From Parcubacteria group bacterium (GTDB lineage Bacteria > Patescibacteriota > Minisyncoccia > Moranbacterales > UBA2206), in NCBI GenBank assembly GCA_041661275.1, contig JBAZUU010000001.1, positions 35,493 through 99,492 of the forward strand: a stretch of 64,000 bases of DNA, in the 5' to 3' direction. This document shows, piece by piece, positions 1 through 64,000 of the stretch (within the stretch, counting starts at the first letter, position 1; every line of letters starts with the position of its first letter). A program made the translations under genes and the position numbers. The notes beneath the pieces are model-generated. The model searched no databases, was not told the DNA's origin, and was given only the letters and a program-made list of their open reading frames with translations.

Positions 1-290
1 ACAATGAAATGGTTGGATTTACACTCCCTCAATCCAAATTTCATATCATTTCTCTTCTTGATGAGAAAGATCACGCGCAAAACAAAAAAAGATTTTCTAT
101 CACTGCTAATATCTTAAAGAAAAAAGGCATAGGAACAACTATTATCAAGATGCCCAATGATAATATTTTCCATACTATTTTTTCAACAATGGTGCTCGGT
201 GATTGGGTTTCCTATTATCTGGCCTTGGAATATGGCCAGGATCCAACTCCGGTCGATATAGTGGAAGACCTGAAAAAGGAACTGGAATAA
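1..290 (+). CDS. C-terminal fragment of bifunctional phosphoglucose/phosphomannose isomerase-like protein (5' end outside window)
   Basis: ORF runs in from the window edge. The C-terminal motif LGDWVSYYLALEYGQDPTPVDIVEDLK is typical of PGI/PMI family C-termini. Confidence 0.5.
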   Translation, partial: NEMVGFTLPQSKFHIISLLDEKDHAQNKKRFSITANILKKKGIGTTIIKMPNDNIFHTIFSTMVLGDWVSYYLALEYGQDPTPVDIVEDLKKELE

Positions 291-310
291 AAAACTTTTA
301 ACATAATCTT

Positions 311-790
311 ATGCAAAAGAAAAAGCGCAAAAAAATTGTCGTGGCGGTGAGTGGCGGGTTCGACCCTATTCATGCCGGACACATCAGAATGTTTTATGAA
401 GCCAAAGCGCTTGGAGATGAATTGGTTGTGATTTTGAATAATGACAATTGGTTTGGAATTAAAGGGCGAACTCTTTTTATGCCCGAACAGGAACGTAAAG
501 AAATTATCGAAGCCCTAAAGCCGGTAGACAGAGTCATAATCAGCAAACATAAAAAGTCCAAGAAAAAATTTGATCGCACCACAAGAGAATACAGTGTTTG
601 CCAGGAACTGGAAGAACTAAAACCGGATATTTTTGCTAATGGTGGCGACCGCTTCAAGGATGATGTTCCGGAAGTTGAAACCTGCAAAAAAATTGGTTGC
701 AAAACGGTTTTCAATATCGGCCATGGCGGCAAAGTTCAATCCAGCTCATGGCTTTTGGGGAAATACGTGAAAAAAGCCAAGAAAAAATAG
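311..790 (+). CDS. cytidylyltransferase-like nucleotidyltransferase (HIGH motif, RfaE domain II / glycerol-3-P cytidylyltransferase-like)
   Basis: N-terminal VAVSGGFDPIHAGHIRM is the (H/T)xGH nucleotidyltransferase signature. Size is about 159 aa. Confidence 0.6.
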   Translation: MQKKKRKKIVVAVSGGFDPIHAGHIRMFYEAKALGDELVVILNNDNWFGIKGRTLFMPEQERKEIIEALKPVDRVIISKHKKSKKKFDRTTREYSVCQELEELKPDIFANGGDRFKDDVPEVETCKKIGCKTVFNIGHGGKVQSSSWLLGKYVKKAKKK

Positions 791-829
791 TAGAATAAGG
801 CTTAAGTTAGGCATAATTAGGACTTGGGC

Positions 830-858
830 TTGACAAATTCTCGCGAGTAGTGTAATAT
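830..858 (+). promoter_or_regulatory. sigma70-like promoter (TTGACA-17-TAATAT) in front of a long rnj leader
   Basis: TTGACA at 830-835, a 17-nt spacer, TAATAT at 853-858. No ORF follows before rnj. Confidence 0.4.
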
Positions 859-1119
859 TATGTGTTATACTACTTGTACTATAAGCATTCTTCTTTTTCC
901 CTTACCCTTCTTGATAACCTTGTCTTTTAATTTGAAAGGCTAAATTTGAAATTTTACCTGCCTACCGGCAGGCAGGAGTCAATTTTAATTGAATTTTTAA
1001 TTCAGATTTAAATCAGTTTATATTTGAATTAAAATTTTAAATTAAAAATTTAAAATTTCTTCTTAAATAATTAATCAATCGCTCATTTTATAATGAGCAA
1101 TCTTGTTACCAATTTTATG

Positions 1120-1222
1120 CCCGGTGGTACAACTGCCGAGCACATAACATAACTTGATATTTAACTTAATCAACTCGAACGATTTATTATATTTAATAAA
1201 TTATCGTAGTTGTACCACCGGG
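1120..1222 (+). promoter_or_regulatory. 15-bp inverted repeat (cccggtggtacaact / agttgtaccaccggg) forming a long stem that ends 1 nt before the rnj ATG
   Basis: Arms at 1120-1134 and 1208-1222 are perfectly complementary. The second arm abuts start codon 1224. Confidence 0.4.
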
Positions 1223-1223
1223 T

Positions 1224-3014
1224 ATGTTTAGAAAACAAAATATGAATCCGGCTCCGGCCGTGAGTGCGCCTGTGTCTAGCAGCGCGTTTTCGCCGAAAGC
1301 GGATTTCCAGAGACGTCCCCAGCCTATCGGCATCGGGCACGCCAGACACAATTTAAGGATCATTCCTCTCGGAGGTCTGGAAGAAGTCGGTCGCAATATG
1401 ACCATCTTTGAGTATGGCCAAGATATCATTATCGTGGACATGGGACTGCAATTCCCTGATGAAGATATGCCAGGAATCGATTATATCATTCCTGATATAA
1501 CCTACCTCAAAGGAAAAGAAAAAAATATCCGCGGCGTAATCATCACCCACGGACACTATGACCACATCGGCGCTATTCCTCACCTTATGGAGGCGTTGGG
1601 CAATCCACCGATATATATGACGGAGCTGACGCGTGGAATCGTCATGAAGCGCCAGGATGACTATAAGGACAAACAGCCTTTGAATATCCACACTGTGAAA
1701 AAAATTGACCGGATACGATTAGGTTCGTTTAACATCGAATTTTTTCATGTTAACCATACTATTCCGGATGCGGTTGGTCTTGCTATTAATTCTCCAGTGG
1801 GAACCGTCATCCATACCGGCGACTTCAAGTTCGACCATTCCCCCATTTCTGACGCGCCGGCTGATGTGGCCAAGATTGCGCGACTAGGCAGCGAAAATAT
1901 TTTGGCTCTCATGTCCGATTCCACCGATTCCAAAACTCCGGGATATTCTTTGAGTGAGTCAAAAATTGCGGAAACGCTCGATGATATTTTCGAGCAAACT
2001 AATGACGGACGACTAATCTTCGCTACATTCTCCTCGCTAATTTCCCGTATCCAATCGGTAGTAGCGGCCGCGGAAAAACACGGACGCAAAGTGGCCGTTG
2101 ATGGCTATTCTATGAAAACTAACGTGGAAATTGCGAGAACACTTGGATATTTGCAGACTAAAAAAGGAACATTCATTCCGATCAACAAAGTCAATGAATT
2201 TCCAGATAATAAGGTGGCTATTCTTTGCACCGGCTCTCAAGGCGAATCAAACGCCGTGCTTATGCGTATCGTCAACGGTGAGCATAGATTCGTGAAAGTG
2301 CATAAAAATGACACTTTCGTCCTTTCTTCTTCGGTCATTCCCGGAAACGAGAGAACAGTCCAGTCTATTATGGATACGATTTATCGGAAAGATGCCAAGG
2401 TGATAAATTACAAAATGATGGACGTCCACGCCGGAGGTCACGCGCGTCAGGAAGACTTGAAAATGATGATCAATCTTGTTCGCCCCAAATATCTTATTCC
2501 CGTTCACGGCAACTATTATATGCTCAAACTCCATGGAGATTTGGGCAAGGCCGTGGGAATGGAAGAAAAAAACATTCTCATTGGTGAGAACGGAAAAGTG
2601 ATCGAGTTCGACTATCGTCAGAACGGAAAAGTCACTTCAGAAAAAGTACCAACCAACCACATAATGGTGGACGGACTGGGTGTCGGCGACATCGGACAAG
2701 TAGTCCTTCGCGATCGCCAAGTTCTCGCCAAAGACGGAATGTTTGTCATTATTACGATAGTTGACGGAAAAACCAAAAAAATCATTGGAAAACCCCAAGT
2801 GACTTCTCGTGGATTTATTTTCGTCAAAGAAAATTTTGATCTGGTGAACGCTACTAAGAAAAAGGTAGAAGAAGTCATCGCCGCCAAAACCAAACCCGGT
2901 GAACCGGCTAACTGGGATTATGTGAAAAACAATATCCGGGAAGTGGTCGGACAATTCTTGTATACTAAAACTCAAAGAAGACCAATGGTTCTGCCGGTGG
3001 TGATTGAGGTGTAA
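1224..3014 (+). CDS. rnj: ribonuclease J (metallo-beta-lactamase / beta-CASP RNase)
   Basis: HGHYDHIGAIPHL is the HxHxDH motif. N-terminal LRIIPLGGLEEVGRNM is present. The 596-aa size matches RNase J. Confidence 0.9.
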   Translation: MFRKQNMNPAPAVSAPVSSSAFSPKADFQRRPQPIGIGHARHNLRIIPLGGLEEVGRNMTIFEYGQDIIIVDMGLQFPDEDMPGIDYIIPDITYLKGKEKNIRGVIITHGHYDHIGAIPHLMEALGNPPIYMTELTRGIVMKRQDDYKDKQPLNIHTVKKIDRIRLGSFNIEFFHVNHTIPDAVGLAINSPVGTVIHTGDFKFDHSPISDAPADVAKIARLGSENILALMSDSTDSKTPGYSLSESKIAETLDDIFEQTNDGRLIFATFSSLISRIQSVVAAAEKHGRKVAVDGYSMKTNVEIARTLGYLQTKKGTFIPINKVNEFPDNKVAILCTGSQGESNAVLMRIVNGEHRFVKVHKNDTFVLSSSVIPGNERTVQSIMDTIYRKDAKVINYKMMDVHAGGHARQEDLKMMINLVRPKYLIPVHGNYYMLKLHGDLGKAVGMEEKNILIGENGKVIEFDYRQNGKVTSEKVPTNHIMVDGLGVGDIGQVVLRDRQVLAKDGMFVIITIVDGKTKKIIGKPQVTSRGFIFVKENFDLVNATKKKVEEVIAAKTKPGEPANWDYVKNNIREVVGQFLYTKTQRRPMVLPVVIEV

Positions 3015-3049
3015 TCATTTCCTAAAACCTGGTTTTAGGATTAAAAAAA

Positions 3050-3072
3050 GGCGCGCCAACCCGCGTCTTTTT
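3050..3072. terminator. GC hairpin plus T-run (A-run upstream) after rnj; possibly bidirectional
   Basis: Stem ggcgcg/cgcgtc with one wobble pair, followed by ttttt at 3068-3072. Confidence 0.4.
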
Positions 3073-3114
3073 ACAGTCGGTTGACATGGTTTGCACGCAT
3101 GATAAAATAGCATT

Positions 3115-3471
3115 ATGGAAAATGACAAATTAGAAAATGAATATATAACTAAGAAGGATTTGGAAGAACAAACCCAAGTCATTCTTACTGCTGTTGATTC
3201 TGTTCTGGACAAGCGCTTGACTGAAAACCTGAAAAAAGTTGAAGATAATTTACGTAGCGAAATATATATCGTAAGAAATGAGTTGAATGAAAAAATTGAC
3301 GGCGCAAAAAACGAATTGAAACATGATATAAATAATGTTCAAACCTTGATAGATGGATATGTGAAAGAGCAGGAGGAGTTTAAGCAAGAATTTGTTATCA
3401 TGAAAGAGGAAATGAAGCAGATAAAGCAGATCATAAAAGAAAAGCTTGGGATAGAAATACAGGCGATCTGA
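3115..3471 (+). CDS. hypothetical coiled-coil protein
   Basis: 118-aa ORF, charged, heptad-like. Flanked by terminators. Confidence 0.45.
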   Translation: MENDKLENEYITKKDLEEQTQVILTAVDSVLDKRLTENLKKVEDNLRSEIYIVRNELNEKIDGAKNELKHDINNVQTLIDGYVKEQEEFKQEFVIMKEEMKQIKQIIKEKLGIEIQAI

Positions 3472-3507
3472 TTCTTATTTTTATAATTTATTTTTATAAT
3501 TTTTTTG

Positions 3508-3531
3508 AGGCGCGAGCAATCGCGCCTTTTT
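3508..3531. terminator. bidirectional rho-independent terminator between convergent genes
   Basis: aggcgcga-gcaa-tcgcgcct gives a perfect 8-bp stem, then ttttt. Confidence 0.6.
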
Positions 3532-3550
3532 GCTGCCAAAAAAAGTACGG

Positions 3551-3904
3551 CTAAGAGACTTTCCTAAACGTAATTTTATACACCGGCTCGTAGGCATTAT
3601 TATATTCATCTTTCAGCGCCACAGTTTTGCCGTCCATGAGCGTAGTCATAGCGATATCGGTCACCATCTGATCCAGTTCCGCCGCCTTGGCTTTCAGTTT
3701 TTCATATTCATCCCAACGCGCGCCCAATCGCGATTGCGTCATAGTTTCAATTTGCTTTTTCTTCTCGCGCAATTCTTTCACTTTCGCAGTCGTCTCTTCA
3801 TATTCATTGGCATTGACCAACGCGTCTTTATACTCTTTCCTTATCCCCTTTTGCGATTTCTTATTCTCTTGCAACTCATTGTAGACTTCTTGAATGTCCC
3901 GCAT
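3551..3904 (-). CDS. hypothetical protein (charged, coiled-coil)
   Basis: 117-aa ORF with clean intergenic boundaries. Confidence 0.45.
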   Translation of the reverse strand: MRDIQEVYNELQENKKSQKGIRKEYKDALVNANEYEETTAKVKELREKKKQIETMTQSRLGARWDEYEKLKAKAAELDQMVTDIAMTTLMDGKTVALKDEYNNAYEPVYKITFRKVS

Positions 3905-4226
3905 TTTTGTATTTTTAATAAATTAAAATAAGCCGGGTGGGCTACGAAGACAATTTTAGCATAGAATTATTATTTCTTAAAATCTACCTCATCCGCCCCG
4001 ATAAGAATCGGGGCACCTTCTCCTTATAAAGGAGAAAGAAATAATGTAACGTATCCTCCCTCTCCTTTATAAGGAGAGGGATTATGGGTGAGGTCGAGGG
4101 AGTCACTTGCTACTTTATACTTGCTACTTTATACTAAAATCATATGAAAAACCCCGTAAAGAAATTTGCCAAAAAAGTTTGTCTACAGGGTTGATCTAGA
4201 AAAATAACCAAGAAAAATCTATCTTT

Positions 4227-5222
4227 ATGGCCAGTCAAATTTCTAACGGGGCGCGGCGCATCTTTTCCGGCATACAGCCGAGTGGAAACTTACATTTAGG
4301 CAATTATCTGGGCGCCATCAAAAATTGGGTCAAACTCCAGGATGAGTATGATTCTATTTTTTGCGTGGTTGATCTTCACGCCATCACCGTTCCGCAAGAC
4401 CCGGAGAAATTACGCCAGCAAACCTTAGAAGTGGCAAAGGTATATTTGGCGTCCGGAATAGATCCGGAAAAATGTTCATTGTTTGTTCAATCTCATGTTA
4501 GTGAACACACGGAATTGATGTGGATCCTAAATACTATTACAAAAATAGCCGAGCTGGAAAGGATGACTCAATTTAAAGATAAATCTGCCAAGTCCGGAGT
4601 GGACGCGGGACTCTTAAATTATCCCGTTCTTATGGCCGCTGATATTATTCTATACGACACAAATTTAGTTCCCGTCGGAAAAGATCAGTTGCAACATATT
4701 GAAATTACCAGAACACTGGCTAATCGTTTTAACAAAAAATTCGGTGATACTTTTGTGGTTCCTGAACCTTATATCACCAAAGAAGGCATGAGAATTATGG
4801 GCTTGGATGATCCAACAAAGAAAATGTCCAAATCCGCCGCGTCTGATTATAACTATATTGCCCTCACCGATGACGAAGAAACCGTACGAAGAAAAATCAA
4901 AAAAGCCGTCACTGATTCCGGATCAGAAATTGTTTATAGCGGAGATAGGCCTGCTCTGATGAATCTCATCAACATCTATTCCCTACTGTCCGATATGCCA
5001 ACCAAAGAAATCGAAGAAAAATTCAAAGACAAGGGTTACGCTGATTTTAAAGCCGATTTAGCTGATGTAATAGTAAATTTCCTAAAACCGTTGCAAGAAA
5101 AAATCGCCGATTTGTCAGACGAAAAAGTTTTGGAAATTCTGAAGGCTGGAGCCAAAAAAGTCCAGCCAATTGCCAAAGCAAAGTTGAACGAAGTAAAAAA
5201 GAAAATCGGTTTCATCCTGTAA
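4227..5222 (+). CDS. trpS: tryptophanyl-tRNA synthetase
   Basis: Class I HIGH-like motif (GNLHLGNYLG) and KMSKS are both present. Length is 331 aa. Confidence 0.9.
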   Translation: MASQISNGARRIFSGIQPSGNLHLGNYLGAIKNWVKLQDEYDSIFCVVDLHAITVPQDPEKLRQQTLEVAKVYLASGIDPEKCSLFVQSHVSEHTELMWILNTITKIAELERMTQFKDKSAKSGVDAGLLNYPVLMAADIILYDTNLVPVGKDQLQHIEITRTLANRFNKKFGDTFVVPEPYITKEGMRIMGLDDPTKKMSKSAASDYNYIALTDDEETVRRKIKKAVTDSGSEIVYSGDRPALMNLINIYSLLSDMPTKEIEEKFKDKGYADFKADLADVIVNFLKPLQEKIADLSDEKVLEILKAGAKKVQPIAKAKLNEVKKKIGFIL

Positions 5223-5241
5223 AATATTATTAGAAGCTAAA

Positions 5242-5267
5242 GAGAGCCTCTCGGCTCCCTTTTTTTA
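5242..5267. terminator. hairpin plus T7 after trpS (convergent with 5265..5504)
   Basis: gagcc-tctc-ggctc followed by ttttttt. Confidence 0.5.
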
Positions 5268-5504
5268 TCCACATTTAGACTCACTATCGAATTCATTATT
5301 CATCCGACTCTCTTTTTCCCGACAAAACCAACAGGGACATCCCAAGCCCTTCTTCTGGACATGCATCCCGTCACAAAGACCGTTCGGGTCTTTAGTCCCT
5401 CCGCAGGAACAAAGCGACAGTTCTGCTCCGTCTTCAGCAAGAAGACTATGCGGCAAATGTCCCGTGCCGCTCTCACTCATCGCGTACTTTTTTTCCGAAT
5501 CCAT
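5265..5504 (-). CDS. small Cys-rich protein, CDGSH-type iron-sulfur domain-like
   Basis: CSCGGTKDPNGLCDGMH resembles the CDGSH motif (CxC..S/T...PxCDGxH). A further GCPCWFC cluster follows. Confidence 0.4.
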   Translation of the reverse strand: MDSEKKYAMSESGTGHLPHSLLAEDGAELSLCSCGGTKDPNGLCDGMHVQKKGLGCPCWFCREKESRMNNEFDSESKCG

Positions 5505-5529
5505 ATTTTAAAGTTTAATGATTAATCCA

Positions 5530-6285
5530 TTATGACATCTCCTTAATAATCTGTCGCATCATTAGGTCTGCGGGTAAAAATTCTCCCTCCAGAGGGACAA
5601 AAAAATCTCCTTCCACTCTGGTTTTATCGGCAGAAACAGACACTCCAGCCGCGTCAATCATTTCCTTGTCATTAAGATTATCTCCGATCGCTAAGACATT
5701 TTCTTTTTTTAAATTGAGATAATTTTGCAGAGCAGTTAGACCGACAGCTTTGTTTTGAATGTCCCTGACTCCTACATCATACGCCTCTCCATTCCAAAGA
5801 CAGTACAGTTTGTCATACTTGGCCACAACTTCTTCAATTTTTTCTACCCTATCATCACAGTGAATCGTCATAATAAATTCCTTGGGTTCGAATCCTTTGA
5901 CATTCTTTTCTTTTTCAATACCTCTTAATTCTAAAAACAAATCAGAAAGATATTCAAAACTATTGATATGCTGGACTATTTTCCCTTCAATCCAAGTCGC
6001 ACTACCATTTTCATAAGTTATACTGGCAAATGGTAATATCCCTCTAAACACTTCTTGCAGCATATACAACCCCCTCCCAGAATTTATGTTTATATAAAAA
6101 CCGAGTTCTTTTAATTTTTTTATCTGTTCGATTTGCTTCGGATCTATATGCTTAGTTTGCAAGGTCGTAATATCATTTTCTTGCTTTATTTTTGTCCCTC
6201 TTGGCACAAGCACACCATCAACATCAAAAACGATCATTTTTATATCCTTCAAAACTTCTTTGGTTAATTCGTTTATCGGTTTCAT
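5530..6285 (-). CDS. HAD-superfamily hydrolase (Cof/IIB-like sugar phosphatase)
   Basis: N-terminal IVFDVDGVLV is the DxDG motif. About 250 aa. Adjacent to the phosphohexomutase. Confidence 0.65.
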   Translation of the reverse strand: MKPINELTKEVLKDIKMIVFDVDGVLVPRGTKIKQENDITTLQTKHIDPKQIEQIKKLKELGFYININSGRGLYMLQEVFRGILPFASITYENGSATWIEGKIVQHINSFEYLSDLFLELRGIEKEKNVKGFEPKEFIMTIHCDDRVEKIEEVVAKYDKLYCLWNGEAYDVGVRDIQNKAVGLTALQNYLNLKKENVLAIGDNLNDKEMIDAAGVSVSADKTRVEGDFFVPLEGEFLPADLMMRQIIKEMS

Positions 6286-6312
6286 AGTATATTGTGTGTT
6301 TTAAAAAATAAT

Positions 6313-7707
6313 TTATTCTACCGCTCTCTCTGGCTCAACGGCGAACTGACTCAAATAATCAACCAGTTCTTTGTTTTTTTCTTCTAAAAGTTCTTTGGAA
6401 TTTGCTTCCAGATTCAATCTCATCACTGGCGCACTCTCGGAAATTATCAAGGTAAACCACCAGTCCGGAAATTCAACCGCAAGCCCGTCAATCTTACTAA
6501 TTTTTGCTCCAACTTTTTTGTATTTTTCCTCCAATTCAGCGGAAATGGAAATGATTTTATCACGACTTGCCAAGGGAAAGTTAGTTTCTTCTATAGTAAA
6601 ATATTTCGACTTGAATTTATCTATTATCTGTTCTAGAGTTTCTTCTCGTACCGACAGCGCCTGCAAAAAAATTAAAAAGCCTAGAATGCCATCGTCAACA
6701 CTATAAAAATCAGCCAGCATAAGGTGCCCGGAAGTTTCTCCTCCAAAAATGATGTTTTTATCCCTCCTCATTTCTAATTTCAGAGGAATGGTCCAGTGCG
6801 GAAGGACTGTCAATTTTCCGCCGAGTTTTTTTACTAAATCTTTTACCACTCGGGAAGTTTTTACTTCGACAGCTATCCCGTTTCTTGAAGATCCCTTGAT
6901 CAGATATTCACTAATAATAGCAATAAGCAAGCTTGGGTCAATTAGTTCTCCATTTCTGTTAACAGCTGAAAAACGATCCGCATCACCGTCAAAAAATATG
7001 CCCAGATCCGCGTCCACCTCTTTCATTTTTTCTATACCATATTGACGATTTTCCGCTACTCTTGGGTTGGCGGTATGATTGGGGAAAGTTCCGTCAGGCT
7101 CCATAAAAAGTGGGATAATTTCTATGTTTGAGTCAGTAAAAATTTTATCAAAATAAAGACCTGCCATACCGTTGCCGCTATCAACAACGACCTTCAAAGG
7201 CTTAAAGGGAGCTTTAATAAAATTTTTAATTTCTCTTATGTACTTTTCTGTTAAATCTTTAAGTTCTATTTTTCCTTTTTCAACATTTTCAATAAAATCT
7301 TTTTCTAAGACATCTTTTTTAAATTCCAATATTTGTTCCTTGGTGAAAGGAACTGATTTTTTGAACATTGGCTTCATACCGTTGAATTCCTTACTCATGT
7401 GAGACGCGGTTATCATGAATCCAGCATCAGCTTCTGGCGAAACTGCTAAAGAGTAGTAAAAATAAGGCGTACTTGCCAATCCGATATCAATGACATCCGC
7501 GCCTTGACTGATTATCCCATTGATTAGCGCGTCAGAAAGCGGCTTGGATGAAAGTCTGATATCGCGTGCCACCATAATTTTTTTAGCGTTAAAGAACTCA
7601 ACTGATGCTTGCCCAATTTTGTATGCCGCTTCCTCATTAATTTCTTCGGGATAAACTCCCCTGATATCATAGGCTTTGAAAATGTTCGGATTTATTGTTT
7701 TTTCCAT
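6313..7707 (-). CDS. phosphoglucomutase/phosphomannomutase family protein
   Basis: Has ITASHM (TASHNP-like phosphoserine loop) and FGGETSGH (sugar-binding GEESGH-like). Length 464 aa. Confidence 0.8.
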   Translation of the reverse strand: MEKTINPNIFKAYDIRGVYPEEINEEAAYKIGQASVEFFNAKKIMVARDIRLSSKPLSDALINGIISQGADVIDIGLASTPYFYYSLAVSPEADAGFMITASHMSKEFNGMKPMFKKSVPFTKEQILEFKKDVLEKDFIENVEKGKIELKDLTEKYIREIKNFIKAPFKPLKVVVDSGNGMAGLYFDKIFTDSNIEIIPLFMEPDGTFPNHTANPRVAENRQYGIEKMKEVDADLGIFFDGDADRFSAVNRNGELIDPSLLIAIISEYLIKGSSRNGIAVEVKTSRVVKDLVKKLGGKLTVLPHWTIPLKLEMRRDKNIIFGGETSGHLMLADFYSVDDGILGFLIFLQALSVREETLEQIIDKFKSKYFTIEETNFPLASRDKIISISAELEEKYKKVGAKISKIDGLAVEFPDWWFTLIISESAPVMRLNLEANSKELLEEKNKELVDYLSQFAVEPERAVE

Positions 7708-7800
7708 AAAATTAGTTTAATTATTACTGCTTTTATTCTAGCATAAAGCCGTCGGATATTTCCAATAGAAGTTGTGTTTTAGTATTATAATAGAGGATTT

Positions 7801-7848
7801 AGAGGTTCGACCTCTAACACGCTCTAACGCTTTAGAGGTCGAACCTCT
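7801..7848. promoter_or_regulatory. pair of mutually inverted 15-bp palindromes (agaggttcgacctct / agaggtcgaacctct) in the divergent pgm-ychF region
   Basis: Each is itself a palindrome, and the second is the reverse complement of the first. Confidence 0.4.
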
Positions 7849-7900
7849 AAAAAGCACCCGTTGATAAAACCATTATACTATACTACTATTCGTACATTGG

Positions 7901-7930
7901 TATATTCGTATTAAATTCGTAATTCGTAAA
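7901..7930 (+). promoter_or_regulatory. TTCGTA-array motif (tatattcgta-N4-aattcgtaattcgta) immediately upstream of ychF
   Basis: Nearly identical 30-mer recurs at 10241-10270 upstream of rpsR. Confidence 0.4.
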
Positions 7931-7932
7931 GT

Positions 7933-9012
7933 ATGAAAATAGGAATAGTTGGCCTCCCCAATGTCGGGAAATCAACCCTTTTCAAAGCCCTGACTAAAAC
8001 GCCAGTGGATATTAATAATTATCCATTTTGCACTATTGAACCGAATGTTGGAATTGTTAAGGTACCCGACGAGAGGTTGGATAAGCTGGCTGAGATGTCT
8101 AAATCAAAAAAGGTGGTACCGGCTATCATTGAATTTGTGGATATCGCGGGACTAGTGAAAGGCGCTTCCACCGGAGAAGGATTGGGCAATAAATTTCTGG
8201 CCAACATCCATGAAGTGGACGCTATCGTCCATGTAGTTCGAGCCTTTCAAAATCCCAGTATTATTCACGTACATAATGAAATTAATCCCCTATCGGATAT
8301 TGAGGTGATAAATACGGAATTAATTTTGGCAGATCTAGAAACAGTCAAGAAAGTGAGAGTGCGTTTGGAAAAAGATGTCCGGGGGAACAAGAAAGGCGCG
8401 GATGTTCAACTGGCCATTCTTGAAAAGATACAGAAAACCTTAGAAAATGGAAATCTTGCCAATTCTCTGGTAGAGACGCCCCGTCGGGGCGTCTCTACGG
8501 AGCAATTGGATCTGTCAGAAGATAACACTAAAATTATTTACCGAGAATTATCCCTTCTTACTGCTAAACCTTTCATTTACGCCTATAATGTAAGCGATAT
8601 TTCGGAAAAATTATCAGACGATCTTGAAAATAAAAACCACGTGAAATTGGATATTAAGATAGAAGAAGAACTGATTGAAATGAGCGCGGAAGAAGCGTTG
8701 GAGTTGGAAATAAAGTCTAATTTAAACGAGCTTATCGTAAAAGCGTATTATACCCTCGGATTGATTACATTTCTCACGACCGGCGAAGACGAATCCCGCG
8801 CTTGGACTATACTGAAAGATTCCACCGCGCCTATTGCCGGCGCTGCTATCCACAATGATTTCAAGGACCGTTTCATCCGCGCCGAAGTCATCGCCTGGGA
8901 TAAACTCCTTGAAATCGGTTCCTGGTCAAAAGCGCGAGAACTGGGAAAACTGCAATTAGAGGGAAAAGAATATGTTGTGCAAGATGGTGATGTCATTGAA
9001 TTTAAGATATAG
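7933..9012 (+). CDS. ychF: ribosome-binding ATPase YchF (Obg-family GTPase)
   Basis: IGIVGLPNVGKSTLF P-loop. C-terminal TGS-like region. Length 359 aa. Confidence 0.9.
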   Translation: MKIGIVGLPNVGKSTLFKALTKTPVDINNYPFCTIEPNVGIVKVPDERLDKLAEMSKSKKVVPAIIEFVDIAGLVKGASTGEGLGNKFLANIHEVDAIVHVVRAFQNPSIIHVHNEINPLSDIEVINTELILADLETVKKVRVRLEKDVRGNKKGADVQLAILEKIQKTLENGNLANSLVETPRRGVSTEQLDLSEDNTKIIYRELSLLTAKPFIYAYNVSDISEKLSDDLENKNHVKLDIKIEEELIEMSAEEALELEIKSNLNELIVKAYYTLGLITFLTTGEDESRAWTILKDSTAPIAGAAIHNDFKDRFIRAEVIAWDKLLEIGSWSKARELGKLQLEGKEYVVQDGDVIEFKI

Positions 9013-9156
9013 CTATTGACTAATGATCAATTAGCTATTATACTTATTTTAATCTAGAAAGCCCATAGTTTTCTCGCCCCGACGTGCGTCGGGGATAAGA
9101 AAACACCATCCGCCATGGGACTTTCTATTGGCGGTTTAATCATTTATAATCAAACT

Positions 9157-9636
9157 ATGCGATACGAACTGTTTTATCTCATCGGTGCTTCCCGCGAAGC
9201 TGACGCTGAAAAAATCAAAGAAGACATCATGAAACTGGTTACCGAAGCCGGTGGTGTTTTCGAGGAGAAGGAAACCATAGAAAAACGAAGACTAGCCTAC
9301 CAGATCAAGCACGAAACCCATGGGATCTTCATTGCTCAAAGATTCGAGCTGGACACGGAAAAAATTCCGGAGTTGAGTAAAAAAATAAACCTCTACCCCA
9401 ACCTCACTCGATTCATAATCAGCAAGGCTAACGAACTACCGGAACTAAAAACTAAAGAGGAAAGAATAAGTGAATCAATGACCAGACCTGCGCCGGTAAA
9501 AGAAGTGGAAAAGAAAATCGAAACTCCAGCCAAAAAAGAAGAAGTAAAAGAAGACACTAAAAAAGAAGAGTCGAAAGAAAAGCCGGCCAGCGACGATGAT
9601 ATTGATAAAAAATTAGAAGAAATACTAAATATATAA
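9157..9636 (+). CDS. rpsF: 30S ribosomal protein S6 with lysine/acidic C-terminal tail
   Basis: MRYELFYLI... matches S6 N-termini. Start moved to the internal ATG at 9157 (the ORF track starts at 9115). Confidence 0.8.
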   Translation: MRYELFYLIGASREADAEKIKEDIMKLVTEAGGVFEEKETIEKRRLAYQIKHETHGIFIAQRFELDTEKIPELSKKINLYPNLTRFIISKANELPELKTKEERISESMTRPAPVKEVEKKIETPAKKEEVKEDTKKEESKEKPASDDDIDKKLEEILNI

Positions 9637-9707
9637 ATTTTAAGTTTTAAATTTAAAATTTGAAATTGAATTTTAAGTAACTTAATTTTAAATTAAAAAT
9701 TAATCTT

Positions 9708-10184
9708 ATGAATGTCAATAAAGTTCTTCTCGTGGGAAGACTGACTCGCGATCCGGAGTTGAGAACTACGTCGACCGGTCAGACTGTCGCCTCCATCTCT
9801 ATGGCGACCAACAGATTCTGGAAAGACAAAAACGGACAAAGACAGGATCAGACTGAATTTCACAATATTGTTCTTTGGGGAAGACTGGGTGAGATCGCCG
9901 GGCAATATCTGACTAAGGGCCAGGAATGCTATATCGAAGGAAGGATGCAGACTAGAAAATATACCGCCAAGGACGGCCAGGAAAGAAGAGCGACGGAAGT
10001 TGTCGCTGAAAATATGCAACTTGGCTCACGTCCGCAAGGACAAGGATCAGCGCCACGTTCCGGAGGATTCACTCCATCGGCTCCCGCCCAAAATCAAGCC
10101 GCGCAATCTGCTCCAGCCGAAGCACTTCCGACCATTAATCTTGATGAGGAGGAGGAAGTAAAAATTGAAGACGTACCGTTCTAA
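9708..10184 (+). CDS. ssb: single-stranded DNA-binding protein
   Basis: OB-fold N-terminus (LVGRLTRDPELR), Gly/Gln-rich linker, acidic C-terminus ending DVPF. Confidence 0.9.
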   Translation: MNVNKVLLVGRLTRDPELRTTSTGQTVASISMATNRFWKDKNGQRQDQTEFHNIVLWGRLGEIAGQYLTKGQECYIEGRMQTRKYTAKDGQERRATEVVAENMQLGSRPQGQGSAPRSGGFTPSAPAQNQAAQSAPAEALPTINLDEEEEVKIEDVPF

Positions 10185-10240
10185 TCTCTACTAATTACTA
10201 ATCAAATACTAATATACCAATCTCTTTTATTTGTAATTAG

Positions 10241-10270
10241 TATATTCGTACAAAATTCGTAATTCGTAGA
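10241..10270 (+). promoter_or_regulatory. TTCGTA-array motif upstream of rpsR
   Basis: tatattcgtacaaaattcgtaattcgtagag differs at 3 of 31 positions from the 7901-7930 element. Confidence 0.4.
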
Positions 10271-10291
10271 GAAAGAATTAATTTATTGTAA

Positions 10292-10519
10292 ATGAACCAT
10301 ATGAACGAAGTTAACGAAAAAAAGCTTTGCCATTTCTGCCAGAATAAAATAGACAAAATCGATTTTAAGGATGCCTATCTCATCCGTCGTTTTATGAATT
10401 CCCAGGGAAAGATCTATCCTCCCAAAAAACATGGGACCTGCGCTAAGCATCAAAGAACGCTGGCTAACGCCATCAAAAAAGCGCGAACCATGGCTCTTGT
10501 GCCATTTGTCGCCCGATAA
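10292..10519 (+). CDS. rpsR: 30S ribosomal protein S18
   Basis: CHFC...IDFKDAYLIRRF....PPKKHGTCAKHQRTLANAIKKAR is the S18 signature. Confidence 0.9.
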   Translation: MNHMNEVNEKKLCHFCQNKIDKIDFKDAYLIRRFMNSQGKIYPPKKHGTCAKHQRTLANAIKKARTMALVPFVAR

Positions 10520-10523
10520 TTTT

Positions 10524-11081
10524 ATGCTGAATATTTCTGAAATAAAAACAGGAAAGAATATAGTTTGGAATGACATTCCCTATGTCGTCCTCCATCATGA
10601 ACATTCCAAGACCGGCCGGGCTGGCGCGGTTCTGCGCACCCGATTAAAAAATCTTTTGACCGGAGCGGTGATGGAAAAAACATTTCAGGGTTCAGAAGCT
10701 GTGACCGAAGCAGACATCACCAAGTCTAAAGCACAGTATACCTATCGCGAAGGCAATGATTATAATTTCATGGACAATGAATCCTTCGAACAATTTTCTC
10801 TTTCCAAAGATGTCCTGGTCGATAGCGCTGACTATCTAATCGAGGGAACAGAAGTGACACTTCTAAATTTCAACGGGCTACCTATCAATATCGAGTTGCC
10901 AATAAAAGTAAAATTAGTCGTGATAGAAGCTCCCCCGGGAATAAAAGGTAATACCGTTTCTACCGGAGGAAAAGTAGTGAAATTGGAAACAGGGTTGAGG
11001 GTTAGCACGCCTCTTTTTGTTCGGGAGGGAGATGAAATAATAGTTAATACGGAAAAAGGCGAATATGTTTCACGAGCCTAA
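10524..11081 (+). CDS. efp: elongation factor P
   Basis: EF-P-like N-terminus (ISEIKTGKNIVWNDIPYVVL..HSKTGRAGA). Start placed at the ATG at 10524 just after the rpsR stop. Confidence 0.85.
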   Translation: MLNISEIKTGKNIVWNDIPYVVLHHEHSKTGRAGAVLRTRLKNLLTGAVMEKTFQGSEAVTEADITKSKAQYTYREGNDYNFMDNESFEQFSLSKDVLVDSADYLIEGTEVTLLNFNGLPINIELPIKVKLVVIEAPPGIKGNTVSTGGKVVKLETGLRVSTPLFVREGDEIIVNTEKGEYVSRA

Positions 11082-11527
11082 TGACTACATTTTCTATAAA
11101 TAAAAGAGCCCATTTCGACTATGAGATCCTGGAAAAATACGAGGCCGGATTGGTATTAGCAGGACACGAAGTGAAATCGATAAAAACGGGACACGTGAGC
11201 TTGAAAGAAAGTTTTGTCACAATACACGGGGAGGAGTTATATCTGACCAATGCCCACATACCGCCATATAAGCACGCCGGAAAAATTGCCGATTATGATC
11301 CGACGCGACCGCGAAAATTACTCCTCAAAAAATCTGAAATCAAGCATTTGATAGGACAAGCGCGCACAAAAGGCTTGACACTCGTGCCAATTCGAATGTA
11401 TACTAAAAGACGACTCTTGAAGCTGGAATTCGGCTTGGGTAAGGGAAAAAAGGAATATGATAAGAGAAATAAGATCAAAAAGAGAGAGGACGAAAAAGGG
11501 ATGAGGAGAATGATGAAAAATTTGTAG
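11081..11527 (+). CDS. smpB: SsrA-binding protein SmpB
   Basis: 148 aa with SmpB-like motifs. Sits immediately upstream of tmRNA. Confidence 0.9.
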   Translation: MTTFSINKRAHFDYEILEKYEAGLVLAGHEVKSIKTGHVSLKESFVTIHGEELYLTNAHIPPYKHAGKIADYDPTRPRKLLLKKSEIKHLIGQARTKGLTLVPIRMYTKRRLLKLEFGLGKGKKEYDKRNKIKKREDEKGMRRMMKNL

Positions 11528-11590
11528 TTTTTAATTTGAAATTTGGAAATTAAAAATTGGAAATTAAAAATTCGAGCGAAGCGAGTATCC

Positions 11591-11985
11591 GGGGATGAAC
11601 TGGTTTCGACAGATTGTACATTTAAAATATGCAAGCCGGGCCGAATACCCGTAAAAATATTCAAAATGTTATAAGTGCAAACTTACTAACGAAGGCAAAA
11701 ACTGTATTCGCGCAAGCGTTTACTTCAAATTTTGCTTACGCTACAGCCTAATTAATTTTAGACAGTAGCCATCGAACTGTCGAAGTCTCATAGACAGAAC
11801 TTGGTGTCAAACATGAGAATAGCGCGGATTGCATTTCCTTGGCAATATGCGTAAAATAAACATAGGGATAAGTTGAAGTAATTTTTTCTATTTTTATCTT
11901 TAACTGAAATTACCAAATAGGATAAGCTTGTAGATTATTTTGAATGAATAATTTTGGACGCGAGTTCGATTCTCGCCATCTCCAC
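11591..11985 (+). ncRNA. ssrA: tmRNA (SsrA)
   Basis: 5' GGGGATGAACTGGTTTCGAC. 3' GGACGCGAGTTCGATTCTCGCCATCTCCA is the tRNA-like T-arm/acceptor. Internal tag ORF is ...NFAYATA followed by TAA. Confidence 0.8.
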
Positions 11986-12000
11986 ATAGCGATGCCAATC

Positions 12001-12070
12001 TACGAATGCATGCGAATGTCACGAATAGTTCGCATCATTCGCATGTGGTTCGTATCGTTCGTATCGCTAC
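12001..12070 (+). promoter_or_regulatory. nested palindromes rich in TTCGCA/TTCGTA units in the infC leader
   Basis: atgcgaatg...cattcgcat and cgaatagttcg palindromes. Candidate operator for the infC-rpmI-rplT operon. Confidence 0.35.
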
Positions 12071-12170
12071 TAATTAGTAACATAAATATATCAGACGAAC
12101 ATTTCAGAGAAGGCCTTTTGTAAAAAAGGAACCTCTAACCAGGATCAATGAGCGAATTTGGGCGCGCGAA

Positions 12171-12635
12171 GTGCGTGTTATCGGCGCGGAAGGTGAACAA
12201 TTAGGTGTTATGCCGCCCCAACAGGCAATCCTCATTGCCAAGGAAAACGGCTTGGATCTTGTTGAAGTTTCTCCTAAAGCCGTGCCTCCAGTTTGCCGCA
12301 TCATGGATTTTGGAAAATTTCAATATCAAAAATCGAGACAGGAAAGACAAAATAAATCCAAGCAGAAGAAATTTGAGATAAAGGGAATCCGCTTGGGAGT
12401 CAGGACTGATGACCATGATTTGAATTTTAAAAAAGATCAAGCCGATAAATTTCTGAAAAAAGGAAATAAGGTGAAGATTGAGATAATCCTGCGAGGTCGT
12501 GAAAAGGCTCATCAGGATCTCGCCAGAACCAATCTTATAAACTTTTTGAAATCCATTGTTACTGATTATAAAGTCGAACAGGATATAAAAAGATTCCCAG
12601 GAGGATTCAATGTAATAATAACCCCCAATAACTAA
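12171..12635 (+). CDS. infC: translation initiation factor IF-3; true start probably an upstream non-AUG codon (ATC/ATT near 12144)
   Basis: In-frame upstream codons encode INERIWAREVRVIGAEGEQLGV, matching IF3 N-termini. There is no ATG. The tracked ORF begins at GTG 12171. Confidence 0.85.
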   Translation: MRVIGAEGEQLGVMPPQQAILIAKENGLDLVEVSPKAVPPVCRIMDFGKFQYQKSRQERQNKSKQKKFEIKGIRLGVRTDDHDLNFKKDQADKFLKKGNKVKIEIILRGREKAHQDLARTNLINFLKSIVTDYKVEQDIKRFPGGFNVIITPNN

Positions 12636-12639
12636 CAAC

Positions 12640-12837
12640 ATGCCAAAGCTAAAAACTCACAAAGCCCTGATAAAAAGAATAAAGATATCCAAAAGAAGAA
12701 AGGTGCTGAAGCGCGCCACCGGGCAGAATCACTATAATTCCAAGGAAACGGGAAAGGCGGGACGAGCCAAAAAAAGCGATAATCGACTTTTTAAGGCCGA
12801 CGAAAAGAATGTCCTCAACGCTTTGCCATACGCTTAA
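12640..12837 (+). CDS. rpmI: 50S ribosomal protein L35
   Basis: MPKLKTHKALIKRIK... Length 65 aa. Confidence 0.9.
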   Translation: MPKLKTHKALIKRIKISKRRKVLKRATGQNHYNSKETGKAGRAKKSDNRLFKADEKNVLNALPYA

Positions 12838-12861
12838 ATTATAATTACCTAATACCTCTAT

Positions 12862-13206
12862 ATGACACGAGTGAAACGCGGTGTTGCCGCTAAAAAAAGA
12901 AGAAAAAATCTTTTGGCTGATGCCAAGGGTTATCGCTGGAAAAGAAAATCACACTATAGGACTGCCAAGCAGGCAGTGATAAAGGCTGGCCGATATGCCC
13001 TTCGCGATCGCCGCGCCAAGAAAAGAACAATGCGAGCACTTTGGATAACCCGACTTAACATCGCTCTTCGAGAACATGGGCTGAAATATAGCACATTCAT
13101 CAAAACCTTGAGCGACAAGAAAATTGAAGTCGACAGGAAAGTTATGTCGCAGATGGCTATGGATGATCCAAAGGTTTTCGTGAAATTCCTGGAAGCGGTA
13201 AAATAA
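12862..13206 (+). CDS. rplT: 50S ribosomal protein L20
   Basis: MTRVKRGVAAKKRRK...ALRDRRAKKR. Length 114 aa. Confidence 0.9.
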   Translation: MTRVKRGVAAKKRRKNLLADAKGYRWKRKSHYRTAKQAVIKAGRYALRDRRAKKRTMRALWITRLNIALREHGLKYSTFIKTLSDKKIEVDRKVMSQMAMDDPKVFVKFLEAVK

Positions 13207-13228
13207 ACCGACATTTACAATACATAAA

Positions 13229-13258
13229 AAAACTCCCGCTTATTTGCGGGTGTTTTTT
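13229..13258 (+). terminator. rho-independent terminator after rplT
   Basis: cccgc-ttatttg-cggg followed by tttttt. Confidence 0.5.
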
Positions 13259-13274
13259 ATTCGTACATTTGTAG

Positions 13275-13460
13275 TTACTTCTTCAAAATAACCTCCCTTA
13301 TTAATCTTTGCAAGGCGTAAAATGGCAACCAAATCCATTTGGTTTTTCCAGCCCACTTATCCATAAAGGCATTGGGATTGGTCATAGTCAGATCAACAAC
13401 AAGATAGATTATGAATATTGGAATTATTATGATTATGGCCAGAATTATATACGGATTCAT
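13275..13460 (-). CDS. small membrane protein (hypothetical)
   Basis: 61 aa, hydrophobic. Its start overlaps the upstream HAD gene stop in an ATGA overlap, which suggests coupling. Confidence 0.4.
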   Translation of the reverse strand: MNPYIILAIIIIIPIFIIYLVVDLTMTNPNAFMDKWAGKTKWIWLPFYALQRLIREVILKK

Positions 13461-14170
13461 ATGGTTTGATTAGTTTTAATAGAATTGTTTATTTCATAGA
13501 TAACATCCTTTTTCTCAACCACAATTTTCCAACCTTTTTCCAGAGCCATAGCATGTAAATTGGAATTGGGATTAAAGGCAATGGGGTTTTCGACAATCTC
13601 CAAAAATTTAGCGTCTGATTCCGTATCGCCTACTCCATAAGAACCTTCAAAGGTCAATTTATTTTCCATAACATATTGTTTGACCACGTGACCCTTGTGG
13701 ATAGTCGGCTCAAAAAGGGCTTTTCCAGTATAATACCCGTCTTCGTCCGTTTCATAGACAGAACCAAAAACAGCATTAAATCCCAGATATTTATTATATT
13801 CTTCCACTATCTCAATGGGCGATCCGGAAACAGCGATGATATGATAATCTTCTTTTTTCAATTTATCAATCAGCTGGTTGGCATAAATATATGACCTGTC
13901 CTTATAGAATGGCATGGCTTCCCGACTGGCTTCTATTATATCAGATTTTTTGCATCCTTTGAGATTTTCAGCGTAAAGAATAACCAATGCCTTCCTGTAT
14001 TCTTCGTATGTTCCTTTATGATCCAGCCAGCGAGTGTAAAGGCTGATGAGTGTTTTCCTCACCTTTTTGTCAAAAATATTCATCCAGGCCAATTGATCAA
14101 TCAGCTCAAAAGCCAGGTTTTTCCTGAAAATTGTTCCGTCTATATCAAATATGGCGATTTTTTGAGTCAT
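13457..14170 (-). CDS. HAD-IB hydrolase (phosphoserine-phosphatase-like)
   Basis: IAIFDIDGTIF is the DxDGT motif. Length 237 aa. Confidence 0.7.
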   Translation of the reverse strand: MTQKIAIFDIDGTIFRKNLAFELIDQLAWMNIFDKKVRKTLISLYTRWLDHKGTYEEYRKALVILYAENLKGCKKSDIIEASREAMPFYKDRSYIYANQLIDKLKKEDYHIIAVSGSPIEIVEEYNKYLGFNAVFGSVYETDEDGYYTGKALFEPTIHKGHVVKQYVMENKLTFEGSYGVGDTESDAKFLEIVENPIAFNPNSNLHAMALEKGWKIVVEKKDVIYEINNSIKTNQTI

Positions 14171-14340
14171 ATAATTCTAAACTATCATGAAATAATACGG
14201 AAGATAAAAAATTTGAAAAAATACTGTTTGAGAGTTCCAATTTTCCCCAAAATTTTCCTTCGGCAGCCGTCGATTGAGGGGAAATTTTGGCAGGAAAATT
14301 GAGAGCTCGAGTTTATTTTTGAAAATTTTTTATCTTCTGG

Positions 14341-14826
14341 CTATGCCATAAGTTGGTACATAGCGATTCCTGCTGACACGGAAACATTAAGCGATTCCTT
14401 TTTCCCGCGCATAGGAATTTCGAGAACCACATCCGCCTTTTTTATTATATCTTTGTCCAATCCCCTCACCTCATTGCCTAAGATCAGGGCACAAGGAAAA
14501 GTCGGTTTATATTTATTTATAGCCACGCTATTTTTTGCCTGCTCCAGGGCTATAATTTTTACTTTTTCTTTTTTCAGTTTTTCTATAACTACGCTAATAT
14601 TTTTGGCCCTTTCCCAACTCACTGTTTTTTCCGCGCCGAGTGCTGTTTTAGCCATCATCTTTTGCGCGGTAGTCGGATAAGCTTCTTTTCGAGCATCATA
14701 TGGCGCCGGTGAAAACCCGGTCAAAAATATTTTTGACACCCCCGCGCCATCAGCAGTCCGAAAAATAGAGCCGACGTTATAGGCGCTTCGAACATTATGT
14801 ATTATGACGTATAATCTTTTATCCAT
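14341..14826 (-). CDS. SpoU/TrmH-family RNA 2'-O-methyltransferase (TrmL-like)
   Basis: 161 aa. Has the SPOUT knot motifs (NVGSIFRTA, LILGNEVRGL). Confidence 0.75.
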   Translation of the reverse strand: MDKRLYVIIHNVRSAYNVGSIFRTADGAGVSKIFLTGFSPAPYDARKEAYPTTAQKMMAKTALGAEKTVSWERAKNISVVIEKLKKEKVKIIALEQAKNSVAINKYKPTFPCALILGNEVRGLDKDIIKKADVVLEIPMRGKKESLNVSVSAGIAMYQLMA

Positions 14827-14829
14827 TAC

Positions 14830-15003
14830 TTAAACTGTTCGCACCTTAACATAAAGTCCATAAATAGCCAAAGCGACAGCAATAAGGATCCACTGTGTTC
14901 CGGCTAAATTTAGAAGATCTCCTTTGACCAAAAAATCGTATCCGGCAAAAAGCACCGCCAGAATCGACAGTCCCATAAGAATATCCGGTAATTTATTCAT
15001 CAT
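14830..15003 (-). CDS. small hydrophobic protein (57 aa), hypothetical
   Basis: Manually translated: MMNKLPDILMGLSILAVLFAGYDFLVKGDLLNLAGTQWILIAVALAIYGLYVKVRTV. Not in the ORF track because it is under 60 aa. Confidence 0.3.
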   Translation of the reverse strand: MMNKLPDILMGLSILAVLFAGYDFLVKGDLLNLAGTQWILIAVALAIYGLYVKVRTV

Positions 15004-15058
15004 AATACACCTGCCTTTCTAATTCTATACCTATTTTCTTTATAGTAATTATAACATA

Positions 15059-15922
15059 CTATCTTTGCAATTTCTTTTTCTCCTGACTTTTCAGAAAATT
15101 TCCGCTAGTAATGACTTTTCTCCCGGTTTTTTGTTCCAAATCGATTCTTGCTTTTTTGGCAATTCTGCCACCTCTTTTGCCAGCAACTTTGTTTTCATCC
15201 ATACCTCTCGCTTCTGTTGTTTCGGCAATTTGTCTGGTAGAAAATTCGGCTAAGGCTGTAAAAATCAATTCCGCTTCACTCATATGATCACGCAGGTTTT
15301 GTGTTTTCAACCCTTTTAGGTTTTTATGCTCTTTTACCGTTAAGTCCGACCACTCTTGATGAATAATATTAGTAAGAATGGCAAATTCTTCTTTTTCTTT
15401 GATATCATTGGCGCTCCAATAGTCCGTCAGCTTGTTTCTTGTTTCTTGCCCCATCATTCTTCGCTGTATCCATTGTTGATTGCGCCCATGTTTTTTCCAA
15501 TTTTCCCGGGCGCGATTGAGCGACTTTTCCGGATCAGCTAATTCTTGAATTCTTTCATATCCAACTTTAGCTAACCACAATTTGATTGGCTCAGCCTTTT
15601 TTGACGGAACTGATTGAATAAGACGGAGGATGGTTTCCGGATTAGCCGCATCCGTAAGATACTTTTTACCATCAGCGGCTTCCAATTTCAGTTGGTTACA
15701 TTCCGTAACCGACTGATTTCCTTCCGTTTTCAAGCGATTTTTCAGCACTTTCCAATAATTTCTAGCTAATTGAAAATCCTTTTGATCAATCAGTACAGCA
15801 ATGATGTCGATTACAGAAAAATACCATACCTCCTCTTTTTCATTATAAAGACGTCGAATTTCAAAATTTTCAAAAATAGCTATTTCGTGGTTTATGTTTT
15901 TTTCCTTTGTTTTCTTTTTCAT
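15059..15922 (-). CDS. Bro-N / DNA-damage-inducible protein D (DinD)-like protein
   Basis: N-terminal Bro-N-like region (FENFEIRRLYNEKEEVWYFSVIDI). Overall resembles DinD/antirepressor family proteins. Confidence 0.6.
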   Translation of the reverse strand: MKKKTKEKNINHEIAIFENFEIRRLYNEKEEVWYFSVIDIIAVLIDQKDFQLARNYWKVLKNRLKTEGNQSVTECNQLKLEAADGKKYLTDAANPETILRLIQSVPSKKAEPIKLWLAKVGYERIQELADPEKSLNRARENWKKHGRNQQWIQRRMMGQETRNKLTDYWSANDIKEKEEFAILTNIIHQEWSDLTVKEHKNLKGLKTQNLRDHMSEAELIFTALAEFSTRQIAETTEARGMDENKVAGKRGGRIAKKARIDLEQKTGRKVITSGNFLKSQEKKKLQR

Positions 15923-15923
15923 T

Positions 15924-16922
15924 TTATTTTTTCATCCCTTTCTTTAACAACTTTTTTACTTCCCGATCAAAATCAGAGATATAATTTTTGTCTTGGTTCA
16001 CGCGATATTTTTCATATTCTTCCAGTGCCTTCTTTTCAGCCTGTTTCGCACTTACCTTGCCGGATGAATGCAATAAATCCTTTTCCGAAATGGTCAAAAA
16101 TTCATCCAGTTTTCTGATCCAATCCTGCATTTTCATCAAACGGCCACTACTGGCTTGCAACTCTGCGAAATCGATATAGAGCGAAACAATGAGATTCAGC
16201 TGATTTATTTCCCGTTCAGTTAGATAGTTTTTTGCGACAACAATGTCATCGGTCGTAATATAATCACTTCTGAAACTCGTGAGTCCCATCAGGGGTTTCT
16301 TACTATCGGCACGCCGGGCGACGATTTCAGCCGCCGTATGTCCATGCACCGCGTAATGCATCTTGTTCTGCACCGTAGCAAAGAATTTTTGTGTCAACTC
16401 GGCATCAATTTTATAGTCGATGCTTGTCGCATAAATATCAGTAACTTTCTGATAAAACCTTCGCTCACTACTCCTGATGTCGCGCACTCGTTGCAATAGT
16501 TCTTGGAAATAGCGTGCTCGACCACCAACTTGTTTGAGTCGTTCGTCGTCCATTGTAAAACCCTTAATCAGATACTCTCTCAGCCTTTCTGTCGCCCATT
16601 TGCGAAATTGCATCCCCCTATCCGATCGTACACAATAGCCAACAGCCAGAATTACATCTAAATCGTAGTGTTTTGCGTTATAACTTTTGCCATCCGCGGC
16701 AGTTATTCGGAAATTCCTAATAACTGAATTTTCGTCCAATTCACCATCTCCAAATATATTTTTCAAATGTTCGTTGACCGTGGGAACGCTCACATCAAAA
16801 AGCTCAGCAATCAGTTTTTGCGTCAACCAAACATTTTCTCCTTCAATTCTAACATGAATTTTTTGCTCATCGCCAAGAGCTTGATAGATGGCAATTTGCG
16901 GTTTTTTATTCTCCTTTTTCAT
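15924..16922 (-). CDS. RhuM-family protein (virulence/anti-defense associated, HTH)
   Basis: VWLTQKLIAELFDVSVPTVNEHLKNIF...VGYCVRSDRGMQFRKWATERLREYLIKGFTMDDERLK matches RhuM family signature blocks. Confidence 0.75.
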   Translation of the reverse strand: MKKENKKPQIAIYQALGDEQKIHVRIEGENVWLTQKLIAELFDVSVPTVNEHLKNIFGDGELDENSVIRNFRITAADGKSYNAKHYDLDVILAVGYCVRSDRGMQFRKWATERLREYLIKGFTMDDERLKQVGGRARYFQELLQRVRDIRSSERRFYQKVTDIYATSIDYKIDAELTQKFFATVQNKMHYAVHGHTAAEIVARRADSKKPLMGLTSFRSDYITTDDIVVAKNYLTEREINQLNLIVSLYIDFAELQASSGRLMKMQDWIRKLDEFLTISEKDLLHSSGKVSAKQAEKKALEEYEKYRVNQDKNYISDFDREVKKLLKKGMKK

Positions 16923-16939
16923 ATTATTCTGCTAACGGT

Positions 16940-18037
16940 TTATAGTGATATAATATCACTATAACCCTCCCTGTCCAGCTCACTGCTGTGGATAACTTTT
17001 ATCTTCCTCGTAATTCCATGCCCGTTGCAGTGTTTCAAAATCCCCGAATACGACTGCAAGCTCTGGCCAAACGATTCTCTGGAAACTAATTTTTCTCGAA
17101 ACATCTTATGTTTCAGTGATAACTTATGGAATATCCGCCTCTTTGTTTTTGTCCTCAAAACTCTATGGTGCGGTAAAACTATATATCCCAGAAAATCAAT
17201 TCCTTGCCTTAGTTTTCTGATAATAATTTTATCAGGATGCAGTTTTAATTTTAATTCCTGTTCGAGAAACTTTCCTATTTCTGGAATTAATTTTTCTAAA
17301 TATTTTTTGTCTTCCAACAAAATAATGAAGTCATCGCAATACCGCAGATAGTATTTTTCTTTTAGCTTATGTTTAATAAACTGATCGAGTTCATTGAGAT
17401 AAATATTGGCAAATATCTGGCTGGTCACGTTGCCCAGCGGCAATCCTGAATCGAAACTTTTGATAATTGTTTCAATAAGCCAAATAGCATTTTTATCGTC
17501 AATCTTCTTTTGAATAAGTTCCAATAATATTTCCTGGTCAATCGAATCAAAAAACCTTTTGATATCGCATTTGAGCGCGTAAATATTTCTATTATTATTT
17601 CGACTGGCTTTCCGACAAAATTGCTCTAATCTTAGAACCGCCCGGTGCGTTCCTTTTTCTACTCGGCAGGAATATGAATCAAAAATGAAAATTTTGTCGA
17701 AAATGGGGTATAATATTCTGAAAATGGCGTGGTGCAGAACGCGATCTCGCACGCAAGCTTTATGAATTCGCCGCAATTTTGGATCGTGCACGTTAAATGC
17801 GGTATAATGGGAATGTTGGTAGGTTTTGTTTTTTAGCTCGCAGTGGAGTTGAAACAAGTTATCTTCCAGACTAAATTCAAGTTCCTGAACGTCTGGCTTA
17901 TTTTTTTTGCCATTTCGAAATTCCTGCCAGGCTAAAAACAAATTTTCCAAGCTAATAATTTTTTCAAATATATTATGACAAATTTCGTCCCCACTAAAGC
18001 CCCCCCCCAAGGAGTTTCCGGTATTAATGTTGTTCAT
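16940..18037 (-). CDS. diversity-generating retroelement (DGR) reverse transcriptase
   Basis: RT domain with the YCDD active site. Motif 4 reads LGNVTSQ, the DGR-specific [I/L/V]GxxxSQ form, in place of QGxxSP. Located 330 bp from a TR/VR pair. Confidence 0.85.
   Translation of the reverse strand: MNNINTGNSLGGGFSGDEICHNIFEKIISLENLFLAWQEFRNGKKNKPDVQELEFSLEDNLFQLHCELKNKTYQHSHYTAFNVHDPKLRRIHKACVRDRVLHHAIFRILYPIFDKIFIFDSYSCRVEKGTHRAVLRLEQFCRKASRNNNRNIYALKCDIKRFFDSIDQEILLELIQKKIDDKNAIWLIETIIKSFDSGLPLGNVTSQIFANIYLNELDQFIKHKLKEKYYLRYCDDFIILLEDKKYLEKLIPEIGKFLEQELKLKLHPDKIIIRKLRQGIDFLGYIVLPHHRVLRTKTKRRIFHKLSLKHKMFREKLVSRESFGQSLQSYSGILKHCNGHGITRKIKVIHSSELDREGYSDIISL
16941..16998 (-). promoter_or_regulatory. 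promoter/operator element A: 23-bp palindrome tatagtgatataatatcactata (extended -10 TGaTATAAT / TGaTATTAT), upstream TGGACA -35, and 13-mer AAGTTATCCACAG
   Basis: Palindrome at 16941-16963. On the minus strand it reads TGGACA-16-TGaTATTAT ahead of the rhuM start 16922. ctgtggataactt at 16986-16998 is the reverse complement of AAGTTATCCACAG. Confidence 0.55.
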
Positions 18038-18373
18038 AAAAATAGCAAGCCTAAATTATTTATTGACCTTGAAAAATTATACGGCGACTGCTATGATCGC
18101 GTAAAAAATTTTCCCAAGCTGGATAAAAATCTCCTTGGAAAAGAAATTTTACAATTTTTGAACGATACGCACAAAGCCTCTTTGATCTCAATCTACGCTC
18201 CTTCTTATCTTCCTTTAGCCAGCGCTAATTTCGATCTGTTCAAAAAATCATTGCGGATTGCCGTGGACAAAAAATTCATTTCCTGCGGCTGGTATTCGGC
18301 TCATTTTGAAATTATCGTTTCCATTGGAAGAGATATCGGAAAATGGCTAAAAACAAAACGCCCGAAGTGCTAG
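17975..18373 (+). CDS. 132-aa ORF antisense to the RT-TR spacer; possible accessory (Avd-like?) protein or spurious
   Basis: An unusually long open frame for an AT-rich genome. Has a weak DCYD match to the Bordetella Avd N-terminus. It overlaps the RT 5' end and sits on the opposite strand. Confidence 0.2.
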   Translation: MTNFVPTKAPPQGVSGINVVHKNSKPKLFIDLEKLYGDCYDRVKNFPKLDKNLLGKEILQFLNDTHKASLISIYAPSYLPLASANFDLFKKSLRIAVDKKFISCGWYSAHFEIIVSIGRDIGKWLKTKRPKC

Positions 18374-18470
18374 GGCGAGGCGCAACCGGTTGACGCTGTT
18401 GGAGTTGTCGGCATCGTTCGAGTTGAGGTTGAACTCGCTGTCGTACGAGTCGGCAATGCCACACGAGACA
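18373..18470 (-). repeat. DGR template repeat (TR)
   Basis: 98 bp aligning with 18825-18922 at offset 452. Carries A (coding strand) at all 14 mismatch positions. The coding-strand 3' 32 bp are invariant (IMH-like). Confidence 0.8.
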
Positions 18471-18693
18471 AAATAGCGCTGTTCCGTCCTTTTTTCAAAA
18501 AGAAAAAATTTATTTCTTTTTATATCCTGTTTTTCAGGACTCCGTTTGGACGCTAACATAAATTCATTTTTCTCCGTCCCTGGAACCGCGCTGAACTTCG
18601 GGTTTTTGTATGAGGAGGATTCCGCGTACGGAAATCCTGCTGGACTCAAGGTTATTCTATCATCATTTTTCTGAAATTGAAATACTTATTGCG

Positions 18694-18728
18694 ATAAAAA
18701 AACCCCCGCAATGTTTCCATTGCGGGGT
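18694..18728 (-). terminator. rho-independent terminator downstream of DGR target gene
   Basis: ccccgcaatg-tttc-cattgcgggg is a perfect 10-bp stem. It is followed by a T-run on the minus strand (A-run 18694-18702 on plus). Confidence 0.5.
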
Positions 18729-18819
18729 TGAAATCAATCCGGAATCCAGAATCCATTTTCCGCTTCGCGGAAAAATCCTTTCCATCCCGAAGCGGGACGG
18801 AAAATCTGAACCCGAAATT

Positions 18820-19845
18820 CTATAGGGCGAGGCGCAACCGGTTGACGCTGTTGGAGCTGCCGGCACCGCACGAGCCGAGGCCGAACCCGCCGCCGCACGA
18901 GCCGGCAATGCCACACGAGACACCGGGATTCGTACCTTTGTCGCGATGGTCAACGACATTTCTCAGCCAATCCCACGTTTTGGGAGCCAGATATGTTTTG
19001 TTCTTCGCGTAACGCTGGCATGCCAGAATCATTTCTTCTTCCGCTGAAACTACTCTTACTTTCCGCTCGATCGCCGAAATGTATGAGCAATCGCGAAGTT
19101 CGACGATCCGGCCATCCTTGTTGACGATGGTCTGATTGGTGGAGATGTCCTGGGCGCTGTTGGTAAAAATGAGATCCACCATACCAGGAATGACCAAAAG
19201 TGGTCGCTTCCCGATAATCAGCCGAATTATTTCCGCCACCCACGCATTTTTGAAGTCGTCACTATTAAATTCCTCCGGCTCGACAGATATACCTCTTTCA
19301 AGAAGTTCTGCGAGCGTGAGTTTCGTCCACCGGTCAGTGCCGTTCTCCGCCCAGACCCTGAAGCCTTCTTTTTTGAGCGGTTTCATAATCCGCTCGTAGA
19401 AAAACCGGGCGCCAGTCATCTGCGCTTCCGTATCGGACAAGATTAGCGGCGTAGCTTTGACTTCGGCGTAGCTGAGACAGCCCGCTTCTAGCCCGGCTTT
19501 GATGGCCGGCATCCTGTTCGGGTCAATGGAGATTTTCTTGAAATCGATACGGAAATCATCGCCGTAAAACTGGCGATAAAAAACTTCCTGCTCGGCGATC
19601 TGGCCCATCAATCCGCCTGACAGTTTCGACTCCAGCTTATTCTTCTTGAGCCAGAGCAAAAACTTTTTGAGGTTGAGGTTTTTTCTGACAGGGATGATGC
19701 CGGAATTTCTTTCTCGTTCTTCTTTTTTCAAATTGAGAAACCATTCCAGCTCCTCCAAAGACAACTCTCCTTTACGAAGCTTGGAGAGCAGGTCGATTTG
19801 CAGACCAGCCAATCTGGCCGTTTCTGCTCCGATGATCACACTCAT
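18820..19845 (-). CDS. DGR target (variable) protein, 341 aa, VR-encoded C-terminus GSCGGGFGLGSCGAGSS
   Basis: In-frame through the VR. The TR reading in the same frame has AAC/GAC codons where the VR has GGC/TGC/AGC. No obvious signal peptide. Confidence 0.7.
   Translation of the reverse strand: MSVIIGAETARLAGLQIDLLSKLRKGELSLEELEWFLNLKKEERERNSGIIPVRKNLNLKKFLLWLKKNKLESKLSGGLMGQIAEQEVFYRQFYGDDFRIDFKKISIDPNRMPAIKAGLEAGCLSYAEVKATPLILSDTEAQMTGARFFYERIMKPLKKEGFRVWAENGTDRWTKLTLAELLERGISVEPEEFNSDDFKNAWVAEIIRLIIGKRPLLVIPGMVDLIFTNSAQDISTNQTIVNKDGRIVELRDCSYISAIERKVRVVSAEEEMILACQRYAKNKTYLAPKTWDWLRNVVDHRDKGTNPGVSCGIAGSCGGGFGLGSCGAGSSNSVNRLRLAL
18825..18922 (-). repeat. DGR variable repeat (VR) at 3' end of target gene
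   Basis: Differs from TR at 14 sites, all at TR coding-strand adenines (13 A>G, 1 A>T). Encodes the Gly/Cys-rich C-terminus. Confidence 0.8.
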
Positions 19846-20129
19846 CGTTTTCTCCCTTCCTATAACTATAAATTTAAAAAGGTACTTCTTTTTCTCTCAA
19901 TTACCGGCCAATCCGGCAATTCAAGAAAGCATAGCACAAAAGCCGCCCGGAGTCAAACCTGGAGTCAAATTTGGGGCGGTAAAATGGCGTTTTTTGGCTT
20001 GAATAAGCAATAAAATTAGCTATTGCAATAAAATTGGTTCTATGCTAGTATTAATTTACAGAAAGTTCCCGGCCCAGGGTCTACAAGCACCCTACAATGG
20101 CGGGGAATTTTTTTGTGTTTATTTTTTAC

Positions 20130-20546
20130 TTATGACGGAGGAAAGCAAGACATAAAAAATTTGCGTTTGGTTTTAGAATCTTCTTTTATTTGCACAAAAA
20201 AGAGCAATCCTTCTTCGGTTAGCCCTGCAAATCTATAGAAAGTTTCTTTGGGTTTATTGGGATTATTTTTTATAAACGGTTTATTTCTTGAATTTTTAAC
20301 GAGTTCTACCGACGCGCAAAAATACTTAAGCCTCTCTAATCTGTCTTTGTACGGCTTTTGCCGCAAATGATCCCAAAAGTAGTCAAAAAATATTTTTTCT
20401 TTTTTGAAATAAGCACTACGGACATATGGCCTTCTTTTACTTTTTCTTTTTACTTCTGAAAATATATTTAAAGCGTTTCTATATACTTCCGTACGGCTGG
20501 TTCCAGGAACCTTTCTTGATTTTGTCTGATATGGAATAACCTCCAT
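20130..20546 (-). CDS. hypothetical basic protein (about 138 aa) downstream of the DGR target
   Basis: Start chosen at the internal ATG 20546 (MEVIPYQ...), directly behind promoter element B. Lys/Arg-rich. Confidence 0.45.
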   Translation of the reverse strand: MEVIPYQTKSRKVPGTSRTEVYRNALNIFSEVKRKSKRRPYVRSAYFKKEKIFFDYFWDHLRQKPYKDRLERLKYFCASVELVKNSRNKPFIKNNPNKPKETFYRFAGLTEEGLLFFVQIKEDSKTKRKFFMSCFPPS

Positions 20547-20566
20547 TGAATTATTTTTGTTTTTAT

Positions 20567-20625
20567 TATAGTGATATAATATCACTATAAATAATCCTTG
20601 TCCACCCCTACTCCACAATTATCAT
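20567..20625 (-). promoter_or_regulatory. promoter/operator element B: palindrome identical to A (23/23), with TGGACA-17-TGaTATTAT on the minus strand
   Basis: tatagtgatataatatcactata at 20567-20589. TGGACA lies 17 nt upstream on the minus strand. A degenerate box follows (ctccacaattatc). Confidence 0.55.
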
Positions 20626-21807
20626 CGCCTTCCGGCCTTCGGTGATCTTGTCGCGATTTCCCGGGAAATCGTGGATGGCGTTATAAAGAGTGTTGATGTT
20701 ATAGCGATAGCCGGCTCCTTTCCTGGTGCCGGAATCATTGGTGATTATCGTATCACCGTCATAACCGATCAAGACCACGGCATGGTACGGCGGACCGGGA
20801 TATTTGAAATTAGGATTGCCCAGCATCTGCCCTGCCGCCGGAATGATGATCGGTTTTCCCCGCGCCAGATATTTTTTCAAATCTTCTTTTTTGAAATCAT
20901 AAACGACTTTCATATTATTTATTCCATAAAAATCACGTGCCAGAGTCACGATTTCCTGAGCGCTGCTATCGATATAATTGTCATATTTTGTTATCTCGAA
21001 CTTTATCATTTTTTGGATTTCATTTTCAGCCGTGTTTGGATCCAGCGGCTTTCCATCCAAAAAATATTTCACCATAATAAGAGCTGTTTCCTCACAAGCT
21101 TCTTCATGAAATTGATCCCATTGGGCGAATGGTGCTTGCGGAGTAAAAGGAACCTTAATCAGCACTCTTTCGGGAATAGGCGCATTGGTATTGGCATTAA
21201 TATTGGCATTATTATCATTACTGCTTTGACTACCGGTAACACCAACATTTTTATTTTCATTATTGCTGGTAACAATATTATTCTGATTTTGAGAAGAATC
21301 AACCGGACTGGAAAAAACAACCGTATTTTTGGCAATATTATTTCCTTCTTCGATCATCTGGAAAGTAAGACCGGAAATAGCCAGAGCGATGATTGCGACA
21401 ATAAAAATCGTATGCTTTTTCAACTGTCCTGTTATTTTCGTCACAATTATCTGCGTAGCCAGAAGCGCGCTCAAAAAATCAAAAACTACATCAATGAAAC
21501 GTCCGGATCGGCCGGGAATAAAAGTTTGGTGAAACTCATCGCTAGTGGCATAAAAGAGTACTGCTGCTAGAGTCAAAACAAGCGCGTCACGCATAACAAG
21601 ATTCCAGGAATAATAGAAAATACGCCAAACGAGCCAAAGAAGAATGGCATATTCCGCCAGGTGTCCCGCTTTTCGCGCCACTACTTCCAGTGTCACGTTA
21701 GACGATCCCATATTAAGATCAGGAATGGAAGAAAGATAAAAGATCAAAACCATCCAAGTAAAAGCCGGGAGATAATATTTGAAAAAGTTTATAATTTTTG
21801 AATTCAT
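20608..21807 (-). CDS. VanZ-like membrane domain fused to C39-like papain-fold peptidase domain protein
   Basis: N-terminal VanZ motifs (ARKAGHLAEYAILLWLVWR, DEFHQTFIPGRSGRFIDVVFD). The C-terminal half has a C39-like fold (..HAVVLIGYDGDTIITNDSG). Confidence 0.55.
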   Translation of the reverse strand: MNSKIINFFKYYLPAFTWMVLIFYLSSIPDLNMGSSNVTLEVVARKAGHLAEYAILLWLVWRIFYYSWNLVMRDALVLTLAAVLFYATSDEFHQTFIPGRSGRFIDVVFDFLSALLATQIIVTKITGQLKKHTIFIVAIIALAISGLTFQMIEEGNNIAKNTVVFSSPVDSSQNQNNIVTSNNENKNVGVTGSQSSNDNNANINANTNAPIPERVLIKVPFTPQAPFAQWDQFHEEACEETALIMVKYFLDGKPLDPNTAENEIQKMIKFEITKYDNYIDSSAQEIVTLARDFYGINNMKVVYDFKKEDLKKYLARGKPIIIPAAGQMLGNPNFKYPGPPYHAVVLIGYDGDTIITNDSGTRKGAGYRYNINTLYNAIHDFPGNRDKITEGRKAMIIVE

Positions 21808-21810
21808 CGG

Positions 21811-22974
21811 TTAATATATAATGACTGGCGTACCAACATCTGTCCATTCAAAGGCTTGCTTGGCCGGGCCGACTCCCAGTCGGATACAGCCGTGTGACAC
21901 CGGGATACCCAAATGATTAGCGCCCTCTTTATATCCCCCCGGCCATTCCGGAAGTTCATGGATACCGAAACTGCCGTCGCTAGCCACCGCCATCCAATAC
22001 GGCATGTAGAGTCCGTATCTTTTCGACCACACTCTTGGCGCTTTGTTATGAATAGTAAATTCGCCCTTTGTCGTTTCCATCCCTCTTTTGCCGGAAGAGA
22101 TCATGCTGGACATGACTATTTTTCCATTTTCAAAAAGAGAAAGAACCTGGGCTTCCAGATTGACGTCGATATATTTTCCTTCTTCGATCTTGGCCTTGGT
22201 GAAACGTTTGGCCTGCTCAAGTCTCGCCGTGAAATCCTTTTCCCATGATAGGGGTTCCGGCGGCAAAGTAGAAAAAGAACTTCGGAAAATTTCCCGATAA
22301 TTATCGTCTGTGTCTTTGGAAAATTTAGCATAGATGACCAATTTGTATTCCTGCCCTTCCTTTATTTTTTCCTGAGGAAGAATTTTGAACTGCGTCTTAT
22401 CTTCGTTGTTTTTGTAGGACATCGGGCTATCGGGAGTCAGGGAAAATTTCAGAAAAAATCCTTCAGTCGACTGATCGAAATTGACAACTATAGGATCTTC
22501 GATATCTAACGCAACGTCTTTGGCGCTGTCCTCCGGAATTATTTTTGTAACCCGAGGAAACTTGATAGTGGAAAAAGTTATATCCTGCGCGTCAATTCCC
22601 GCCAGCATGGCATTTTTTCCATCTGGAAGCGACAGTGTATATTGGGTTTCTGGCCGCCAAAAGTTCTTTGGCATGATGATCAGTTTCTTTCCGGAATTTT
22701 CCCAGGTGTATTCCATTTCGGTTTCCGGCAGCACTTTTATTCCAGTGCTATAATTTTGCGTCATGACCGGTTGGGAAAAATTGATAACGATGGGATCTAA
22801 CGGCTTCACATTTTCCCTATTTTCCATCGCGATTTCCGTTTTGAAAACCTGCGGGTAAGCTTCGATACTGTAGGCTGATCCGAATACTCCGGCAGCCATT
22901 ATAGACAGCACAAAAACAAAAACTTTCCAGCTGGTTATGTGATGGGTGCCGACATGTTTTTTTATCCTGTCCAT
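21811..22974 (-). CDS. L,D-transpeptidase (YkuD domain) with N-terminal Ig-like repeats
   Basis: C-terminal SHGCIRLG catalytic motif. N-terminal signal/TM. Confidence 0.8.
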   Translation of the reverse strand: MDRIKKHVGTHHITSWKVFVFVLSIMAAGVFGSAYSIEAYPQVFKTEIAMENRENVKPLDPIVINFSQPVMTQNYSTGIKVLPETEMEYTWENSGKKLIIMPKNFWRPETQYTLSLPDGKNAMLAGIDAQDITFSTIKFPRVTKIIPEDSAKDVALDIEDPIVVNFDQSTEGFFLKFSLTPDSPMSYKNNEDKTQFKILPQEKIKEGQEYKLVIYAKFSKDTDDNYREIFRSSFSTLPPEPLSWEKDFTARLEQAKRFTKAKIEEGKYIDVNLEAQVLSLFENGKIVMSSMISSGKRGMETTKGEFTIHNKAPRVWSKRYGLYMPYWMAVASDGSFGIHELPEWPGGYKEGANHLGIPVSHGCIRLGVGPAKQAFEWTDVGTPVIIY

Positions 22975-22978
22975 ATAT

Positions 22979-23998
22979 TTATTTTACCACAGATTTTCCA
23001 TTAAATAATTCCCGCGCGCTGTTCCACAGCTCCGGATGATCTTTTTCCACTTTCAGCCAATACCACCATTCCACGCCCCATAAATACATTTCAGGAAATC
23101 CGACACGCCTCGCGAACGATACATTATCTACTAATTTTTCTTTGTTCATTGATTTAAACTGTTCGTCCAGTGGACATTCAGTCGTGTAGCCGGAAATCCA
23201 TGGTTCAGCTTGAAGCTCGATAACAATAGCCCTATCTTGATTGGCAAAAGTTTTAATCAGCCAATGCTTAAACCAGAAAAATCGGGGTCCTATTGGATAA
23301 TCAAAATATCCCAATCCTTTTTTATATATCGTCCGATACATGGTCGTTCCAAAAATATCGGCGCGTTTGGCCGCCTGTATCCAGAGGCTCAATTCCCCAC
23401 TGTCAGTAACAATTACCGGGCGAGACGGATCCTTAGCTTTGACCAGCGCTATTTCGCTATCAAGAAGATTAGTGTCGAGCGCGGGACAAATGCCAAAGGA
23501 CAAAAATGGCTCATTTTCTACCTGCCAGGCTTCAATATTGCTATAACTTTTCAAATTATCTATTGCTTTATCAATAAATTTAAGAAGGCTTCCTTTTCTT
23601 TTTTGATCATCATTTTTCGCCCATTCCGGGATGGCGCATTCCGGCCAACGCGGCACTTTCTGTCCGACTACCAAAATTACATCGGCATTCCTCTTTTTTG
23701 CCTCATCCAACTGCCAGGCGATATCGGAAAAATCATATTGGCCTTCCTGTTTTTCCACTAGATCCCAATAGATGGGAATCCTCACTTTTTTTACGCCAAG
23801 GTCATCAAGCATGGCGATATACGCCTCCTTCCAGTTGAGCATGATATCCCCGGCATAACGGGAAGAGAAAGTTACTCCCAGCTTGGCATCCGCATTTTCT
23901 TTGGCGACAGGAATATTGAAATAAATTAGAAGTATAATTGCCAAACCCAAAATTATGCCCAGCGTCCAGAGTATGAATTTTAATATTTTTTTTATCAT
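22979..23998 (-). CDS. membrane-anchored glycoside hydrolase (clan GH-A TIM-barrel, NEP motif)
   Basis: WQVENEP acid/base motif. N-terminal TM helix. Length 339 aa. Confidence 0.5.
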   Translation of the reverse strand: MIKKILKFILWTLGIILGLAIILLIYFNIPVAKENADAKLGVTFSSRYAGDIMLNWKEAYIAMLDDLGVKKVRIPIYWDLVEKQEGQYDFSDIAWQLDEAKKRNADVILVVGQKVPRWPECAIPEWAKNDDQKRKGSLLKFIDKAIDNLKSYSNIEAWQVENEPFLSFGICPALDTNLLDSEIALVKAKDPSRPVIVTDSGELSLWIQAAKRADIFGTTMYRTIYKKGLGYFDYPIGPRFFWFKHWLIKTFANQDRAIVIELQAEPWISGYTTECPLDEQFKSMNKEKLVDNVSFARRVGFPEMYLWGVEWWYWLKVEKDHPELWNSARELFNGKSVVK

Positions 23999-24001
23999 TT
24001 A

Positions 24002-24928
24002 TTATCTTTTGGAAACTAAAAATACTCCTATGGCAATAATCAAAATGGCTGATATTTTTTGAATCGTGCTTCTGGCATCTCTTTTTTCTTCAAAAAATCC
24101 GGGAAACCACAAGGAAAATAGCACTCCCAGAATGAAAACAAACACATATTCTATAGCCACTATGGCATTGACAATTGTCACACTGGCCAGAATTAGTGAT
24201 GTCGCGTATTCCTTAAGAATAGAGCCACCGCCACCGATAGCTCTAGCCATAACAAATAATAATCCTGATTTTTTGTGCTCCCTTTCCGGTTCTTTGAATT
24301 TAAAAACGGATGCTAAAATTACTTTCCGCCACCTCGGAACAAAAAGAAGGGTAAGAACACCAAAAAATGACCCGACCACTCTCCAGACATAAACGTTGAT
24401 AAAATTATCGTGGCTATAGAATCCTTTGAGCGTAACGGCGGAGATAGCCAAAAGCGTTCCGGCCAGGATAGACCAATAAAAACCATCAAACAATTTAATT
24501 TTTTTGACGCTTGTCAGGTCATATGATATCCAAAGCCCGCCGATAACGAGAAAAAATATTCCTGTTATCTGACCCGGTTTTAGATGCTCGTTGAGAAATA
24601 TGGCGGCTAAAAAAAGCGCCAAGATCGGCACGACGACTCCGACGACCGGAACAACCCGACTGGCTTCGCTTTTGGCGATAGCGGAAAAAAGAGAAAACAT
24701 CCCATAAATAAAAATTACTCCGGCTACGAAGCGAAGAAAGGCATCCGAATAACTCAAAGCATGGACGCCAAAAGGAATAAAAAACAAAGCAAAAAGCCCC
24801 AGCGCTCCGGCATAAAAAGTGTATATGGCCGGATGGGAAACGCGCCTGCTCGAAAGTAAAAATTTATCCAAAACCACTTCCAGCGCCAGCAAAAAATATG
24901 CAACTGTTGAAATGGCCAACCAATTCAT
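24002..24928 (-). CDS. polytopic membrane protein (EamA/DMT-like transporter?)
   Basis: 308 aa with about 10 hydrophobic segments. Confidence 0.4.
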   Translation of the reverse strand: MNWLAISTVAYFLLALEVVLDKFLLSSRRVSHPAIYTFYAGALGLFALFFIPFGVHALSYSDAFLRFVAGVIFIYGMFSLFSAIAKSEASRVVPVVGVVVPILALFLAAIFLNEHLKPGQITGIFFLVIGGLWISYDLTSVKKIKLFDGFYWSILAGTLLAISAVTLKGFYSHDNFINVYVWRVVGSFFGVLTLLFVPRWRKVILASVFKFKEPEREHKKSGLLFVMARAIGGGGSILKEYATSLILASVTIVNAIVAIEYVFVFILGVLFSLWFPGFFEEKRDARSTIQKISAILIIAIGVFLVSKR

Positions 24929-25282
24929 GACTTTTGGGTTTTTATATTTATATTCTACCTATATTCTACAATGAAAAGTAAAAGCCCGCCACGATGTGAG
25001 CAGGCTTTTAGCAGACCCTTCCTTTTAAAGATCTACTTTTGTTATTTAGCGACGCCATTGCCATTCCTGCTGGCATCCCCAATCATTCGTATATAAATAA
25101 AACCATTACTTTCTGGATGGGTGCCAATCCTAATTCTTCTCTTTCTCATTTTTGCGACTTCCTTACAATTTCGAGGAAATACAAAACCCAGTTCATTTCT
25201 GACAACCGCCTCGGTAATTTCAACATAATTCATAACCCATCTCCTTGAAGAAAAGTTCAGAGCAAATACCGATAAAGAACAA

Positions 25283-25315
25283 ATAAAAATCCACCCTTCG
25301 GGGGTGGTTCTTTTT
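25283..25315. terminator. bidirectional hairpin terminator
   Basis: ccaccc-ttcgg-gggtgg flanked by A-run and T-run. Confidence 0.45.
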
Positions 25316-25456
25316 CTTTCCTCTATCCTTATGGATTAGCGAGTCGATTCAAAAACCACCGCCGTATGAGCGCTGGATGACCCGCCTCCGCAAACGATTT
25401 GGTTTTTAGCTCGTAGTTCCATAGTGATAATAATATAACGGATGGAAGAAAAAATG

Positions 25457-25705
25457 TCAAGCTCGGTTTTTTATTATCTTCATCTTTTCATATCTCGTCA
25501 AATTCTTTATCCGATATTCTTCTTTTAGGGCCTTTGATCTGGTCTTGATTTTTTTGGAGTATACTAACTTCACCGGCCTTCGGCCTCGGGTATATTTCGC
25601 GCCCAACTTTCCGCTGTTATGCCCGTTTATTCTTTTCTTGAGATCGACCGCGATTCCGGTATAAAAAGTTTTGTCTGAACATTGAAGAATATACAGATGA
25701 TACAT
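25457..25705 (-). CDS. GIY-YIG nuclease family protein (YhbQ/UPF0213-like)
   Basis: YILQCSDKTFYTGIAVDLKKRINGHNSG is the GIY-YIG signature. Length 82 aa. Confidence 0.75.
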   Translation of the reverse strand: MYHLYILQCSDKTFYTGIAVDLKKRINGHNSGKLGAKYTRGRRPVKLVYSKKIKTRSKALKEEYRIKNLTRYEKMKIIKNRA

Positions 25706-25743
25706 TAATATCTGTTTAAATATTTAACAGTATAGCTACCTTC

Positions 25744-25911
25744 TTTAGCGTTGCGCCATGGCGCTGACGGCGAGACCGATGTAATACGGCCAGAGAACAA
25801 TCGCCAGCACACCTTGCCAGAAGGCCAGATGCAAGAATCCGATGGTGAACAGCCACCCGGCGAACCAGGAGAAGGCCGTAAAACCATGTTGTTCTACTTT
25901 TATCTTTTGCA
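25744..25911 (-). CDS. GC-rich small membrane protein ORF (55 aa), hypothetical
   Basis: Manual translation MQKIKVEQHGFTAFSWFAGWLFTIGFLHLAFWQGVLAIVLWPYYIGLAVSAMAQR. Local GC is far above the genome background. Confidence 0.3.
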
Positions 25912-26062
25912 TACCCGGTAGTAGAATTTTGACTTTAATTTAGTTAAAATCAAACTCTAAAAATAGGTTTATTAATTAATCTATCTTTTACTCAATAGTA
26001 ATCCGTTGGCCGAAGGCCAGTCAAAATTTCACTACCGGGCATATATTTAAAAATTACGATTG

Positions 26063-26788
26063 TTATTTCGCCATCGCCTTGGCTTTCAAATTTTTTGGCA
26101 TTTTCTCGATGGCATAGCGAAGGGCTGTCCGCGGCATTTTCTTTTTGTTCTTCATGACATAGTCAAAAACTTCCTTTTCGTGCGCCTGGCTCGCCACTTT
26201 CAACATCCATCCGTAACCTTTTTGTACCATATCATCCGGATCTAGCAATAGTATATCAGAAATTTGAAAAATATCTGGCAAAAATTTTCCACGCTTTCCA
26301 GGAACGATGAGGGAGACGGCCGAGGCGCGGCGCATCCAACGATTTTTTGACTGCGCCCATTTTTTCAGACTTTTTACATACTCCGGATATCGAACCAAAA
26401 ATTCGCCGACCGTATGGTTGCAAAAAGTATCACACGCCGCCCAATTGCTGACATAAATTTCTATCCAGCTTTCAAACACTTTAAAATCTTTCGGCTCGTA
26501 ATATTTTCTGACATAATATGACCAGTTACAAGCGATGAAAGCTTCTTCCATATAGCCGGACTTCCACAACTCTTCGCACAAGCCAAAAATTTCTTTTTTA
26601 TTCTGACTTTTAATTTCCTTGAAATTTTCTCTCCCGATCATACTGACGGTTGCCGTCTTCACACCATAAAGCTTGATCTTTTCTTTGAAAAACCTTTCGC
26701 CGCTTTTCCTCACTTTCTCATCGGCATTCTTTTTCAGCTCGCGCCGTATTTTTTGGACAATTTCACTCATTTGTCTATTAAACTTCAA
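26063..26788 (-). CDS. DNA alkylation repair enzyme (AlkC/AlkD-like HEAT-repeat glycosylase family)
   Basis: 241 aa. Conserved W/Y-rich helical repeats (WSYYVRKYY, VSNWAACDTFC, WMRRASAVSL) resemble the PF08713 family. Confidence 0.7.
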   Translation of the reverse strand: MKFNRQMSEIVQKIRRELKKNADEKVRKSGERFFKEKIKLYGVKTATVSMIGRENFKEIKSQNKKEIFGLCEELWKSGYMEEAFIACNWSYYVRKYYEPKDFKVFESWIEIYVSNWAACDTFCNHTVGEFLVRYPEYVKSLKKWAQSKNRWMRRASAVSLIVPGKRGKFLPDIFQISDILLLDPDDMVQKGYGWMLKVASQAHEKEVFDYVMKNKKKMPRTALRYAIEKMPKNLKAKAMAK

Positions 26789-27446
26789 AAGTCATTCTCT
26801 TATACACCTCCCGCGTGCATTCTACATCCCGCTTACAATATTCGCAGATATCTTTCGTTTTTCCGGCTTTATAGAAAGAATATACCTGTGAACCGTCAAT
26901 TCCGTCTTTGGGTGTCGGAATCCCCAAGGCCAGGGCGACATGTTCGAGACCAATATTGCTGTTGGCCCATTTGACCCATTCTTTCATCGTATCGTATATC
27001 GGATAGTTTCTATAACGGGTGAAAGGAAGTTCATAGGCCGGCTTGACTTTATTGATAATAGAACGCTGGTAGATGAACCGCAGATCAAAATCCATGACAT
27101 TGTGCCCGATGAACTGTACGCCATAATCCGGCTGATAAGAATTATGGTTTGGAGAAACACTAATAGACTCAACAATGTCCCAGAATTTTTCGATCATCCT
27201 GGCTTCATCAACGCTCCCGTCCAAAACTTCCACTGGCTCATCATCGATAGCATAAGCGATGCAAAGAATCCGTCCGAACGACCCATCAAAAGAAGTTCCT
27301 AAAAGATACTGCTCAAAATCAGTATGGTCGTCACAATTTTCTTTCTTATTCTTCTTGGCTTTTTTTTTCTCAAACAAAAATTTCAGCGCCTCGTGCTGCT
27401 CATCTCCCGCCGGCAAAGTCTCGATGTCCAGGTACAATCTTCGCAT
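26778..27446 (-). CDS. DEDD-type 3'-5' exonuclease (PolB-exo-like, PF10108-like)
   Basis: Exo I YLDIETLP, Exo II GHNVMDFDLRFI, Exo III YCKRDVECTREVY. Confidence 0.7.
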   Translation of the reverse strand: MRRLYLDIETLPAGDEQHEALKFLFEKKKAKKNKKENCDDHTDFEQYLLGTSFDGSFGRILCIAYAIDDEPVEVLDGSVDEARMIEKFWDIVESISVSPNHNSYQPDYGVQFIGHNVMDFDLRFIYQRSIINKVKPAYELPFTRYRNYPIYDTMKEWVKWANSNIGLEHVALALGIPTPKDGIDGSQVYSFYKAGKTKDICEYCKRDVECTREVYKRMTFEV

Positions 27447-27559
27447 AATTTTTTGTTACAATAGTTAATCTGTTTCAATTATATCAGTCCCTAAAAACAA
27501 AAACCAGCCCACGAGGACTGGAAAACTCGCCAGTTTTTTTAATTTCTGTAATATCTAAT

Positions 27560-27787
27560 CTATAAATGACTTTCCGCTTCAGCGAAGGCCTTGGAAAAAT
27601 CAGCAAAATGATCTTTGAACAACATTATCCGATTAGTTACCCTTTCTCCGTCTTTTTTCTTATACAGTTCAGCGATTGTCAGATAGTGACTGCCGTTAGA
27701 CGCTTTTTTGACATCGAAGAAATAATTTTTGCCTCCCGCTCGAACCATCTGGGAGTGCACTTTCTCCGGCATGTTTTGTCCCTCCAT
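27560..27787 (-). CDS. PUR-alpha-like ssDNA/RNA-binding protein (DUF3276 family)
   Basis: MVRAGGKNYFFDVKKASNGSHYLTIAE...MLFKDHFADFSKAF matches the DUF3276 pattern. Confidence 0.6.
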   Translation of the reverse strand: MEGQNMPEKVHSQMVRAGGKNYFFDVKKASNGSHYLTIAELYKKKDGERVTNRIMLFKDHFADFSKAFAEAESHL

Positions 27788-27907
27788 AATTTTTTGGTAC
27801 GCGTCTTTTAAATTTTTCCATTAGTCTTATGTTAGCTGCAGCTAGATAAAACTTTTGGCGTGACGCATACATATTAAGTATTAGCGCGAGGGTCTTTTTC
27901 CACTCGC

Positions 27908-27963
27908 AGTGATATTCTATCACTGATGATATACCACTGCAAGTACTACCCTGTGGATAACTT
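27908..27963 (-). promoter_or_regulatory. promoter/operator element C: palindrome agtgata-ttc-tatcact with extended -10 (TGaTAGAAT), -35 TTGCAG, box AAGTTATCCACAG
   Basis: Minus strand reads AAGTTATCCACAG-8 nt-TTGCAG-17-TGaTAGAAT, upstream of the gene at 27787. Confidence 0.55.
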
Positions 27964-28013
27964 TACACCATAGCCTACTTGCCCGCCCTTGGAGAGACCC
28001 ATTTTCCTTCTCT

Positions 28014-28328
28014 CTATTTTGAAATGAACAAGATAGCCAGTGCTATGATCAAAAAAAGAAGAAGGCAGCCTAATGTGAGGATGAATAGTTTGACTGCCTC
28101 TTTCTTCTGGCCGTCAAAATAAAGCGTGGCTGGTTTTCCCAAGATCAGAGCGCCCGAAACAGCGGCAGAGAGAACTAAAAGAAGGAGGAGCGTTATTGGA
28201 GCGAAAATAGTATCAGGTTTTTGGCTAAGATATTTTTCAGCGTTTCTAAAGAAAGTTGCGACAAGAATTATATAAACCACTTCGCCCAAAGCGCATAAGA
28301 AAGCAATTTTGAATAATTTTTTTGTCAT
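28014..28328 (-). CDS. small membrane protein (3 TM), hypothetical
   Basis: 104 aa, hydrophobic. Confidence 0.4.
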   Translation of the reverse strand: MTKKLFKIAFLCALGEVVYIILVATFFRNAEKYLSQKPDTIFAPITLLLLLVLSAAVSGALILGKPATLYFDGQKKEAVKLFILTLGCLLLFLIIALAILFISK

Positions 28329-28501
28329 AGTGTTTTTTTGTAAGTTTACCCCGTTAAATTGGTTTTTTATTTAATGGGGTAATTAATTACGTAATTAAAT
28401 GTACCTGACTCCCTCATTCCCCTTATTCTTTATTAGATTAGTGGGATATAAAGTTTGTCTAAAAGTTTGTCTAATGGTTTGTCTAAAATATCGGATTTTA
28501 G

Positions 28502-30160
28502 CTAAACTTTCTGCCACTTGGGATATCTACTTGTGCCCTTGTTTATTATCGTTTTATCCTTTTTAGACATAGCATAAACAATGTTTCTTATTTTATTTTT
28601 CTTTTGTTGTTCATCTAAAATTTTTGGAAGTATATCTAAAATTAATTTTTCAATATCATTTTTAGATGCTTCTTTATACTTCTCTAGATATTCAAGTATC
28701 ATTTTTTTATAATGATCGTCCTTAAATCCTCTCATTTTAATGTATTCGCTCTTTTCTCCAGTTTTAACCGCAACTTTCGAAGAAATGTATATGTTGGGAC
28801 TTCGACCCTCTATGAGATCCCTCCTTCTAAGTTCCTTCGCTTCATATGTGTTTAATTCTTTTCTTTTCTGAACTTTATCCAGAGCGATGATTATTTTCAA
28901 ACCCAGATCGGGAATTTGCGCAAGTTTTTTGGCATATTGTACATCTAGCACTTTTCCTATAATAGTAAGCTTGACTTTCCCGCCAGATAAATCATATTCT
29001 GGAAGAGGGAAAAATTTATTTTTTTGCGATATAAACATCTTTTTTATTCCACTTCCTATTGTGTCAATCATATTTACATTGACCATAGCATCGACAAGAA
29101 ACTTGTTCCTATAATACTCAGACGGTGAATCTGCCTCTATGACATTCTCGATTGTCCCTGGAATAAAAGCACCGAGATTTGAAAATATCAAACTGTCATC
29201 TTCATTTTCAACAACGTTTATTTTTCCTCCAAACTCATAGTCTTGATGAGCAATGCAATTATTAATCGCTTCTCTGATAGTAGTTGGATCATACCTATCA
29301 ATTTCCTCTGGAAAAAGCGTCCTATAAGATATATATCTATAACGCAAATTTCTAATTTTTTTATAAACATTTTCGACAGCTAAAATAAATGGACAACTAA
29401 AATGTTCGTAATCTTTTTCAATGCCATCCTTATCCTTTAAAATCCAAGAGATTTTTGCACAAGCCGGATTAATAAAATGCTCCGCTTCTGTTTTTCCTAA
29501 TAGCACAATGGCTGTTCGTGTAATCTTGCCATTAATCGTAACTCTTGCTTTGTTTAGAAATATCTCGTTGCTCCAACTTTCAATTTCTTTCTTATCAATC
29601 TTGGGATTCTTACGCCCAAATCCTTCTCTCGCTTTCTGTATCGCCCCGCGGTCTAAATCTTCAATTGTAGCACCGTCACAAATTTTAGCACTCCAGTCTT
29701 CCAGCTTTGATTGCAATCGGATTCTCTCAATTTTTTCTATGCTTAACGGAACAAGATCTTCATTTTCTCGAGCATAATAGAATCCTTGCCAGGCAATCGG
29801 AATCCCTTTTGGAGCAGGAGGGATTTCGAATAGAACAACTCTCTTCCCTACCCTTCTCACTTCATAAACATCGATGAAAGATATCCCTCCAGTGGTTTGT
29901 TTAGCTATCTCCGATTTTAAACTGTTTAATTTTACAGGATCTTTTCTATAATTTGTTCCAACAATATTTTTGTTATTTTTTATACCCAAAACCAACCAGG
30001 CTGATTTTATCTTTTTTAAATTTGCTTCGTTGCTAAGTGCGCTAAAATATTTGCCTAGTTTTCTGAAATCAAAATCCGTCTTAGCTTCTTTCCATTCGAC
30101 TACTTCATTTTCAGCCGGAAGTGAAAGAATATAATCAAGTTGTTCTTCTATTTTTTTCAT
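28502..30160 (-). CDS. AlbA_2 (Schlafen-like divergent AAA) DNA-binding domain protein with C-terminal HATPase-like region
   Basis: N-terminal VVEWKEAKTDF...LSNEANLKKIKSAWLVLGIKNNKNIVGT matches the PF04326 pattern. Length 552 aa. Confidence 0.6.
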   Translation of the reverse strand: MKKIEEQLDYILSLPAENEVVEWKEAKTDFDFRKLGKYFSALSNEANLKKIKSAWLVLGIKNNKNIVGTNYRKDPVKLNSLKSEIAKQTTGGISFIDVYEVRRVGKRVVLFEIPPAPKGIPIAWQGFYYARENEDLVPLSIEKIERIRLQSKLEDWSAKICDGATIEDLDRGAIQKAREGFGRKNPKIDKKEIESWSNEIFLNKARVTINGKITRTAIVLLGKTEAEHFINPACAKISWILKDKDGIEKDYEHFSCPFILAVENVYKKIRNLRYRYISYRTLFPEEIDRYDPTTIREAINNCIAHQDYEFGGKINVVENEDDSLIFSNLGAFIPGTIENVIEADSPSEYYRNKFLVDAMVNVNMIDTIGSGIKKMFISQKNKFFPLPEYDLSGGKVKLTIIGKVLDVQYAKKLAQIPDLGLKIIIALDKVQKRKELNTYEAKELRRRDLIEGRSPNIYISSKVAVKTGEKSEYIKMRGFKDDHYKKMILEYLEKYKEASKNDIEKLILDILPKILDEQQKKNKIRNIVYAMSKKDKTIINKGTSRYPKWQKV

Positions 30161-30170
30161 ATACCTACCT

Positions 30171-30602
30171 TTAATTATCTCGATATTTTTTTATAATTTC
30201 CAAACAATCCTCGTAAGCCTCGGCTTTTCCGCCGATAAATTTATTGAGTCCGTATTCTTCGATTTTTTCACTTTCCCACAATTCCTCTTTCCATTCTTTT
30301 CTATAATTTTTTGCTAATGTTGCAATATGATTTTCCAGCGATTTTCCTGTAATTTTTTCAATAAAACCTTTCGACATCAATCGAACTGTGTCCGGATATA
30401 ATTGTTGCAAATTTTCCCAAAGTTCAAATGTTTGATATTTGTCATCTCCACTAATCATTTCCCACTCTTCCGGCTCGATTTCCACAAAATCATCATCTTC
30501 TTCCGTATATTCTTGGCACATAACCAGAAATGGAAAATAAAAATCTTTATACTCATCTAAATATTTCAATATTTTTATTGCCAGCTCTCTTGATATTTTC
30601 AT
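30171..30602 (-). CDS. hypothetical acidic protein
   Basis: 143-aa ORF packed tightly between the AlbA_2 and DpnI-like genes. Confidence 0.4.
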   Translation of the reverse strand: MKISRELAIKILKYLDEYKDFYFPFLVMCQEYTEEDDDFVEIEPEEWEMISGDDKYQTFELWENLQQLYPDTVRLMSKGFIEKITGKSLENHIATLAKNYRKEWKEELWESEKIEEYGLNKFIGGKAEAYEDCLEIIKKYRDN

Positions 30603-30662
30603 AAAATTGGTCAGGATTTAATTTTTATTCCTGATCAATTTTTGATCGGTTTCGTAATTGTG

Positions 30663-31433
30663 TCAAATCGTCAATTTATACCTCCCTTTTCCAATAAATT
30701 CCAAGTATCCGTTGTCCCTCAAGACTTGCAATTGCTGACGAAGTTTATCCTTTATAAAGTTATTTTGGGGATGATTCTTTTTCAGCTCTTTTTCAAAAAA
30801 ATACACCTCATCGAGAGAAAACTCTTTTTTGCCAAGTTTATCGATACAATTCATTGTATCTAAAATCCACCCCTTGGCTGATATTTCTTTCTCATCTCTT
30901 ATAAATAATGTTTTTCGCCAATTTTCCAAAACATTTTTCTTCGTCTCCGCTTTCCTATCTTTGACATAAAATATTTTTCCCGTCTGTGGTATACCAACAA
31001 GTGAAATATTGCACCCTATCCATCCAGCTCGTCTGGCATTTTCCGAAAGTGGTCTTCTTTTTTCAATAATGTCCGGAATAAAAAAATGTTTAGGAATAAC
31101 CAAAAAATTTAGAATCTCGAGATTTTTCAAATCATAATTAAGCAAAAAGAAGTTTGGATTATTGCTACACTGCAATCTTTCAATCATCGTCCGATAAGCA
31201 CCATCAACAATTTTCGTTCCGATTGAATTCTTTTTACTTTTTAGTTCATACTCTTCGGCACAACTCGGACAAAAAAAATCAGCAACTGGCCGATTATTTT
31301 CATAGCTGCTAACATTAGTTCCGCAATTCGGACAATAAATTTCGTTATCAACCCAGCTTTCAGTTAAAACTCTAATTTTTTGCGAGTTACTATTATAGTT
31401 TTCAGCAATTTTAACATCTAGAGCTATTTGCAT
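30663..31433 (-). CDS. DpnI-like methylation-dependent (Type IIM) restriction endonuclease
   Basis: Long collinear similarity to DpnI as I recall it: YNSNSQKIRVLTESWV..YCPNCG..ENNRPVADFFCPSC.EEYELKSKK..DGAYRTM..NNPNFFLL..ARRAGWIGCNI..LNCIDK..IKDKLRQQLQVLRD. Confidence 0.7.
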   Translation of the reverse strand: MQIALDVKIAENYNSNSQKIRVLTESWVDNEIYCPNCGTNVSSYENNRPVADFFCPSCAEEYELKSKKNSIGTKIVDGAYRTMIERLQCSNNPNFFLLNYDLKNLEILNFLVIPKHFFIPDIIEKRRPLSENARRAGWIGCNISLVGIPQTGKIFYVKDRKAETKKNVLENWRKTLFIRDEKEISAKGWILDTMNCIDKLGKKEFSLDEVYFFEKELKKNHPQNNFIKDKLRQQLQVLRDNGYLEFIGKGRYKLTI

Positions 31434-31546
31434 ATTTTAACAAAATTATCCTTTTTGAAATAAGGTTTGTTTTTTATCTCAGACAATATCTTTCTCTGCT
31501 GTGCAACTGTAACCATAGTTTGTAAATTATAACATACGTCCTCCAT

Positions 31547-31603
31547 AGTGATATGGCAACACTACTACAATATCACTGCAATACGCTCGCCTGTGGATAA
31601 CTT
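31547..31603 (-). promoter_or_regulatory. promoter/operator element D: agtgatat-N15-atatcact inverted repeat plus box AAGTTATCCACAG upstream of the DpnI-like gene
   Basis: ctgtggataactt at 31591-31603. Inverted repeat arms at 31547-31554 and 31570-31577. Confidence 0.5.
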
Positions 31604-32252
31604 AATTTTCCCTAAATCTATTATAAAACAACTTCTCGCCTTCTCCGACCACTTTAATTTCATCATCGATGATCGCAACTGCCTGTTGATCAGTAAGGGC
31701 AACTATAGGTAAATTGGTTTTTTTCGCGCCTTCCTGGATAGCTTCAGAAAAATCTTTGGTATAGTGCGCAGTGAGTAAAAAAGGCACAAGATTCAGACCA
31801 GTGAGATCTTTTAGTCCAACCACATCCCTATCCTGATTTTTCCAATGTGACATTTCTATAGTTGGGCAGGCAACATAGCTTCCGGCGCTGACGCCTACAT
31901 AAATTTTTCCTTCGTCCAGAAGTTTTCCAATAATTTTGTCAAAACCACTCTTCCTGGCCCAATCGAGAAGATAAAAAGAATTTCCGCCGTTTACATATAC
32001 AATATCGCAGACTGATAGTTTTTCATATAACGATTCTTCATTCTCTTTTTCCAGATAAACTTCGTCAATTTCCATGCCCATTTCTTTCAACTCATCCTTT
32101 GCTTCCTCGACATAATCCCTGATAACTTCCGGATAGGCGGCTGTAGGAATAAAGCCAACCTTAAGACCACGAGGGTCTTTATCTAAAAAATCCAAAAAAT
32201 ATTTTCTGGTTTCTTCAGGCAATCCGGCCGATGTTAGAAATAATTTTCTCAT
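31602..32252 (-). CDS. peptidase E-like (S51 family) dipeptidase
   Basis: VYVNGGNSFYLL and VGVSAGSYV are S51 signatures. Confidence 0.7.
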   Translation of the reverse strand: MRKLFLTSAGLPEETRKYFLDFLDKDPRGLKVGFIPTAAYPEVIRDYVEEAKDELKEMGMEIDEVYLEKENEESLYEKLSVCDIVYVNGGNSFYLLDWARKSGFDKIIGKLLDEGKIYVGVSAGSYVACPTIEMSHWKNQDRDVVGLKDLTGLNLVPFLLTAHYTKDFSEAIQEGAKKTNLPIVALTDQQAVAIIDDEIKVVGEGEKLFYNRFREN

Positions 32253-32257
32253 AAAAG

Positions 32258-32806
32258 TTAATAAATAAACGGGAATAATTTATAGGGAGTGGTTCTAGTA
32301 TAGGCCTGCCATTCATCCTTATAAAATTCAGCCAGCATTTTTTCTTCTTTGTTTATCTGTTGATTAATAATTCCAAGAATAAAAACGCTAAAAATTATCC
32401 AATAGCTGTTCATAGCAAGCTGGAAGCCGATAATCGCCAAAAGGGAACCAAGATAGGATGGATGCCGCACAATTTTATAGATCCCGTCTGTCACTAAACT
32501 TTCCGGTAAACTGGCAGCGGGCGCGGGAACATAGTTAGATTTAAGCTTGATCCTCGCCACACTGGAAAATGCCGCCCCTCCTATAGACAAAATTGCTCCG
32601 ATATAAGTCACGCTCAAAGGTGCTTTATACACAAAATAATCATAATTGACCAGCTGCATAATGATGGTAATCAGCGCCAATATCTCAGCGATCATCATCG
32701 GCCGGTCAATTTTATTTTTCAGAACACGCTTAATCACGCTTCGCCGCAAACGGATGGCATAAAAAATAATAATAGCGACGATTAGGATTGATTTAATAGT
32801 GAACAT
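32258..32806 (-). CDS. isoprenylcysteine carboxyl methyltransferase (ICMT/PEMT) family membrane methyltransferase
   Basis: VRHPSYLGSLL....EEKMLAEFYKDEW matches the C-terminal family motif. Confidence 0.65.
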   Translation of the reverse strand: MFTIKSILIVAIIIFYAIRLRRSVIKRVLKNKIDRPMMIAEILALITIIMQLVNYDYFVYKAPLSVTYIGAILSIGGAAFSSVARIKLKSNYVPAPAASLPESLVTDGIYKIVRHPSYLGSLLAIIGFQLAMNSYWIIFSVFILGIINQQINKEEKMLAEFYKDEWQAYTRTTPYKLFPFIY

Positions 32807-32816
32807 GAATATACTT

Positions 32817-32850
32817 CAATCCTACGTCAAAACCGGCGCTTTGGCAAAAG
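32817..32850 (-). promoter_or_regulatory. conserved promoter element R1 (TTGCCA-17-TAGGAT with internal GTTTTGACG)
   Basis: One of three near-identical copies. The others are at 33650-33684 and 34619-34653. Confidence 0.4.
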
Positions 32851-32857
32851 AAAAGCC

Positions 32858-33454
32858 CTATTTCAGGCTTTCCAAAAGAAGGGCGCTCATGTAGTGGTCT
32901 ACTTGAAAGTCAGTATTTTTGATAAACTTTTCGATTTCTTTCTTTTCTTTTTTCAGATAAACTATTTTCCCCATCTCAGGCACTAGCCCTTTTTCAGCCA
33001 GGCTTTTTTCAAAATTTTCATAGTGCTTTTTGAATTCATCGCTACTAATTTTGAGCTTTAAAAGAAATATGGCAGCAGCAGTATTCCGCTTTGGAGAATA
33101 TTTTAGATACTTAAGTTCCAGAGAGGAAACTATTTTCTGGTCATCCACTTCTATTCCCACTTCTTCCATAAGTTCTTTTTTAATATTGTGAGAGAGATCA
33201 ATCCTATTTCCACGGATGTCTTTTTTATCCAATCCTCCCCCAACACACTGAACACTACCGGAAATGGCCGTATCGCGACCCATAATTCCAAATATTAAAA
33301 CCTTATCAGAAGTTTCAATGAGGCAAGAAGTATGCAGATTTTTGCAGGCATATTTTTCAGGAAGGCCGATCTTGCGAGTGTAGAGATAATGAGCATAATC
33401 GGAGATGGCTAGAGATGTTTTTATGTCATTACCGTTTTCACTAGTTCCCGTCAT
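32858..33454 (-). CDS. NUDIX hydrolase
   Basis: Nudix box G..(x)..KKELMEEVGIEV. Length 198 aa. Confidence 0.6.
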   Translation of the reverse strand: MTGTSENGNDIKTSLAISDYAHYLYTRKIGLPEKYACKNLHTSCLIETSDKVLIFGIMGRDTAISGSVQCVGGGLDKKDIRGNRIDLSHNIKKELMEEVGIEVDDQKIVSSLELKYLKYSPKRNTAAAIFLLKLKISSDEFKKHYENFEKSLAEKGLVPEMGKIVYLKKEKKEIEKFIKNTDFQVDHYMSALLLESLK

Positions 33455-33649
33455 AGAAAAAACCTCACCACGAGTAAACTTTTTTCCACTAGAGATAAGA
33501 CTGTCCCAATAGGCGTCTACCTTTTCTTGGATATCACTTGGAAGCTCGACTTTCTGGTCAAGATATTCTACTACTAATTGTTTTTTAAGAGTGATTATTT
33601 TATCCGATAGTATAGGGGTTTTAATTATATTTTACTATTATTTGCATTT

Positions 33650-33709
33650 CTATCCTACGCCAAAACCAAAAAATTGGCAAAAAAAGCGGGCTGGCACTGG
33701 CCAGTCCGC
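33650..33709 (-). promoter_or_regulatory. promoter element R2 plus adjacent terminator hairpin (33686-33709)
   Basis: TTGCCA-17-TAGGAT on the minus strand. The gcgggctggc/gccagtccgc stem with A/T runs terminates the upstream gene. Confidence 0.4.
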
Positions 33710-33729
33710 AGGTTTATACGATGCATTTC

Positions 33730-34572
33730 TCAATGTGCTATGTCATCCGAAAAGAACTGGATACTCTCCTTGACTCCGAACGGCACGATGCCAGTGAGTC
33801 GAGTCATGAGTGAGGTGTCGAGCGACGTGTCGGGCGGATGTTTTTTGGGATCATCTGACTTGGACACGCCGACAACAAGAGAAGGATCATATCCCATCGC
33901 TTCCACGGCATCCCGGACAAATTCATAGACACTCATCCGGGGACCGGCGACATGGGCGATTCCCTGATATTCAGAATTGGCCAGCTGCACAGAAACTTTC
34001 GCCACTTGCCTGACATGCATGGGCGAACGGTACATATCACTGAACCATTCAACTCTATGCTTGACAGAAACTGTCTGCTTCACTCTGGAAAGCCTTGAAT
34101 CCAGTCTCGTCTTTTCCTCATCGGCATAGCCATAAATATAGCTTGGCCGGATGATGACATAATTGTGCGCTTCTTCCCGGACGATCTGCTCGCAAAGCGC
34201 CAGATTACCGCCATAGAGCGTCTTGGCATTCGGCGTCTCTATCTCTTTGTAATTTCCCTTAAGGCCGTCATAAATGCCGTCGCTCGAAAAATAGACGATC
34301 CGGCTTTTCCGGCAGGCCCGGACCAGATTACGCATGCCCATAAAAAGCGCGTGCGTTTCCTCGGTGAACTCTACTTTGGCCGTTATGAACACCAGATCGA
34401 CCGCTTCACCTCTCGATACGCTCCGGATGTCATCCTGAAGAATATCGAATAACTGCGAATCACCGCCCACCTGATGCTGATGATGGGTGATTATGGGATC
34501 GACACAAAATGCAGAGATTACTTCGCGGATCTGCGATCCCAGATAGCCCATACCGATAATTGCTACTTTCAT
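33730..34572 (-). CDS. NAD(P)-binding sugar-nucleotide reductase/epimerase (RmlD-like); GC-rich gene
   Basis: N-terminal Rossmann KVAIIGMGYLGSQI. IIRPSYIYG-type motif. Local GC is clearly higher than the surroundings. Confidence 0.6.
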   Translation of the reverse strand: MKVAIIGMGYLGSQIREVISAFCVDPIITHHQHQVGGDSQLFDILQDDIRSVSRGEAVDLVFITAKVEFTEETHALFMGMRNLVRACRKSRIVYFSSDGIYDGLKGNYKEIETPNAKTLYGGNLALCEQIVREEAHNYVIIRPSYIYGYADEEKTRLDSRLSRVKQTVSVKHRVEWFSDMYRSPMHVRQVAKVSVQLANSEYQGIAHVAGPRMSVYEFVRDAVEAMGYDPSLVVGVSKSDDPKKHPPDTSLDTSLMTRLTGIVPFGVKESIQFFSDDIAH

Positions 34573-34618
34573 CTATATCCTCCTTGTTTTGGTTAGGAAC
34601 ATTTGGATTGCTTGTGTT

Positions 34619-34653
34619 TTATCCTACGTCAAAACTTGAATTTTGGCAAAAGA
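34619..34653 (-). promoter_or_regulatory. promoter element R3
   Basis: TTGCCA-17-TAGGAT on the minus strand, upstream of the RmlD-like gene start 34572. Confidence 0.4.
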
Positions 34654-34693
34654 AAATCCCTGCCGAAGTAGATAGGGTTTTTATCGAAAATAT

Positions 34694-35452
34694 TTACGAT
34701 ATCAACTTACTCCAATATGTCCTCACCGCGCCGATCCAGCTGGCAACATTTTCTGGTCGATCCCAGGAGCAAGAAGAACCGCATTTCCAAACGACCATTC
34801 GTTCAGGCGTATTAAGACCCTTATGAGTCAACTCATCAATTCTTCCGCCGACTACTTCCACCGCCTGCTCTGGAGAATCAAAACAGGAATAACCCATAGA
34901 TAATTTGTAATTTCCTTTATATCCCCAGTAGTTATAGCAATCTACGCCAGACTTGGACGGAGCATGCTTTCCCCAATCACTTTCTTTTTTAGCGATAGCC
35001 ACCAGGAAGGCGGCTGTTTCTTTGTCTTTTTGTCCGATAGCTTCGATCATTTTTTCCATCGGGTAGCCGGAAAGAATTTCCCGGATCTTTTTGTCCCGCG
35101 GGTCATTTCCCTTGCTATCTTTCTTATTATTTTTGTCTAGTTTTTCTGAAATCACTGATTTATTTTCCGGCATAACTTCAGCGCAGATTTTTTCGTCTTT
35201 CGCATCTTCCTCGGTCCGGATCTTTTCCATCGGATCGATATTTTCAAGATCAATATCCGTTTTTATCTCTGTCTGTTTAGCCCAAGCCTTTTCTCCAAAA
35301 TGGACTGAAAAAAACAGCCTCGTAATGATTACGAGAGATATTATGACAAGTATTATAAATTTTTTTGTCCTTACCCCCCTAAATCTGTCCCTCCAGGTTT
35401 TCAGATCCGACCCGACAAAGGTTCGAGTCTTCTTCAGGAAATAATCCAACAT
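34694..35452 (-). CDS. membrane-anchored protein with conserved Cys-containing C-terminal domain (paralog of 35764..36843)
   Basis: Shared blocks IAKKESDWGKH, NYWG(Y/F)..., CFDS..AV, VWKCG..CSWD. Confidence 0.5.
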   Translation of the reverse strand: MLDYFLKKTRTFVGSDLKTWRDRFRGVRTKKFIILVIISLVIITRLFFSVHFGEKAWAKQTEIKTDIDLENIDPMEKIRTEEDAKDEKICAEVMPENKSVISEKLDKNNKKDSKGNDPRDKKIREILSGYPMEKMIEAIGQKDKETAAFLVAIAKKESDWGKHAPSKSGVDCYNYWGYKGNYKLSMGYSCFDSPEQAVEVVGGRIDELTHKGLNTPERMVVWKCGSSCSWDRPENVASWIGAVRTYWSKLIS

Positions 35453-35763
35453 TCGGTTCTATCAATTTCCCGGTTCTTTCGGCATATTCTTTTCTTTCCA
35501 AATTCCAGATTTCAGGCAAACACACGGTATTTCGGCCAGCGGCCAGAGATAATTGATTTTTCCCCTTTTTTAGATTGTTAACTCGCATTTTTTGGCTTGT
35601 AAAAGCCATAATTTTGAGCCCCTTAAACACATCTCAATTCAACACCATATTATGCTATCAGATATGGCTTTTCCTGTCAAACCTGCCTGCCGGCAAGGCA
35701 GGGAAGATATCCACAAACAAAAAAAGAGGATCCGAGCCTCTTTTTGGAATATTTTTTCCGATA

Positions 35764-36843
35764 TTATGATTTCTTGAAACCCTCCACCTCATCAAAATAT
35801 CCATCAACATCCGTGACCCATTTCTTGACCGCCGTTTTGGAATCCCAGGAACAGTCATAGCCGCATTTCCAGACCGTCACCATGCCTTCCGGCGTCTTTA
35901 TTTGTTCATTCTCAATGATACTCTTTATCCTTTTAGCCACGCTCTGCACGGCATCGCTGTTACTGTCAAAACAAGTGTGCCCACCTGTCCCCATCTTGTC
36001 CCGCTTGGCTCGAAAGCCCCAATAATTTTTGCAATCCTTGCCATCAAGAACCGGCACGTGCTTTCCCCAGTCGCTTTCCTTTTTGGCAATACCGATAAGA
36101 AAAGCAGCTACAATTTTATCTTGTCGGGCAATATCCGGCGCCATTTTTTCAATTGGGTAGCCCTTGGTCATCGCCCGAATCTTTCCTTCAAAGGAGTCTT
36201 TTTCCGCTTCTTCTCTGATTTTGGTATGTTCTTCCAGGATCTGAGCAGCGATCTGATCTTCTATTTCTTTATTCTTTTTTTCATCTTCCGCGCTCAATAC
36301 TTGCGCTTGTGGAGCATCGGCTTTAGACGCTTTCTCCCCGGCTGACGCACCTTGTCCCAGATAGCGGTACATCATGGTCATCAGAAACATCCCGAAAATA
36401 AGCGAGCTGACAATGGAAACGTTCCACATCCGCACCGTACTGACACCTTCTACGGAATTGCGGAAAAAATCTTTGACAAAATTGATCGGATCAAGGTATC
36501 TTTCTCTTATTTTTTCAAAATCCAGATATTCTTTTTTAGAATAGACAAAATTAGTCTGGACATAGCTGATGCTTCGGTAGTGACGGGATATAGCGCTATC
36601 CAATATCTTCTCCGAGCGCAAAATTTTCTCCCCTCTTCGCGTTCTCGCCAGTTCTTCCTGGGAAAGATACAGTTTGGAATCGGACGTAAAAAAATCGTCT
36701 GTCCTCCCGTGTCGGGAAAACAAAACAGAATTCCGTTTATTTTTTTGAACAAATCTGGCTAAAGGTAAATCAAAAAACCCGATCCTTTGTTTCACCGCCC
36801 GATTCAGCCCATCCAGGCTTTTTTCTTTTGGTATTTGGATCAT
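35764..36843 (-). CDS. membrane-anchored paralog of 34694..35452 with longer N-terminal region
   Basis: Same C-terminal domain blocks. N-terminal TM segment. Confidence 0.5.
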   Translation of the reverse strand: MIQIPKEKSLDGLNRAVKQRIGFFDLPLARFVQKNKRNSVLFSRHGRTDDFFTSDSKLYLSQEELARTRRGEKILRSEKILDSAISRHYRSISYVQTNFVYSKKEYLDFEKIRERYLDPINFVKDFFRNSVEGVSTVRMWNVSIVSSLIFGMFLMTMMYRYLGQGASAGEKASKADAPQAQVLSAEDEKKNKEIEDQIAAQILEEHTKIREEAEKDSFEGKIRAMTKGYPIEKMAPDIARQDKIVAAFLIGIAKKESDWGKHVPVLDGKDCKNYWGFRAKRDKMGTGGHTCFDSNSDAVQSVAKRIKSIIENEQIKTPEGMVTVWKCGYDCSWDSKTAVKKWVTDVDGYFDEVEGFKKS

Positions 36844-36867
36844 TATTTGAAAATATTCGATTGTTTT

Positions 36868-37803
36868 TTACTTTTTTTCTGACTTAATTATACCACTTTT
36901 TTTCGTATTTAGAAACACCAGAAAAGCCGTCGGAACCATCAATAAACTGTAAAATTGTCCCAGTGTTAAAAATCCGATCCAGCCGTCAGGATCGCGGAAA
37001 AATTCCGATATTATTCTGGCAATTGCATAACCAGATAGATAGAACGCCAGCATATTATCTTTCGCCCATTTTTTGTTTCGAAGTAGCCATAGTATGACAA
37101 AGAGTATTATCCCTTCTAAAAAGGCTTCGTATAATTGGGATGGGTTACGTAATTCATGCATATAATCATTCGGAAAATACATTCCCCACCACCCTGTTGT
37201 CGCTCGACCATAAAGTTCGCCATTGATAAAATTACCGATGCGGCCAAAAAAATATCCGGCCGGGATAGCTGGCACAATAAAATTAAACCAATTCAGTAGA
37301 TTAATATTATTTTTTTTCGCCCATAGCCAACCGGCAATGACCACACCGATCAATCCACCGTGATAACTCATCCCATATATGCCGATAAATCTATGCGTCA
37401 CCGGATCAAATGGAGAAATGATTTGGATAGGATGCGCTGCATAATATGAAAAATTATAGAAAAAAACTTCTCCCAGCCTCGCACCAACGATCAGTCCAAC
37501 GAATGCGTATAATAAAAAATCCAATAAATACTCTGAATTTTGAATTTTGAATTTTGAATTTTGAAATAATTTTGAATGATTTAATTTCGAAATTGAACAT
37601 TCTGTCATTTGATCTTTATTCGAAATTCGAAATTCGAAATTCGAAATTTCATTCTTCTTTATCCTATATTTCACTAATAGATATACCACTAGAAATGTTA
37701 CCAAATACATAATTGAGTACCACGAAAAAGATATAAACCCGAAAGAAATATTCGGGTTTATGTGTTCGGGTAAATGCTGATAGAATTGTATGTATCTGTC
37801 CAT
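36868..37803 (-). CDS. lgt: prolipoprotein diacylglyceryl transferase, with an in-frame about 45-aa insertion encoded by heptanucleotide tandem repeats
   Basis: GGLIG and FGRIGNFINGELYG are the Lgt signature. The insertion ISNFEFRISNKDQ...FQNSKFKIQNSEY maps onto the repeat arrays. Confidence 0.8.
   Translation of the reverse strand: MDRYIQFYQHLPEHINPNISFGFISFSWYSIMYLVTFLVVYLLVKYRIKKNEISNFEFRISNKDQMTECSISKLNHSKLFQNSKFKIQNSEYLLDFLLYAFVGLIVGARLGEVFFYNFSYYAAHPIQIISPFDPVTHRFIGIYGMSYHGGLIGVVIAGWLWAKKNNINLLNWFNFIVPAIPAGYFFGRIGNFINGELYGRATTGWWGMYFPNDYMHELRNPSQLYEAFLEGIILFVILWLLRNKKWAKDNMLAFYLSGYAIARIISEFFRDPDGWIGFLTLGQFYSLLMVPTAFLVFLNTKKSGIIKSEKK
37545..37577. repeat. tandem heptanucleotide repeat (gaatttt)x4 inside lgt coding sequence
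   Basis: Read directly from the sequence. Confidence 0.85.
37617..37649. repeat. tandem heptanucleotide repeat (attcgaa)x4 inside lgt coding sequence
   Basis: Read directly from the sequence. A partial fifth copy lies at 37584-37598. Confidence 0.85.
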
Positions 37804-38129
37804 TATTTTTCTAATTTTTCTGCTTTTTCCAGTTTTTTATCCAGTCTTTTTTCTTCTTTCTTAAATATCTTGACCAGATACAAAGATATCAAAACAACGA
37901 TGATAGTGAGGACTGTGGCATAAATAAATTTAGCCCAAACAGTGTTTTCTTTGGCCGGAAAAAAATTTTCAATTAGTGTCTTGACTGCATCGTTCCAGGC
38001 AAGTCCCGCTACTAGCCCAAGAGCTGTCACGATGTATCCTACAGTTTTATTTCTAATTTCCTCCCTTACTCCTGATATTTCTTTTTTTATTTTTGTTTTT
38101 ATTATAGCCATAAAATTATTATTTCCCAT
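37803..38129 (-). CDS. small membrane protein, hypothetical
   Basis: 108 aa. ATGA overlap with the lgt start. Confidence 0.45.
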   Translation of the reverse strand: MGNNNFMAIIKTKIKKEISGVREEIRNKTVGYIVTALGLVAGLAWNDAVKTLIENFFPAKENTVWAKFIYATVLTIIVVLISLYLVKIFKKEEKRLDKKLEKAEKLEK

Positions 38130-38862
38130 TAAATATTTCGTTAATTATTAATCCAACCGTCGTCGCATACACATGATGGATGCCAAAACGATCGACTTCT
38201 TTTTGAATATTTTTATTATTATGTTCAACATGAAATTTTTCGCCTTTTTCCGTCCTTTCGTGATCCATAATGTGCCAGTCGCACTTTTCAAAAAAGCCAA
38301 ACGATTGTTTCCTGGCTCTGATATTTTTAAACATCTTTCTCAACTTAATATTATCACAATTTATAATTACCTGCCCATCACGCTTCGTCTTTCTGATAAG
38401 TGTTTTATATTCATCGGCCATATCGTTCATATCGGAAAAATTTTCGAGATATCTTTGTGTTATGTCGGTGATGACAGATATTTTTGGTTTAATTATGGAA
38501 AGCAAGTGTTTCATATCGCCGCGGCTTGACGCGCCCAATTCTAATATCAGAATAAGCGGAAAATCTTTTTGCCATAGGCTTAATATCGACCGATATAGCG
38601 TCGGCAGCCACTTTTTGTAATGGTTATACCCGCTGGGCAGGTCTAAGACCGCCAGAGGCAAACCTATTTCGGTATTAAAACTATTCTGATTAGCCCGAAC
38701 TTTCATACCTTTTTCTTCCAACACATGTTTTATCTCTTCTTTCACAAAAGTCTTATTGGTCGATCCGGCAATGGCGATTATTGTTGGACGATGGACAAAC
38801 AGCACCAGTTTGGTGATGTATTTGAGATAGTATTTTAGTAATGTTTTGAATACTAGTTTCAT
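38119..38862 (-). CDS. Mur ligase family protein (MurF-like central domain only; possibly truncated)
   Basis: IAIAGSTNKTFVKE is the Mur ligase ATP-binding GxxGKT/S-like motif. At only 247 aa it lacks the N- and C-terminal domains. Confidence 0.5.
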   Translation of the reverse strand: MKLVFKTLLKYYLKYITKLVLFVHRPTIIAIAGSTNKTFVKEEIKHVLEEKGMKVRANQNSFNTEIGLPLAVLDLPSGYNHYKKWLPTLYRSILSLWQKDFPLILILELGASSRGDMKHLLSIIKPKISVITDITQRYLENFSDMNDMADEYKTLIRKTKRDGQVIINCDNIKLRKMFKNIRARKQSFGFFEKCDWHIMDHERTEKGEKFHVEHNNKNIQKEVDRFGIHHVYATTVGLIINEIFNGK

Positions 38863-40103
38863 AAAAAAAGTTTTTCTATCCTATCAAATGCTTCGTTTAT
38901 CTCTCTTTTTCTTTTCCCGAAGCTTATACGGATATGGTTTTCACCATTTTCACCAAAAGCCACTCCGGGAACTGTCGCTACTTGCGCTTTCTCCAGTATC
39001 CAAAGAGCAAATTGCCAGGAGTTGCTTATATATAGATCGTCGTTTCTTCTGTCTATAGTGAACTTCTTGTTTGTTATGATTCTCGGAAAAACATAGTAAG
39101 CGCTGGTTGGTTTTACATAGCTGAAAACATTTGAAAGCCTATCGAGACGCTCGCATATTATATCGCGTCTTTTCTTGTATTTTTTATTGAATAATTTCAC
39201 GTCATCTTCCGCCATTTCCAGCGCCCCCATGGCCGCGTACTGCGATATTACCGGCGCGCAAGTGACCAAAGAATCATGGACTTTCAGAATTTCTTTGATG
39301 ATAGATTCGTCACTATGGACATAGCCTATCCGCCAGCCGGTCATAGCATAAGTTTTGGAAAAACTGAAAACACGAATGACCCGTTTTCGCAATTCTGGCA
39401 ATTCTGCTAAACTAAATATTTTTTGGACATCGGATGTCCAAACTTTGTTTTTCTTACCGTCTTGGACATCCGATGTCCCAGCGCTGTCAAAAACCAGATC
39501 TTTATACACTTCGTCAGAAATTAGATATAAATTATGCTTTTCGGCCAGCTTTGCCAGTCCCAATAGTTGCTCCTTGGTATAAATCGTTCCAGTAGGATTA
39601 TTAGGATTGCAATAAAATATCGCTTTGGTTTTTGGCGTGATCGCTTGTTCATATTTTTCCAGTTCAAACGCCCAACCTTTTTCTTCATTAAGCGGCACAA
39701 AAACCGGTACGCATCCGGCCAGGGTTATCACTTCGCGATATGATGTATAGGTCGGCTCCGGAATGATGATCTCATCGCCCGGATTGGTAATGGCAAAAAT
39801 AGTCGCAGTTATGCCTTCAATGGAACCAGCAGTCACAATAATTTCTTTTTGCCAGTCATAGAACATATTCTCCCGAGCAAGATGTATTTCAATCAGTTCT
39901 CGCAGTTCCGGCAGTCCCGGAGAAAGTGAATATCTGGCTACTACGCCGTCTTTAAGCGCCCTTTCTACCCGGCGCTTAATACACGCTGGCGTATCAAAGC
40001 TTGGCACCCCTTGCGCCAAAGATATCACATCCGGAAACTTGGCCGCCCGCAGTTCCATCTGCTTTATGACTGATAATCGAAGGTTTTTAGTGCGTTCAAA
40101 CAT
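38859..40103 (-). CDS. class I/II PLP-dependent aminotransferase
   Basis: SFSKTYAMTGWRIGY holds the PLP-lysine. Length 414 aa. Contains an internal duplicated palindrome at 39423-39478. Confidence 0.8.
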   Translation of the reverse strand: MFERTKNLRLSVIKQMELRAAKFPDVISLAQGVPSFDTPACIKRRVERALKDGVVARYSLSPGLPELRELIEIHLARENMFYDWQKEIIVTAGSIEGITATIFAITNPGDEIIIPEPTYTSYREVITLAGCVPVFVPLNEEKGWAFELEKYEQAITPKTKAIFYCNPNNPTGTIYTKEQLLGLAKLAEKHNLYLISDEVYKDLVFDSAGTSDVQDGKKNKVWTSDVQKIFSLAELPELRKRVIRVFSFSKTYAMTGWRIGYVHSDESIIKEILKVHDSLVTCAPVISQYAAMGALEMAEDDVKLFNKKYKKRRDIICERLDRLSNVFSYVKPTSAYYVFPRIITNKKFTIDRRNDDLYISNSWQFALWILEKAQVATVPGVAFGENGENHIRISFGKRKREINEAFDRIEKLFL

Positions 40104-40190
40104 AATATTTCAGCATTTTAGGATTATATCAGACATTTTCTAAAAGAAAAAGACATCAAATAATGATATCTTTTCGTATTTCAAATCCTG

Positions 40191-41258
40191 TTATTTATAT
40201 CTCTTCAACGCTTCCCCAATCAACTTATCCAAAAACTCCGAAAATTCCATCCCGGCGGCTTTGGCCGCCTGCGGCGCCAAACTTGTCGCGGTCATTCCCG
40301 GAATGGTGTTGATTTCTAAAAAGTATATTTTATTCGCTTCGGTATCCCAAATAAAATCAGCTCTTGAAAGATCGGCACATCCAACCGCTTTAAAAACTTT
40401 GACAGCATAACGCTGTACTTTTTTCGTGATATCATCGGGAATTTGCGCCGGACAAACTTCTTCTGAACCTCCAGTCTGATATTTAGCTTTGTAGTCAAAA
40501 AATGTGGAAACTTTGGGAATAATTTCAATGACTGGTAAAGCTTTCGGAGACTTGTTTCCAAATACCGCCACAGTCAGTTCCCGACCTTTTATAAATTGCT
40601 CCAGCATTACTTCATTGCCATATTCCAGCGCTTTTTGGATGCCTACTTCCAATTCTTCTTTAGTTTTAGCAATATTTATTCCAACAGATGATCCAAGCTC
40701 AATGGGCTTTATGACGACTGGCAAATTTAGCTTAGCAATAATTTTATCTGAATTGTATTTTTTATTTTTATTAATTACTACTTCTTTAGCGATCTTCACT
40801 CCGGCACTTTTTGCCATCACTTTTGTTTTATGCTTATTCATCGCCAAGGCACTGGCTAAAGTTCCGGAAAAAACATACGGCATTCCTAGCATATCGAGCA
40901 TACCCTGTAATTTTCCATCTTCGACATACTGCCCATGAACGATGGGCATGACTAAATCTATTTTTACTCCAGCTTCTCCTTCGACAAAATCGAAATTATT
41001 ATTTTCAACCACACTCACCAATTTTTGCGATTGTTCCAGATCCACTCCACCTTCCGTTTGAGCCAGTGACAAATTTTCTTCCATATATTGCTTTCCCTTA
41101 TCACCAAGAAGCCAATTACCGCCTTTTGTTATGGCAATGGGAATAATATTATACTTTTCTGCATTTAGTGCGCTCATCACTTGACTCGCTGACTTGATAG
41201 ATACTTCATGCTCACCGGACTTGCCGCCAAAGATAACTGCCAGATTTAATTTTGCCAT
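40191..41258 (-). CDS. ddl: D-alanine--D-alanine ligase
   Basis: KLNLAVIFGGKSGEHEVSIKSA N-terminus. ATP-grasp C-terminus. Length 355 aa. Confidence 0.85.
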   Translation of the reverse strand: MAKLNLAVIFGGKSGEHEVSIKSASQVMSALNAEKYNIIPIAITKGGNWLLGDKGKQYMEENLSLAQTEGGVDLEQSQKLVSVVENNNFDFVEGEAGVKIDLVMPIVHGQYVEDGKLQGMLDMLGMPYVFSGTLASALAMNKHKTKVMAKSAGVKIAKEVVINKNKKYNSDKIIAKLNLPVVIKPIELGSSVGINIAKTKEELEVGIQKALEYGNEVMLEQFIKGRELTVAVFGNKSPKALPVIEIIPKVSTFFDYKAKYQTGGSEEVCPAQIPDDITKKVQRYAVKVFKAVGCADLSRADFIWDTEANKIYFLEINTIPGMTATSLAPQAAKAAGMEFSEFLDKLIGEALKRYK

Positions 41259-41341
41259 ATTTTTTTACCTCATGGAGTAATTTTTTCTTCAAAAAAATTA
41301 ATTTTGCGAAGCAAAATTTACTCCACGGGGTGAATTAATTA

Positions 41342-41878
41342 TTACTCAATGCAGCAATCAATCGCCTTTCGCACCAACTCTCCCATTTTTCCTAAAAATC
41401 CGGTCTTCGCCGTATCGTGTTTATTTACGGCTTTATCATCTATTTTTTTCACATCATCAGTTTTAATAATTTTCATATTCACTGCCCAAAAAAGAGAATA
41501 TAGATCATAGGCCTTTTGGAAAAGTTCTTGCGCTTGTTCCTTTTTCCCCATACCTTGCTGTTTAGTCCCCACTTCCATAAGTCGCATGGAAGCTGCCAGC
41601 AAGTGTTTTGATATGCACCATTGTTCTCCCTCCGGTTCTTTCACGATAAGGCGCAAAAGATCTCCGCGCATCTTTCTAACTTCTTGCAACAAATCATAAT
41701 ACTCCGGTTTTCCCAATTTGGCTCCAGTAAAAAAGAAATGCTCTTCAATACTCACCAGATTCATAATGGCGATGGACAAATCTTGATCGGATGACAAATC
41801 CATCTTGTCAGCCTTTTTCATATTATCAACCTTCTCGATAAGATCGTTGACGTTTTTTATCAAAGTTTCGTTTTCCAT
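41342..41878 (-). CDS. hypothetical protein
   Basis: 178-aa ORF with no recognised motif. Confidence 0.4.
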   Translation of the reverse strand: MENETLIKNVNDLIEKVDNMKKADKMDLSSDQDLSIAIMNLVSIEEHFFFTGAKLGKPEYYDLLQEVRKMRGDLLRLIVKEPEGEQWCISKHLLAASMRLMEVGTKQQGMGKKEQAQELFQKAYDLYSLFWAVNMKIIKTDDVKKIDDKAVNKHDTAKTGFLGKMGELVRKAIDCCIE

Positions 41879-41881
41879 ATT

Positions 41882-42409
41882 TTATTTGTTTAAAAAGTAA
41901 AAAAATATACTAGCAAAAATGAGTGGCACAATCGGCATCACTACTTTTTGGAACGGAAAATAGGCCCGGCCGCCATTTTTTTTCTTCAAATATTCATAAT
42001 ATTCGGCGCCTGAAAAAAACAGAATGCATCCGATGGCAATTCCCAAAAGCATCTTGTCTATTCCCCACATTTTATTCAGTTCCTTTCCTACTATTGGATA
42101 GCCTTTTATTTTTATAAAAAACAAAGGAACAATAATCATTAAAAAATACACGATAATCGTCACTGCTTTCATTTGAAAAAATTTGATATTTTTTCTAGAA
42201 AACCAATCTAGTGTCCAAGAAATCAAAGAAACAGTCAGCCCTCCGACCCATAGTCCGATGATCACATCGTCTACGCCAAATTCTTCGGCCAGTCCCACTC
42301 CGGCTCCGACGGCAATCGTGCATATCGGGCAAACAGCCAGGGCCTTAGGCGCGACACAAAAAACTCCCGTTAAAATAAAAGATGTTAACGTTATTATAAT
42401 CCTCCTCAT
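41882..42409 (-). CDS. membrane protein (hypothetical); start probably at 42409, not 42442
   Basis: The tracked N-terminus is encoded by TTCGTA/TTCGCA repeats. The internal ATG gives MRRIIITL... followed by TM segments. Confidence 0.45.
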   Translation of the reverse strand: MRRIIITLTSFILTGVFCVAPKALAVCPICTIAVGAGVGLAEEFGVDDVIIGLWVGGLTVSLISWTLDWFSRKNIKFFQMKAVTIIVYFLMIIVPLFFIKIKGYPIVGKELNKMWGIDKMLLGIAIGCILFFSGAEYYEYLKKKNGGRAYFPFQKVVMPIVPLIFASIFFYFLNK

Positions 42410-42442
42410 TCGTAGATTCGCATGCAATTCGTAGATTCGCAT
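42407..42442. promoter_or_regulatory. tandem attcgtagattcgcat x2 (TTCGTA-array motif)
   Basis: Read directly from the sequence. Related arrays at 42941-42980. Confidence 0.4.
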
Positions 42443-42444
42443 CG

Positions 42445-42807
42445 CTATTTTGTCTTATCCTGAAAATATTTAATGACATCTTCCTGGCCCTCATAACATT
42501 TTCCCCCGTCCCAAAGCATGGGCACGCCCATCTGTTTTTCGTCAGTTGTTCCGCAAGCCTTATATTTCTCCACCAGTATTGCGCTGTTGTCTTTGTTATG
42601 AAAAACCTCTACTTGGGTAAAGCTTACCTTTTGGGCAATATTGTTCTTATTTATAAAATCCTCAACAATCTGACAGTGTGGACATTCTTTGCCATAAAAA
42701 AGTAGGACGCCACTAGCGTTAGTCGCACTCGGACTTTTGCTAAAAAGCATATAGCCTAAGAACGCTAATATTAAAACAATAAGAATTACTAAAATTGCCT
42801 TCTTCAT
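42445..42807 (-). CDS. thioredoxin-fold thiol-disulfide oxidoreductase (CPHC), membrane-anchored
   Basis: YGKECPHCQ active site. N-terminal TM. Confidence 0.6.
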   Translation of the reverse strand: MKKAILVILIVLILAFLGYMLFSKSPSATNASGVLLFYGKECPHCQIVEDFINKNNIAQKVSFTQVEVFHNKDNSAILVEKYKACGTTDEKQMGVPMLWDGGKCYEGQEDVIKYFQDKTK

Positions 42808-42977
42808 AAAATGTTTTGGTTAATAATTCTACTTAATATTAGCAACAAAAACATTTTTAGCCAAGCAAACGGTATTAAGGATGTAAAAACAGCCCCGAGC
42901 TTGCGCCTAGGGCCATTTTTTATCTAGAAGATACTCTTTTATTCGTATGTGCGCGTTCGTAGTGCGCTATTCGCATA

Positions 42978-43307
42978 CTAGTATCTGTCTCTTCGTCCGC
43001 CTCCGAAACCACCTCTGTCTCCACCTCGATTGAAACCACCAGATCTCTGGGGTCGATCGCCTTGGGGACGAGCTTCGTTGACAGTCAGAGTTCTACCTTC
43101 GAATTCCTGTCCGTTGAACATTTCAACAGCTTTTTTGGCTTCCTCGTCAGTCGCCATTTCTACGAAGCCGAAGCCTCGAGAACGTCCGGACATTTTGTCC
43201 ATGATGATGGTAGCAGAGACAACTTGTCCAGCTCCAGCGAATAGAGAACCCAAGGAATCCTGGGTAGTATTGTAGGAAAGTCCTCCTACATACAACTTTT
43301 GACTCAT
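42978..43307 (-). CDS. glycine-rich RNA-binding protein (RRM)
   Basis: RNP2 LYVGGL, RNP1 RGFGFVEM, RGG-rich tail. Confidence 0.8.
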   Translation of the reverse strand: MSQKLYVGGLSYNTTQDSLGSLFAGAGQVVSATIIMDKMSGRSRGFGFVEMATDEEAKKAVEMFNGQEFEGRTLTVNEARPQGDRPQRSGGFNRGGDRGGFGGGRRDRY

Positions 43308-43449
43308 TGATTTTCTTATATGAATTTACTTTGTAAGGTGACCTTCTCTCTTGTTTACTCTGTTGCGGAATTTAACCGCTCACTTAGCTTACACTAACTT
43401 CATATAAGACTAAAAACGAGAAACGAATGCGAGAAAACTTACATTAATC

Positions 43450-43480
43450 CTAGTATACACTTTTGAGCCAAAATGTCAAC
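43450..43480 (-). promoter_or_regulatory. strong promoter (TTGACA-16-TGtTATACT) for the RRM gene, leaving an about 140-nt 5' UTR
   Basis: Read from the minus strand. Confidence 0.45.
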
Positions 43481-43514
43481 CCAAACAGCATAAATCCCCT
43501 GATATTGATTAACT

Positions 43515-43570
43515 AAAGCATTTATCCACAGTTTCCGATATTTGCCGGTTGACAGAAATCGGCTGCTCTG
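43515..43570 (+). promoter_or_regulatory. TTATCCACAG box plus consensus promoter TTGACA-17-TATACT
   Basis: Box at 43515-43524, -35 at 43542-43547, -10 at 43565-43570. Confidence 0.5.
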
Positions 43571-43589
43571 CTATACTGCCGGAGTAAGA

Positions 43590-43655
43590 TAAGATTATGA
43601 AAACAGCGAAACAAACATTCAAGCTAGTCTTTGGGATGTTGATTACCGTCATTGG
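43590..43655 (+). CDS. 21-aa hydrophobic peptide MKTAKQTFKLVFGMLITVIGR (type I toxin-like / membrane micropeptide candidate)
   Basis: GGAG sits 10 nt upstream of the ATG. A consensus promoter lies 20 nt upstream. A terminator hairpin follows at 43706-43732. Confidence 0.4.
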
Positions 43656-44774
43656 ACGATAAATTTTCGCTGGGAACATAGCATAAAAAAAATAGACAAA
43701 CGGATCCCGGCGAAAAGCGGGGTTTTTATTTTTCAAAGTTCCTTACAACACAAATTCTATTAGCCGGAGAGTGCGTAAAATTTAATTGTGCATTGTCCGG
43801 CAAACGGAATGATTTCCTTGAAAGAAAGATTCTTGAAAACTAATTTGCTTGAATTTTTGCCGACTCACTCGTTTAAATATGGCAGTGATGAATCAGGCTC
43901 TCCTAAAAGGAGAAAAAATAATTTTCAACAAACCGGTTTTCAATAAATTAATCAATCAAGGAAATCTTCTAGATGCCAATCTGCAAGAGGGGTAAGTCAT
44001 CCTACAACCGAAACGGATAGGGGGGAACATGAATCAGCCAAAGAAAGTGACCGAGAAAAGCTTGACCGGAAATAAAGGAAATCTCCTGAAATTTCCCGTT
44101 CCGATAGATGAACGGGAACCTGTCAAGCCACCGAGCTCTCATGAAATCAAGAGGGCTTTCTCTGAACTTTTTATGGCAAAAGCCGTCCAGACGACTTAAC
44201 TCAGTCCCATAAACTCCAAAAGAGTATGGGCATATCAACACAAGGGAGAGGTGCAATCCGCTTCTCCCTTCTCTCAAAAAATTTATTACTTTTTATATAA
44301 CCACCACACAAAAATGAATTTTATATTTCTCACAAATAGCATAATTATGATTATTAACCGACCAGCGTCGAGTTGATTTTGGTTTCCGAAAACTAATTAG
44401 GATCAACCCGACGCCAGTCGGTTTTTTTATTGATTAATAACAACATTATCCTCCTCTCCCTTCGGGAGAGGATGTCAGCCTAAATTTTTCTTAAAATTTT
44501 GGCTGACAGGAGAGGGAAAAGGAGATCTATCATGAAAAAACCGGAAGAAGAACAATGCAAGCTGTCAACTGAAAGCCAAAAGAGAATGCGAAGAATCGCT
44601 CAAAAAGAAGGCAAAAAAAGTGCGTGCGAACTTTGCATCCACAGGGAGAAATGTAAAAAATAAACCCCTAACTTTTTCCTAACATGGAATGAGTTGCAAG
44701 CCGAAAAGTAAAACATACTTTTTGGCACCAGCCGAGCTTACCCCCTTACAGCCCGGCCTTTTTATTGCACCTTA

Positions 44775-44803
44775 TTGACAAGATAAACTACATCTGCTAA
44801 ATT
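44775..44803 (+). promoter_or_regulatory. promoter TTGACA-17-TAAATT
   Basis: Read directly from the sequence. Confidence 0.4.
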
Positions 44804-44815
44804 AAGGGTACTGTT

Positions 44816-44890
44816 ATGAATCAAATTATAAACAACCTACTACTTCTATTGCTTAGCCCGCACGCGGTGGTTGTTTCGTTTCGTTCATAA
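44816..44890 (+). CDS. 24-aa hydrophobic peptide MNQIINNLLLLLLSPHAVVVSFRS (second micropeptide module)
   Basis: The promoter is directly upstream. A terminator (ccgcc-gtgtg-ggcgg plus T7) follows at 44918-44940. Confidence 0.35.
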   Translation: MNQIINNLLLLLLSPHAVVVSFRS

Positions 44891-45297
44891 GCAGTAGTTA
44901 AAACGAAGAAAAACATTCCGCCGTGTGGGCGGTTTTTTTATTTGCGGCTCCCTACATTATTCCCTTCTCCCTTTTAGGGAGAAGGTGGCTCGAGTCCCGC
45001 AATAGCGGACGAGAGACGGATGAGGGAAAACCATGGAATAGTGAGTTTATAAATTAAATTTTAATTTTTAAACTGGCTGTTTCAGAGGGTTCTTTCAACA
45101 ACTAACAGGAGAAAGAGTTATGATTTTTCTTAACGACATACCTCAAATAATCGAAGATTACGAAGCGGTAAGAAAGATTTACCGCAAAAGAGCAAAAAAA
45201 GAGCGGCTTCATCGATTTATCGTAAGATGCCGCATGTTTATTACTCGTTTTCCTTGGATTCACATTTAATTTCAAAGGTCAAAGAAAGGAAGGTACT

Positions 45298-45486
45298 ATG
45301 GACGCGACAGTTCTTTTAACGCAAGGCCTTAGACCACCGAAAGCAAGGGTTAAAGTCGATGAAAATCCCCCCTGCTGCAATTGTGGGGATAAAACACGCA
45401 GGGTCAACGATGCCCTGATCTGGTGTGAATCGTGCAACACAAAAATGAACCCGGCGGGTGAAGAAATAGAGGGATTTGTTTTTTAA
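45298..45486 (+). CDS. small zinc-ribbon protein (CCNCG...CESC)
   Basis: 62 aa. AGGAAGG RBS. A terminator hairpin follows. Confidence 0.4.
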   Translation: MDATVLLTQGLRPPKARVKVDENPPCCNCGDKTRRVNDALIWCESCNTKMNPAGEEIEGFVF

Positions 45487-45675
45487 ACAATACTGCAAAT
45501 CTTTCAAGAGGCGGCTGGATATCCACATCTCCAGACCGCCTTCTTTTTATCCCCCACTATTGATTTATCTGAAAGATTTGCTATAATCATCTTGTTATCT
45601 ATGTATAGTTCCGTAAGGAACTATTTTTCAGCCAGAGGCTGATCCGCCTATGGCGGAAAAAATTGAATATTACAA

Positions 45676-45750
45676 TCCGGCGTAGCTCAATGGTAGAGCA
45701 GTTGACTGTTAATCAATTGGTTGTAGGTTCGAGTCCTACCGCCGGAGCCA
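45676..45750 (+). tRNA. tRNA-Asn (anticodon GTT), CCA encoded
   Basis: Acceptor stem tccggcg/cgccgga. D-arm agctcaatggtagagc. Anticodon loop ctGTTaa. T-arm gtagg-ttcgagt-cctac. Confidence 0.85.
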
Positions 45751-47319
45751 CATGGGATTTGCGTCGCCGAAAGCGGCGCTTTTTCTTTTTCTGGAGCGGT
45801 TTTTAAGAGGTTCGAACGCGCTCAAATTTTCCTCTTCCGGATTTGAGACGAGAATCATCGGCAGAAGCGCGGAATCCGTGTTAATATCGACTTTTTTGTC
45901 TTTTAGGAGGAGGTTCGAACCTAAGGCGGATAAAATTATTTTTCGGGCATGCTGACCTCTCTCGGTGAAGGATTCCTGAGCGTCACTGGCAAATTTGAGA
46001 ACATTATCGGCCGTCTCCAGCCAGCTATCGACTCGGCTGTCCGTATCGTTCAAAAGTTCGTGCAGTTTCGCTTTTTCCTGATTGGTCTTTGATTTTTTGC
46101 GCGTAAATTCTTCTTCGCTGATTTCTCCGGCCGCGCGCATATCGATAAGCGCGTCGAGTTTCTGGACGCAGGCTTCGTAGTTTTTTTGTTGGTTGGCGAG
46201 AATGGCGTTTCGATCGTCAGCCTCTCGTCCGTTTTCATTTTGCAGCCACTTCATCGCCCAGTCATGAAATTCCTGCGGCGGTCGCACTTGAGACAAGGTG
46301 CTTTTAACTTGTCTTTCCAGTTCTTTCACTTCGATGCATTTCTGACTGCACGGACCTTTTCTTTTGGTGCAATGATAGTAAGTGTAATTATGAATATTCC
46401 CGTTCTTATTTTTCTTAACTTTATTTTCCGCCGTCACCATAGCTCCGCATTCGCCGCAACGGATCATGCCGGTATAAGCGAAAGTATGCGTTTCCGGTTT
46501 CGGTTTACTGCCTCGGCCGAGAAGCGCCTGGACGCGATCATATTCGTCGCGGGTGATCATCGGTTCGTGTTTGCCCTTGTGCCAATTCCCACTGCCTTGC
46601 GGCCATTCAAACCAGCCGTAATAAAATGGATTATATAGCACCCGATAGAATCCGCTTCGCGCCAGCTTTTTCAATCCCCATTTCTCGACAGCAATTTCAT
46701 GAACTCTCGGCGCCGTATAGGTGCCACTTAAAATCATGTCGAACATCTTTCGGACAAGCGGAAACATTTTCGAGTCTTTGCGAATTGTTTTAAAGCCTTT
46801 CTGTTTGTCAGGCGTATTCATATATCCGATCGGCGCCGGGCCCGGATGCCAACCGAGCTCCACCTTGCGTCGGAGCCCTCGTTTCACATCGATGCCTTTG
46901 TTATCATTTTCCAGCTTGGCCTGGCTGCAAAGAAGATTGAGCAGAAATTTATCGTTGGGCGTATTTTTGAAAGGCTGGCCGGGTGTTTTTATTTCCTGCA
47001 GTTTATTTTGATCCATTAAATAAACCAGATAACCAGTGTCAACAGAATTTCTGGAAAGCCGGTTGGGATGCCAAGCTAGAATTCCGTTGGCTTCGCCTTT
47101 CTCAATCCGTTTTATCATTTCATTGAAAATCTCCCGACCCGGCGCTTTGGCCGAATATGATTCTTCAAGCAGACTCACGATTTGGAGTTTTTCACGTCTG
47201 GCCAGCGCTTCCAGTTCACCCTTTTGCGAATCGATTGAAAGCACCTGGCGGTCTTCTTGCTCCGATGACTTTCGAGCGTAGAGAAAATATTTAAGTTTTG
47301 ATTGCACTTCCTGGTTCAT
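45736..47319 (-). CDS. large serine recombinase (resolvase catalytic domain, recombinase domain, Zn ribbon); 3' end overlaps the tRNA-Asn 3' end
   Basis: N-terminal YARKSSEQEDRQVLSIDSQ holds the catalytic serine. Length 527 aa. The stop codon lies inside the tRNA T-arm/acceptor. Confidence 0.85.
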   Translation of the reverse strand: MNQEVQSKLKYFLYARKSSEQEDRQVLSIDSQKGELEALARREKLQIVSLLEESYSAKAPGREIFNEMIKRIEKGEANGILAWHPNRLSRNSVDTGYLVYLMDQNKLQEIKTPGQPFKNTPNDKFLLNLLCSQAKLENDNKGIDVKRGLRRKVELGWHPGPAPIGYMNTPDKQKGFKTIRKDSKMFPLVRKMFDMILSGTYTAPRVHEIAVEKWGLKKLARSGFYRVLYNPFYYGWFEWPQGSGNWHKGKHEPMITRDEYDRVQALLGRGSKPKPETHTFAYTGMIRCGECGAMVTAENKVKKNKNGNIHNYTYYHCTKRKGPCSQKCIEVKELERQVKSTLSQVRPPQEFHDWAMKWLQNENGREADDRNAILANQQKNYEACVQKLDALIDMRAAGEISEEEFTRKKSKTNQEKAKLHELLNDTDSRVDSWLETADNVLKFASDAQESFTERGQHARKIILSALGSNLLLKDKKVDINTDSALLPMILVSNPEEENLSAFEPLKNRSRKRKSAAFGDANPMWLRR

Positions 47320-47322
47320 AGT

Positions 47323-48090
47323 TTAGTTATTTTTTAAAAGCGACAGTGTATTTTCATATTGCAGCAAGTTTCCGCTATTGGAGATAAACATGCGCACGGT
47401 CGGATATTTTGGTTCCGCTTCGAGCTCGACCGGAAGTTTATAATCCCGATCTTCATAGAGCCATTCCCAGCGATCATTCTTATCTTCTTTAGAAATTGGC
47501 TGTAATGTAAATTTATCTTTTACGGAAGAATATGTTTCGGGCATGGAGCGTTCGAGATATTTTTCGCCGATAGTTTTAATTTGTTCATTGCTTATCAAGG
47601 GAGAAAATAAGGCGCTTTTTGAATCATCGCAAGTTGATCTTCCTTTTGGATAAACCAGCCCAATGTTTACCACTTCGTGTGTTTTTGGATATACTTCGAA
47701 TCTGTAGATTTCGCAGGTATCAGCTACAAATTCTTTTGATTCATAAATGTTTACAGTCCGTTGCCATTCTTCGGGTGTGGTTATGTGACTGCCGCCACCT
47801 TTTGGAAGCGGTTCGCTTTTTCCGATTGTAAAATTCGATGGCGCTTGCGAACTTATAAAAGTCACCGGATAATTTTCATCGTCCATAAAATTGGCAATAA
47901 CTGTTTCGTCTTGCTTTAAGTCTTCCGGTGATATTATTGTCTCTTTTTGTTCCTGCTTCTGGGCTCCGGAATTGCCCGAAAGCGGTGTTTTCTTTGTTTC
48001 GAGGTTATAAACCCCGATGATCGCCCCAATGGCCGCCAGAACGGCAATTACGGCAATAACTTTTGTGTTTTTTGTCATACGCTTGTTCAT
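47323..48090 (-). CDS. secreted/membrane-anchored hypothetical protein
   Basis: N-terminal TM/signal IAVIAVLAAIGAIIG. Length 255 aa. Confidence 0.45.
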   Translation of the reverse strand: MNKRMTKNTKVIAVIAVLAAIGAIIGVYNLETKKTPLSGNSGAQKQEQKETIISPEDLKQDETVIANFMDDENYPVTFISSQAPSNFTIGKSEPLPKGGGSHITTPEEWQRTVNIYESKEFVADTCEIYRFEVYPKTHEVVNIGLVYPKGRSTCDDSKSALFSPLISNEQIKTIGEKYLERSMPETYSSVKDKFTLQPISKEDKNDRWEWLYEDRDYKLPVELEAEPKYPTVRMFISNSGNLLQYENTLSLLKNN

Positions 48091-48254
48091 TAATTATTAA
48101 TTCTCTACCCAAGCACAACATGGACCCAAAGCCGAAAGAAGTCAAATGCTTAAATTTCCTTTATTTTACTAGTTTTTTATAGGTCTTGTGTTTATTCTAC
48201 CTTAAATTCCGATGAAGTTTCAGTGAAGTGTTGATGAAGTGTTTTTTCTCAAAA

Positions 48255-48370
48255 TTTACCCCAATTTTACCCCAGTTTCACCCCGATTAATTTTCTCATA
48301 TTTTATCTCTCATTTTAATTGTATTCCTCTTAAAATCCACCCAAGTTTTGCCCAAGAGTTGCCCAACCCT
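48255..48370. repeat. iteron-like direct repeats (TT(T)ACCCCA x3; (A/T)TGCCCAA x3) at about 10-11 bp periodicity
   Basis: Read directly from the sequence. Adjacent to an HTH Rep-like ORF. Confidence 0.4.
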
Positions 48371-48483
48371 ATTTTGCTCCATTTTTTCAAAAAAATTGGT
48401 GTATTATTTATACTTTCTTATTATTTTTTTCTTATTGACTGCTTCTTATTATGGGGCTCATGGTGGTCTCCGGTCGGGGTTCT

Positions 48484-48897
48484 CTATGGACTTTGACCAG
48501 GGTTCACTATGAACCCTGGGCTTTTGAAGAGTTGGGGGTTGATCCGGTAAATCGTTCCGGATCGATGGCCGTGTTTGGAAGTGTTGGTTTTCGTTTCGAT
48601 CAGTTCCAGCTGCAGCAATTTTTTTCTGACACGCTTGCAAGTTGATTGGCTGAATCCGTAGGCGGCAAAACCGCGTTCTTTTTCTCCGTGAGTCATGAAC
48701 ATCTTGTCAGTATGCCAAAACCAGCCGTCTTTGGCGGCGTAGCGATTGGAAAGATGACAAAGCACCAGAAAAAAATCACGCTCGGCGTGCGTCAATGAAC
48801 GACGTATTTTTGCATCGTCGAAGGGAGCGTGCGGAACTAAGAAGAAGTTTACATTTTTAGCGGGTGTTTTCGGGCTCGATTGATTCATATGGTTCAC
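48484..48897 (-). CDS. HTH-containing protein, possible replication initiator / transcriptional regulator
   Basis: 137 aa. FSQSTCKRVRKKLLQLELIE is an HTH-like segment. Confidence 0.35.
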   Translation of the reverse strand: MNHMNQSSPKTPAKNVNFFLVPHAPFDDAKIRRSLTHAERDFFLVLCHLSNRYAAKDGWFWHTDKMFMTHGEKERGFAAYGFSQSTCKRVRKKLLQLELIETKTNTSKHGHRSGTIYRINPQLFKSPGFIVNPGQSP

Positions 48898-49165
48898 TAA
48901 TTATTTTGGCTACTTTTTCACTAATGGCAGTTTCGACTTGTCGGCCGACTGCCTGATCGATGGGATGAAAAATATTGATATTTTGATTGGTTACTTTTCG
49001 AGTTGGATAGACCAAGCGATATCCGCCGTCTCTTCGACTGAAAACAGCGACTGATCCCATCCAAAATTTTTCGTCCAACACAAACGAAACGAACCCGAGG
49101 AGGCCGTCCTTGGGTTTCACCGGATAAAATTGGATTTCGCTAATTTTAGTTTGATTGGTATTCAT
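48857..49165 (-). CDS. SpoVG-family nucleic-acid-binding protein
   Basis: ISEIQFYPVK...GFVSFVLDEKFWMGSVAVFSRRDGGYRLVYPTRK....IFHPIDQAVGRQVETAI aligns with conserved SpoVG blocks. Confidence 0.65.
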   Translation of the reverse strand: MNTNQTKISEIQFYPVKPKDGLLGFVSFVLDEKFWMGSVAVFSRRDGGYRLVYPTRKVTNQNINIFHPIDQAVGRQVETAISEKVAKIISEPYESIEPENTR

Positions 49166-49770
49166 AATTATTCGCTAAGTTTTCCCCTAAATCGTCGATT
49201 GAAGGTTCACCCATATAGGTGATTTTGTAGAGTTTAAAAAGATTATTGGCCCGCGAGCTCGCTTCCTCATCGGAAAGATGCACGCCGTAGCGTTTTTCAT
49301 AGAGTCTCTTAAATTCTTCAATGGCTTCTTGAGGTAACATAAAAAGGCTGGCCCAAACGGGACTAGCCTTTATATTTCTTCTCAAGTTCTAATCAGTTCA
49401 ATGCGAGGCACCTTAGTTTGCGTTGGGAAACAAAAAAACGAGACTACAACTTATGCCATCAAAACCCGACCGACAATTCGGTCAAATGTTTTTGATAACA
49501 GAAGTCATAGCCCCGTCTCGTTTAGTTCCGAACAATCGGAACGCCGTCAGGCAAACTTTCTGGATTTGTGATTTTATTTTAGCAAATCATGTCATGCTGT
49601 CAACTCTCTCTCTGTCATATGCCTCGATTTTGGAAAATAAAGGGCTTGTTGATGGGAAAGCTGAAAGGATAAAGGCTTTAATTGAGAAATAAAAAAAACG
49701 GCTGCGAGATATGCCGTAAGGCAAATTTCTCGCAACCGTCTGTTTCTTGAATAGAGGCTAGTGATTCTTC

Positions 49771-50355
49771 TTACTCGTAGTCAACCCTGCCATCCACTTC
49801 GCGGACCGGACGACCCTGATTCTCGATCTCATACTGGTCACGACCAAATCGTGCGATCTGCGGACCTTGCTCATCTTCCTCATGACAGGCATCGCAGATG
49901 CTTTCTCCGTCAAAAGTTTGATGCAGCTCGTCCACTGGTACGGATTTCTTGCACCAATCGCAGGCAATCATTGACACAGATTTGCTAATCTCGCCCTTCA
50001 TTAATCGATATGCCCGAATAGTCCCATTGATTAAAATCGAAGGGTGAGCCTTTATCCAGTTCTGAATCCACGTTTTGAAATAATACACAAGGTTATCATC
50101 CCATTGGCCATCAATTTCAGGGCAACCGAACTGTCGAAGAACAGTCAGCTCATATTTCCCGATGCACGGCTTAATTGCCAATGCGTAGGTGTAACTTTCT
50201 CCTGGAAGATCTCGCGCTTCTGTCCACGCAAGTGCGAAGACATAGTGTTTTGATTTCAGATATCCTTGAGCTTCAAATGGATCATCGAGCAAATGAAACA
50301 AAAGGGGCGGTAAGGACGAGCTGCCAATTTTGGAAACAAATTCTTCAAAGTTCAT
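49771..50355 (-). CDS. hypothetical protein with C-terminal Zn-ribbon (CDWC...CDAC)
   Basis: 194-aa ORF. Confidence 0.4.
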   Translation of the reverse strand: MNFEEFVSKIGSSSLPPLLFHLLDDPFEAQGYLKSKHYVFALAWTEARDLPGESYTYALAIKPCIGKYELTVLRQFGCPEIDGQWDDNLVYYFKTWIQNWIKAHPSILINGTIRAYRLMKGEISKSVSMIACDWCKKSVPVDELHQTFDGESICDACHEEDEQGPQIARFGRDQYEIENQGRPVREVDGRVDYE

Positions 50356-50484
50356 TTTGCATCTCCTTTTTCTTGTCGACTTTATTGCCCATTCGACAAG
50401 ATAAGCCAGGGCGGGCTAATTAAATTAGAAAAAAACAGGCCTCTTCTACTAACGTCGCCAGTCGATGCTGACTTGCTATATTAG

Positions 50485-50545
50485 CACAAAACCAGCCCTG
50501 GGTCAATGGCTGGCTGATTTTAAGAATATTTTGCTTTATATAAGC
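50485..50545. repeat. 61-nt intergenic repeat copy E1 (terminator-like hairpin ccagcc..ggctgg plus conserved tail)
   Basis: About 85% identical to 52740-52800, in the same orientation. Confidence 0.6.
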
Positions 50546-50560
50546 TGTTTTACTAACGGA

Positions 50561-50953
50561 TTATTTTGAATAATATTCTTCCTTGGCTTCTTCTGGTTCT
50601 TCAAGAGTGTTATAATCGACAGTTATTTCTTCCCCCGCTGGAATATCGCGCAAAGCATAGTAATTGTAATTTTTATGATAAGTATTTGGTGTTTTGGAAT
50701 GGTTAATATACCAGCCGATTTCCATATGGCCAAAATTTCGCGGACAACTTAGCATATCGCCCCTGTCTGCGCAAAATTGTCTAAAAAATTCAGGAACATC
50801 TTCTTTCTTTCTGGTAACTGCTATTCTTCCTTCGTCTTCTTCACGGAACAATCGCAAATACGTTCCTTTTTTAATATCGTGAGCGGCAAAAACACCAACG
50901 CCATGCTCGGTTGGTTTTAAAACAAATGAAAATTCTGTCGTTTTTTGATTCAT
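50561..50953 (-). CDS. SET-domain protein (putative protein lysine methyltransferase)
   Basis: GVGVFA..., NHSKTPN (NHSCxPN-like) and EEITVDY (ELxxDY-like). Start placed at the internal Met (MNQKTTEF). Confidence 0.65.
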   Translation of the reverse strand: MNQKTTEFSFVLKPTEHGVGVFAAHDIKKGTYLRLFREEDEGRIAVTRKKEDVPEFFRQFCADRGDMLSCPRNFGHMEIGWYINHSKTPNTYHKNYNYYALRDIPAGEEITVDYNTLEEPEEAKEEYYSK

Positions 50954-50987
50954 TTTTTTAGTAGTATCTCTTAAGTTAATCTTCGAG

Positions 50988-51809
50988 CTAAGCGTGATGA
51001 TTATTTTTGTCCCTGGTAAATACATAATAATACTGTTTCTCCAAAACCGGCCCCAATTCTTTTTTGAATTGAATAAGCCCCGGGTCATGACAGCCTGTCC
51101 CCAGTGAAAATAAATCGCGGTCAGAAAACAACTTGGCTCGTTCATGGTGAAGAAATCTGCTCAGCCCCTTGTAATCATAATTCGCCTTTAGGTGAAGACC
51201 TGCCCAGTTGTGATCTGAATGACCAACGCCCCAAGCAAATCCGGCTAATTTACCATCAATTTCTACGTATATTTGCTTGATGTCATATTTTTCCAGGTTT
51301 TCCAAACAGAAGAAAAAGAACTCAGTGCTTTCTTTTTCAAATAAATCTGACGATCTTTCTTTTTGCCCTTCCCAAAGATTATAAAATTCAGTAAGTTTGG
51401 TTTTGGAATAATTGTTTAAAATATTATAATCATAGCTTTTGTTAAATTGATTTACCCGGTTTTTCATTTTGCTTTTAGGATCAAGAAAGCCGCTGGTTTT
51501 ATAATAATATTCCGTTTCAGTCGGATTTTGATTGGCAATTTCTATATCTTCTTTTTTAATCTTTTTTACCTCTTCCTCGGTTATCATGGACATGGAAGCC
51601 ATTGCCCAATTATCTTTGTTTTTAGGCAGAAAAAGAGAAGGAAAATCGTGGAGATAAGAAGGATCCTGGGTGACGATCAGGTCTTCGCCATTGCGTTTAA
51701 AAGTATAAGCACAAAAATCAAGATAAAGAGGCAATGATACATAGGAAAAAGGCAAATCATTTATTAGCTTGATATGTTTTTTCGAATCAAATTTTTCCAT
51801 GGTTTTCAA
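50988..51809 (-). CDS. hypothetical protein (possible GNAT-fold DUF2156-like domain)
   Basis: 273-aa ORF. Weak resemblance only. Confidence 0.35.
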   Translation of the reverse strand: MKTMEKFDSKKHIKLINDLPFSYVSLPLYLDFCAYTFKRNGEDLIVTQDPSYLHDFPSLFLPKNKDNWAMASMSMITEEEVKKIKKEDIEIANQNPTETEYYYKTSGFLDPKSKMKNRVNQFNKSYDYNILNNYSKTKLTEFYNLWEGQKERSSDLFEKESTEFFFFCLENLEKYDIKQIYVEIDGKLAGFAWGVGHSDHNWAGLHLKANYDYKGLSRFLHHERAKLFSDRDLFSLGTGCHDPGLIQFKKELGPVLEKQYYYVFTRDKNNHHA

Positions 51810-51897
51810 TAAATTTCACTATCATTATTATACACTATACTACAAAAAAAGAACCGCTGATGTCACGTGGGCATCAGCGGTAAGTTCGAGGTTACGA

Positions 51898-52665
51898 TCA
51901 TATAGAAAGGATGTTTGCCAGAGGAGACCATGTTTTTTTGGATTTGATCTCTTCTTCGTGAAAAACTCCACTCTTCCAGAAAACTTTGAAGGCTTTTCCT
52001 CCTTTCCTGAAATTTATAACTCGATAGACTTGGTCGACTATTTCCAGGGCGGAATAATCGCCAAGAGCAACGCCAATGTCGCCATATTCTCGCAGCATGC
52101 TTTTGAAAGCCGGCCTACGCCATTCACCCTCCGATTCGTAATGTGGGCAAAGAGCAAAAGGGAGAAATCCCAAGCCATCTACTTTGATGGGCATCCAGTT
52201 GCTTGGATCCCTGATGCGCAGAGAATCAGAGACACTCCATTTGGACCAGCAGATTGCTCCGGCAGAAAGCCCGGAAAGGACAGCGCCCCGTTCTCCGGCT
52301 TCGCGAAGCATTTCGCCGATGCCTCGCTTTTCCCATTCGCACATCATGAGAGCTGTGTCACCGCCGCCCACATAGATAATATCCGCCCGATTGATCTTTT
52401 TTTGGATCTGTCTGTCGGTCAGTCCTCCTTTCGAAAGTTTGAGGTAATCAAGCTTGCATCCCAAGCGCGTTCTATAGACCCTGTAAATTCCGTGGCAATA
52501 ATCGACATTATCACCGCTGGCCGTCGGGATAAAAAGAAAATTAGGCGAACGCGATTTTGCTATTCTCACCCTAGCCAGTTTGACGATCTCTCTATCTACC
52601 GATAGTGTTTGCGGCAGTCGACAAGGGATAGATATTTCTCCTCCACCAATAGCTACGATTTGCAT
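51898..52665 (-). CDS. S51 peptidase (cyanophycinase/peptidase E-like), GC-rich gene
   Basis: IYVGGGDTALMM and LSGLSAGAICW are S51 motifs. Confidence 0.65.
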   Translation of the reverse strand: MQIVAIGGGEISIPCRLPQTLSVDREIVKLARVRIAKSRSPNFLFIPTASGDNVDYCHGIYRVYRTRLGCKLDYLKLSKGGLTDRQIQKKINRADIIYVGGGDTALMMCEWEKRGIGEMLREAGERGAVLSGLSAGAICWSKWSVSDSLRIRDPSNWMPIKVDGLGFLPFALCPHYESEGEWRRPAFKSMLREYGDIGVALGDYSALEIVDQVYRVINFRKGGKAFKVFWKSGVFHEEEIKSKKTWSPLANILSI

Positions 52666-52739
52666 GATTATAGCTCCCGTGTATGAGTCTGTATAAAAGA
52701 ACGCGATTCTGTCAAATAAATGTTGACATACTATACTAT

Positions 52740-52800
52740 CACAAAACCAGCCCTAGGTCAATGGCTGGTTAGTTTTGGTAGTATTTTGCCCTATATAAGC
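52740..52800. repeat. 61-nt intergenic repeat copy E2
   Basis: See E1. Confidence 0.6.
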
Positions 52801-52804
52801 CTAT

Positions 52805-53575
52805 TTATGGATGGAACTCCATTGCCCATTTATCCTTTCCTTTCCAACTGTCAAAAACTTTGCCAAATCCCTCTTTTATCGCTAATTCTTCAACCATTTT
52901 TAGGAGTTCTTGCTGGGTTTCCAAATCGGCATTCTTCAATACTTTGGAAATTTTGTCTAACAGTTCTTTATTGCTTATTGGCAACTTTTCCAGCGGAGCA
53001 ACTTCTAGTTCTTTTGGCAGGTAGCCGTAAAATGGAGCCAGCCTTTTGTGCAAAGCAAAGAGAGTAATAATCAGATTAGGAATGGAGCTGGCAGATTCAA
53101 TGTGAGCACCCAAAAGATTACCGCTCCGAATACACTTCACTGACCGAAAAACACCGTTCAGATAGTCGTCTATTCTTTCTCCTGTAAATTTCTTCCACTC
53201 GTCTTCAGGTATGGTTCCTTTGGAATCAATCAAATTTTGAATTTCACCCGTTTTATCAATTATCGCCTTAACTCTCGCGAAATCATATCTATCCCAAGCA
53301 AAATCCGTTCCCCATTCGGCATACTCTCTAAATTCAGACAATGATTGAACTGATAAATCAATATCGGGATTGTCGATATTGGAATACTTGGTTTTATATT
53401 CCTCGGCGACTTCATCTTTTACAATTATTTTTATATCATAGTCGGACTTCCCGTTTTCAAATCCTTTTCCCCGCGAACCCTTGAGAAAAAGCCCGATGAT
53501 ATTGTCGTCATTTTTTGCTTCTTCTAAAATTTGATTGTATAAATTTTCCTTTTCCATAAGTTTTATTTTACGCAA
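52805..53575 (-). CDS. nucleotidyltransferase resembling aminoglycoside 6-adenylyltransferase (ANT(6)/AadK-like)
   Basis: LFLKGSRGKGFENGKSDYDIKIIVKD parallels the AadK N-terminal NTase block. Length 256 aa. Confidence 0.55.
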   Translation of the reverse strand: MRKIKLMEKENLYNQILEEAKNDDNIIGLFLKGSRGKGFENGKSDYDIKIIVKDEVAEEYKTKYSNIDNPDIDLSVQSLSEFREYAEWGTDFAWDRYDFARVKAIIDKTGEIQNLIDSKGTIPEDEWKKFTGERIDDYLNGVFRSVKCIRSGNLLGAHIESASSIPNLIITLFALHKRLAPFYGYLPKELEVAPLEKLPISNKELLDKISKVLKNADLETQQELLKMVEELAIKEGFGKVFDSWKGKDKWAMEFHP

Positions 53576-54360
53576 ACATAAAATATAGGCGACTTATAAC
53601 AATTGAAGTCTTTTGACATCGACCCCTCCATCGCCTCGGCGTCTTCCTTGGATAATTCTCCCATCCTTTTTCTCATTACTAATGTAAATCCCGATTTTGC
53701 GATTATTTCTTCCATTTCCTTTTGGCTGGTGAAATGAATAAATTGATATCTTTTCTTCCCATCAACACGATAATTTCTTTCAAAAAACCAATCGCCAAAT
53801 TCGAGCTCTTGAAATTTAAATCCAAGAGGTTTTAAAATATAAAACTTAAGCCATTGCTTGACCCAGAGATACAGATAACTGCCGGAGTAATATCTTTGAT
53901 GGGCGGTGAGGATAAAATGGGATCCGGGTTTCAATACCCGATGGATTTCTTTCAAGGCCTTCAAACGATTGGAATGTCCTGGAATTTGCACCCAGCCATT
54001 GTTGGCAAATATCGCCCCATCAAAATAGTTATCTTCAAACTCCAATTTAGTTGCGTCTCCCACTCTGAAATCCACACTGGTTCCTTTTTCCAGTGCTACC
54101 CTTTTTGCTGTTTCAATCATGCCTGGGGTCAGATCAACTCCAATGACATCAAATCCCTTTTCGGATAAGACAAAGGCAGTCCTTCCTGAACCACAACCGA
54201 TATCAAGAATGTGGGAATTAGGTTTGAAATATTTTTTGATTAAAATATCTTCACTTTTCCATAATCCCTTTTTGGCAATTCTCAAATATTGCTCCTGGGT
54301 ATTCTTAGACCCGAATTCATCGATGCTTTCTTTTTTAATTTTTTCTATTGAGTTTTTCAT
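53563..54360 (-). CDS. class I SAM-dependent methyltransferase
   Basis: HILDIGCGSGRTAFVLSEKGFDVIGVDLTPGMIE is motif I/II. Confidence 0.75.
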   Translation of the reverse strand: MKNSIEKIKKESIDEFGSKNTQEQYLRIAKKGLWKSEDILIKKYFKPNSHILDIGCGSGRTAFVLSEKGFDVIGVDLTPGMIETAKRVALEKGTSVDFRVGDATKLEFEDNYFDGAIFANNGWVQIPGHSNRLKALKEIHRVLKPGSHFILTAHQRYYSGSYLYLWVKQWLKFYILKPLGFKFQELEFGDWFFERNYRVDGKKRYQFIHFTSQKEMEEIIAKSGFTLVMRKRMGELSKEDAEAMEGSMSKDFNCYKSPIFYVCVK

Positions 54361-55841
54361 AGTTCTCTAATATTAAGTGATAATATATTTTTCTCTGCTT
54401 CAAGAATATCTTTCATCTGGAAACTTTCTTCGCCCCACAATAGAACTTCCACTGGGCCGATAAAATAATTTCGTTGAAGCATAAAGTCTTTTAAAACGTT
54501 CCTCTCCTTCTGTATTAGTGGACGAATAGATTCGTATGCCTGAATAAAAGATTTGATTAGGCTATAACTCTTATTTTTCTTTAATATGGACCAAGCCACA
54601 ACTGCGACATCGCTGATCAAATAAGAATAATGGAGGTCGTCGAAGTCCAAAATACCAACCAATTTTTCACCGACGAATAGTGTATTCATAATGGTGAAAT
54701 CCGAATGAATATAAGCGGCAGGCCATTGTCCATAAATGGGCTTAAAATCTTTTGCTCTTTCTAAAAATTTAATCACAGACTTATTTTTTAATTTCGAAAA
54801 ATCAATTTTTGCCAATAGTTCGTTTTCATATTTTGACACTGATTCGTTTCCATTCTTCTGTTTGATATATTTCTGACTAACCAAATGCATTTTAGCAAGT
54901 GCTATACCAAATTCTCTGGCGGTTGATTCAGAATATTTCTCGATATGTTGGCCTCCAATAAATTCCATTAGCAGACTTTTCCAAGCAACATCATTAATAT
55001 TAGTAACATTAGCTGCCTTCCCCAGATTATTAAAAATTATTTGAGGAACGGGCAATCCTTCTTCTCTAAGAAAATTGACGAATCTCGCCTCTTCTTCAAT
55101 CCACTCCAACGGTTCATCAATATTATTCGGATAAATTCTTAAAACATACTTTTTATCGGAAACTATTTTGATGCTAGTGTTTTCAACGCCATATGGAATG
55201 ACTTCCATTGAAAAGTTACTGATATTCCAATTGGTCAACATCAAACCAATATTTTCCTTCGTCGGATTTATTTGATTTTCAGGAGAAATTTTTACAATCG
55301 GCCGCGTCTGAAACTCCTCTTTGGTCAATTCCATCTTCACTGTGCCGCTTAAAATCCATTCGCCGTTATGAAAAACAGTCCTGTCGTTATTTATTAAGTC
55401 GGCTTGTTTAAACCCCATTTTTTTATAAAACCCAATCGCTCTTTCATGTAGTTCACTAGTATCAAGCGTAACATTATCCACGTTTAATGTCCTGAAAGCA
55501 TAATCCAAAGTTAGTCTCGTCGCTTCACTTGCTACGCCTGTTCCCCAATAGCTTTTATTTAAAATAAAAACACTAAATTCACTCTCATTTCCTTCTCTTA
55601 TGCTTGATAAGGAAGTATACCCGATAAAATTATCTTCCTTATCATAAATCTCAAAAACTGGCCCACTTTCAATTTCATCAAGCAAAGACTTAAGTTCATC
55701 AATATTTTTTAGTTCCAGGGCTTGTTTAGCAAAACTGAAATATTGTACCACTTCCAATTCTTTAAACCATTTCAAAAGTAAAGGATAATTTTCCTCTGCC
55801 AACCCATCATTGAGATAAACTTTTTCTCCCTGCAATGTCAT
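54357..55841 (-). CDS. fusion protein: N-terminal GNAT acetyltransferase (RimJ/L-like) plus C-terminal APH/homoserine-kinase-II-like phosphotransferase
   Basis: GNAT segment YWGTGVASEA...GFYKKMGF. Kinase segment HSDFTIMN (HxDxxxxN) and ILDFDD (DFD). Confidence 0.65.
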   Translation of the reverse strand: MTLQGEKVYLNDGLAEENYPLLLKWFKELEVVQYFSFAKQALELKNIDELKSLLDEIESGPVFEIYDKEDNFIGYTSLSSIREGNESEFSVFILNKSYWGTGVASEATRLTLDYAFRTLNVDNVTLDTSELHERAIGFYKKMGFKQADLINNDRTVFHNGEWILSGTVKMELTKEEFQTRPIVKISPENQINPTKENIGLMLTNWNISNFSMEVIPYGVENTSIKIVSDKKYVLRIYPNNIDEPLEWIEEEARFVNFLREEGLPVPQIIFNNLGKAANVTNINDVAWKSLLMEFIGGQHIEKYSESTAREFGIALAKMHLVSQKYIKQKNGNESVSKYENELLAKIDFSKLKNKSVIKFLERAKDFKPIYGQWPAAYIHSDFTIMNTLFVGEKLVGILDFDDLHYSYLISDVAVVAWSILKKNKSYSLIKSFIQAYESIRPLIQKERNVLKDFMLQRNYFIGPVEVLLWGEESFQMKDILEAEKNILSLNIREL

Positions 55842-55844
55842 TCC

Positions 55845-56435
55845 CTATATCAAAACCATATTCCCATCTTCGACGAAGATAGCTTGGTCATCAGTTAGTT
55901 TGATTACTGATCCTTCTTTTCGTTTTGCTTTAAACTCCTCAATCATTTTCTCTTCTATCGGAGTATAGTGCGGAGATACGATATATTTAACCAGATTAAG
56001 ACCAGCCAAATCATTGAGGTTAATGTCGTTTATATCACCGATTCCCGCCACTTCAATATCCGGACCGGGAATAATGCTTCCGGCACTGACACCCAGATAA
56101 AATTTCTCCCGTTTTACCGCGTTGATCAAGACCTTGTCCATACCAGTTTTTCTCATTCGATCAAGGATATAAAAAGTGTTGCCACCGCATACATAGTAAA
56201 TATCATACTCTTTCAGATTTACAAAATTATTTTCTTCCGAAATGTTTATTTTGTCATATCGCAATCCGATTTCCCCCAGCTCTTTATCATATTGCTCGAG
56301 CCACTGCCAATCACTTTCTTCTCTGATAGTAAAAATCAAACAAGCTTTCTTGTCACTAAGCGTATCGAATTGTGAAATGAAAAAATCTCGTACTTTTTTA
56401 TTTTCTAATCCTGTTGAGGTTAGTAATAATTTCAT
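55845..56435 (-). CDS. S51 peptidase E-like protein
   Basis: YYVCGGNTFYIL and LGVSAGSII. Confidence 0.65.
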   Translation of the reverse strand: MKLLLTSTGLENKKVRDFFISQFDTLSDKKACLIFTIREESDWQWLEQYDKELGEIGLRYDKINISEENNFVNLKEYDIYYVCGGNTFYILDRMRKTGMDKVLINAVKREKFYLGVSAGSIIPGPDIEVAGIGDINDINLNDLAGLNLVKYIVSPHYTPIEEKMIEEFKAKRKEGSVIKLTDDQAIFVEDGNMVLI

Positions 56436-56459
56436 ATTTTATAATTTTTTATTTTAAAA

Positions 56460-57389
56460 CTATTTCTCTATTATGTTTTTGGTCTTTTTGCAAGTTACTA
56501 TAGTATATGGAATTTGCCAAGCATATGGCTCTTCGTGATGAGTAAGTACGCCTTGCAATCCTTCAATGTTTTGCCGAATATACTCTTTCGCTTCTTTCAT
56601 CTGTTCTTCTGGGGCGTTGATACGCCGAACAAAGAATTCATCGAATGTTTCATAAAGAGTAGGGCCATCTGCGATTTCTTCAATTTTATCAAATATTTTT
56701 CTGTGCAAATCTATCCCCTCTTCTTTTCCACAAAAATTTACCCTTCTTTTCGCAACATCAAACAGTCCATTAAAGCAATTCGCTTGTTCTTGAGTGTCAT
56801 AAGAACAAAATTGGCTAACTAGAATTCCGCCGGGTTTCAATATTCGTTTAATTTCTTCCAATATCTTAGCTTGATATTTGGGCTCTACATACTGTAAAAC
56901 GCTACGCAAAATAACTAAATCGGCGGTTTCACTAGCTAATGGCGTTTCCATTAGACTAGCTTCAATTTTTTCAGCCTGTACTGAGCTTTGCTTCATTGCT
57001 ACGGCATTTGTGTCAATCATAACCAATCTAGCATCAGAACCATTTTTTCTAAATTTTTCACGCACATAATTTCCAAGTGTCCCCTGGCTCGATCCCGCAT
57101 CAACTATTGTCGCATTTTCCCTATCATATATTTCATTTGGAATATGTCGAGCAAAAATTTCACAATTTTCCTCACTTCCAAAAAAACCTTGGTATAACTC
57201 CTCCAAAGCTCTTGCCTTCCCCTCTCCTGCTCTTGTCGCCAATTCTATATCCTGTTTCATTCCAGATTCAACATTTTCACTCTCTTGCTTTTTTATAGAT
57301 GATTCTTTTTTGTGTTCGAAATTCATATTTTGATTATACACAGACGCTTCATTTTTTCCGATATCTTCAGATACAGGAAATTGACTCAC
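56460..57389 (-). CDS. class I SAM-dependent methyltransferase
   Basis: VDAGSSQGTL...ILKPGGILV. Confidence 0.65.
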   Translation of the reverse strand: MSQFPVSEDIGKNEASVYNQNMNFEHKKESSIKKQESENVESGMKQDIELATRAGEGKARALEELYQGFFGSEENCEIFARHIPNEIYDRENATIVDAGSSQGTLGNYVREKFRKNGSDARLVMIDTNAVAMKQSSVQAEKIEASLMETPLASETADLVILRSVLQYVEPKYQAKILEEIKRILKPGGILVSQFCSYDTQEQANCFNGLFDVAKRRVNFCGKEEGIDLHRKIFDKIEEIADGPTLYETFDEFFVRRINAPEEQMKEAKEYIRQNIEGLQGVLTHHEEPYAWQIPYTIVTCKKTKNIIEK

Positions 57390-57443
57390 TGCAATTTAAT
57401 TTATGGATAATTTAAATATCGTACCAATCTCGAGGAAATATTG

Positions 57444-58322
57444 TCAGGACTGAGATAATATCATTTTTAGTTTCTTTATTATCCTAGTCATGCCTTCTGA
57501 TTTTTTATTTTTTTGATAAAACCAAAACCAATTCATCATCGCTATAATAGTATCCTCCTTAATCTGGAAAAATAAATCATCATTTTTGGCACCATAATAA
57601 TTCAGAATATCTTTCAAAAACTGATCATTACTTTTTTTATTAAAATCAACCAAATCCATAAAATCCATCGCCGGTATGCCGAGCCCCGCTTCTGCCCAAT
57701 CCAAGATGCCGGTAATTATTTTCTTATCCGGATCCCAAAGAATGTTGTTGAAATATAAATCGCCGTGTATAATTGTTGCTGGATTTTCAAAATTACTAGG
57801 ATTATTGGCAATAGCTTTCAGCTTGGCGTTGAGAATCTTAAGCTCATCAGCACTCAAGTATTGTGCTATCAACTTGGGACAAGATCTATAATCACTTTTT
57901 CTCATCACTAAGTATCCAGTGTCGAAATTAATTTTTTTGTCTTTAAATCCGTGGAGTGCTTTTAAAAACAAGCCGAGCTGTTTTGCGATTTTGAGCCTTT
58001 CTTTCGGAGCAAGTTTTTCGATGTCAGATGGGCGAGGGTGTTTTCCAGGTATCTTTTTATAACCAATAAAACCATCGCCAAGGTATTTTGGTGCCGGCAC
58101 TGCCAGAGGAGACACCTTAGAAAATGAGACTAAGAAATCCAATCTTTTTTCCATTTTTTCTTTAGCGTCGTCGTTTCTGGGAAATCGAAAAATCCATTTT
58201 TCATTAACTTCAATAATCAGACTTTCCGTGCCTCTATTTACTGCCTTGTATGAATTGATCTTGAGACCTGTAGCCATTCTTATCTCTTCGATTCTTGCGG
58301 CGATTGATTTTTGCTTTGTCAT
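57444..58322 (-). CDS. aminoglycoside/choline-kinase-family phosphotransferase (APH-like)
   Basis: IIHGDLYFNNILW (HGDxxxxN) and GILDWAEAG. Confidence 0.7.
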   Translation of the reverse strand: MTKQKSIAARIEEIRMATGLKINSYKAVNRGTESLIIEVNEKWIFRFPRNDDAKEKMEKRLDFLVSFSKVSPLAVPAPKYLGDGFIGYKKIPGKHPRPSDIEKLAPKERLKIAKQLGLFLKALHGFKDKKINFDTGYLVMRKSDYRSCPKLIAQYLSADELKILNAKLKAIANNPSNFENPATIIHGDLYFNNILWDPDKKIITGILDWAEAGLGIPAMDFMDLVDFNKKSNDQFLKDILNYYGAKNDDLFFQIKEDTIIAMMNWFWFYQKNKKSEGMTRIIKKLKMILSQS

Positions 58323-58384
58323 AGTTTATCTAAGTTGATCTATGACCATTCTACCATAAACCGGCCATAATCCTATATGCGTAT

Positions 58385-60208
58385 CTACTTTTGCACAATA
58401 TTCTCCAGCCTTTCTTTTCCCATTATATGCAACTCCGATATAGCGCGAGTAAGCGCCACATAAAGAAGATCTTTGTTAATTCTCTTTTTCTCTTCAGCTA
58501 AATCAACATGCCCCTTATCTTGATAATCAGCAAACATTTCTTTGCTGACGCCCACAATAATAACAACGTCAAACTCCACTCCCTGCGCTTCATTCATCGT
58601 CATTGCATGCACTTTGTTGTTATCGCTAAAAGTACTTTTGAACTGAGTCAAATAATTCTCTTCTTTGGCTAATATTCCGACACTGGAAAAATTATTTGTC
58701 GCAATGATTTTTTTGATTTGTTCGATTTCTTCATCCTTGCTTTGAAAAATATATTCTTCCACCGCTTTTCCTTCCTTTAGCTGATCGAGTATTTCAATGT
58801 CATATCCCAATTTTTTGATATATCGCAAAATGTTTTTTGTGTTCCGATAAACTTTTTGCAGCGTTACCTTTCGTTCCTCTTCCATTTTTTCCTCGATATC
58901 TTCCCAATGGCGGATCGTTCCCAGCTTCACTTGCTGAGCCATATCTCCGACATAAACCGTTGATTGGCTTTTCTCGCTGATACAAGATTTTATAAGCCGC
59001 AATTGATCCGGCAAATAGTTTTGGAATTCGTCGATTACCGCTAAGGAATATTCCAAGGGTACCGCTTCCTTCTTCTTTTTTATGGATCCGTTCCTTTGCT
59101 GGATATATCGATCTCTAATCACACTTAAACCCTCGCTGCTCGCGTAAGATATTTTCAGAAGTAAGGTTAAGTCAATTCTGTCATACGCCCTCTCTTCCTT
59201 TTGACGCTGAAACAAAGTTTTTTTCTCGTTGTTCAAATACTTTCCATAAACTTTTTCAAGTATTGAGTGCGAATCTGATTTTGCATATGTCTGCTTGGAT
59301 AAATTATTCAAAGCTTTCAATTTGTAAAACTCATATAAGTCCTTCTCGTACTCACTATCTCCGTATCTTTCCGTAAAATTACCATCCATGCCAAGAATCT
59401 CAAACGCCCATTCGGAAAAAGTAACGATTTTGACATCATCGATACCGAGCTCCGGCAGAAGATGGGAGAAATACTCCTTGGTGCCGTTATCCTGAACGAA
59501 GACTATGATGGATTTGCTGGTGTAGATGTCGGCCAAGTCCGGAGATTGAACAAGATAGGCCACCCGATGAAGAGCCAGGGTGGTCTTGCCGCTTCCAGCC
59601 GGACCGGAGATCAAAAACGATCCTTTATGATAAGCGCGAATTACCTGATCCTGCGCCTTTTCCATTTGAGCCACAATTTCTGGAAGAATGAAGCCTGTTT
59701 TTTTGGTGGAAAAATATTCTTCATATATCAGTTCCCGCGGCTCGGATATCGTTTCCGAAGACAGAAATTTTATTTTTCTATCAACAATCATAAATTGATC
59801 TTTCCTGAGCAGTTTTACTTTCTGTATCATTCCGTCCGGACGCTTATAGCTCACGTCGCCCGGCTTTTCAAACCGAATCACTGAAGCCGGAGTTATCCAG
59901 GAATAAATATCCCTGTCGCTGAATCCAAACTTGCCAAAGTAGATTCTGTTTTCTTTTTCTTCCCCGCTAAACACAATATCGCAGCGCACAAAATAGGGCG
60001 AGCCTTTTAAATGCTTCAGCTCATTGATTCTTTTTTCATTGTTGGCGATGATCGTACTCTCTACCATCTGGTCGGCGTAGGAAAGCGTGCTGAACCTCTC
60101 CTTGCTTAATTTGAGTGACTTCTCCACTTTAGCAAGACCATTTTTCAGGCTCATACAAACAGACGCCAAATGTTCCCTGGCGAGGGATAGAATTTTTTCT
60201 TTGTCCAT
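58385..60208 (-). CDS. UvrD/Rep-family SF1 DNA helicase (HelD-like)
   Basis: Walker A GPAGSGKTTLALHRVAYL, VYVGDMAQQV, ALTRAISEL. Confidence 0.7.
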   Translation of the reverse strand: MDKEKILSLAREHLASVCMSLKNGLAKVEKSLKLSKERFSTLSYADQMVESTIIANNEKRINELKHLKGSPYFVRCDIVFSGEEKENRIYFGKFGFSDRDIYSWITPASVIRFEKPGDVSYKRPDGMIQKVKLLRKDQFMIVDRKIKFLSSETISEPRELIYEEYFSTKKTGFILPEIVAQMEKAQDQVIRAYHKGSFLISGPAGSGKTTLALHRVAYLVQSPDLADIYTSKSIIVFVQDNGTKEYFSHLLPELGIDDVKIVTFSEWAFEILGMDGNFTERYGDSEYEKDLYEFYKLKALNNLSKQTYAKSDSHSILEKVYGKYLNNEKKTLFQRQKEERAYDRIDLTLLLKISYASSEGLSVIRDRYIQQRNGSIKKKKEAVPLEYSLAVIDEFQNYLPDQLRLIKSCISEKSQSTVYVGDMAQQVKLGTIRHWEDIEEKMEEERKVTLQKVYRNTKNILRYIKKLGYDIEILDQLKEGKAVEEYIFQSKDEEIEQIKKIIATNNFSSVGILAKEENYLTQFKSTFSDNNKVHAMTMNEAQGVEFDVVIIVGVSKEMFADYQDKGHVDLAEEKKRINKDLLYVALTRAISELHIMGKERLENIVQK

Positions 60209-60509
60209 AGTTAATAAAAAAACGACTTATAGTATAAGCTGGAAATTGCGTTTTTGGATACAATTTGACCCTGCTTATGTAAGTCGGTTTTCGCTAGAAG
60301 TAGGTAATATTGGCTGGTTTCAAGTGTTTTTGTATTTTCAGTATATCACATATTGGCGTTTTGGCAAATTAACGGCTGCTTATTAGTCTTCTAAAGATAA
60401 GAGTTGACAATAATCTGACAGCCTACACTTAGCTCAGCTCTTGCGTTAATGTCGATTATACTATATAATTTAACTGGAAAGGGACTTAAACACCCCTTTC
60501 AGACAATAT

Positions 60510-61127
60510 ATGAACAAAATACCAACAAAAGGTGAATATTTAGAGGTCTTATTAAGATCTCCCAAAACCGTCTTTTCTACAAAAGATGCGGCTTTATTAT
60601 GGAACGAGACCGATAATGCCGTGGTTACTGACCGATTAAAAAAATATGTTAAAGCTGGAAAGTTAGTTCGACCATATCGCGGTTTGTATGCCAAAGATAA
60701 AAATTATAATCGCTTTGAAATTGCAACGCGAATCTATACTCCTTCTTACATCAGTTTCGAAACTGTTTTGACGAGAGCTGGAATCAACTTTCAATTCTAT
60801 AGCAATATTTTTGTGGCTTCATACGTAACTCGAGATATTCAAGCTGGCGATCAGTCGATTTCATTTGTCCGAATGAAAGACTATGTTTTAAGTAACACGG
60901 TCGGCATTGAACATTCGGACGGAATTGCCATGGCTACCAAAGAGCGCGCGTTCTTGGACAGAATTTATGTGAGCAAAGATTATCATTTTGATAATTTAAA
61001 CGCCTTGGATTGGGACAAGGTGTTTGAGATTTTGCCGATCTATAACAATAAGCGAATGGAAAAGAAGGTTGATGAGTATTTCGATCACTACAAAAGCGAT
61101 CAACCAATTAAACCAGAAAAAATATGA
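60510..61127 (+). CDS. AbiEi-like antitoxin/transcriptional regulator (type IV TA, abortive infection)
   Basis: N-terminal wHTH-like region. 4-nt overlap with the downstream AbiEii gene. Confidence 0.6.
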   Translation: MNKIPTKGEYLEVLLRSPKTVFSTKDAALLWNETDNAVVTDRLKKYVKAGKLVRPYRGLYAKDKNYNRFEIATRIYTPSYISFETVLTRAGINFQFYSNIFVASYVTRDIQAGDQSISFVRMKDYVLSNTVGIEHSDGIAMATKERAFLDRIYVSKDYHFDNLNALDWDKVFEILPIYNNKRMEKKVDEYFDHYKSDQPIKPEKI

Positions 61128-61819
61128 AATTAGATTATTCAAAACACAAAAATATCTTACTGCAGATTTTAAAGGACATTTATTCCGATACGTCTATTGC
61201 TCCCCATTTAGGATTTAAGGGTGGAACGGCCGCTTTATTGTTCTATGGATTAACTCGTGATTCGGTTGATTTGGATTTGGACTTGCTGAACGAAGAAAAA
61301 GAAATAGAAGTATTTGAAAAAATACAAAAAATTATCGCCAATTATGGGACGGTCGTCGATTCGAGAATTAAGAAATTCAATTTGCTTAACGTTCTTTCGT
61401 ATGCGCCCGGTGCGCAAAAAATAAAAGTCGAGGTCAACCGAAGACAGTTTGGCTCGAAATATGATCTTAAAACTTTGCTTGGCATATCAATGCTGGTCAT
61501 GATTGAGGAAGATATGTTTGCCCATAAGCTGATGGCCATGCATGAACGGATCGGCAAAACAAGTCGGGATGTTTATGATGTTTGGTTTTTCTTGGAAAAC
61601 CGCTGGCCCATTAACAAAGAAATTGTCGAACAACGTTCCGGTAAAACTTTCAAAAAAGTGCTGAAAATGACGGCTGAACAGTTGGAAAAGCTGGATAATA
61701 AACACGTATTGGATGGACTGGGTGATTTCCTGACAGATCCACAAAAAGATTGGGCTCGCGCCAAACTGAAAAGTGAAACGATATTTTTACTAAAAGCTCG
61801 AGCGGAGAGTGAAAAATAA
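61124..61819 (+). CDS. AbiEii/AbiGii-family nucleotidyltransferase toxin (DUF1814)
   Basis: LGFKGGTAALLFYGLTRDSVDLDLDL is the family signature. Confidence 0.75.
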   Translation: MKLDYSKHKNILLQILKDIYSDTSIAPHLGFKGGTAALLFYGLTRDSVDLDLDLLNEEKEIEVFEKIQKIIANYGTVVDSRIKKFNLLNVLSYAPGAQKIKVEVNRRQFGSKYDLKTLLGISMLVMIEEDMFAHKLMAMHERIGKTSRDVYDVWFFLENRWPINKEIVEQRSGKTFKKVLKMTAEQLEKLDNKHVLDGLGDFLTDPQKDWARAKLKSETIFLLKARAESEK

Positions 61820-61877
61820 TAAAGGCAGATGCGTTTGGAATTAAACTCGATGATTTTAATGAAATAAAAATACTGAT

Positions 61878-63266
61878 ATGGAAAAACAAATATTTACAAT
61901 CGGATATACAATACCGACATTTGATGAAAATTATGTTGATTTTTACGATGAGTTATCATTAATGGATGCTGATATTTTATTGATTTCGCCCGACTCGTTA
62001 GAGCCAAGGGGAGATTGGGTAAGTTTCACTACAAGCGATGGAGGTTGTTATAATGTTGCGGCATCAAAAACATACAAACAGAAGGTATTTACTTTAAGAA
62101 AAGAGATCGAAGACTATTTGAATGCAGGGAAGAATGTTTTTGTGCTTTTAACTAAAACAGAAGAATATCAACTCGCAAGCGGTGTATCTTCGGAGAGGAA
62201 AGGTCAAAATACTTTTCATACTGAGATGTATGGCAATTATAATTTCTTGCCTACTAAAATTGGCACATTAACATCAGTTTCCGGAAAGCATGTTGAATTT
62301 TCTGGAAACCCAGTATTTAGTGATTTTTATCAAAAATTTAAGGAAAATTTGGAATACCAACTTTATATAGAGAACCTAAGTGGAGCCCAGATAATTTTTA
62401 CAGGCAAAGATAAGACGAAAGTTCTTGGAGCAATTTACAAGGTAGGAAATGGACACCTCGTGGTATTACCTTTTATAAAATACAATAGGAAGAAATTTAT
62501 CACATATAAGAAAAAAGAAGATAAGAGTTACTGGACAAATGAGGCGATAAAATTTGGAAAATCGTTAGTTAAATCATTTGTTGATATAGATAAGGCTCTC
62601 CAAAAGGGCGGAGACAGAACCCCTCCTCCTGATTGGACAGGTGAAGTGAATTTTCAGTTAGCCCAAGAGCAAGTTTTACAGGAAGATATCAAGCAGAAAT
62701 CAAATGAAATCGAAAATCTTATTTTGCAAAAAAATGAGTTGCTATCAAAAATAGATCAAGAGGTTCAGTTAAGAGATTTGCTTTTTGAGAAAGGAAAAAC
62801 ACTTGAAAATGCGATTAATTTGGCACTGGAAGTTTTGGGATATAAGGCGGAAAATTACAATGACGGAAATCTTGAGATAGATCATGTTATCACCTCACCG
62901 GAAGGAGACCGTTTTATTGGTGAGGCTGAAGGCAAAGATACTTCTGCTATAAATATTGATAAGTTTAGACAATTATCAACGAACATTCAGGAAGATTTAC
63001 AAAGAGAAGAAGTTGAAAATCCTGCAGTGGGTATTTTATTCGGGAATGGCTTCCGACTTACAAAGCCAACTGAAAGAGCGGAGCAGTTCACGACTAAATG
63101 TATCAATACAGCAAAATCGTCAAATTGCGTTTTGATTAGGACCGTCGACCTTTTTAGGGTTGCAAAATATACAAAAGAATCAAGGAATAAAATTTATGCA
63201 AAAAATTGCCGAGATACAATAAATGATAGTCTTGGTAAAATTGTCGAGTTTCCGCCATTGCCTTAA
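61878..63266 (+). CDS. unknown 462-aa protein: N-terminal alpha/beta domain, coiled coil, C-terminal region with a possible PD-(D/E)xK nuclease motif
   Basis: EIDHVITSPEGDRFIGEAEGKD shows D...E.K spacing. Sits directly downstream of abiEi/Eii. Confidence 0.4.
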   Translation: MEKQIFTIGYTIPTFDENYVDFYDELSLMDADILLISPDSLEPRGDWVSFTTSDGGCYNVAASKTYKQKVFTLRKEIEDYLNAGKNVFVLLTKTEEYQLASGVSSERKGQNTFHTEMYGNYNFLPTKIGTLTSVSGKHVEFSGNPVFSDFYQKFKENLEYQLYIENLSGAQIIFTGKDKTKVLGAIYKVGNGHLVVLPFIKYNRKKFITYKKKEDKSYWTNEAIKFGKSLVKSFVDIDKALQKGGDRTPPPDWTGEVNFQLAQEQVLQEDIKQKSNEIENLILQKNELLSKIDQEVQLRDLLFEKGKTLENAINLALEVLGYKAENYNDGNLEIDHVITSPEGDRFIGEAEGKDTSAINIDKFRQLSTNIQEDLQREEVENPAVGILFGNGFRLTKPTERAEQFTTKCINTAKSSNCVLIRTVDLFRVAKYTKESRNKIYAKNCRDTINDSLGKIVEFPPLP

Positions 63267-63306
63267 ACATAAAAATCCAAGCCATGGCCAATATTGGCCT
63301 AAAAAT

Positions 63307-63588
63307 ATGGAGAAAGAAACAAAACAACAAATTCTTGAACGGCAAAAAGAAATTGAGCAGGAAATCATGGAAATGCTCAAGGAAACAGGGAGTGCTTTTG
63401 CGCTGAAAGATATTAAAGACGCGATTTTCAACGAAGCAGAGCGGGATGATTTTACACATGTTGTCGCTATGTTCGATCGAGGCGGCGACGCTTCGGAATT
63501 GGAGAATGTGCTTGAACTCGTAACCGATGCCTGGAATTATTTTCCGCACAAAGCCCTGGGTGGCATTTCCCCAGCCGAAAAGGCGTAA
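63307..63588 (+). CDS. small hypothetical protein (start placed at the internal Met MEKETKQQ)
   Basis: The ORF overlaps the 3' end of the previous gene in another frame. Confidence 0.3.
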   Translation: MEKETKQQILERQKEIEQEIMEMLKETGSAFALKDIKDAIFNEAERDDFTHVVAMFDRGGDASELENVLELVTDAWNYFPHKALGGISPAEKA

Positions 63589-63612
63589 GCATATCAGTAA
63601 AAAGGAAGAGAT

Positions 63613-64000
63613 ATGACAACATTTGTTAAGATATTTAGAACTATTTTAACCGCAGACAAAGATGCCAGTCGCAAGGCGGCACGCGAGGTGCGGAAATTTT
63701 TGTATCGATCGCATAGCAACAGGAATAATTATGATGATATTAAAAATATCATCAACAACGCGCCAATTGAGTATTCTGAAATTTCCGAGGATTGGCGGCA
63801 AGAAAATTTTGTCATAGCTGTGTCGGTTATTTATTATTTGCACGACAAAGAAAACCGGCCGGATTTTCTTTTCCCATGGCTGTTTCATCTGCTTTGGCAT
63901 AAAAATGGCAACATCCGCCATGCGGCGGTGAGAATGATCGAGCATGAGCTCGGACCACTCACCTATCACCTTCGCTGTCCTGGCAAAAAATCTTCATTTC
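63613..64000 (+). CDS. hypothetical protein, 5' partial only (runs off the window)
   Basis: AAAGGAAGAG RBS then ATG at 63613. Open frame to the window end. Preferred over the antisense ORF at 63646..63969. Confidence 0.4.
   Translation, partial: MTTFVKIFRTILTADKDASRKAAREVRKFLYRSHSNRNNYDDIKNIINNAPIEYSEISEDWRQENFVIAVSVIYYLHDKENRPDFLFPWLFHLLWHKNGNIRHAAVRMIEHELGPLTYHLRCPGKKSSF

Follow-up and report, generated by a model that had tools for sequence, protein, structure and literature searches.

Identical palindromes on either side of a DGR as probable copies of a promoter/operator module of Moranbacteria-like Patescibacteria

Described operators, promoters and DGR elements compared with the locus

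Palindromes of about 20 bp that have an AT-rich centre, overlap the core promoters of many unlinked genes and are nearly identical from gene to gene are known from the LexA SOS boxes of E. coli (for example, TACTGTATATATATACAGTA), where dinD is an SOS gene with a BRO-N domain. The palindromes described here share these properties, and a DinD-like BRO-N gene is the most frequent cargo among the genes that they precede; their sequence differs from the E. coli LexA box and reads GTGA-N7-TCAC. A LexA/SOS regulon was considered but gained no support: 0 of 24 downstream genes was recA, lexA, uvrA, an excision-repair gene or a translesion polymerase, a partial test in that lexA and recA themselves were not located. 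A uvrD-like gene at 58385-60208 of the window (the whole stretch of DNA that was analysed, 64,000 nucleotides) carried no palindrome site.

In C-protein/C-box control of restriction-modification genes and in BrxR/CapW-type systems, a dimeric helix-turn-helix protein represses a single adjacent operon and is encoded beside its operator. These systems resemble the present sites in that restriction-modification or defence genes have a dyad-symmetric operator within their promoter. Unlike in them, the operator-like site is scattered here over unlinked loci, several in a genome, and no regulator gene was found linked to the palindrome sites; no candidate regulator emerged.

As in extended -10 (TGn) sigma-70 promoters, TG-n-TATAAT or TG-n-TATTAT is combined here with a -35 element at 16-18 nt. 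In contrast to such promoters, which do not require it, the right arm mirrors the left exactly, and an additional TTATCCACAG box is located 7-12 nt upstream of the -35. The DnaA box has the 9-mer consensus TTATCCACA; the upstream box holds this exact 9-mer and may be called DnaA-box-like. Unlike the DnaA boxes of origins, it stands singly, outside any cluster, at many promoters including that of tuf. The cis elements of DGRs (the IMH and a hairpin 3' of the VR) belong to the same locus, where GC-rich hairpins are located 3' of the VR at 18778-18804 and 18704-18727; the palindromes differ from them in being AT-rich, in lying 1.9 kb and 1.6 kb from the VR and in occurring elsewhere without a DGR. 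No description of the motif was found in the literature searched.

Promoter-like palindromes on both sides of the DGR

The sequence TATAGTGATATAATATCACTATA was found at 16941-16963 (copy A) and 20567-20589 (copy B) with 0 mismatches, which confirmed the original prediction of an identical 23-bp palindrome at these positions. There was no other site in the window at up to three mismatches, and 0 of 100 dinucleotide shuffles contained a match. The palindrome is built as 11+1+11, and its two strands differ at the central base only; if this base is counted, the copies are in direct orientation. Their identity extends over 25 nt, that is, the 23 bp and one base on each side. The features of the locus are as follows:

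15059-20607, minus strand: variable block of 5.5 kb (138-aa gene, DGR, RhuM and BRO-N genes), absent from the closest relative, L051
15059-15922, minus strand: BRO-N domain gene (PADLOC PDC-S13), second gene behind predicted promoter A and last gene in the variable block
15924-16922, minus strand: RhuM-family gene (PADLOC PDC-S05), first gene behind predicted promoter A
16940-18037, minus strand: DGR reverse transcriptase (RT; RVT_1 7.5e-23), start placed at 17950 by gene callers
16941-16963, minus strand: palindrome copy A, putative operator with an embedded extended -10 (TG-n-TATTAT, hexamer 16950-16955), predicted RhuM/BRO-N promoter
16972-16977, minus strand: -35 hexamer TGGACA of predicted promoter A, 16 nt from the -10
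16986-16998, minus strand: upstream box AAGTTATCCACAG, containing the DnaA-box consensus, within the tail of the RT ORF (codons K-V-I-H-S)
17975-18373, plus strand: bAvd-like accessory gene, on the strand opposite to RT and target
18371-18470, minus strand: DGR template repeat (TR)
18820-19845, minus strand: DGR target gene, with the VR at 18823-18922
19928-19956: predicted promoter of the target gene itself, TTGACT-17-TG-n-TATGCT
20130-20546, minus strand: 138-aa gene of a Patescibacteria-wide family, downstream of predicted promoter B
20567-20589, minus strand: palindrome copy B, putative operator with an embedded extended -10 (hexamer 20576-20581), predicted promoter of the 138-aa gene
20599-20604, minus strand: -35 hexamer TGGACA of predicted promoter B, 17 nt from the -10

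Both copies have the layout of a sigma-70 extended -10 promoter upstream of a gene (TGGACA-16/17-TG-n-TATTAT), an arrangement shared by the majority of the other box-bearing sites. They scored 10/12 as sigma-70-type sites, both with the TG extension, and were among the best in the 14-24 kb region. Start codons on the minus strand follow at 18 nt (copy A, RhuM) and 20 nt (copy B, 138-aa gene) downstream of the palindromes. The -35 of promoter B begins 3 nt past the stop codon of the VanZ-C39 gene (20608-20610), and the TTATCCACAG box is missing from this promoter because its position is occupied by VanZ coding sequence. Transcription of the RhuM/BRO-N pair, which comes after the RT, would start from copy A, and that of the 138-aa gene, which precedes the DGR target, from copy B. 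The family of the 138-aa gene gave no match in Pfam, PADLOC or PHROG, and copy B was not found upstream of any of 58 homologues of this gene in other organisms. Copy B is species-specific, so the site can appear abruptly; simple selection on a binding site gives no account of how.

The 3.6-kb interval between the copies comprises the RT, the bAvd-like gene, the TR, the target gene with its VR and the 138-aa gene. The RT, TR, target and small gene of the original prediction are all present, and the bAvd-like gene on the opposite strand, which it had left unmentioned, has to be added. This gene gave a weak Pfam match (E 1.9e-4, below the Pfam cut-off) and matched the PHROG entry "Avd protein of DGR" at 6.7e-7; the RT has thousands of close homologues annotated as RT. 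Every difference between TR and VR (14/14) coincides with an A of the TR, read on the coding strand, and the DGR is therefore real; a DGR-type RT and Avd adjoin the TR.

Read on the minus strand, copy A encodes Y-S-D-I-I-S-L and the first two bases of a TAA stop, and the RT ORF ends at 16940; the last seven RT codons (YSDIISL) had been placed in the palindrome, and all of them are indeed inside copy A. The final 19 codons of the RT, KVIHSSELDREGYSDIISL, are encoded by promoter module A and have no homology to related RTs: those of 68-79% identity end 8-12 residues earlier, and homology stops at the start of the box. The odd C-terminus is read-through of the ORF into the neighbouring predicted promoter, as far as the TAA with which the palindrome closes.

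Recurrence of the module in other genomes

The exact 19-nt core of the palindrome was searched in 185,579 species genomes and gave 45 matches, a sample in which the real variability of the motif is under-represented because it was built from an exact 19-mer. About 33 matches were located in assemblies of Moranbacteria, Parcubacteria or Patescibacteria, with up to four loci per genome; the remaining matches (about 12) were scattered over unrelated taxa, which is approximately chance level by our own estimate. At 23 sites outside the window, the order was box, -35, palindrome and ATG. The core usually followed a TTATCCACAG box, and the ATG mostly came 19-23 nt after the palindrome. Among the 24 sites in which the box gave the orientation, 22 had a perfect TATAAT facing the gene. 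The spacers between the motifs vary in sequence and length, which indicates that motifs have been conserved rather than that a segment was duplicated. Moreover, the module is kept at orthologous genes across genomes (DinD-like BRO-N in four, SDH protease in two, RhuM in three). A dyad site at several unlinked genes of a genome, conserved at orthologous promoters, is the distribution of an operator within a regulon.

The genes downstream of the core encode DNA methylases, DpnI, KilA-N, ORF6N, BRO-N, RhuM/Fic, NYN and GIY-YIG proteins, and most of them match the PADLOC defence candidates PDC-S05, S13, S22, S23 or mREase_II. A putative regulon would hold the restriction-modification methylases, DpnI, the BRO-N/KilA-N/ORF6N/RhuM/Fic candidates (PDC-S05/S13/S22/S23), NYN and GIY-YIG. 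Two diverged members were recognised in the window itself:

27907-27925, minus strand: member C, CAGTGATAGAATATCACTG in minus-strand reading, with a box at 27951-27963, upstream of a DUF3276 gene (27560-27787)
31547-31577, minus strand: member D, half-sites AGTGATAT and ATATCACT 15 nt apart, and a box at 31591-31603, upstream of a DpnI gene (30663-31433)

Site C, which is conserved in L051, remains symmetric there and in the window because its two arms have changed together. C, D, L051, L009 and L024 have additional half-sites fused to or near the -35; in L047, dyads overlap.

Each palindrome is quite probably an instance of a promoter/operator module conserved across Moranbacteria-like Patescibacteria. 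In minus-strand reading, the module would consist of an optional box AAGTTATCCACAG, a -35-like hexamer (TGGACA in the window) and, 16-18 nt further on, an extended -10 (TG-n-TATAAT/TATTAT) on which the dyad TAGTGATAT-W-ATATCACTA is exactly centred; a short leader, A-rich and about 20 nt long, would then lead to the start codon. The most likely mechanism would be occlusion of RNA polymerase by a dimeric DNA-binding protein, probably a repressor, since the -10 is covered by arms of perfect symmetry. Scattered defence- and mobilome-type genes would in this way be placed under one switch. A wider proposal is put forward tentatively, at somewhat less than even chances: the near-invariant 19-23-bp dyad on the -10, usually accompanied by the DnaA-box-like element, may bring diverse defence genes under a single putative regulator across Moranbacteria-like Patescibacteria, as a unit of about 60-100 bp that can move to new genes, as for the 138-aa gene.

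Alternative explanations and meaning of the pair

The fallback of the original prediction, simple promoter duplications, was essentially right in that A and B appear to be sigma-70-type promoters of their downstream genes and to belong to a promoter/operator family found throughout the lineage. Plain duplication does not account for them, as their homology is limited to the -35 hexamer and the 25-nt block. A related explanation is that this block is a strong promoter core copied within the genome and that its dyad symmetry is functionless. An extended -10 of the TGATATAAT type does exist without the right arm, at about 27480-27490 upstream of the gene at 26778-27446, and the half-dyad TGATATAAT is a strong extended -10, so that RNA polymerase alone accounts for some of the conservation. 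Furthermore, A and B share the -35 hexamer TGGACA and a T centre in gene direction, both uncommon elsewhere (T centre in 2 of 24 box-oriented sites), which hints that they are related by conversion or copying and are not independent. Copy B is missing at 58/58 homologues of the 138-aa gene, and the within-genome pairs L007/L042 and L008/L019 have 30-48 nt of extra upstream homology. However, the right arm is not needed by RNA polymerase and yet is exact in about 33 sites and at orthologous promoters, the two-sided change in site C preserves symmetry, extra half-sites occur at the -35, and A and B have nothing in common outside the hexamer and the block. A copied core without a regulator was accordingly judged unlikely.

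Less likely still is a tiny REP- or MITE-like element with an outward-facing promoter that would insert itself ahead of genes. Exact copies do precede unrelated genes, copy B appeared abruptly, and the homology between some copies of the same genome extends into their flanks and takes in a hairpin. The constant spacing and orientation relative to start codons, however, point to selection on function and not to insertion. A target-site duplication is lacking, as the flank to the left is variable and a conserved TAA is present on the gene side only; an associated transposase was not found, and 23 bp is far below the known size of MITEs.

The headline of the original prediction, that recombination between the two sites may have mobilised or assembled the cassette, was largely refuted and is now barely credible. 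It would have a recombinase or homologous recombination excise, invert or assemble the 3.6-kb DGR cassette. The 25-nt identity in direct orientation, the rare centre base common to both copies and the variable hotspot downstream of VanZ-C39, with four different contents (window, L051, L053 and L054), would suit such a process. A related genome that lacks the interval should then retain a single palindrome. In L051, in which the flanking genes are 77% identical, the whole of 15059-20607 is missing and not 16941-20589; the missing block does not end at palindrome A but reaches 1.9 kb past it, and no palindrome is left at the junction. In L053, the promoter and leader of the target gene directly follow VanZ-C39, and copy B and the small gene are absent. 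Related DGRs (RT 76-79% identical) are located in other contexts, next to groEL, rpsL or fpg, and the palindrome was not found within 8 kb on either side of the one with DNA available. No homologue of RT, Avd or target was found in the 45 core-carrying loci, so the same ends around the same cargo were not seen elsewhere; in many genomes, the palindrome precedes single genes and brackets nothing. The exact 40-nt predicted deletion junction found no match among the JGI metagenome contigs, and there was no recombinase within 25 kb; a large serine recombinase, next to a tRNA gene, was the nearest at that distance. The palindromes flank the DGR by coincidence only, and they are not the ends of a mobile DGR cassette. 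Under the promoter/operator reading, the DGR would lie between the copies because a variable spot, enclosed by the VanZ-C39 gene and the SpoU operon, took up several units in succession.

An RNA hairpin acting as 3' terminator or stabiliser of upstream transcripts, in line with the position of both copies at the 3' ends of upstream genes (the RT ends within A, VanZ-C39 18 nt before B) and with a predicted 11-bp stem and 3-nt loop (about -10 kcal/mol, z about -4), is equally improbable, as the stem is AU-rich and not the GC-rich stem with U tract of an intrinsic terminator, no U tract follows, the terminator scan was negative, L008, L019 and L021 have a separate GC-rich terminator ahead of the box, and what stays constant from genome to genome is the start codon downstream and not the gene end upstream.

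To our knowledge, little is known about transcriptional regulation in this candidate-phyla-radiation lineage. The palindrome module, a clear-cut cis-element, marks its genes of defence and mobilome type, and paired identical palindromes in these genomes should not be taken as the ends of mobile elements. The module provides a handle for promoter annotation and for the prediction of co-regulated defence genes, as well as a route to the putative regulator, through phylogenetic profiling or DNA-affinity methods. If the putative regulator is indeed shared, the sites would make up a genome-wide "defence regulon" in an uncultured lineage with reduced genomes.

The palindromes and the interval between them

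The 23-mer TATAGTGATATAATATCACTATA was matched exactly at 16941-16963 (copy A) and 20567-20589 (copy B), as originally predicted. It is an 11+1+11 palindrome, and the identity between A and B extends over 25 nt, with one extra base on either side. At up to three mismatches no further match was found in the window, and none of 100 dinucleotide shuffles matched. The interval was confirmed to hold an RT, a TR, a target and one small gene; a bAvd-like gene is also present:

16940-18037, minus strand: RT (RVT_1)
17975-18373, plus strand, opposite to the RT: bAvd-like gene (weak Pfam match; PHROG "Avd protein of DGR", 6.7e-7)
18371-18470, minus-strand DGR: TR
18823-18922, minus-strand DGR: VR, at the 3' end of the target gene
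18820-19845, minus strand: DGR target gene
20130-20546, minus strand: 138-aa gene, inside the palindrome-bounded interval

All TR/VR differences (14/14) fall at template adenines, and the interval is a genuine minus-strand DGR. In each of the four loci seen for this DGR family, the gene directly upstream of the RT is encoded on the strand opposite to it, and was Avd in the three that could be annotated (window 17975-18373 (+); L055, a related DGR, 7579-7956; context of the related protein entry P0125); the fourth was the context of entry P0124. Two GC-rich hairpins immediately 3' of VR on the minus strand (18778-18804, with a 12-bp stem and TTC loop, and 18704-18727) may represent the DGR hairpin/cruciform element and the target-gene terminator. 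Another hairpin at 20057-20105 (GTTCCCGGCC...GGCGGGGAATTTTTTT), between the 138-aa gene and the target promoter, resembles a plus-strand or bidirectional terminator because its T run is on the plus strand only.

Promoter anatomy, recurrence and downstream genes

A RhuM-family gene (15924-16922, minus strand) has its ATG 18 nt downstream of copy A, with a BRO-N gene (15059-15922) next in the same unit; copy B is located 20 nt upstream of the ATG of the 138-aa gene, also on the minus strand. Both scored 10 of 12 in a promoter scan, among the best sites of the region, with the layout TGGACA, 16 or 17 nt including TG, and TATTAT; the -10 hexamer falls exactly at the palindrome centre. On this anatomy, A and B are predicted promoter and putative operator elements of the genes immediately downstream. 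The alternative reading first offered, simple promoter duplications, was essentially right as to promoters (-35/-10 anatomy, start codons 18-20 nt downstream); segmental duplication was rejected, since beyond TGGACA and the 25-nt block the flanks of A and B are no more alike than background. With gathering cut-offs, Rfam returned only a tmRNA and a tRNA across the window, and no match at the palindromes.

Two diverged dyads were found in the same window:

27907-27925: site C, minus-strand reading CAGTGATAGAATATCACTG, upstream of a DUF3276 gene
31547-31577: site D, split dyad AGTGATAT-N15-ATATCACT, upstream of DpnI

A, C and D each have the exact 13-mer AAGTTATCCACAG (the box) ahead of the dyad, at a distance of 12-26 nt. 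In copy B the box is absent, since the -35 there starts just 3 nt past the VanZ-C39 stop codon. The sequence GATAATTGTGGAG upstream of copy B resembles an inverted box but encodes the conserved C terminus of VanZ-C39 and was rejected. Shortly after site C, the DUF3276 leader carries a GCGAG...CTCGC hairpin, which is kept with different loop sequences in the window (27880-27905 (-)) and in L051, the locus of a VanZ-C39 relative (675-700).

The original prediction had also placed the RT C terminus in the palindrome, and copy A does encode Y-S-D-I-I-S-L and the TA of the TAA stop. RT homologues (68-79% identical) align up to ...KHCxGxxIxKxI and end 8-12 residues before the window RT. The stretch AAAGTTATCCACAG...TGGACA...palindrome-TAA, which is exactly promoter module A from box to dyad end, codes for the additional 19 residues, KVIHSSELDREGYSDIISL. 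The RT reading frame runs into the neighbouring promoter until the first stop, and nothing suggests that the tail is functional.

Scanning the 19-nt core TAGTGATATWATATCACTA against one genome per species gave 45 loci, as many as four per genome. About 33 were in Moranbacteria, Parcubacteria or Patescibacteria assemblies, including some mislabelled or unclassified ones; the other ca. 12 were single matches in unrelated AT-rich taxa, by our estimate about the chance level for 18 specified bases in 596 Gb. The window-like layout was present at 23 sites outside the window: box, -35-like hexamer (TTGACA, TTGCAA, TGGACA or TAGACA), 16-18 nt with TG, TATAAT at the dyad centre, then CACTATAA and an ATG, usually 19-23 nt on. 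Most Patescibacteria sites lacking a consensus box keep the -35 hexamer and/or a start codon about 20 nt downstream. Spacers vary in sequence and length between sites: conservation is confined to the motifs and does not reflect a copied segment. Viral contigs gave one match only (L005), lacking the usual promoter layout. In locus L012, tandem ORF6N genes each have their own near-identical full promoter module (2013-2070 and 2663-2720), one with a single right-arm change (CACCA instead of CACTA).

Genes downstream of the module, typed by Pfam and PADLOC scans; the PADLOC scan covered DpnI, KilA-N, ORF6N, NYN, SDH-type protease and DUF3276, 3/7 BRO-N, 2/3 RhuM and 1/3 unknowns.
DNA methylases: 4 sites
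DpnI (mREase_II): 1 site
KilA-N (PDC-S22): 1 site
ORF6N (PDC-S05): 2 sites
BRO-N/DinD-like (PDC-S13, 3 scanned): 7 sites
RhuM and RhuM-Fic (PDC-S05/PDC-S23, 2 scanned): 3 sites
NYN (PADLOC NYN, weak match): 1 site
GIY-YIG: 1 site
SDH-type protease (no PADLOC family): 2 sites
DUF3276 (no PADLOC family): 1 site
Unknowns (no PADLOC family in the one of three scanned): 3 sites

Restriction-modification and candidate defence genes dominate this set. The unit behind copy A comprises a PDC-S05 gene and then a PDC-S13 gene. For the gene that follows copy B, of 138 aa, Pfam, PADLOC and PHROGs gave no match.

Relation of the palindromes to the DGR

The leading proposal had been that the DGR cassette was mobilised or assembled by recombination between the palindromes, which comparison with related loci does not support. 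In L051 (VanZ-C39 77% identical) gene order is conserved on both sides of the locus, and only 73 nt separate VanZ-C39 from the 57-aa/SpoU/HAD genes. All of 15059-20607 (138-aa gene, DGR, RhuM, BRO-N) is missing, and the empty site, where a single palindrome would have been looked for, has none; the block's edges are the VanZ and BRO-N stop codons, not the palindromes. In L053 (72% identical), ca. 140 nt directly after VanZ-C39 (11185-11317) are highly conserved with window 19846-19990 (-), where the DGR target gene has its promoter and leader (TTGACT-17-TATGCT, then TTCTTGAATTGCCGGATTGGCCGGTAATTGA). In L053 this stretch is followed by a different small gene, soon after which the contig ends, and neither the 138-aa gene nor the palindrome was found at this VanZ-C39 locus; promoter B and the 138-aa gene are therefore a separate insertion. 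Another relative, L054, carries yet another gene at the same spot, which makes it a variable hotspot.

Related DGRs (RT 76-79% identical) sit before groEL, rpsL or fpg, and in the one with DNA to inspect, L055, the 8 kb to each side are free of the palindrome. No RT, Avd or target homologue was found at the 45 palindrome loci or at 70 loci around 138-aa gene homologues, and none of 58 regions upstream of such homologues held the palindrome; a general tie of the 138-aa family to palindrome or DGRs was rejected on these counts. The deletion junction expected from A x B recombination had no match in JGI metagenome contigs. The nearest recombinase, a large serine recombinase beside tRNA-Asn, is 25 kb away. 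Nested insertions at the hotspot probably left the palindromes bracketing the DGR.

The serine recombinase (45676-47319; 527 aa; Resolvase, Recombinase and Zn_ribbon_recom domains) adjoins the tRNA-Asn, with AbiEii (61124-61819) and a UvrD-like helicase on its far side; this region, unrelated to the palindromes, is possibly an integrated element. An 88-nt direct repeat (80% identical; 50465-50552 and 52720-52807) lies in a region with paralogous Peptidase_S51 genes.

Dyad symmetry, upstream box and possible module transfer

The left arm (AGTG -16 region, TG-n-TATAAT) is explained by RNA polymerase, but the right arm, its mirror image, is not. The full dyad is kept at orthologues across genomes (DinD-like BRO-N, 4; SDH-type protease, 2; RhuM, 3); in site C and its L051 orthologue both outermost positions are changed together (C...G for T...A). 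D, L051, L009 and L024 carry extra half-sites (TTGCAGTGATAT, TTGACAGTGATAT) joined to the -35 or close to it, a degenerate one (TTGCAGTGGTAT) occurs in site C, and dyads overlap in L047. Together these features point to a putative symmetric protein ligand. The consensus operators of Fur, CRP, NrdR and lambda do not appear to match, in spacing or arm orientation. An RNA role is unlikely, since the predicted start is near the dyad end and the hairpin is AU-rich (about -10 kcal/mol) with no U tract.

The box contains TTATCCACA, the textbook DnaA-box consensus. In 323 kb of loci not selected for the palindrome it occurred 11 times against about 2.5 expected, mostly with a TTGACA-type -35 following at 7-12 nt, as in the L055 tuf promoter and at window 43522. 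TTATCCACA(G) stands at this distance in many palindrome-free Patescibacteria promoters, with these positions recorded:

window 43522-43530 (+)
L055 13335
L079 3791 and 4257
L087 3513
L097 3500 and 5408
L114 4795

Such enrichment at palindrome-free promoters separates the box from the dyad; it appears to be an upstream element of promoters generally in this lineage, which DnaA or another factor may bind. Behind the box-type promoter at 43522 (region 43598-43735 (+)) lies a lone 21-codon ORF (MKTAKQTFKLVFGMLITVIGR), and after it a hairpin resembling a terminator (43703-43735). Over the following 1.4 kb (43750-45100) no gene was called, ORFs are short (at most 91 aa), and there is no credible Rfam match.

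The centre base in gene direction is T (TATTAT) in A, B and the same-species contigs L002 and L003; at other oriented sites it is A in 22 and T only in L010. The perfect TGATATAAT of A and B consequently faces the plus strand, and the shared T makes copying or conversion between copies within this genome plausible. In two within-genome pairs (L007/L042, L008/L019) homology continues upstream for another 30-48 nt and takes in a hairpin, which suggests that the promoter unit may be transplantable as a ca. 100-bp piece.

Literature searches on the motif sequence and on CPR promoter palindromes found no description of the element itself; its type, an operator overlapping a promoter, is familiar. 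Copies A and B belong to a lineage-wide family associated with defence-type genes.

Follow-up and report, generated by a model that had tools for sequence, protein, structure and literature searches.

A complete DGR of known CPR type in a Parcubacteria-group genome, with context-biased A-to-G substitution and a divergent target that is probably soluble and CLec-like

The window, by which we mean the whole 64-kb stretch of DNA that was analysed, contains a DGR whose parts are listed in Table 1. Along the minus strand the order is target gene, hairpins and terminator, TR and RT gene, with the TR 350 nt downstream of the target ORF, while an Avd-like gene occupies the opposite strand in the TR-RT interval. 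The 5′ end of this gene overlaps the 5′ end of the RT gene by 63 nt and, since the gene is inverted and abuts the TR, the 3′ spacer of the TR RNA would be antisense to avd. Its product was matched by Pfam bAvd (E 1.9e-4, 22 bits) and NCBIfam DivGenRetAVD (E 4.5e-7, 30 bits), which lie under the curated cut-offs of 40 and 80, respectively. Inverted Avd-like genes are also found at the related loci L005 (6298-6693), L016 (4450-4839), L018 (4445-4702) and L024 (4545-4772), and the layout is thus conserved in the family. By analogy with the Bordetella DGR, the first hairpin beyond the VR is a candidate target-recognition hairpin. A search of Rfam with positions 16500-20500 returned only two sub-threshold chance matches, at the terminator.

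Table 1. Features of the DGR and their positions in the window.
Feature	Position	Strand	Remarks
DGR reverse transcriptase (RT), 365 aa	16940..18037	-	Motifs PKLRRI, LGNVTSQ and YCDD; Pfam RVT_1 7.5e-23
Avd-like accessory gene, 132 aa	17975..18373	+	Inverted relative to the RT; the final 3 nt of the TR repeat serve as its stop codon
TR	18371..18470	-	22 adenines, AAC/GAC-rich; between target and RT, as in relatives
Promoter-like site, TTGAAA-17-TATTTT	18470..18498	-	Abuts the 5′ edge of the TR; weak (consensus scan only, 9/12)
Intrinsic terminator-like hairpin and T-run	18697..18727	-	Predicted to end the target transcript before the TR
Second hairpin, 8-bp stem, G+C-rich	18756..18774	-	RNA fold
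G+C-rich hairpin, 11-bp stem	18779..18803	-	About 20 nt past VR and stop codon; RNA fold, z = -4.5 for the whole region
DGR target gene, 341 aa	18820..19845	-	Helical N-terminal module (about residues 1-55), conserved core, C-terminal VR
VR	18823..18922	-	Final 33 codons of the target gene; matches the TR over 100 nt except at 14 positions
Unmutated 3′ part of VR	18823..18856	-	Contains G+C-rich CGGTTGCGCCTCGCCCTA, a likely IMH
Mutated patch within VR	18857..18902	-	14/15 templated A's changed, 13 to G and 1 to T

The region directly 3′ of the RT gene (15059-16922, minus strand) encodes a RhuM-family protein (Pfam E 9e-109) and a protein with a Bro-N domain. Genes of these two kinds are typical of mobile elements and prophages, and the DGR may be part of an island. 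Immediately upstream of the target gene lies a 162-aa ORF (20130-20618, minus strand) that had no match in Pfam or NCBIfam. Further upstream, again on the minus strand, come a gene for a fusion of VanZ and Peptidase_C39_2 (20608-21807) and an ORF (21811-22974) whose product carries the motif HxxxSxGCIRL, which is L,D-transpeptidase-like. At three related loci (L016, L019 and L024) the target gene adjoins MreC/MreD/PBP2 or Mur ligase genes, and a cell-envelope neighbourhood of the target is possible.

A repeat search of the window recovered the TR and VR as a 100-nt direct repeat of 86% identity, the only such repeat, and neither a second VR nor a further TR-like copy was found within the 64 kb. 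When the two copies were compared on the coding (minus) strand, all 14 mismatches fell at TR adenines and none at a non-A position, an outcome with a chance probability of about 0.22^14, or 6e-10, given 22 adenines in 100 nt. Thirteen of the changes are A>G and one, at window position 18870, is A>T, which reproduces the near-exclusive A>G outcome given in the preliminary description of this locus. Each of the 14 alters the first or second base of a codon and is non-synonymous, and the VR product thereby gains eight Gly, two new Cys and one Ser. The VR encodes VSCGIAGSCGGGFGLGSCGAGSSNSVNRLRLAL, where the TR would encode VSCGIADSYDSEFNLNSNDADNSNSVNRLRLAL; the Gly/Cys-rich C-terminus ascribed to the target (peptide GSCGGGFGLGSCGAGSS) was likewise confirmed. 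The pair was also considered as an ordinary duplication whose copies had drifted apart through transitions or deamination, a reading that was rejected since the differences are all at one base of one copy, RT and Avd genes are adjacent, and 12 other loci are alike.

The changed adenines are confined to TR positions 21-66, where 14 of 15 were altered, and none of the seven adenines outside this patch was. The per-adenine rate of change within the central patch far exceeds the 30-52% reported for bRT, the Bordetella enzyme. Five of the unchanged adenines correspond to the 3′ 34 nt of the VR (18823-18856), at positions that are mutated in relatives, and their collective escape is improbable by chance (about 0.33^5 = 0.004). 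The central patch and the untouched 3′ tract may stem from selection or from a crossover of the cDNA within the VR. Beyond the stop codon the repeat continues imperfectly (CCCTATAGAATTTCGGG at the VR, CCCTAGCACTTCGGG at the TR), and an imperfect 3′ flank repeat (...CTTCGGG) is also present in relatives. From these sequences, the 3′ segment of the VR and the flank repeat can be assigned as putative IMH/IMH*.

The best solved relative of the RT among PDB sequences is the Bordetella DGR RT (8ub7, E 1.2e-45), with which it aligns at the [I/V/L]GxxxSQ motif; its LGNVTSQ is this DGR-type form, instead of QGxxxSP. LGNVTSQ, YCDD and PKLR[RK]I are common to all RTs of the family, and all have V and C at the positions aligned to bRT L184 and M214. 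The element as a whole resembles the DGR of Bordetella phage BPP-1 (mtd/avd/TR/brt) in its adenine-specific TR-to-VR transfer, in a VR that closes the target gene on its 3′ side, in an RT that aligns to bRT (8ub7) with R74 and I76 conserved, and in having an Avd-like gene, a constant 3′ segment rich in G+C and, beyond the VR, a hairpin. It is unlike BPP-1, a phage tail-fibre system, in being chromosomal in a CPR bacterium, in the inversion of avd, which here abuts the 3′ end of the TR, in the V and C of its RT at bRT L184/M214, and in a target that is not Mtd-like outside the predicted CLec core.

A hypothetical protein encoded in a Parcubacteria-group MAG has the same sequence as the target (100% identity). 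A word-indexed search yielded 27 homologues, all from CPR/Patescibacteria or metagenome bins, and a profile search found 35 representatives among 1.84 billion proteins. In the family alignment the N-terminal part is variable and helical and the core is well conserved, with the motifs RLPAIKAGLEAG, WAExGTDRWT, NTWEWRRD and a C-terminal RLRLAL. The C-terminus follows the pattern VSxAxAxSxxxEFxLxSxxAxxSxxxxRLRLAL, in which the x positions are filled in different members by H, V, D, S, Y, L, G, C, F, N, R and W, the full AAC repertoire. The target had no match in Pfam or NCBIfam, and none of 26 members matched FGE-sulfatase (PF03781), DUF1566 or another lectin-type family at Pfam E <= 10. Searches of PDB sequences, with the target by phmmer and with the family profile, gave no true match; scFv sequences that appeared there were discarded as Gly/Ser-linker noise. 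The protein is therefore, as had been described, one that sequence profiles (Pfam, NCBIfam and PDB sequences) do not recognise.

Two further groups of proteins share parts of the target. P0028, a 216-aa metagenome protein, has the N-terminal module only, aligning with about residues 1-40 at 80% identity (shared pattern IGAETAKLAGLQIDLL.KLR.G.LSL..LE.FLNLKKE) and continuing into an unrelated C-terminal part; from this comparison the N-terminal module seems exchangeable. P0053 (963 aa) and P0055 (591 aa) are Ig-repeat proteins (MG2, Big_7, Big_3_2 and others) that match positions 48-115 of the target profile six to nine times each, with E-values of 3e-20 and 2e-13. This match is either a shared sub-domain or compositional.

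A crude hydropathy scan of 26 members, the window target among them, revealed neither a hydrophobic segment at the N-terminus (maximum 12-residue Kyte-Doolittle mean 1.5), as a signal peptide would need, nor a convincing TM segment. The ORF of the window target opens at the earliest start codon that follows a stop, so that 341 aa is already the longest product possible and no upstream start can add a signal peptide. The target is probably soluble and cytoplasmic. TvpA of Treponema denticola is a cell-surface lipoprotein, whereas the window target has no export signal; it also has no FGE-sulfatase Pfam match at E <= 10, and its structural similarity to TvpA and other FGE-type CLec proteins (TaqVP, Mtd) is weak.

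AlphaFold2 modelled the full-length target with a pLDDT of 82 and a pTM of 0.77, and residues 96-341 alone with values of 80.5 and 0.82, the VR loop remaining below a pLDDT of 50. The C-terminal part of about 245 residues is best explained, from predicted structure, as a putative and very divergent CLec/FGE-like domain that would present the VR. A Foldseek search of the full model against the PDB returned no match at E < 3. The family can be linked to the CLec superfamily by predicted structure and to the AAA-ATPase targets of CPR bacteria by domain fusion. A new non-CLec scaffold for DGR variation is judged very unlikely. The fusions occur in four relatives (P0032, P0036, P0040 and P0059), in which an AAA_5 domain (E 1e-8 to 1e-13) stands N-terminal to a target-type domain with the VR motif. 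The window target has no ATPase domain, and AAA_5 fused to the target-type domain of its homologues makes it an ATPase-less relative of the CLec-AAA group. The same four fusions argue for a cytoplasmic role. The target is presumably a diversifiable ligand sensor.

Such a target has precedents. Like the clade-2 DGRs of CPR bacteria (Paul et al. 2017; Wu et al. 2017; Roux et al. 2021), the window element has a Parcubacteria MAG as its host, and its target shares the typical condition of those targets, which is to have no TM segment, signal peptide or recognisable domain (Roux et al., PMC8144416); the same authors predict that unrecognised VR domains are new CLec variants (PMC8144416). As summarised in PMC10907252, which refers to Paul et al. 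2017, the most frequent target architecture in CPR is a CLec domain joined to an AAA ATPase, and among the VR classes that Wu et al. describe as unassigned in CPR is one with Midasin/P-loop domains (PMC5758913). The AAA_5-fused relatives match the first architecture and, going by its description, the Midasin/P-loop UVR4 group (PMC5758913); the window member is unlike CLec-AAA CPR targets in having a helical N-terminal module of about 55 aa instead of the ATPase. Dore et al. (2024) predicted cytoplasmic CLec sensors in other bacteria, namely the STAND/MoxR-NTPase-fused 'antigen sensors' of multicellular bacteria (PMC10907252). The window target is like these in being DGR-diversified and predicted to be cytoplasmic, and shares with them, through its relatives, the NTPase fusion. 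It is unlike them in its RT clade, CPR clade 2 rather than their clade 5 (PMC10907252), in having no effector domain, and in that no conflict-system neighbours were identified besides the RhuM and Bro-N genes. The suggestion in the preliminary description that the target is cytoplasmic is therefore probably right, there being no export signal, but not new: a divergent CLec-like target, cytoplasmic and without a signal peptide, is a kind already known for CPR DGRs.

Several relatives are decayed elements. In L005/L015 (5774-5882) a 1-nt deletion in the VR frameshifts the target, and in L002 (about 5900-6003) the target continues into TR-flank-like sequence (...LALALRAFCFFEP). Nine contigs of several samples bear the identical target of L021-L023, in which the RT is a stub of 211 aa and a TR is missing, and in L016 the RT is absent and the TR is A-poor.

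Relatives of the target were retrieved by exact-protein matching and from collections of genomes and metagenomes, and each VR was aligned to its own TR with an A-tolerant gapped aligner. Thirteen non-redundant TR/VR pairs, the window and 12 relatives, were used for the substitution spectrum; L002, L006, L007, L011, L013/14 and L020-23, which are contig ends or decayed elements with no TR within the DNA covered, were left out. In the 13 pairs together 203 TR adenines were substituted: G took the place of 130 (64%), T of 54 (27%) and C of 19 (9%). When sequence context is ignored, the 13/14 of the window has a P of 0.012 relative to the 62% G of the pooled relatives. Context has a strong bearing on the outcome, however: changed adenines without an A neighbour (lone A's) went to G at a rate of 89% (33 G, 4 T, 0 C), and in AA pairs followed by C or T, AA(C/T), the figure was 51% at the first A and 68% at the second. 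The mutated part of the window TR is unusually rich in single-A codons (GAC x4, TAC, AGC, GAG, GAT). Since half of the window changes (7/14) fall at lone A's, context rates estimated without the window, from the 189 substitutions of the relatives only, lead to an expectation of 10.2/14 G, and the probability of 13 or more is 0.06, which is borderline. Three relatives are as G-skewed as the window, L005/L015 with 16/18, L024 with 18/20 and L019 with 12/14. The A>G run of the window is largely what its TR codon composition and the context bias of the family predict, and the view that this outcome is unusual, put forward in the preliminary description, finds no support in a family that is already mostly G, with other loci equally skewed, a context-corrected P that is not significant, and A-to-G dominance already published for the Bordetella RT in vivo (10.1101/2025.08.18.670894).

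In E. coli the Bordetella RT misincorporates chiefly C (18.2% of a total of 30.65%), so that the changes are 'primarily' A-to-G; only AAC/AC contexts show a broader profile (10.1101/2025.08.18.670894). The predominance of A>G in the family and its broadening at AAC are thus like those of BPP-1 in vivo (10.1101/2025.08.18.670894). A>C changes are seldom seen in these pairs (9% in the family and 0 in the window), whereas bRT reaches up to about 45% G-misincorporation at GAC/CAC. In vitro the Bordetella enzyme misincorporates A (22.2%), C (17.8%) and G (11.6%), and the substitutions L184A and M214V move its bias towards C (PMC7826257). V and C at the aligned positions of the family RTs are consistent with a family-wide preference for G; being common to all of these RTs, they do not explain differences in G fraction within the family.

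Such differences are considerable. The G fraction is heterogeneous among the relatives (chi2 40.2, 11 df, p = 3e-5), with values as far apart as 90% in L024, 41% in L004 and 28% in L003, and after context correction L024 and L005 are still high (P 0.002 and 0.008) and L003 and L010 still low (P about 0.001). Despite shared RT motifs, the spectra range from balanced A>N (L003, L010) to near-pure A>G (window, L024, L005, L019). RT identities across loci are 62-77%, the RT of G-high L024 is nearest to those of G-low L003 and L004, and no RT residue or clade was found that splits G-high from G-low loci. This heterogeneity between loci means that one fixed RT preference is not the whole story; its source could be conditions at the time of each event (e.g. 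dNTP pools), selection on the VR, or both.

One alternative account of the window VR builds on this variation, proposing that some homing events are near-pure A>G through a shift in the state of the host, for example where a CPR cell that scavenges nucleotides is short of dTTP compared with dCTP. It draws on the strong differences in G fraction among relatives, with four loci at or above 86% G, on a skew that is unrelated to RT similarity, and on the behaviour of bRT, which misincorporates mostly A in vitro (PMC7826257) and mostly C in E. coli (10.1101/2025.08.18.670894). The authors ascribe this difference to template context, although conditions may have had an effect; the excess of the window after context correction is not significant (P = 0.06); and with a single snapshot per locus, VR selection could also yield differences between loci. 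We regard a host-state shift as the cause here as unlikely. The broader proposition that the family's output spectrum switches between events or hosts, through nucleotide pools or, less likely, through inosine in the TR RNA, is regarded as somewhat more doubtful still.

Selection could also have acted on the window VR itself, by enriching a Gly/Cys-rich variant from a balanced A>N pool, e.g. as a flexible or 'blank' binding surface. The identical protein is alone in its 90%-identity cluster and lies on a 300-kb contig, from which it follows that one VR haplotype dominates, and other G-high relatives are Gly-rich too. Such enrichment would need Gly to be favoured independently at eight surface positions, a result that mutational bias achieves at no cost, and lone-A sites are 89% G across the family regardless of the residue produced. 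Moreover, the G-high relative L005/L015 has the frameshifting VR deletion, so that its VR is not under purifying selection. A selected variant is accordingly held to be very unlikely. The possibility of an assembly artefact was weighed as well, in which the VR would be a per-position consensus of a mixed population and a modest preference for G would have become all-G; hypervariable regions are often mis-assembled, and G is the commonest substitution in the family. The contig, however, is named k141_323660 in the style of MEGAHIT with k = 141 (k127 in the case of L024), and k-mers of this size, judged from contig naming, are longer than the 100-nt VR and must derive from real reads or from contigs assembled earlier, so that the haplotype is most likely real and an artefact highly improbable.

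A>G changes could in principle arise without misincorporation by the RT, if the TR RNA underwent A-to-I editing prior to reverse transcription, as part of a dsRNA formed through convergent read-through from avd. The bRT-Avd complex places C opposite hypoxanthine 96-97% of the time (PMC7826257). In the window avd and the TR are convergent, no terminator separates them, and the changes form a dense patch (14/15 A's). Weighed against this, ordinary misincorporation is required by the A>T change of the window and by the 36% T and C in relatives of the same architecture, and a dsRNA adenosine deaminase is absent from the locus and is not known from bacteria. Editing is therefore considered extremely improbable.

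Taken together, these findings describe a feature that is real and was correctly described, but that is an ordinary DGR of known CPR type. The joint reading that we consider probable is of a complete CPR-lineage DGR with a context-biased A>G spectrum and a soluble, divergent CLec-like target. Judged from its sequence, the element is probably active. In the mechanism we propose, the TR RNA would be reverse-transcribed by the RT, with Avd, misincorporating opposite adenines only, and the cDNA so made would overwrite the VR in the 3′-terminal part of the target gene. The favoured wrong nucleotide would be dCTP, and nearly the only one at adenines that lack an A neighbour; the near-exclusive A>G outcome would come mostly from this context preference, shared by the family, acting on a TR with many lone-A codons, and chance would account for the rest. 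The present VR would be a single genuine haplotype, the product of the most recent homing event or events. Of the two readings offered earlier, a new target scaffold or a snapshot of one variant, the snapshot is the better and the new scaffold the weaker. The target itself would belong with the CLec-AAA ATPase targets that CPR DGRs typically have, as a short form without the AAA part.

The sole lead of possible interest in the spectrum is the residual variation in G fraction between loci. If a switch in output spectrum were true, the G-restricted mode would shrink the repertoire of an AAC codon from 15 residues to Asn, Asp, Ser and Gly. The natural TR/VR pairs of this one family mirror the context rule of the Bordetella RT, with lone A's going to G and AAC more broadly, a rule by which the choice of TR codons (AAC as against GAC, TAC or AGC) sets the real diversity that a DGR can make. 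For the targets, a rare family without a profile in Pfam or NCBIfam can be tied to the CLec superfamily by predicted structure and to the AAA-ATPase targets of CPR bacteria by fusion, which supports the view that the 'domain-less' targets of CPR DGRs are divergent intracellular CLec sensors.

Follow-up and report, generated by a model that had tools for sequence, protein, structure and literature searches.

A DpnI-family cassette with a candidate GATC-containing promoter beside separate gene modules in a Parcubacteria group bacterium

Results

Gene content and limits of the acquired operon

The region lies in a 64-kb stretch of DNA (the window) from a MAG of a Parcubacteria group bacterium, and the analysis was computational throughout. 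Its five ORFs, all on the minus strand and at the positions already annotated, are listed here with their regulatory features.

27504–27521, minus strand: intrinsic-terminator-like hairpin and T-run, directly 3' of the DUF3276 gene
27560–27787, minus strand: DUF3276 (PUR-like) protein, 75 aa (Pfam DUF3276, 5.5e-12)
27909–27963, minus strand: DUF3276 promoter, with AAGTTATCCACAG (27951–27963), TTGCAG, a 17-nt spacer and TAGAAT
28014–28328, minus strand: 104-aa predicted membrane protein, a native flank outside the acquired operon
28502–30160, minus strand: COG2865-type protein (AlbA_2), 552 aa, assigned from Pfam matches, gene junction and homologues
30171–30602, minus strand: p143, 143 aa, conserved and acidic, occupying the dpnD slot
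30633–30666, minus strand: candidate internal p143 promoter with two GATC sites, from sequence and consensus scan
30663–31433, minus strand: DpnI-family type IIM (Gm6ATC-dependent) restriction endonuclease, 256 aa, from Pfam, PADLOC and PDB matches
31531–31603, minus strand: DpnI operon promoter region, with upstream element, −35-like hexamer, repeat and −10 candidates

The initial annotation had joined the five genes in a single defence islet, a view contradicted by GC3 and by the corresponding locus of a sister genome (L094). GC3 is 0.28 for AlbA_2, 0.28 for p143 and 0.31 for DpnI, against 0.40–0.48 in the flanks (0.40 for the membrane gene, close to its native neighbours, and 0.47 for the DUF3276 gene). 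The L094 order is DpnI, p143, an NYN gene with a 198-aa gene in place of AlbA_2, and then a homologue of the membrane protein, 65% identical and in the same relative position. On these two grounds we delimit a 3.3-kb low-GC operon, DpnI → p143 → AlbA_2 (~31.60 → 28.50 kb, minus strand), which appears to have been horizontally acquired, the membrane and DUF3276 genes being native flanks. The region is a set of modules side by side rather than a single system. Apart from the L094 membrane homologue, 80 + 80 other DpnI/p143 loci contained no homologue of AlbA_2, DUF3276 or the membrane gene, and comparison of other DpnI/p143 and AlbA_2 loci agreed with the earlier premise that these are not housekeeping neighbours kept in synteny. 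The PADLOC run that had been proposed recognized a defence system, single-gene mREase_II, but called no multi-gene system. The membrane protein matched no Pfam, NCBIfam, PADLOC or PHROG family.

The DUF3276 gene, with a promoter and terminator of its own and native GC3, is an independent monocistronic unit of native composition; its product was rightly called PUR-like from the DUF3276 match, PurA (0.0012) falling under its cut-off. The TAGAAT of its promoter lies within the inverted repeat GTGATAgAATATCAC (27909–27923). As annotated, two genes carry the AAGTTATCCACAG element, which is promoter-associated: there are exactly three copies in the window, all on the minus strand (16986, 27951 and 31591), two of which precede the start codons of DUF3276 and DpnI by ~160 nt. 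The copy at 31591–31603 overlaps the stop codon of the S51 peptidase gene, and the DpnI operon promoter further comprises a −35-like TTGCAG, a split inverted repeat AGTGATAT...ATATCACT (31548–31576) and the −10 candidates TTGCCA-17-TATGTT and TGtTATAAT; the same layout is found 5' of DpnI in L094 and recurs in other Patescibacteria loci. The 9-nt core of AAGTTATCCACAG has 5 copies against 0.52 expected, a number reached in 0 of 100 shuffles. We rejected AAGTTATCCACAG as a defence-specific mark, it being found generally upstream in Patescibacteria loci, and regard it from sequence as a putative upstream promoter element general to Patescibacteria, its core resembling a DnaA box.

The DpnI enzyme

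The earlier DpnI-like call is borne out by matches to Pfam DpnI (1.5e-80) and DpnI_C (1.3e-31), to PADLOC mREase_II (1.3e-115) and, at full length (residues 1–253, 2.9e-85), to the solved Streptococcus pneumoniae DpnI 4esj. The PD-(D/E)XK site, whose absence would have told against the call, is intact on alignment: E25, D52, E63 and K65 (E25/D53/E64/K66 of R.DpnI) are invariant, as are the zinc residues C34/C37/C55/C58. The methyl-pocket residues are D229, K230, R232, Q233 and Q236 (counterparts E228, K229, R231, Q232 and Q235), site assignment following the residue roles described for R.DpnI (PMC3424567). The protein is thus a genuine member of the DpnI family, and its catalytic, zinc and methyl-reading residues are all intact. 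It has no secretion signal.

The reported absence of an adjacent methyltransferase was also confirmed, in that a regex search found no DPPY/NPPY-type DNA methyltransferase motif in ORFs of ≥90 aa in the 64-kb window; in two other loci a D12-class adenine methyltransferase lies two genes downstream of DpnI-p143. DpnI works alone on fully methylated GATC (PMC12707154). The enzyme would cut incoming DNA bearing Gm6ATC; a partner methyltransferase is unnecessary, since a host that leaves its GATC unmethylated would be protected. Patescibacteria very commonly carry DpnI (of 476 relatives, the best 80 are mostly CPR), and the same enzyme occurs at 58–68% identity across unrelated free-living phyla and archaea.

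p143 and the dpnD slot

The initial annotation had listed p143 as an acidic unknown; the acidity (pI 4.55, N-domain 4.05) and the lack of a known family (no match in Pfam, NCBIfam, PADLOC or PHROG) stand, but its status as a bystander does not, for p143 is a conserved occupant of the dpnD slot and has a candidate promoter containing a GATC pair. It comprises an N-terminal alpha/beta core (residues 1–63) and a C-terminal helical module (about 85–141), for which no fold match was found. Homology to DpnD/PcfM was ruled out, there being no PF14207 match at E ≤ 10 and an hhalign probability below 1%. In 62 of 74 informative p143 loci (84%), and in independent contexts, the gene immediately 5' is DpnI, at a distance of −18 to +65 nt; in the remaining 16% the upstream gene is GmrSD, a TdeIII R-M pair, HsdS or a DUF2075 helicase. 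Sequence conservation of p143 appears equal to that of the enzyme or higher (82/74/70% against 70/76/54% identity in loci L002/L004/L006), and no relatives were found on phages or plasmids. We therefore propose p143 as a probable conserved partner gene of DpnI in the classical dpnD position, from an undescribed family that seems to travel almost exclusively with restriction genes. The slot itself holds at least nine recurrent small-ORF families, mutually unrelated and including true DpnD/PcfM; dpnD has been described as 'of unknown function' (PMC4471560).

The candidate GATC-pair promoter of p143

The −35 hexamer TTGACA (30666–30661) overlaps the DpnI stop codon TGA (30665–30663). It is followed by a 17-nt spacer ending in the first GATC (30647–30644), a −10-like AAAAAT (30643–30638) and the second GATC (30636–30633). 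p143 would thus have its own sigma70-like promoter, a candidate called by consensus within a phylum of uncharacterized promoters. Of 72 distinct regions upstream of p143, about 70 have GATC-N3/7-GATC around the −10, and the exact 13-nt distance from −35 to first GATC recurs in 58 of the 72, with variants in most others. The −35 and GATC blocks are 94–100% conserved, the spacer and flanks 45–61%, and the pair is retained in seven of eight loci without DpnI. In 1.46 Mb of sequence the pattern occurs 96 times, always within DpnI/p143 cassettes, the background rate of GATC pairs being 0.135 per kb. GATC is absent from the present DpnI coding sequence and is depleted 3–5-fold inside DpnI and p143 coding regions, with observed/expected ratios of 0.20–0.23 (DpnI), 0.35 (p143) and 0.64 (whole loci) against 0.69–1.04 for other 4-nt palindromes. 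The promoter is absent from the tightly coupled slot families (the 63-aa form, C1–C5, C7, C8 and true DpnD).

The AlbA_2 gene

The Schlafen-like AlbA_2 ATPase of the initial annotation was upheld: the 552-aa protein contains a Schlafen-like AlbA_2 domain (17–137; SLFN_AlbA_2, 6.6e-13), a GHKL-type HATPase_c_4 domain (318–400; 6.1e-10), both exceeding Pfam cut-offs, and a C-terminal region. Its start codon lies 10 nt past the p143 stop and is preceded by the ribosome-binding site AGGTAGG. There are >7,900 homologues, with about 60% identity in Bacteroidota, and E17, E19, E22, E45, E297, N301, D366, G369 and G371 are invariant. Three homologues elsewhere neighbour AbiEii, type I hsdS-hsdM and a small GTPase, with no DpnI nearby. 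Bacterial AlbA_2 domains are enriched beside defence systems, and their acidic site is required for toxicity (PMC12680541). The AlbA_2-GHKL gene seems to be an independent, widely transferred defence-island gene occupying a variable slot behind p143, and the GC3 and operon that it shares with DpnI-p143 may reflect co-acquisition or local cooperation. Judging from its family, the product would probably serve as a second line of defence, as a Schlafen-like nuclease dependent on ATP.

Discussion

The reading that we consider probable is that of separate modules, in which a methyl-directed DpnI cassette has p143 wired to the GATC methylation state, and AlbA_2 and the flanking genes are independent, the membrane and DUF3276 genes being native and having separate transcription signals. 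The GATC pair suggests that the cassette may sense DNA methylation through the p143 promoter. p143 would be transcribed both by read-through and from its own promoter, which would report the GATC-methylation state of resident DNA; possible triggers would be a phage Dam acting on the chromosome or entry of the cassette into a Dam+ cell. The role of p143 would then be to modulate restriction, most probably through restraint or redirection of the nuclease. A GATC-specific role fits poorly with the loci in which p143 follows GmrSD, TdeIII or HsdS, because these partners read no m6A, unless they are recent replacements. The inverted repeat formed by the conserved GATC pair could alternatively serve a protein as operator, whether a host factor, p143 or DpnI itself, or could form a hairpin in read-through RNA.

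It is also conceivable, though we think it unlikely, that p143 and the other slot ORFs are immunity or antitoxin-like nuclease inhibitors (DNA mimics, for example) and that the conserved GATC palindrome acts as operator or RNA structure independently of methylation. Pairs of colicin DNase and immunity genes have a similar arrangement. p143 is small, acidic and directly 3' of nuclease genes, which it sometimes overlaps, the slot families are mostly acidic, and in two loci p143 precedes a zeta toxin, the usual position of an antitoxin. Evidence against inhibition is that one conserved enzyme has at least nine unrelated partner families scattered over the DpnI tree, that p143 also stands 3' of nucleases of unrelated folds, and that two slot families (C2 and C8) are not acidic; moreover, a generic operator would hardly account for the strict retention of GATC, the enzyme's own target, in an otherwise GATC-depleted cassette.

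Functional independence of p143 from DpnI, as a selfish or hitch-hiking gene or a recombination hot spot anchor 3' of restriction genes, seems improbable. The 16% of p143 loci without DpnI would fit, as would two loci (L127 and L128) with identical flanks and the same p143 and different upstream genes, the highly variable downstream cargo, and the weak correlation of DpnI clades with partner type. Against it stand the short gaps to a DpnI gene directly upstream in 84% of loci, the fusion of the −35 to the DpnI stop codon, conservation of p143 at least matching the enzyme's, the GATC depletion common to both genes and the lack of p143 relatives found on phages or plasmids.

We give still less credit to a third view, that DpnI mainly serves nucleotide salvage in nucleotide-auxotrophic episymbionts by digesting Dam-methylated DNA imported from the host or the environment, its neighbours being unrelated. 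CPR bacteria rely on scavenged nucleotides, and the frequency of DpnI in Patescibacteria is in keeping with such a use; it is countered by the setting of DpnI-p143 loci among defence genes (TIR, Mrr, AbiE, SocA/Panacea, KAP, NYN, GmrSD), by the enzyme's presence in free-living phyla and archaea and by its lack of a secretion signal.

That the five genes form one system, with DpnI cooperating with the AlbA_2 ATPase and the membrane and PUR-like proteins, is largely refuted and retains almost no credence: the genes are adjacent on one strand, two have the 13-mer in common, and low GC3 and tight spacing are common to DpnI, p143 and AlbA_2, but AlbA_2 and DUF3276 homologues occur in 0 of 160 other DpnI/p143 loci, the three AlbA_2 homologues have no DpnI nearby, the sister genome substitutes NYN and another gene for AlbA_2, both flanking genes are native in GC3 and the DUF3276 gene has a separate promoter and terminator, the 13-mer appears to be a general promoter element and PADLOC recognizes mREase_II alone.

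Among known systems, the S. pneumoniae DpnI cassette (dpnC, encoding R.DpnI, and dpnD, encoding a small protein) has an enzyme of the same family, about 51% identical over its full length with all catalytic, zinc and methyl-pocket residues, and likewise a small same-strand ORF directly downstream and no methyltransferase. It differs in that p143 is not a DpnD/PcfM homologue and has a different, unmatched fold, true DpnD loci do not have the GATC-pair promoter of p143, and here the host is a Parcubacteria MAG in which the cassette heads a variable defence-gene slot. The Neisseria dam-replacing gene (drg, an NmeBII-type DpnI homologue) also encodes a DpnI-family enzyme (45% identity) in a genome without Dam at that locus, but drg is followed by dam and methylase remnants rather than a small partner ORF. 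In the DpnII cassette, the accessory gene dpnA has a competence-induced internal promoter (PMC3812788), resembling p143 as a Dpn-cassette accessory gene with its own condition-responsive promoter; dpnA, however, encodes an ssDNA methyltransferase of known role whereas p143 has no recognizable activity, and the signal is competence for dpnA and would be methylation for p143.

The AlbA_2 protein resembles COG2865/AlbA_2 (Schlafen-like) proteins, Avs9, SAMD9/9L and SLFN nucleases in carrying an AlbA_2 domain whose acidic cluster is conserved, and proteins of this class are enriched near defence systems; it differs in having a GHKL-type HATPase_c_4 domain and a C-terminal region in place of STAND NTPase, SIR2 or TPR modules. 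It is absent as a system from PADLOC 2.0 and, to our knowledge, no protein of AlbA_2 + HATPase_c_4 architecture has a demonstrated mechanism.

Dam-methylation-sensitive promoters, such as IS10 transposase pIN and those of dnaA, trpR and the pap/agn43 type, have GATC in or beside sigma70-type −10/−35 hexamers, and their activity can depend on adenine methylation. The p143 GATC sites are similarly inside or adjacent to such hexamers. Here, in contrast, a Dam-negative host is expected, in which the sites would normally be unmethylated, and the gene for an enzyme that cuts methylated GATC has the element fused to its 3' end; methylation dependence of the p143 promoter is a prediction.

Composition of the islet

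All five ORFs that the initial annotation had grouped as one defence islet are present on the minus strand, in the following order:

30663-31433, minus strand: DpnI-like endonuclease
30171-30602, minus strand: acidic 143-aa protein, here termed p143
28502-30160, minus strand: 552-aa AlbA_2/HATPase protein
28014-28328, minus strand: 104-aa membrane protein
27560-27787, minus strand: PUR-like protein with a DUF3276 domain

By each sequence-level defining feature tested, the endonuclease is a member of the DpnI family (PF06044 plus PF17726). The Pfam DpnI (1.5e-80) and DpnI_C (1.3e-31) matches span the entire ORF, which also matches the PADLOC mREase_II model (1.3e-115) and the solved Streptococcus pneumoniae enzyme R.DpnI (4esj; 2.9e-85, residues 1-253). 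Aligned with R.DpnI and with three homologues from Patescibacteria, the window protein has intact, invariant PD-(D/E)XK residues E25, D52, E63 and K65 (E25, D53, E64 and K66 of R.DpnI), and the Zn-site cysteines C34, C37, C55 and C58 are invariant too. In R.DpnI, D53, E64 and K66 are essential by mutagenesis, the four cysteines are Zn ligands, and E228, K229, R231, Q232 and Q235 make up the lining of both m6A pockets in the winged helix (PMC3424567). The counterparts of the pocket residues in the window enzyme are D229, K230, R232, Q233 and Q236, four identical and one a conservative E to D change, and Gm6ATC specificity has likely been kept. A total of 476 relatives was found, and those at 58-76% identity occur in Patescibacteria, Omnitrophota, Dehalococcoidia, Campylobacterota, Bathyarchaeia and Altiarchaeales, a spread across bacterial and archaeal groups which indicates that the gene is highly mobile.

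DpnI alone suffices for restriction and its target is fully methylated GATC; Dam-type methylation is frequent among bacteria and phages (PMC12707154). No methyltransferase gene adjoins the window DpnI gene, and a pattern scan of the window ORFs of 90 aa or more found no xPPY motif. Window-wide GATC depletion was considered as a clue to host methylation and was uninformative (observed/expected ratio, O/E, 0.87). Among the other loci fetched for their DpnI, p143 or AlbA_2 homologues (numbered with the prefix L), two carry a gene for a D12-class N6-adenine DNA methyltransferase (PF02086, 1e-19; L095 5919-6761 and L098 5844-6737), two genes downstream of DpnI-p143 and behind an unannotated gene of 455-492 aa. 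If this enzyme methylates GATC, it would conflict with DpnI.

The AlbA_2/HATPase protein has both domains above the Pfam cut-offs (SLFN_AlbA_2, PF04326, residues 17-137, 49.7 bits versus 25.3; HATPase_c_4, PF13749, residues 318-400, 39.4 bits versus 26) and, by these two domains, is a member of the COG2865-type architecture. Its family is large, with more than 7,900 matches and about 60% identity even in Bacteroidota, and the database names of its relatives vary (RNA-binding protein, transcriptional regulator, 'RecG'); the RecG-like similarity of COG2865 has been noted (PMC7641849). Across 35 homologues the acidic residues E17, E19, E22 and E45 are invariant (E84 nearly so), as are the GHKL-like residues E297, N301, D366, G369 and G371; a search of the PDB gave no sequence match. 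[quoted passage not shown] Homologues of the window protein lie beside AbiEii (L088), directly after type I hsdS-hsdM (L091, L092) and beside a small GTPase (L093). We infer that the protein is probably a stand-alone ATP-dependent Schlafen-like nuclease.

The reading of the five genes as one system was rejected on co-occurrence, on composition and on the sister locus L094. No AlbA_2 homologue was present in 160 DpnI or p143 loci. GC3 is low in the AlbA_2 (0.28), p143 (0.28) and DpnI (0.31) genes, which mark out the apparently acquired segment, against 0.40 in the membrane protein gene, 0.47 in DUF3276, 0.48 in an exonuclease gene, 0.34 in an S51 peptidase gene and 0.44 in a PEMT gene nearby. 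In L094, where p143 is 88% identical, DpnI and p143 are followed in turn by an NYN-domain gene, a 198-aa gene, a homologue (65% identity) of the 104-aa membrane protein and a DEAD/RecQ-like helicase; DpnI-p143 and the membrane protein gene thus make up a stable framework around a variable slot, which AlbA_2 fills in the window and which elsewhere holds Mrr, TIR, a KAP NTPase, or the 455-492-aa gene followed by the D12 methyltransferase. The gene behind p143 is co-oriented in 46 of the 50 loci with a clear ORF and lies within 60 nt in 17, although this is weak evidence in genomes where genes commonly share one direction over long stretches. In the window, the AlbA_2 ATG lies 10 nt past the p143 stop codon and is preceded by an AGGTAGG site. 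PADLOC (PADLOC-DB 2.0) found the single-gene mREase_II alone and no multi-gene system; AlbA_2 gave weak partial pAgo-associated matches (1.9e-5) and the other islet genes nothing.

The PUR-like designation stands through DUF3276 (PF11680, 46.4 bits versus a cut-off of 23.1), PurA itself scoring 18.7, below its cut-off of 25. This gene has signals of its own:

27909-27963, minus strand: predicted promoter of the DUF3276 gene
27504-27521, minus strand: terminator-like hairpin of the DUF3276 gene

The comparisons show the two left-hand genes (membrane protein and DUF3276) to be native and the AlbA_2 gene to be modular. DpnI and AlbA_2 are ordinary members of known families, and the islet is a mosaic of them and native neighbours. 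At the edge of the low-GC segment, TAGACAAAC occurs three times at 12-13-nt intervals (28452-28485, minus strand) in the AT-rich spacer (GC 0.29) between the AlbA_2 stop codon and the membrane protein gene. A search for att-like repeats around the segment returned just a 14-nt promoter element and one AT-rich 14-mer, which are unconvincing, and synteny through the S51 peptidase flank could not be followed, no relatives being found in metagenomes.

p143 and the dpnD slot

The 143-aa unknown is acidic as described (pI 4.55), and neither it nor the membrane protein matched any Pfam, NCBIfam, PADLOC or PHROG family. Weak matches of p143-family members to DUF7334 (6 of 36) and SelB-wing_3 (5 of 36) were inconsistent and were taken as noise. 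There are 768 homologues, the best 120 of them at 69-88% identity (Nomurabacteria, Moranbacteria, Paceibacterota), and the family is small: of 1.84 billion representatives, it accounts for 139 clusters at 50% identity. p143 lies directly downstream of DpnI in three genomic contexts that are unrelated and in which every other neighbour differs.

In the window the two genes are co-oriented and 60 nt apart, as in the dpnD arrangement; in the pneumococcal DpnI cassette this position is held by dpnD, a gene 'of unknown function' (PMC4471560). A small same-strand ORF lies 0-65 nt behind almost every DpnI gene in 80 loci from named genomes (80 of 476 DpnI loci were inspected, and 80 of 217 p143 loci, all of them from MAGs or metagenomes). 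We know of no role assigned since the 1980s to dpnD, the second gene of the DpnI cassette. The slot ORFs of the 80 loci fall into at least nine recurrent families. The p143 family fills the slot in 26 loci, in a long form (141-157 aa) in nine and in 17 as a short form of 63 aa that matches residues 1-62 only; the others are C1 (seven loci), C2 (five), C3 (five), C4 (four) and four families with two loci each. Two C3 members tested match Pfam DpnD-PcfM (PF14207; L065 2e-14, L087 9e-13). In profile-profile comparison the long and short p143 forms are the sole related pair (94.5%).

It might be supposed that p143 is itself a DpnD/PcfM homologue. PF14207 gave no match to p143 at E <= 10, and hhalign against the DpnD cluster returned a probability below 1%; p143 takes the place of DpnD and is, by these comparisons, not a member of its family. 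Nor do the slot proteins share a general character as acidic DNA mimics, C2 and the C8 slot family being neutral or basic. The idea that p143 is an anti-restriction gene of phages or plasmids was rejected, as searches of IMG/VR viral contigs, PHROGs and PLSDB plasmids gave no relatives. For a tight co-evolution between DpnI and its type of partner the signal is weak: the nearest DpnI neighbour has the same partner family in 18 of 55 cases versus 5.7 at random, and DpnI identity is 0.67 within partner families versus 0.65 between them. DpnI sequences thus barely cluster by partner family, which indicates that the slot occupant has often been exchanged.

Among 74 informative metagenomic p143 loci, a DpnI ORF lies directly upstream in 62. 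The upstream neighbours identified in the remaining 12 include the following:

L127 and L130: GmrSD type IV enzyme
L120: N6_N4 methylase and TdeIII endonuclease
L163: HsdS
L168: DUF2075/SLFN-g3 helicase

L127/L130 and L128/L129 share the same flanks (PIF1-like helicase, ABC-F ATPase) and the same p143, and differ upstream of p143 in having GmrSD or three unannotated genes (244, 202 and 78 aa), respectively; in L128 the N-terminus of p143 is altered. In L151 503-1727 and L168 3956-5382, p143 has a Zeta_toxin-family kinase gene behind it (4e-38 and 2e-32), with a gap of 50 nt in L151, so that p143 sits where an antitoxin usually precedes its toxin. Each half of p143 appears to occur as a free-standing protein. 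One family member of 296 aa, P0269, has a full p143 and a C-terminal part that is C4-like by eye (...FIFVTKDWFTEDGSWNEIDNLQVLW...); if the resemblance is real, this protein would physically join two slot families that are otherwise unrelated.

A predicted GATC-marked promoter

The 60-nt spacer between DpnI and p143 in the window holds the sole two GATC sites of the 1.26-kb module, within a predicted sigma70-type promoter of p143 (ORF starts and promoters are predictions throughout):

30666-30661, minus strand: predicted -35, TTGACA, which shares bases with the DpnI stop codon (TGA, 30665-30663)
30647-30644, minus strand: first GATC, the final four bases of the 17-nt spacer
30643-30638, minus strand: -10-like AAAAAT, followed by T
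30636-30633, minus strand: second GATC

All of 51 distinct DpnI-p143 spacers contain GATC, 48 of them at least twice. The arrangement TTGAC[AT], exactly 13 nt, GATC, 3 or 7 nt, GATC is found in 58 of 72 distinct p143 upstream regions, and the other 14 are mostly variants, with a -35 of TTGATC or TTGACG or with the first GATC alone. The motif, TTGAC[AT]-N13-GATC-(AAnGATC or AAnAATTGATC), is conserved, at invariant spacing, in about 70 of the 72; the sole region without the element before p143 is that of L128, which has the same promoter 1.5 kb upstream, ahead of inserted genes. Two types can be distinguished. In one, the short type, the -10 and the second GATC overlap (AAnGATC) and 4-8 nt are left to the ATG, so that an essentially leaderless transcript is predicted; in the other, the long type present in the window, the second GATC comes after the -10, with a leader of 29-31 nt.

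The loci share descent and the counts are not independent, but the motif has been kept where spacers and flanks diverged. In pairwise comparison the -35 averages 0.93-1.0 identity and the GATC block 0.94-0.96, against 0.52-0.61 for the 13-nt spacer and 0.45-0.66 for the stretch immediately before the -35. Pairs of the form GATC-N2-8-GATC have a background density of 0.135 per kb. In 1.46 Mb of locus sequence (both strands) the full pattern was counted 96 times, 89 of them directly before p143; the other seven begin at a DpnI stop codon or fall inside a cassette of this kind, before other small ORFs (L030, of the C6 zinc-ribbon family, L046, L071, L043, L061 and L128/129). The element is retained in seven of eight p143 loci without DpnI. 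The tightly coupled slot families, among them the 63-aa form and true DpnD, do not have it.

GATC depletion in the cassette

GATC is scarce in the coding sequences of these cassettes, with an O/E of 0.20 (51 CDSs) or 0.23 (80 CDSs) in DpnI and 0.35 in p143, against 0.64 for whole loci; within DpnI the O/E of CATG, GTAC, TCGA, AGCT, AATT and TGCA is 0.69-1.04. The DpnI CDSs of L008-L087 hold 45 GATC sites where 193 are expected, a depletion of about four- to fivefold that is seen with any partner family. This suggests selection against the enzyme's own target inside its gene. Taken together, the coding depletion and the promoter sites show a cassette that purges its own target except at two fixed promoter positions.

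The 13-mer and other elements in the window

The initial annotation had noted a promoter element before two islet genes. The element does precede DpnI and DUF3276, but it is not a mark of defence and recurs across Patescibacteria. The 13-mer AAGTTATCCACAG, with a core TTATCCACA identical to the Escherichia coli DnaA-box consensus, occurs exactly three times in the window:

16986-16998, minus strand: 13-mer
27951-27963, minus strand: 13-mer
31591-31603, minus strand: 13-mer

Each copy is followed after 9-10 nt by a -35-like hexamer (TTGCAG or TGGACA), and 16-17 nt past the hexamer is a -10 embedded in AGTGATAT or ATATCACT, the left arm of this 'palindrome' being an extended -10 (TGnTATAAT). A fourth site (43522-43530, plus strand) is ahead of TTGACA-17-TATACT. 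By position, the 13-mer is the putative upstream element serving DpnI, DUF3276 and RhuM in the window; the copy for RhuM lies inside the 3' end of a reverse transcriptase gene, about 65 nt upstream of RhuM. As a 12-mer it was found in nine other Patescibacteria loci, including the orthologous site upstream of DpnI in L094, with about 11 occurrences against about 0.1 expected (L094 69-80 and 3540; L095 2907; L131 1942 and 4205; L022 2574; L020, L008, L026 and L081). This recurrence makes it a lineage-wide upstream promoter element that is not specific to defence, and a defence-specific mark was rejected as the sequence lies about 10 nt upstream of ordinary-looking -35 hexamers in many Patescibacteria loci. 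A role as origin DnaA boxes was also rejected, the cumulative GC skew having no turning point near 27-32 kb and ordinary-looking promoters following the copies. The recurrent Patescibacteria layout is AGTTATCCACA followed by G or A, about 10 nt, a -35-like hexamer, about 17 nt and the extended -10 TGnTATAAT, often inside the inverted repeat GTGATAT..ATATCAC.

The window also carries a tmRNA and one tRNA, and its genes at 13-60 kb are nearly all on the minus strand. RhuM belongs to a second accessory cluster, and RhuM/Fic and Bro-N genes are near DpnI in L006 and L004 too. Small stand-alone GIY-YIG proteins (about 82 aa) lie a few kb from DpnI or p143 in at least 13 fetched loci (L030, L032, L035, L098, L101, L136 and others), some of them 60-65% identical to the window copy. 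The large serine recombinase listed below slightly overlaps tRNA-Asn, and its position abutting the tRNA suggests an integrated element to its right.

11591-11987, plus strand: tmRNA (Rfam, 153 bits), tag peptide ANLLTKAKTVFAQAFTSNFAYATA
15059-18037, minus strand: second accessory cluster, with Bro-N (15059-15922), RhuM (15924-16922) and reverse transcriptase RVT_1 (16940-18037)
25457-25705, minus strand: GIY-YIG small protein
45676-45750, plus strand: tRNA-Asn
45736-47319, minus strand: serine recombinase (Resolvase, Recombinase and Zn_ribbon_recom domains)
58385-60208: UvrD-like helicase
61124-61819: AbiEii toxin, preceded by an overlapping 205-aa ORF
within 58385-63266: also an unannotated 462-aa protein

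A possible role for the slot

What is new here is the partner-gene slot and its GATC-marked promoter; no description of the GATC-pair promoter or of the GATC purge in DpnI cassettes was found in the searchable literature. The commonest slot family in uncultivated bacteria, p143, accompanies other restriction enzymes too, and before p143 and a few other slot genes the predicted promoter holds the recognition sequence of the enzyme at fixed positions.

The main reading proposed here is that the p143 promoter would be in one state in the normal, unmethylated host, and that GATC methylation on resident DNA would change its activity, although the GATC pair may instead serve as a protein operator. 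The p143 protein, which is acidic and lacks any catalytic motif, would in turn adjust restriction, the likeliest way being restraint of the nuclease, and the AlbA_2 gene would be co-regulated with p143 in this genome. A bolder and, on balance, rather doubtful hypothesis is that DpnI cassettes contain a built-in epigenetic alarm, in which the GATC-pair promoter responds to GATC methylation of the resident chromosome, triggered for example by a Dam-encoding phage that escapes restriction or by entry of the cassette into a Dam+ cell, and switches an exchangeable small protein (p143, zinc-ribbon proteins or others). In many loci the same promoter may also switch a co-oriented second-line gene, AlbA_2 here and NYN, TIR, Mrr or KAP elsewhere. 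Were this alarm real, a restriction enzyme and a transcriptional sensor would read the same modified base, and the dpnD slot would finally have a function. The slot, its promoter and the GATC purge turn a vague accessory gene into a concrete hypothesis, namely methylation-responsive control of a restriction partner, and the promoter together with the GATC self-avoidance makes this directly testable for a gene that has long been unexplained.

Comparison with known systems

Neisseria drg, the other classical DpnI homologue, is without a p143-like partner, unlike the window DpnI. A GATC in promoter hexamers can make transcription methylation-dependent, as in IS10 pIN, dnaA and others. In sequence logic only, the p143 promoter resembles such Dam-sensitive promoters, with GATC lying within or abutting the -10 or -35 of a sigma70-type promoter.
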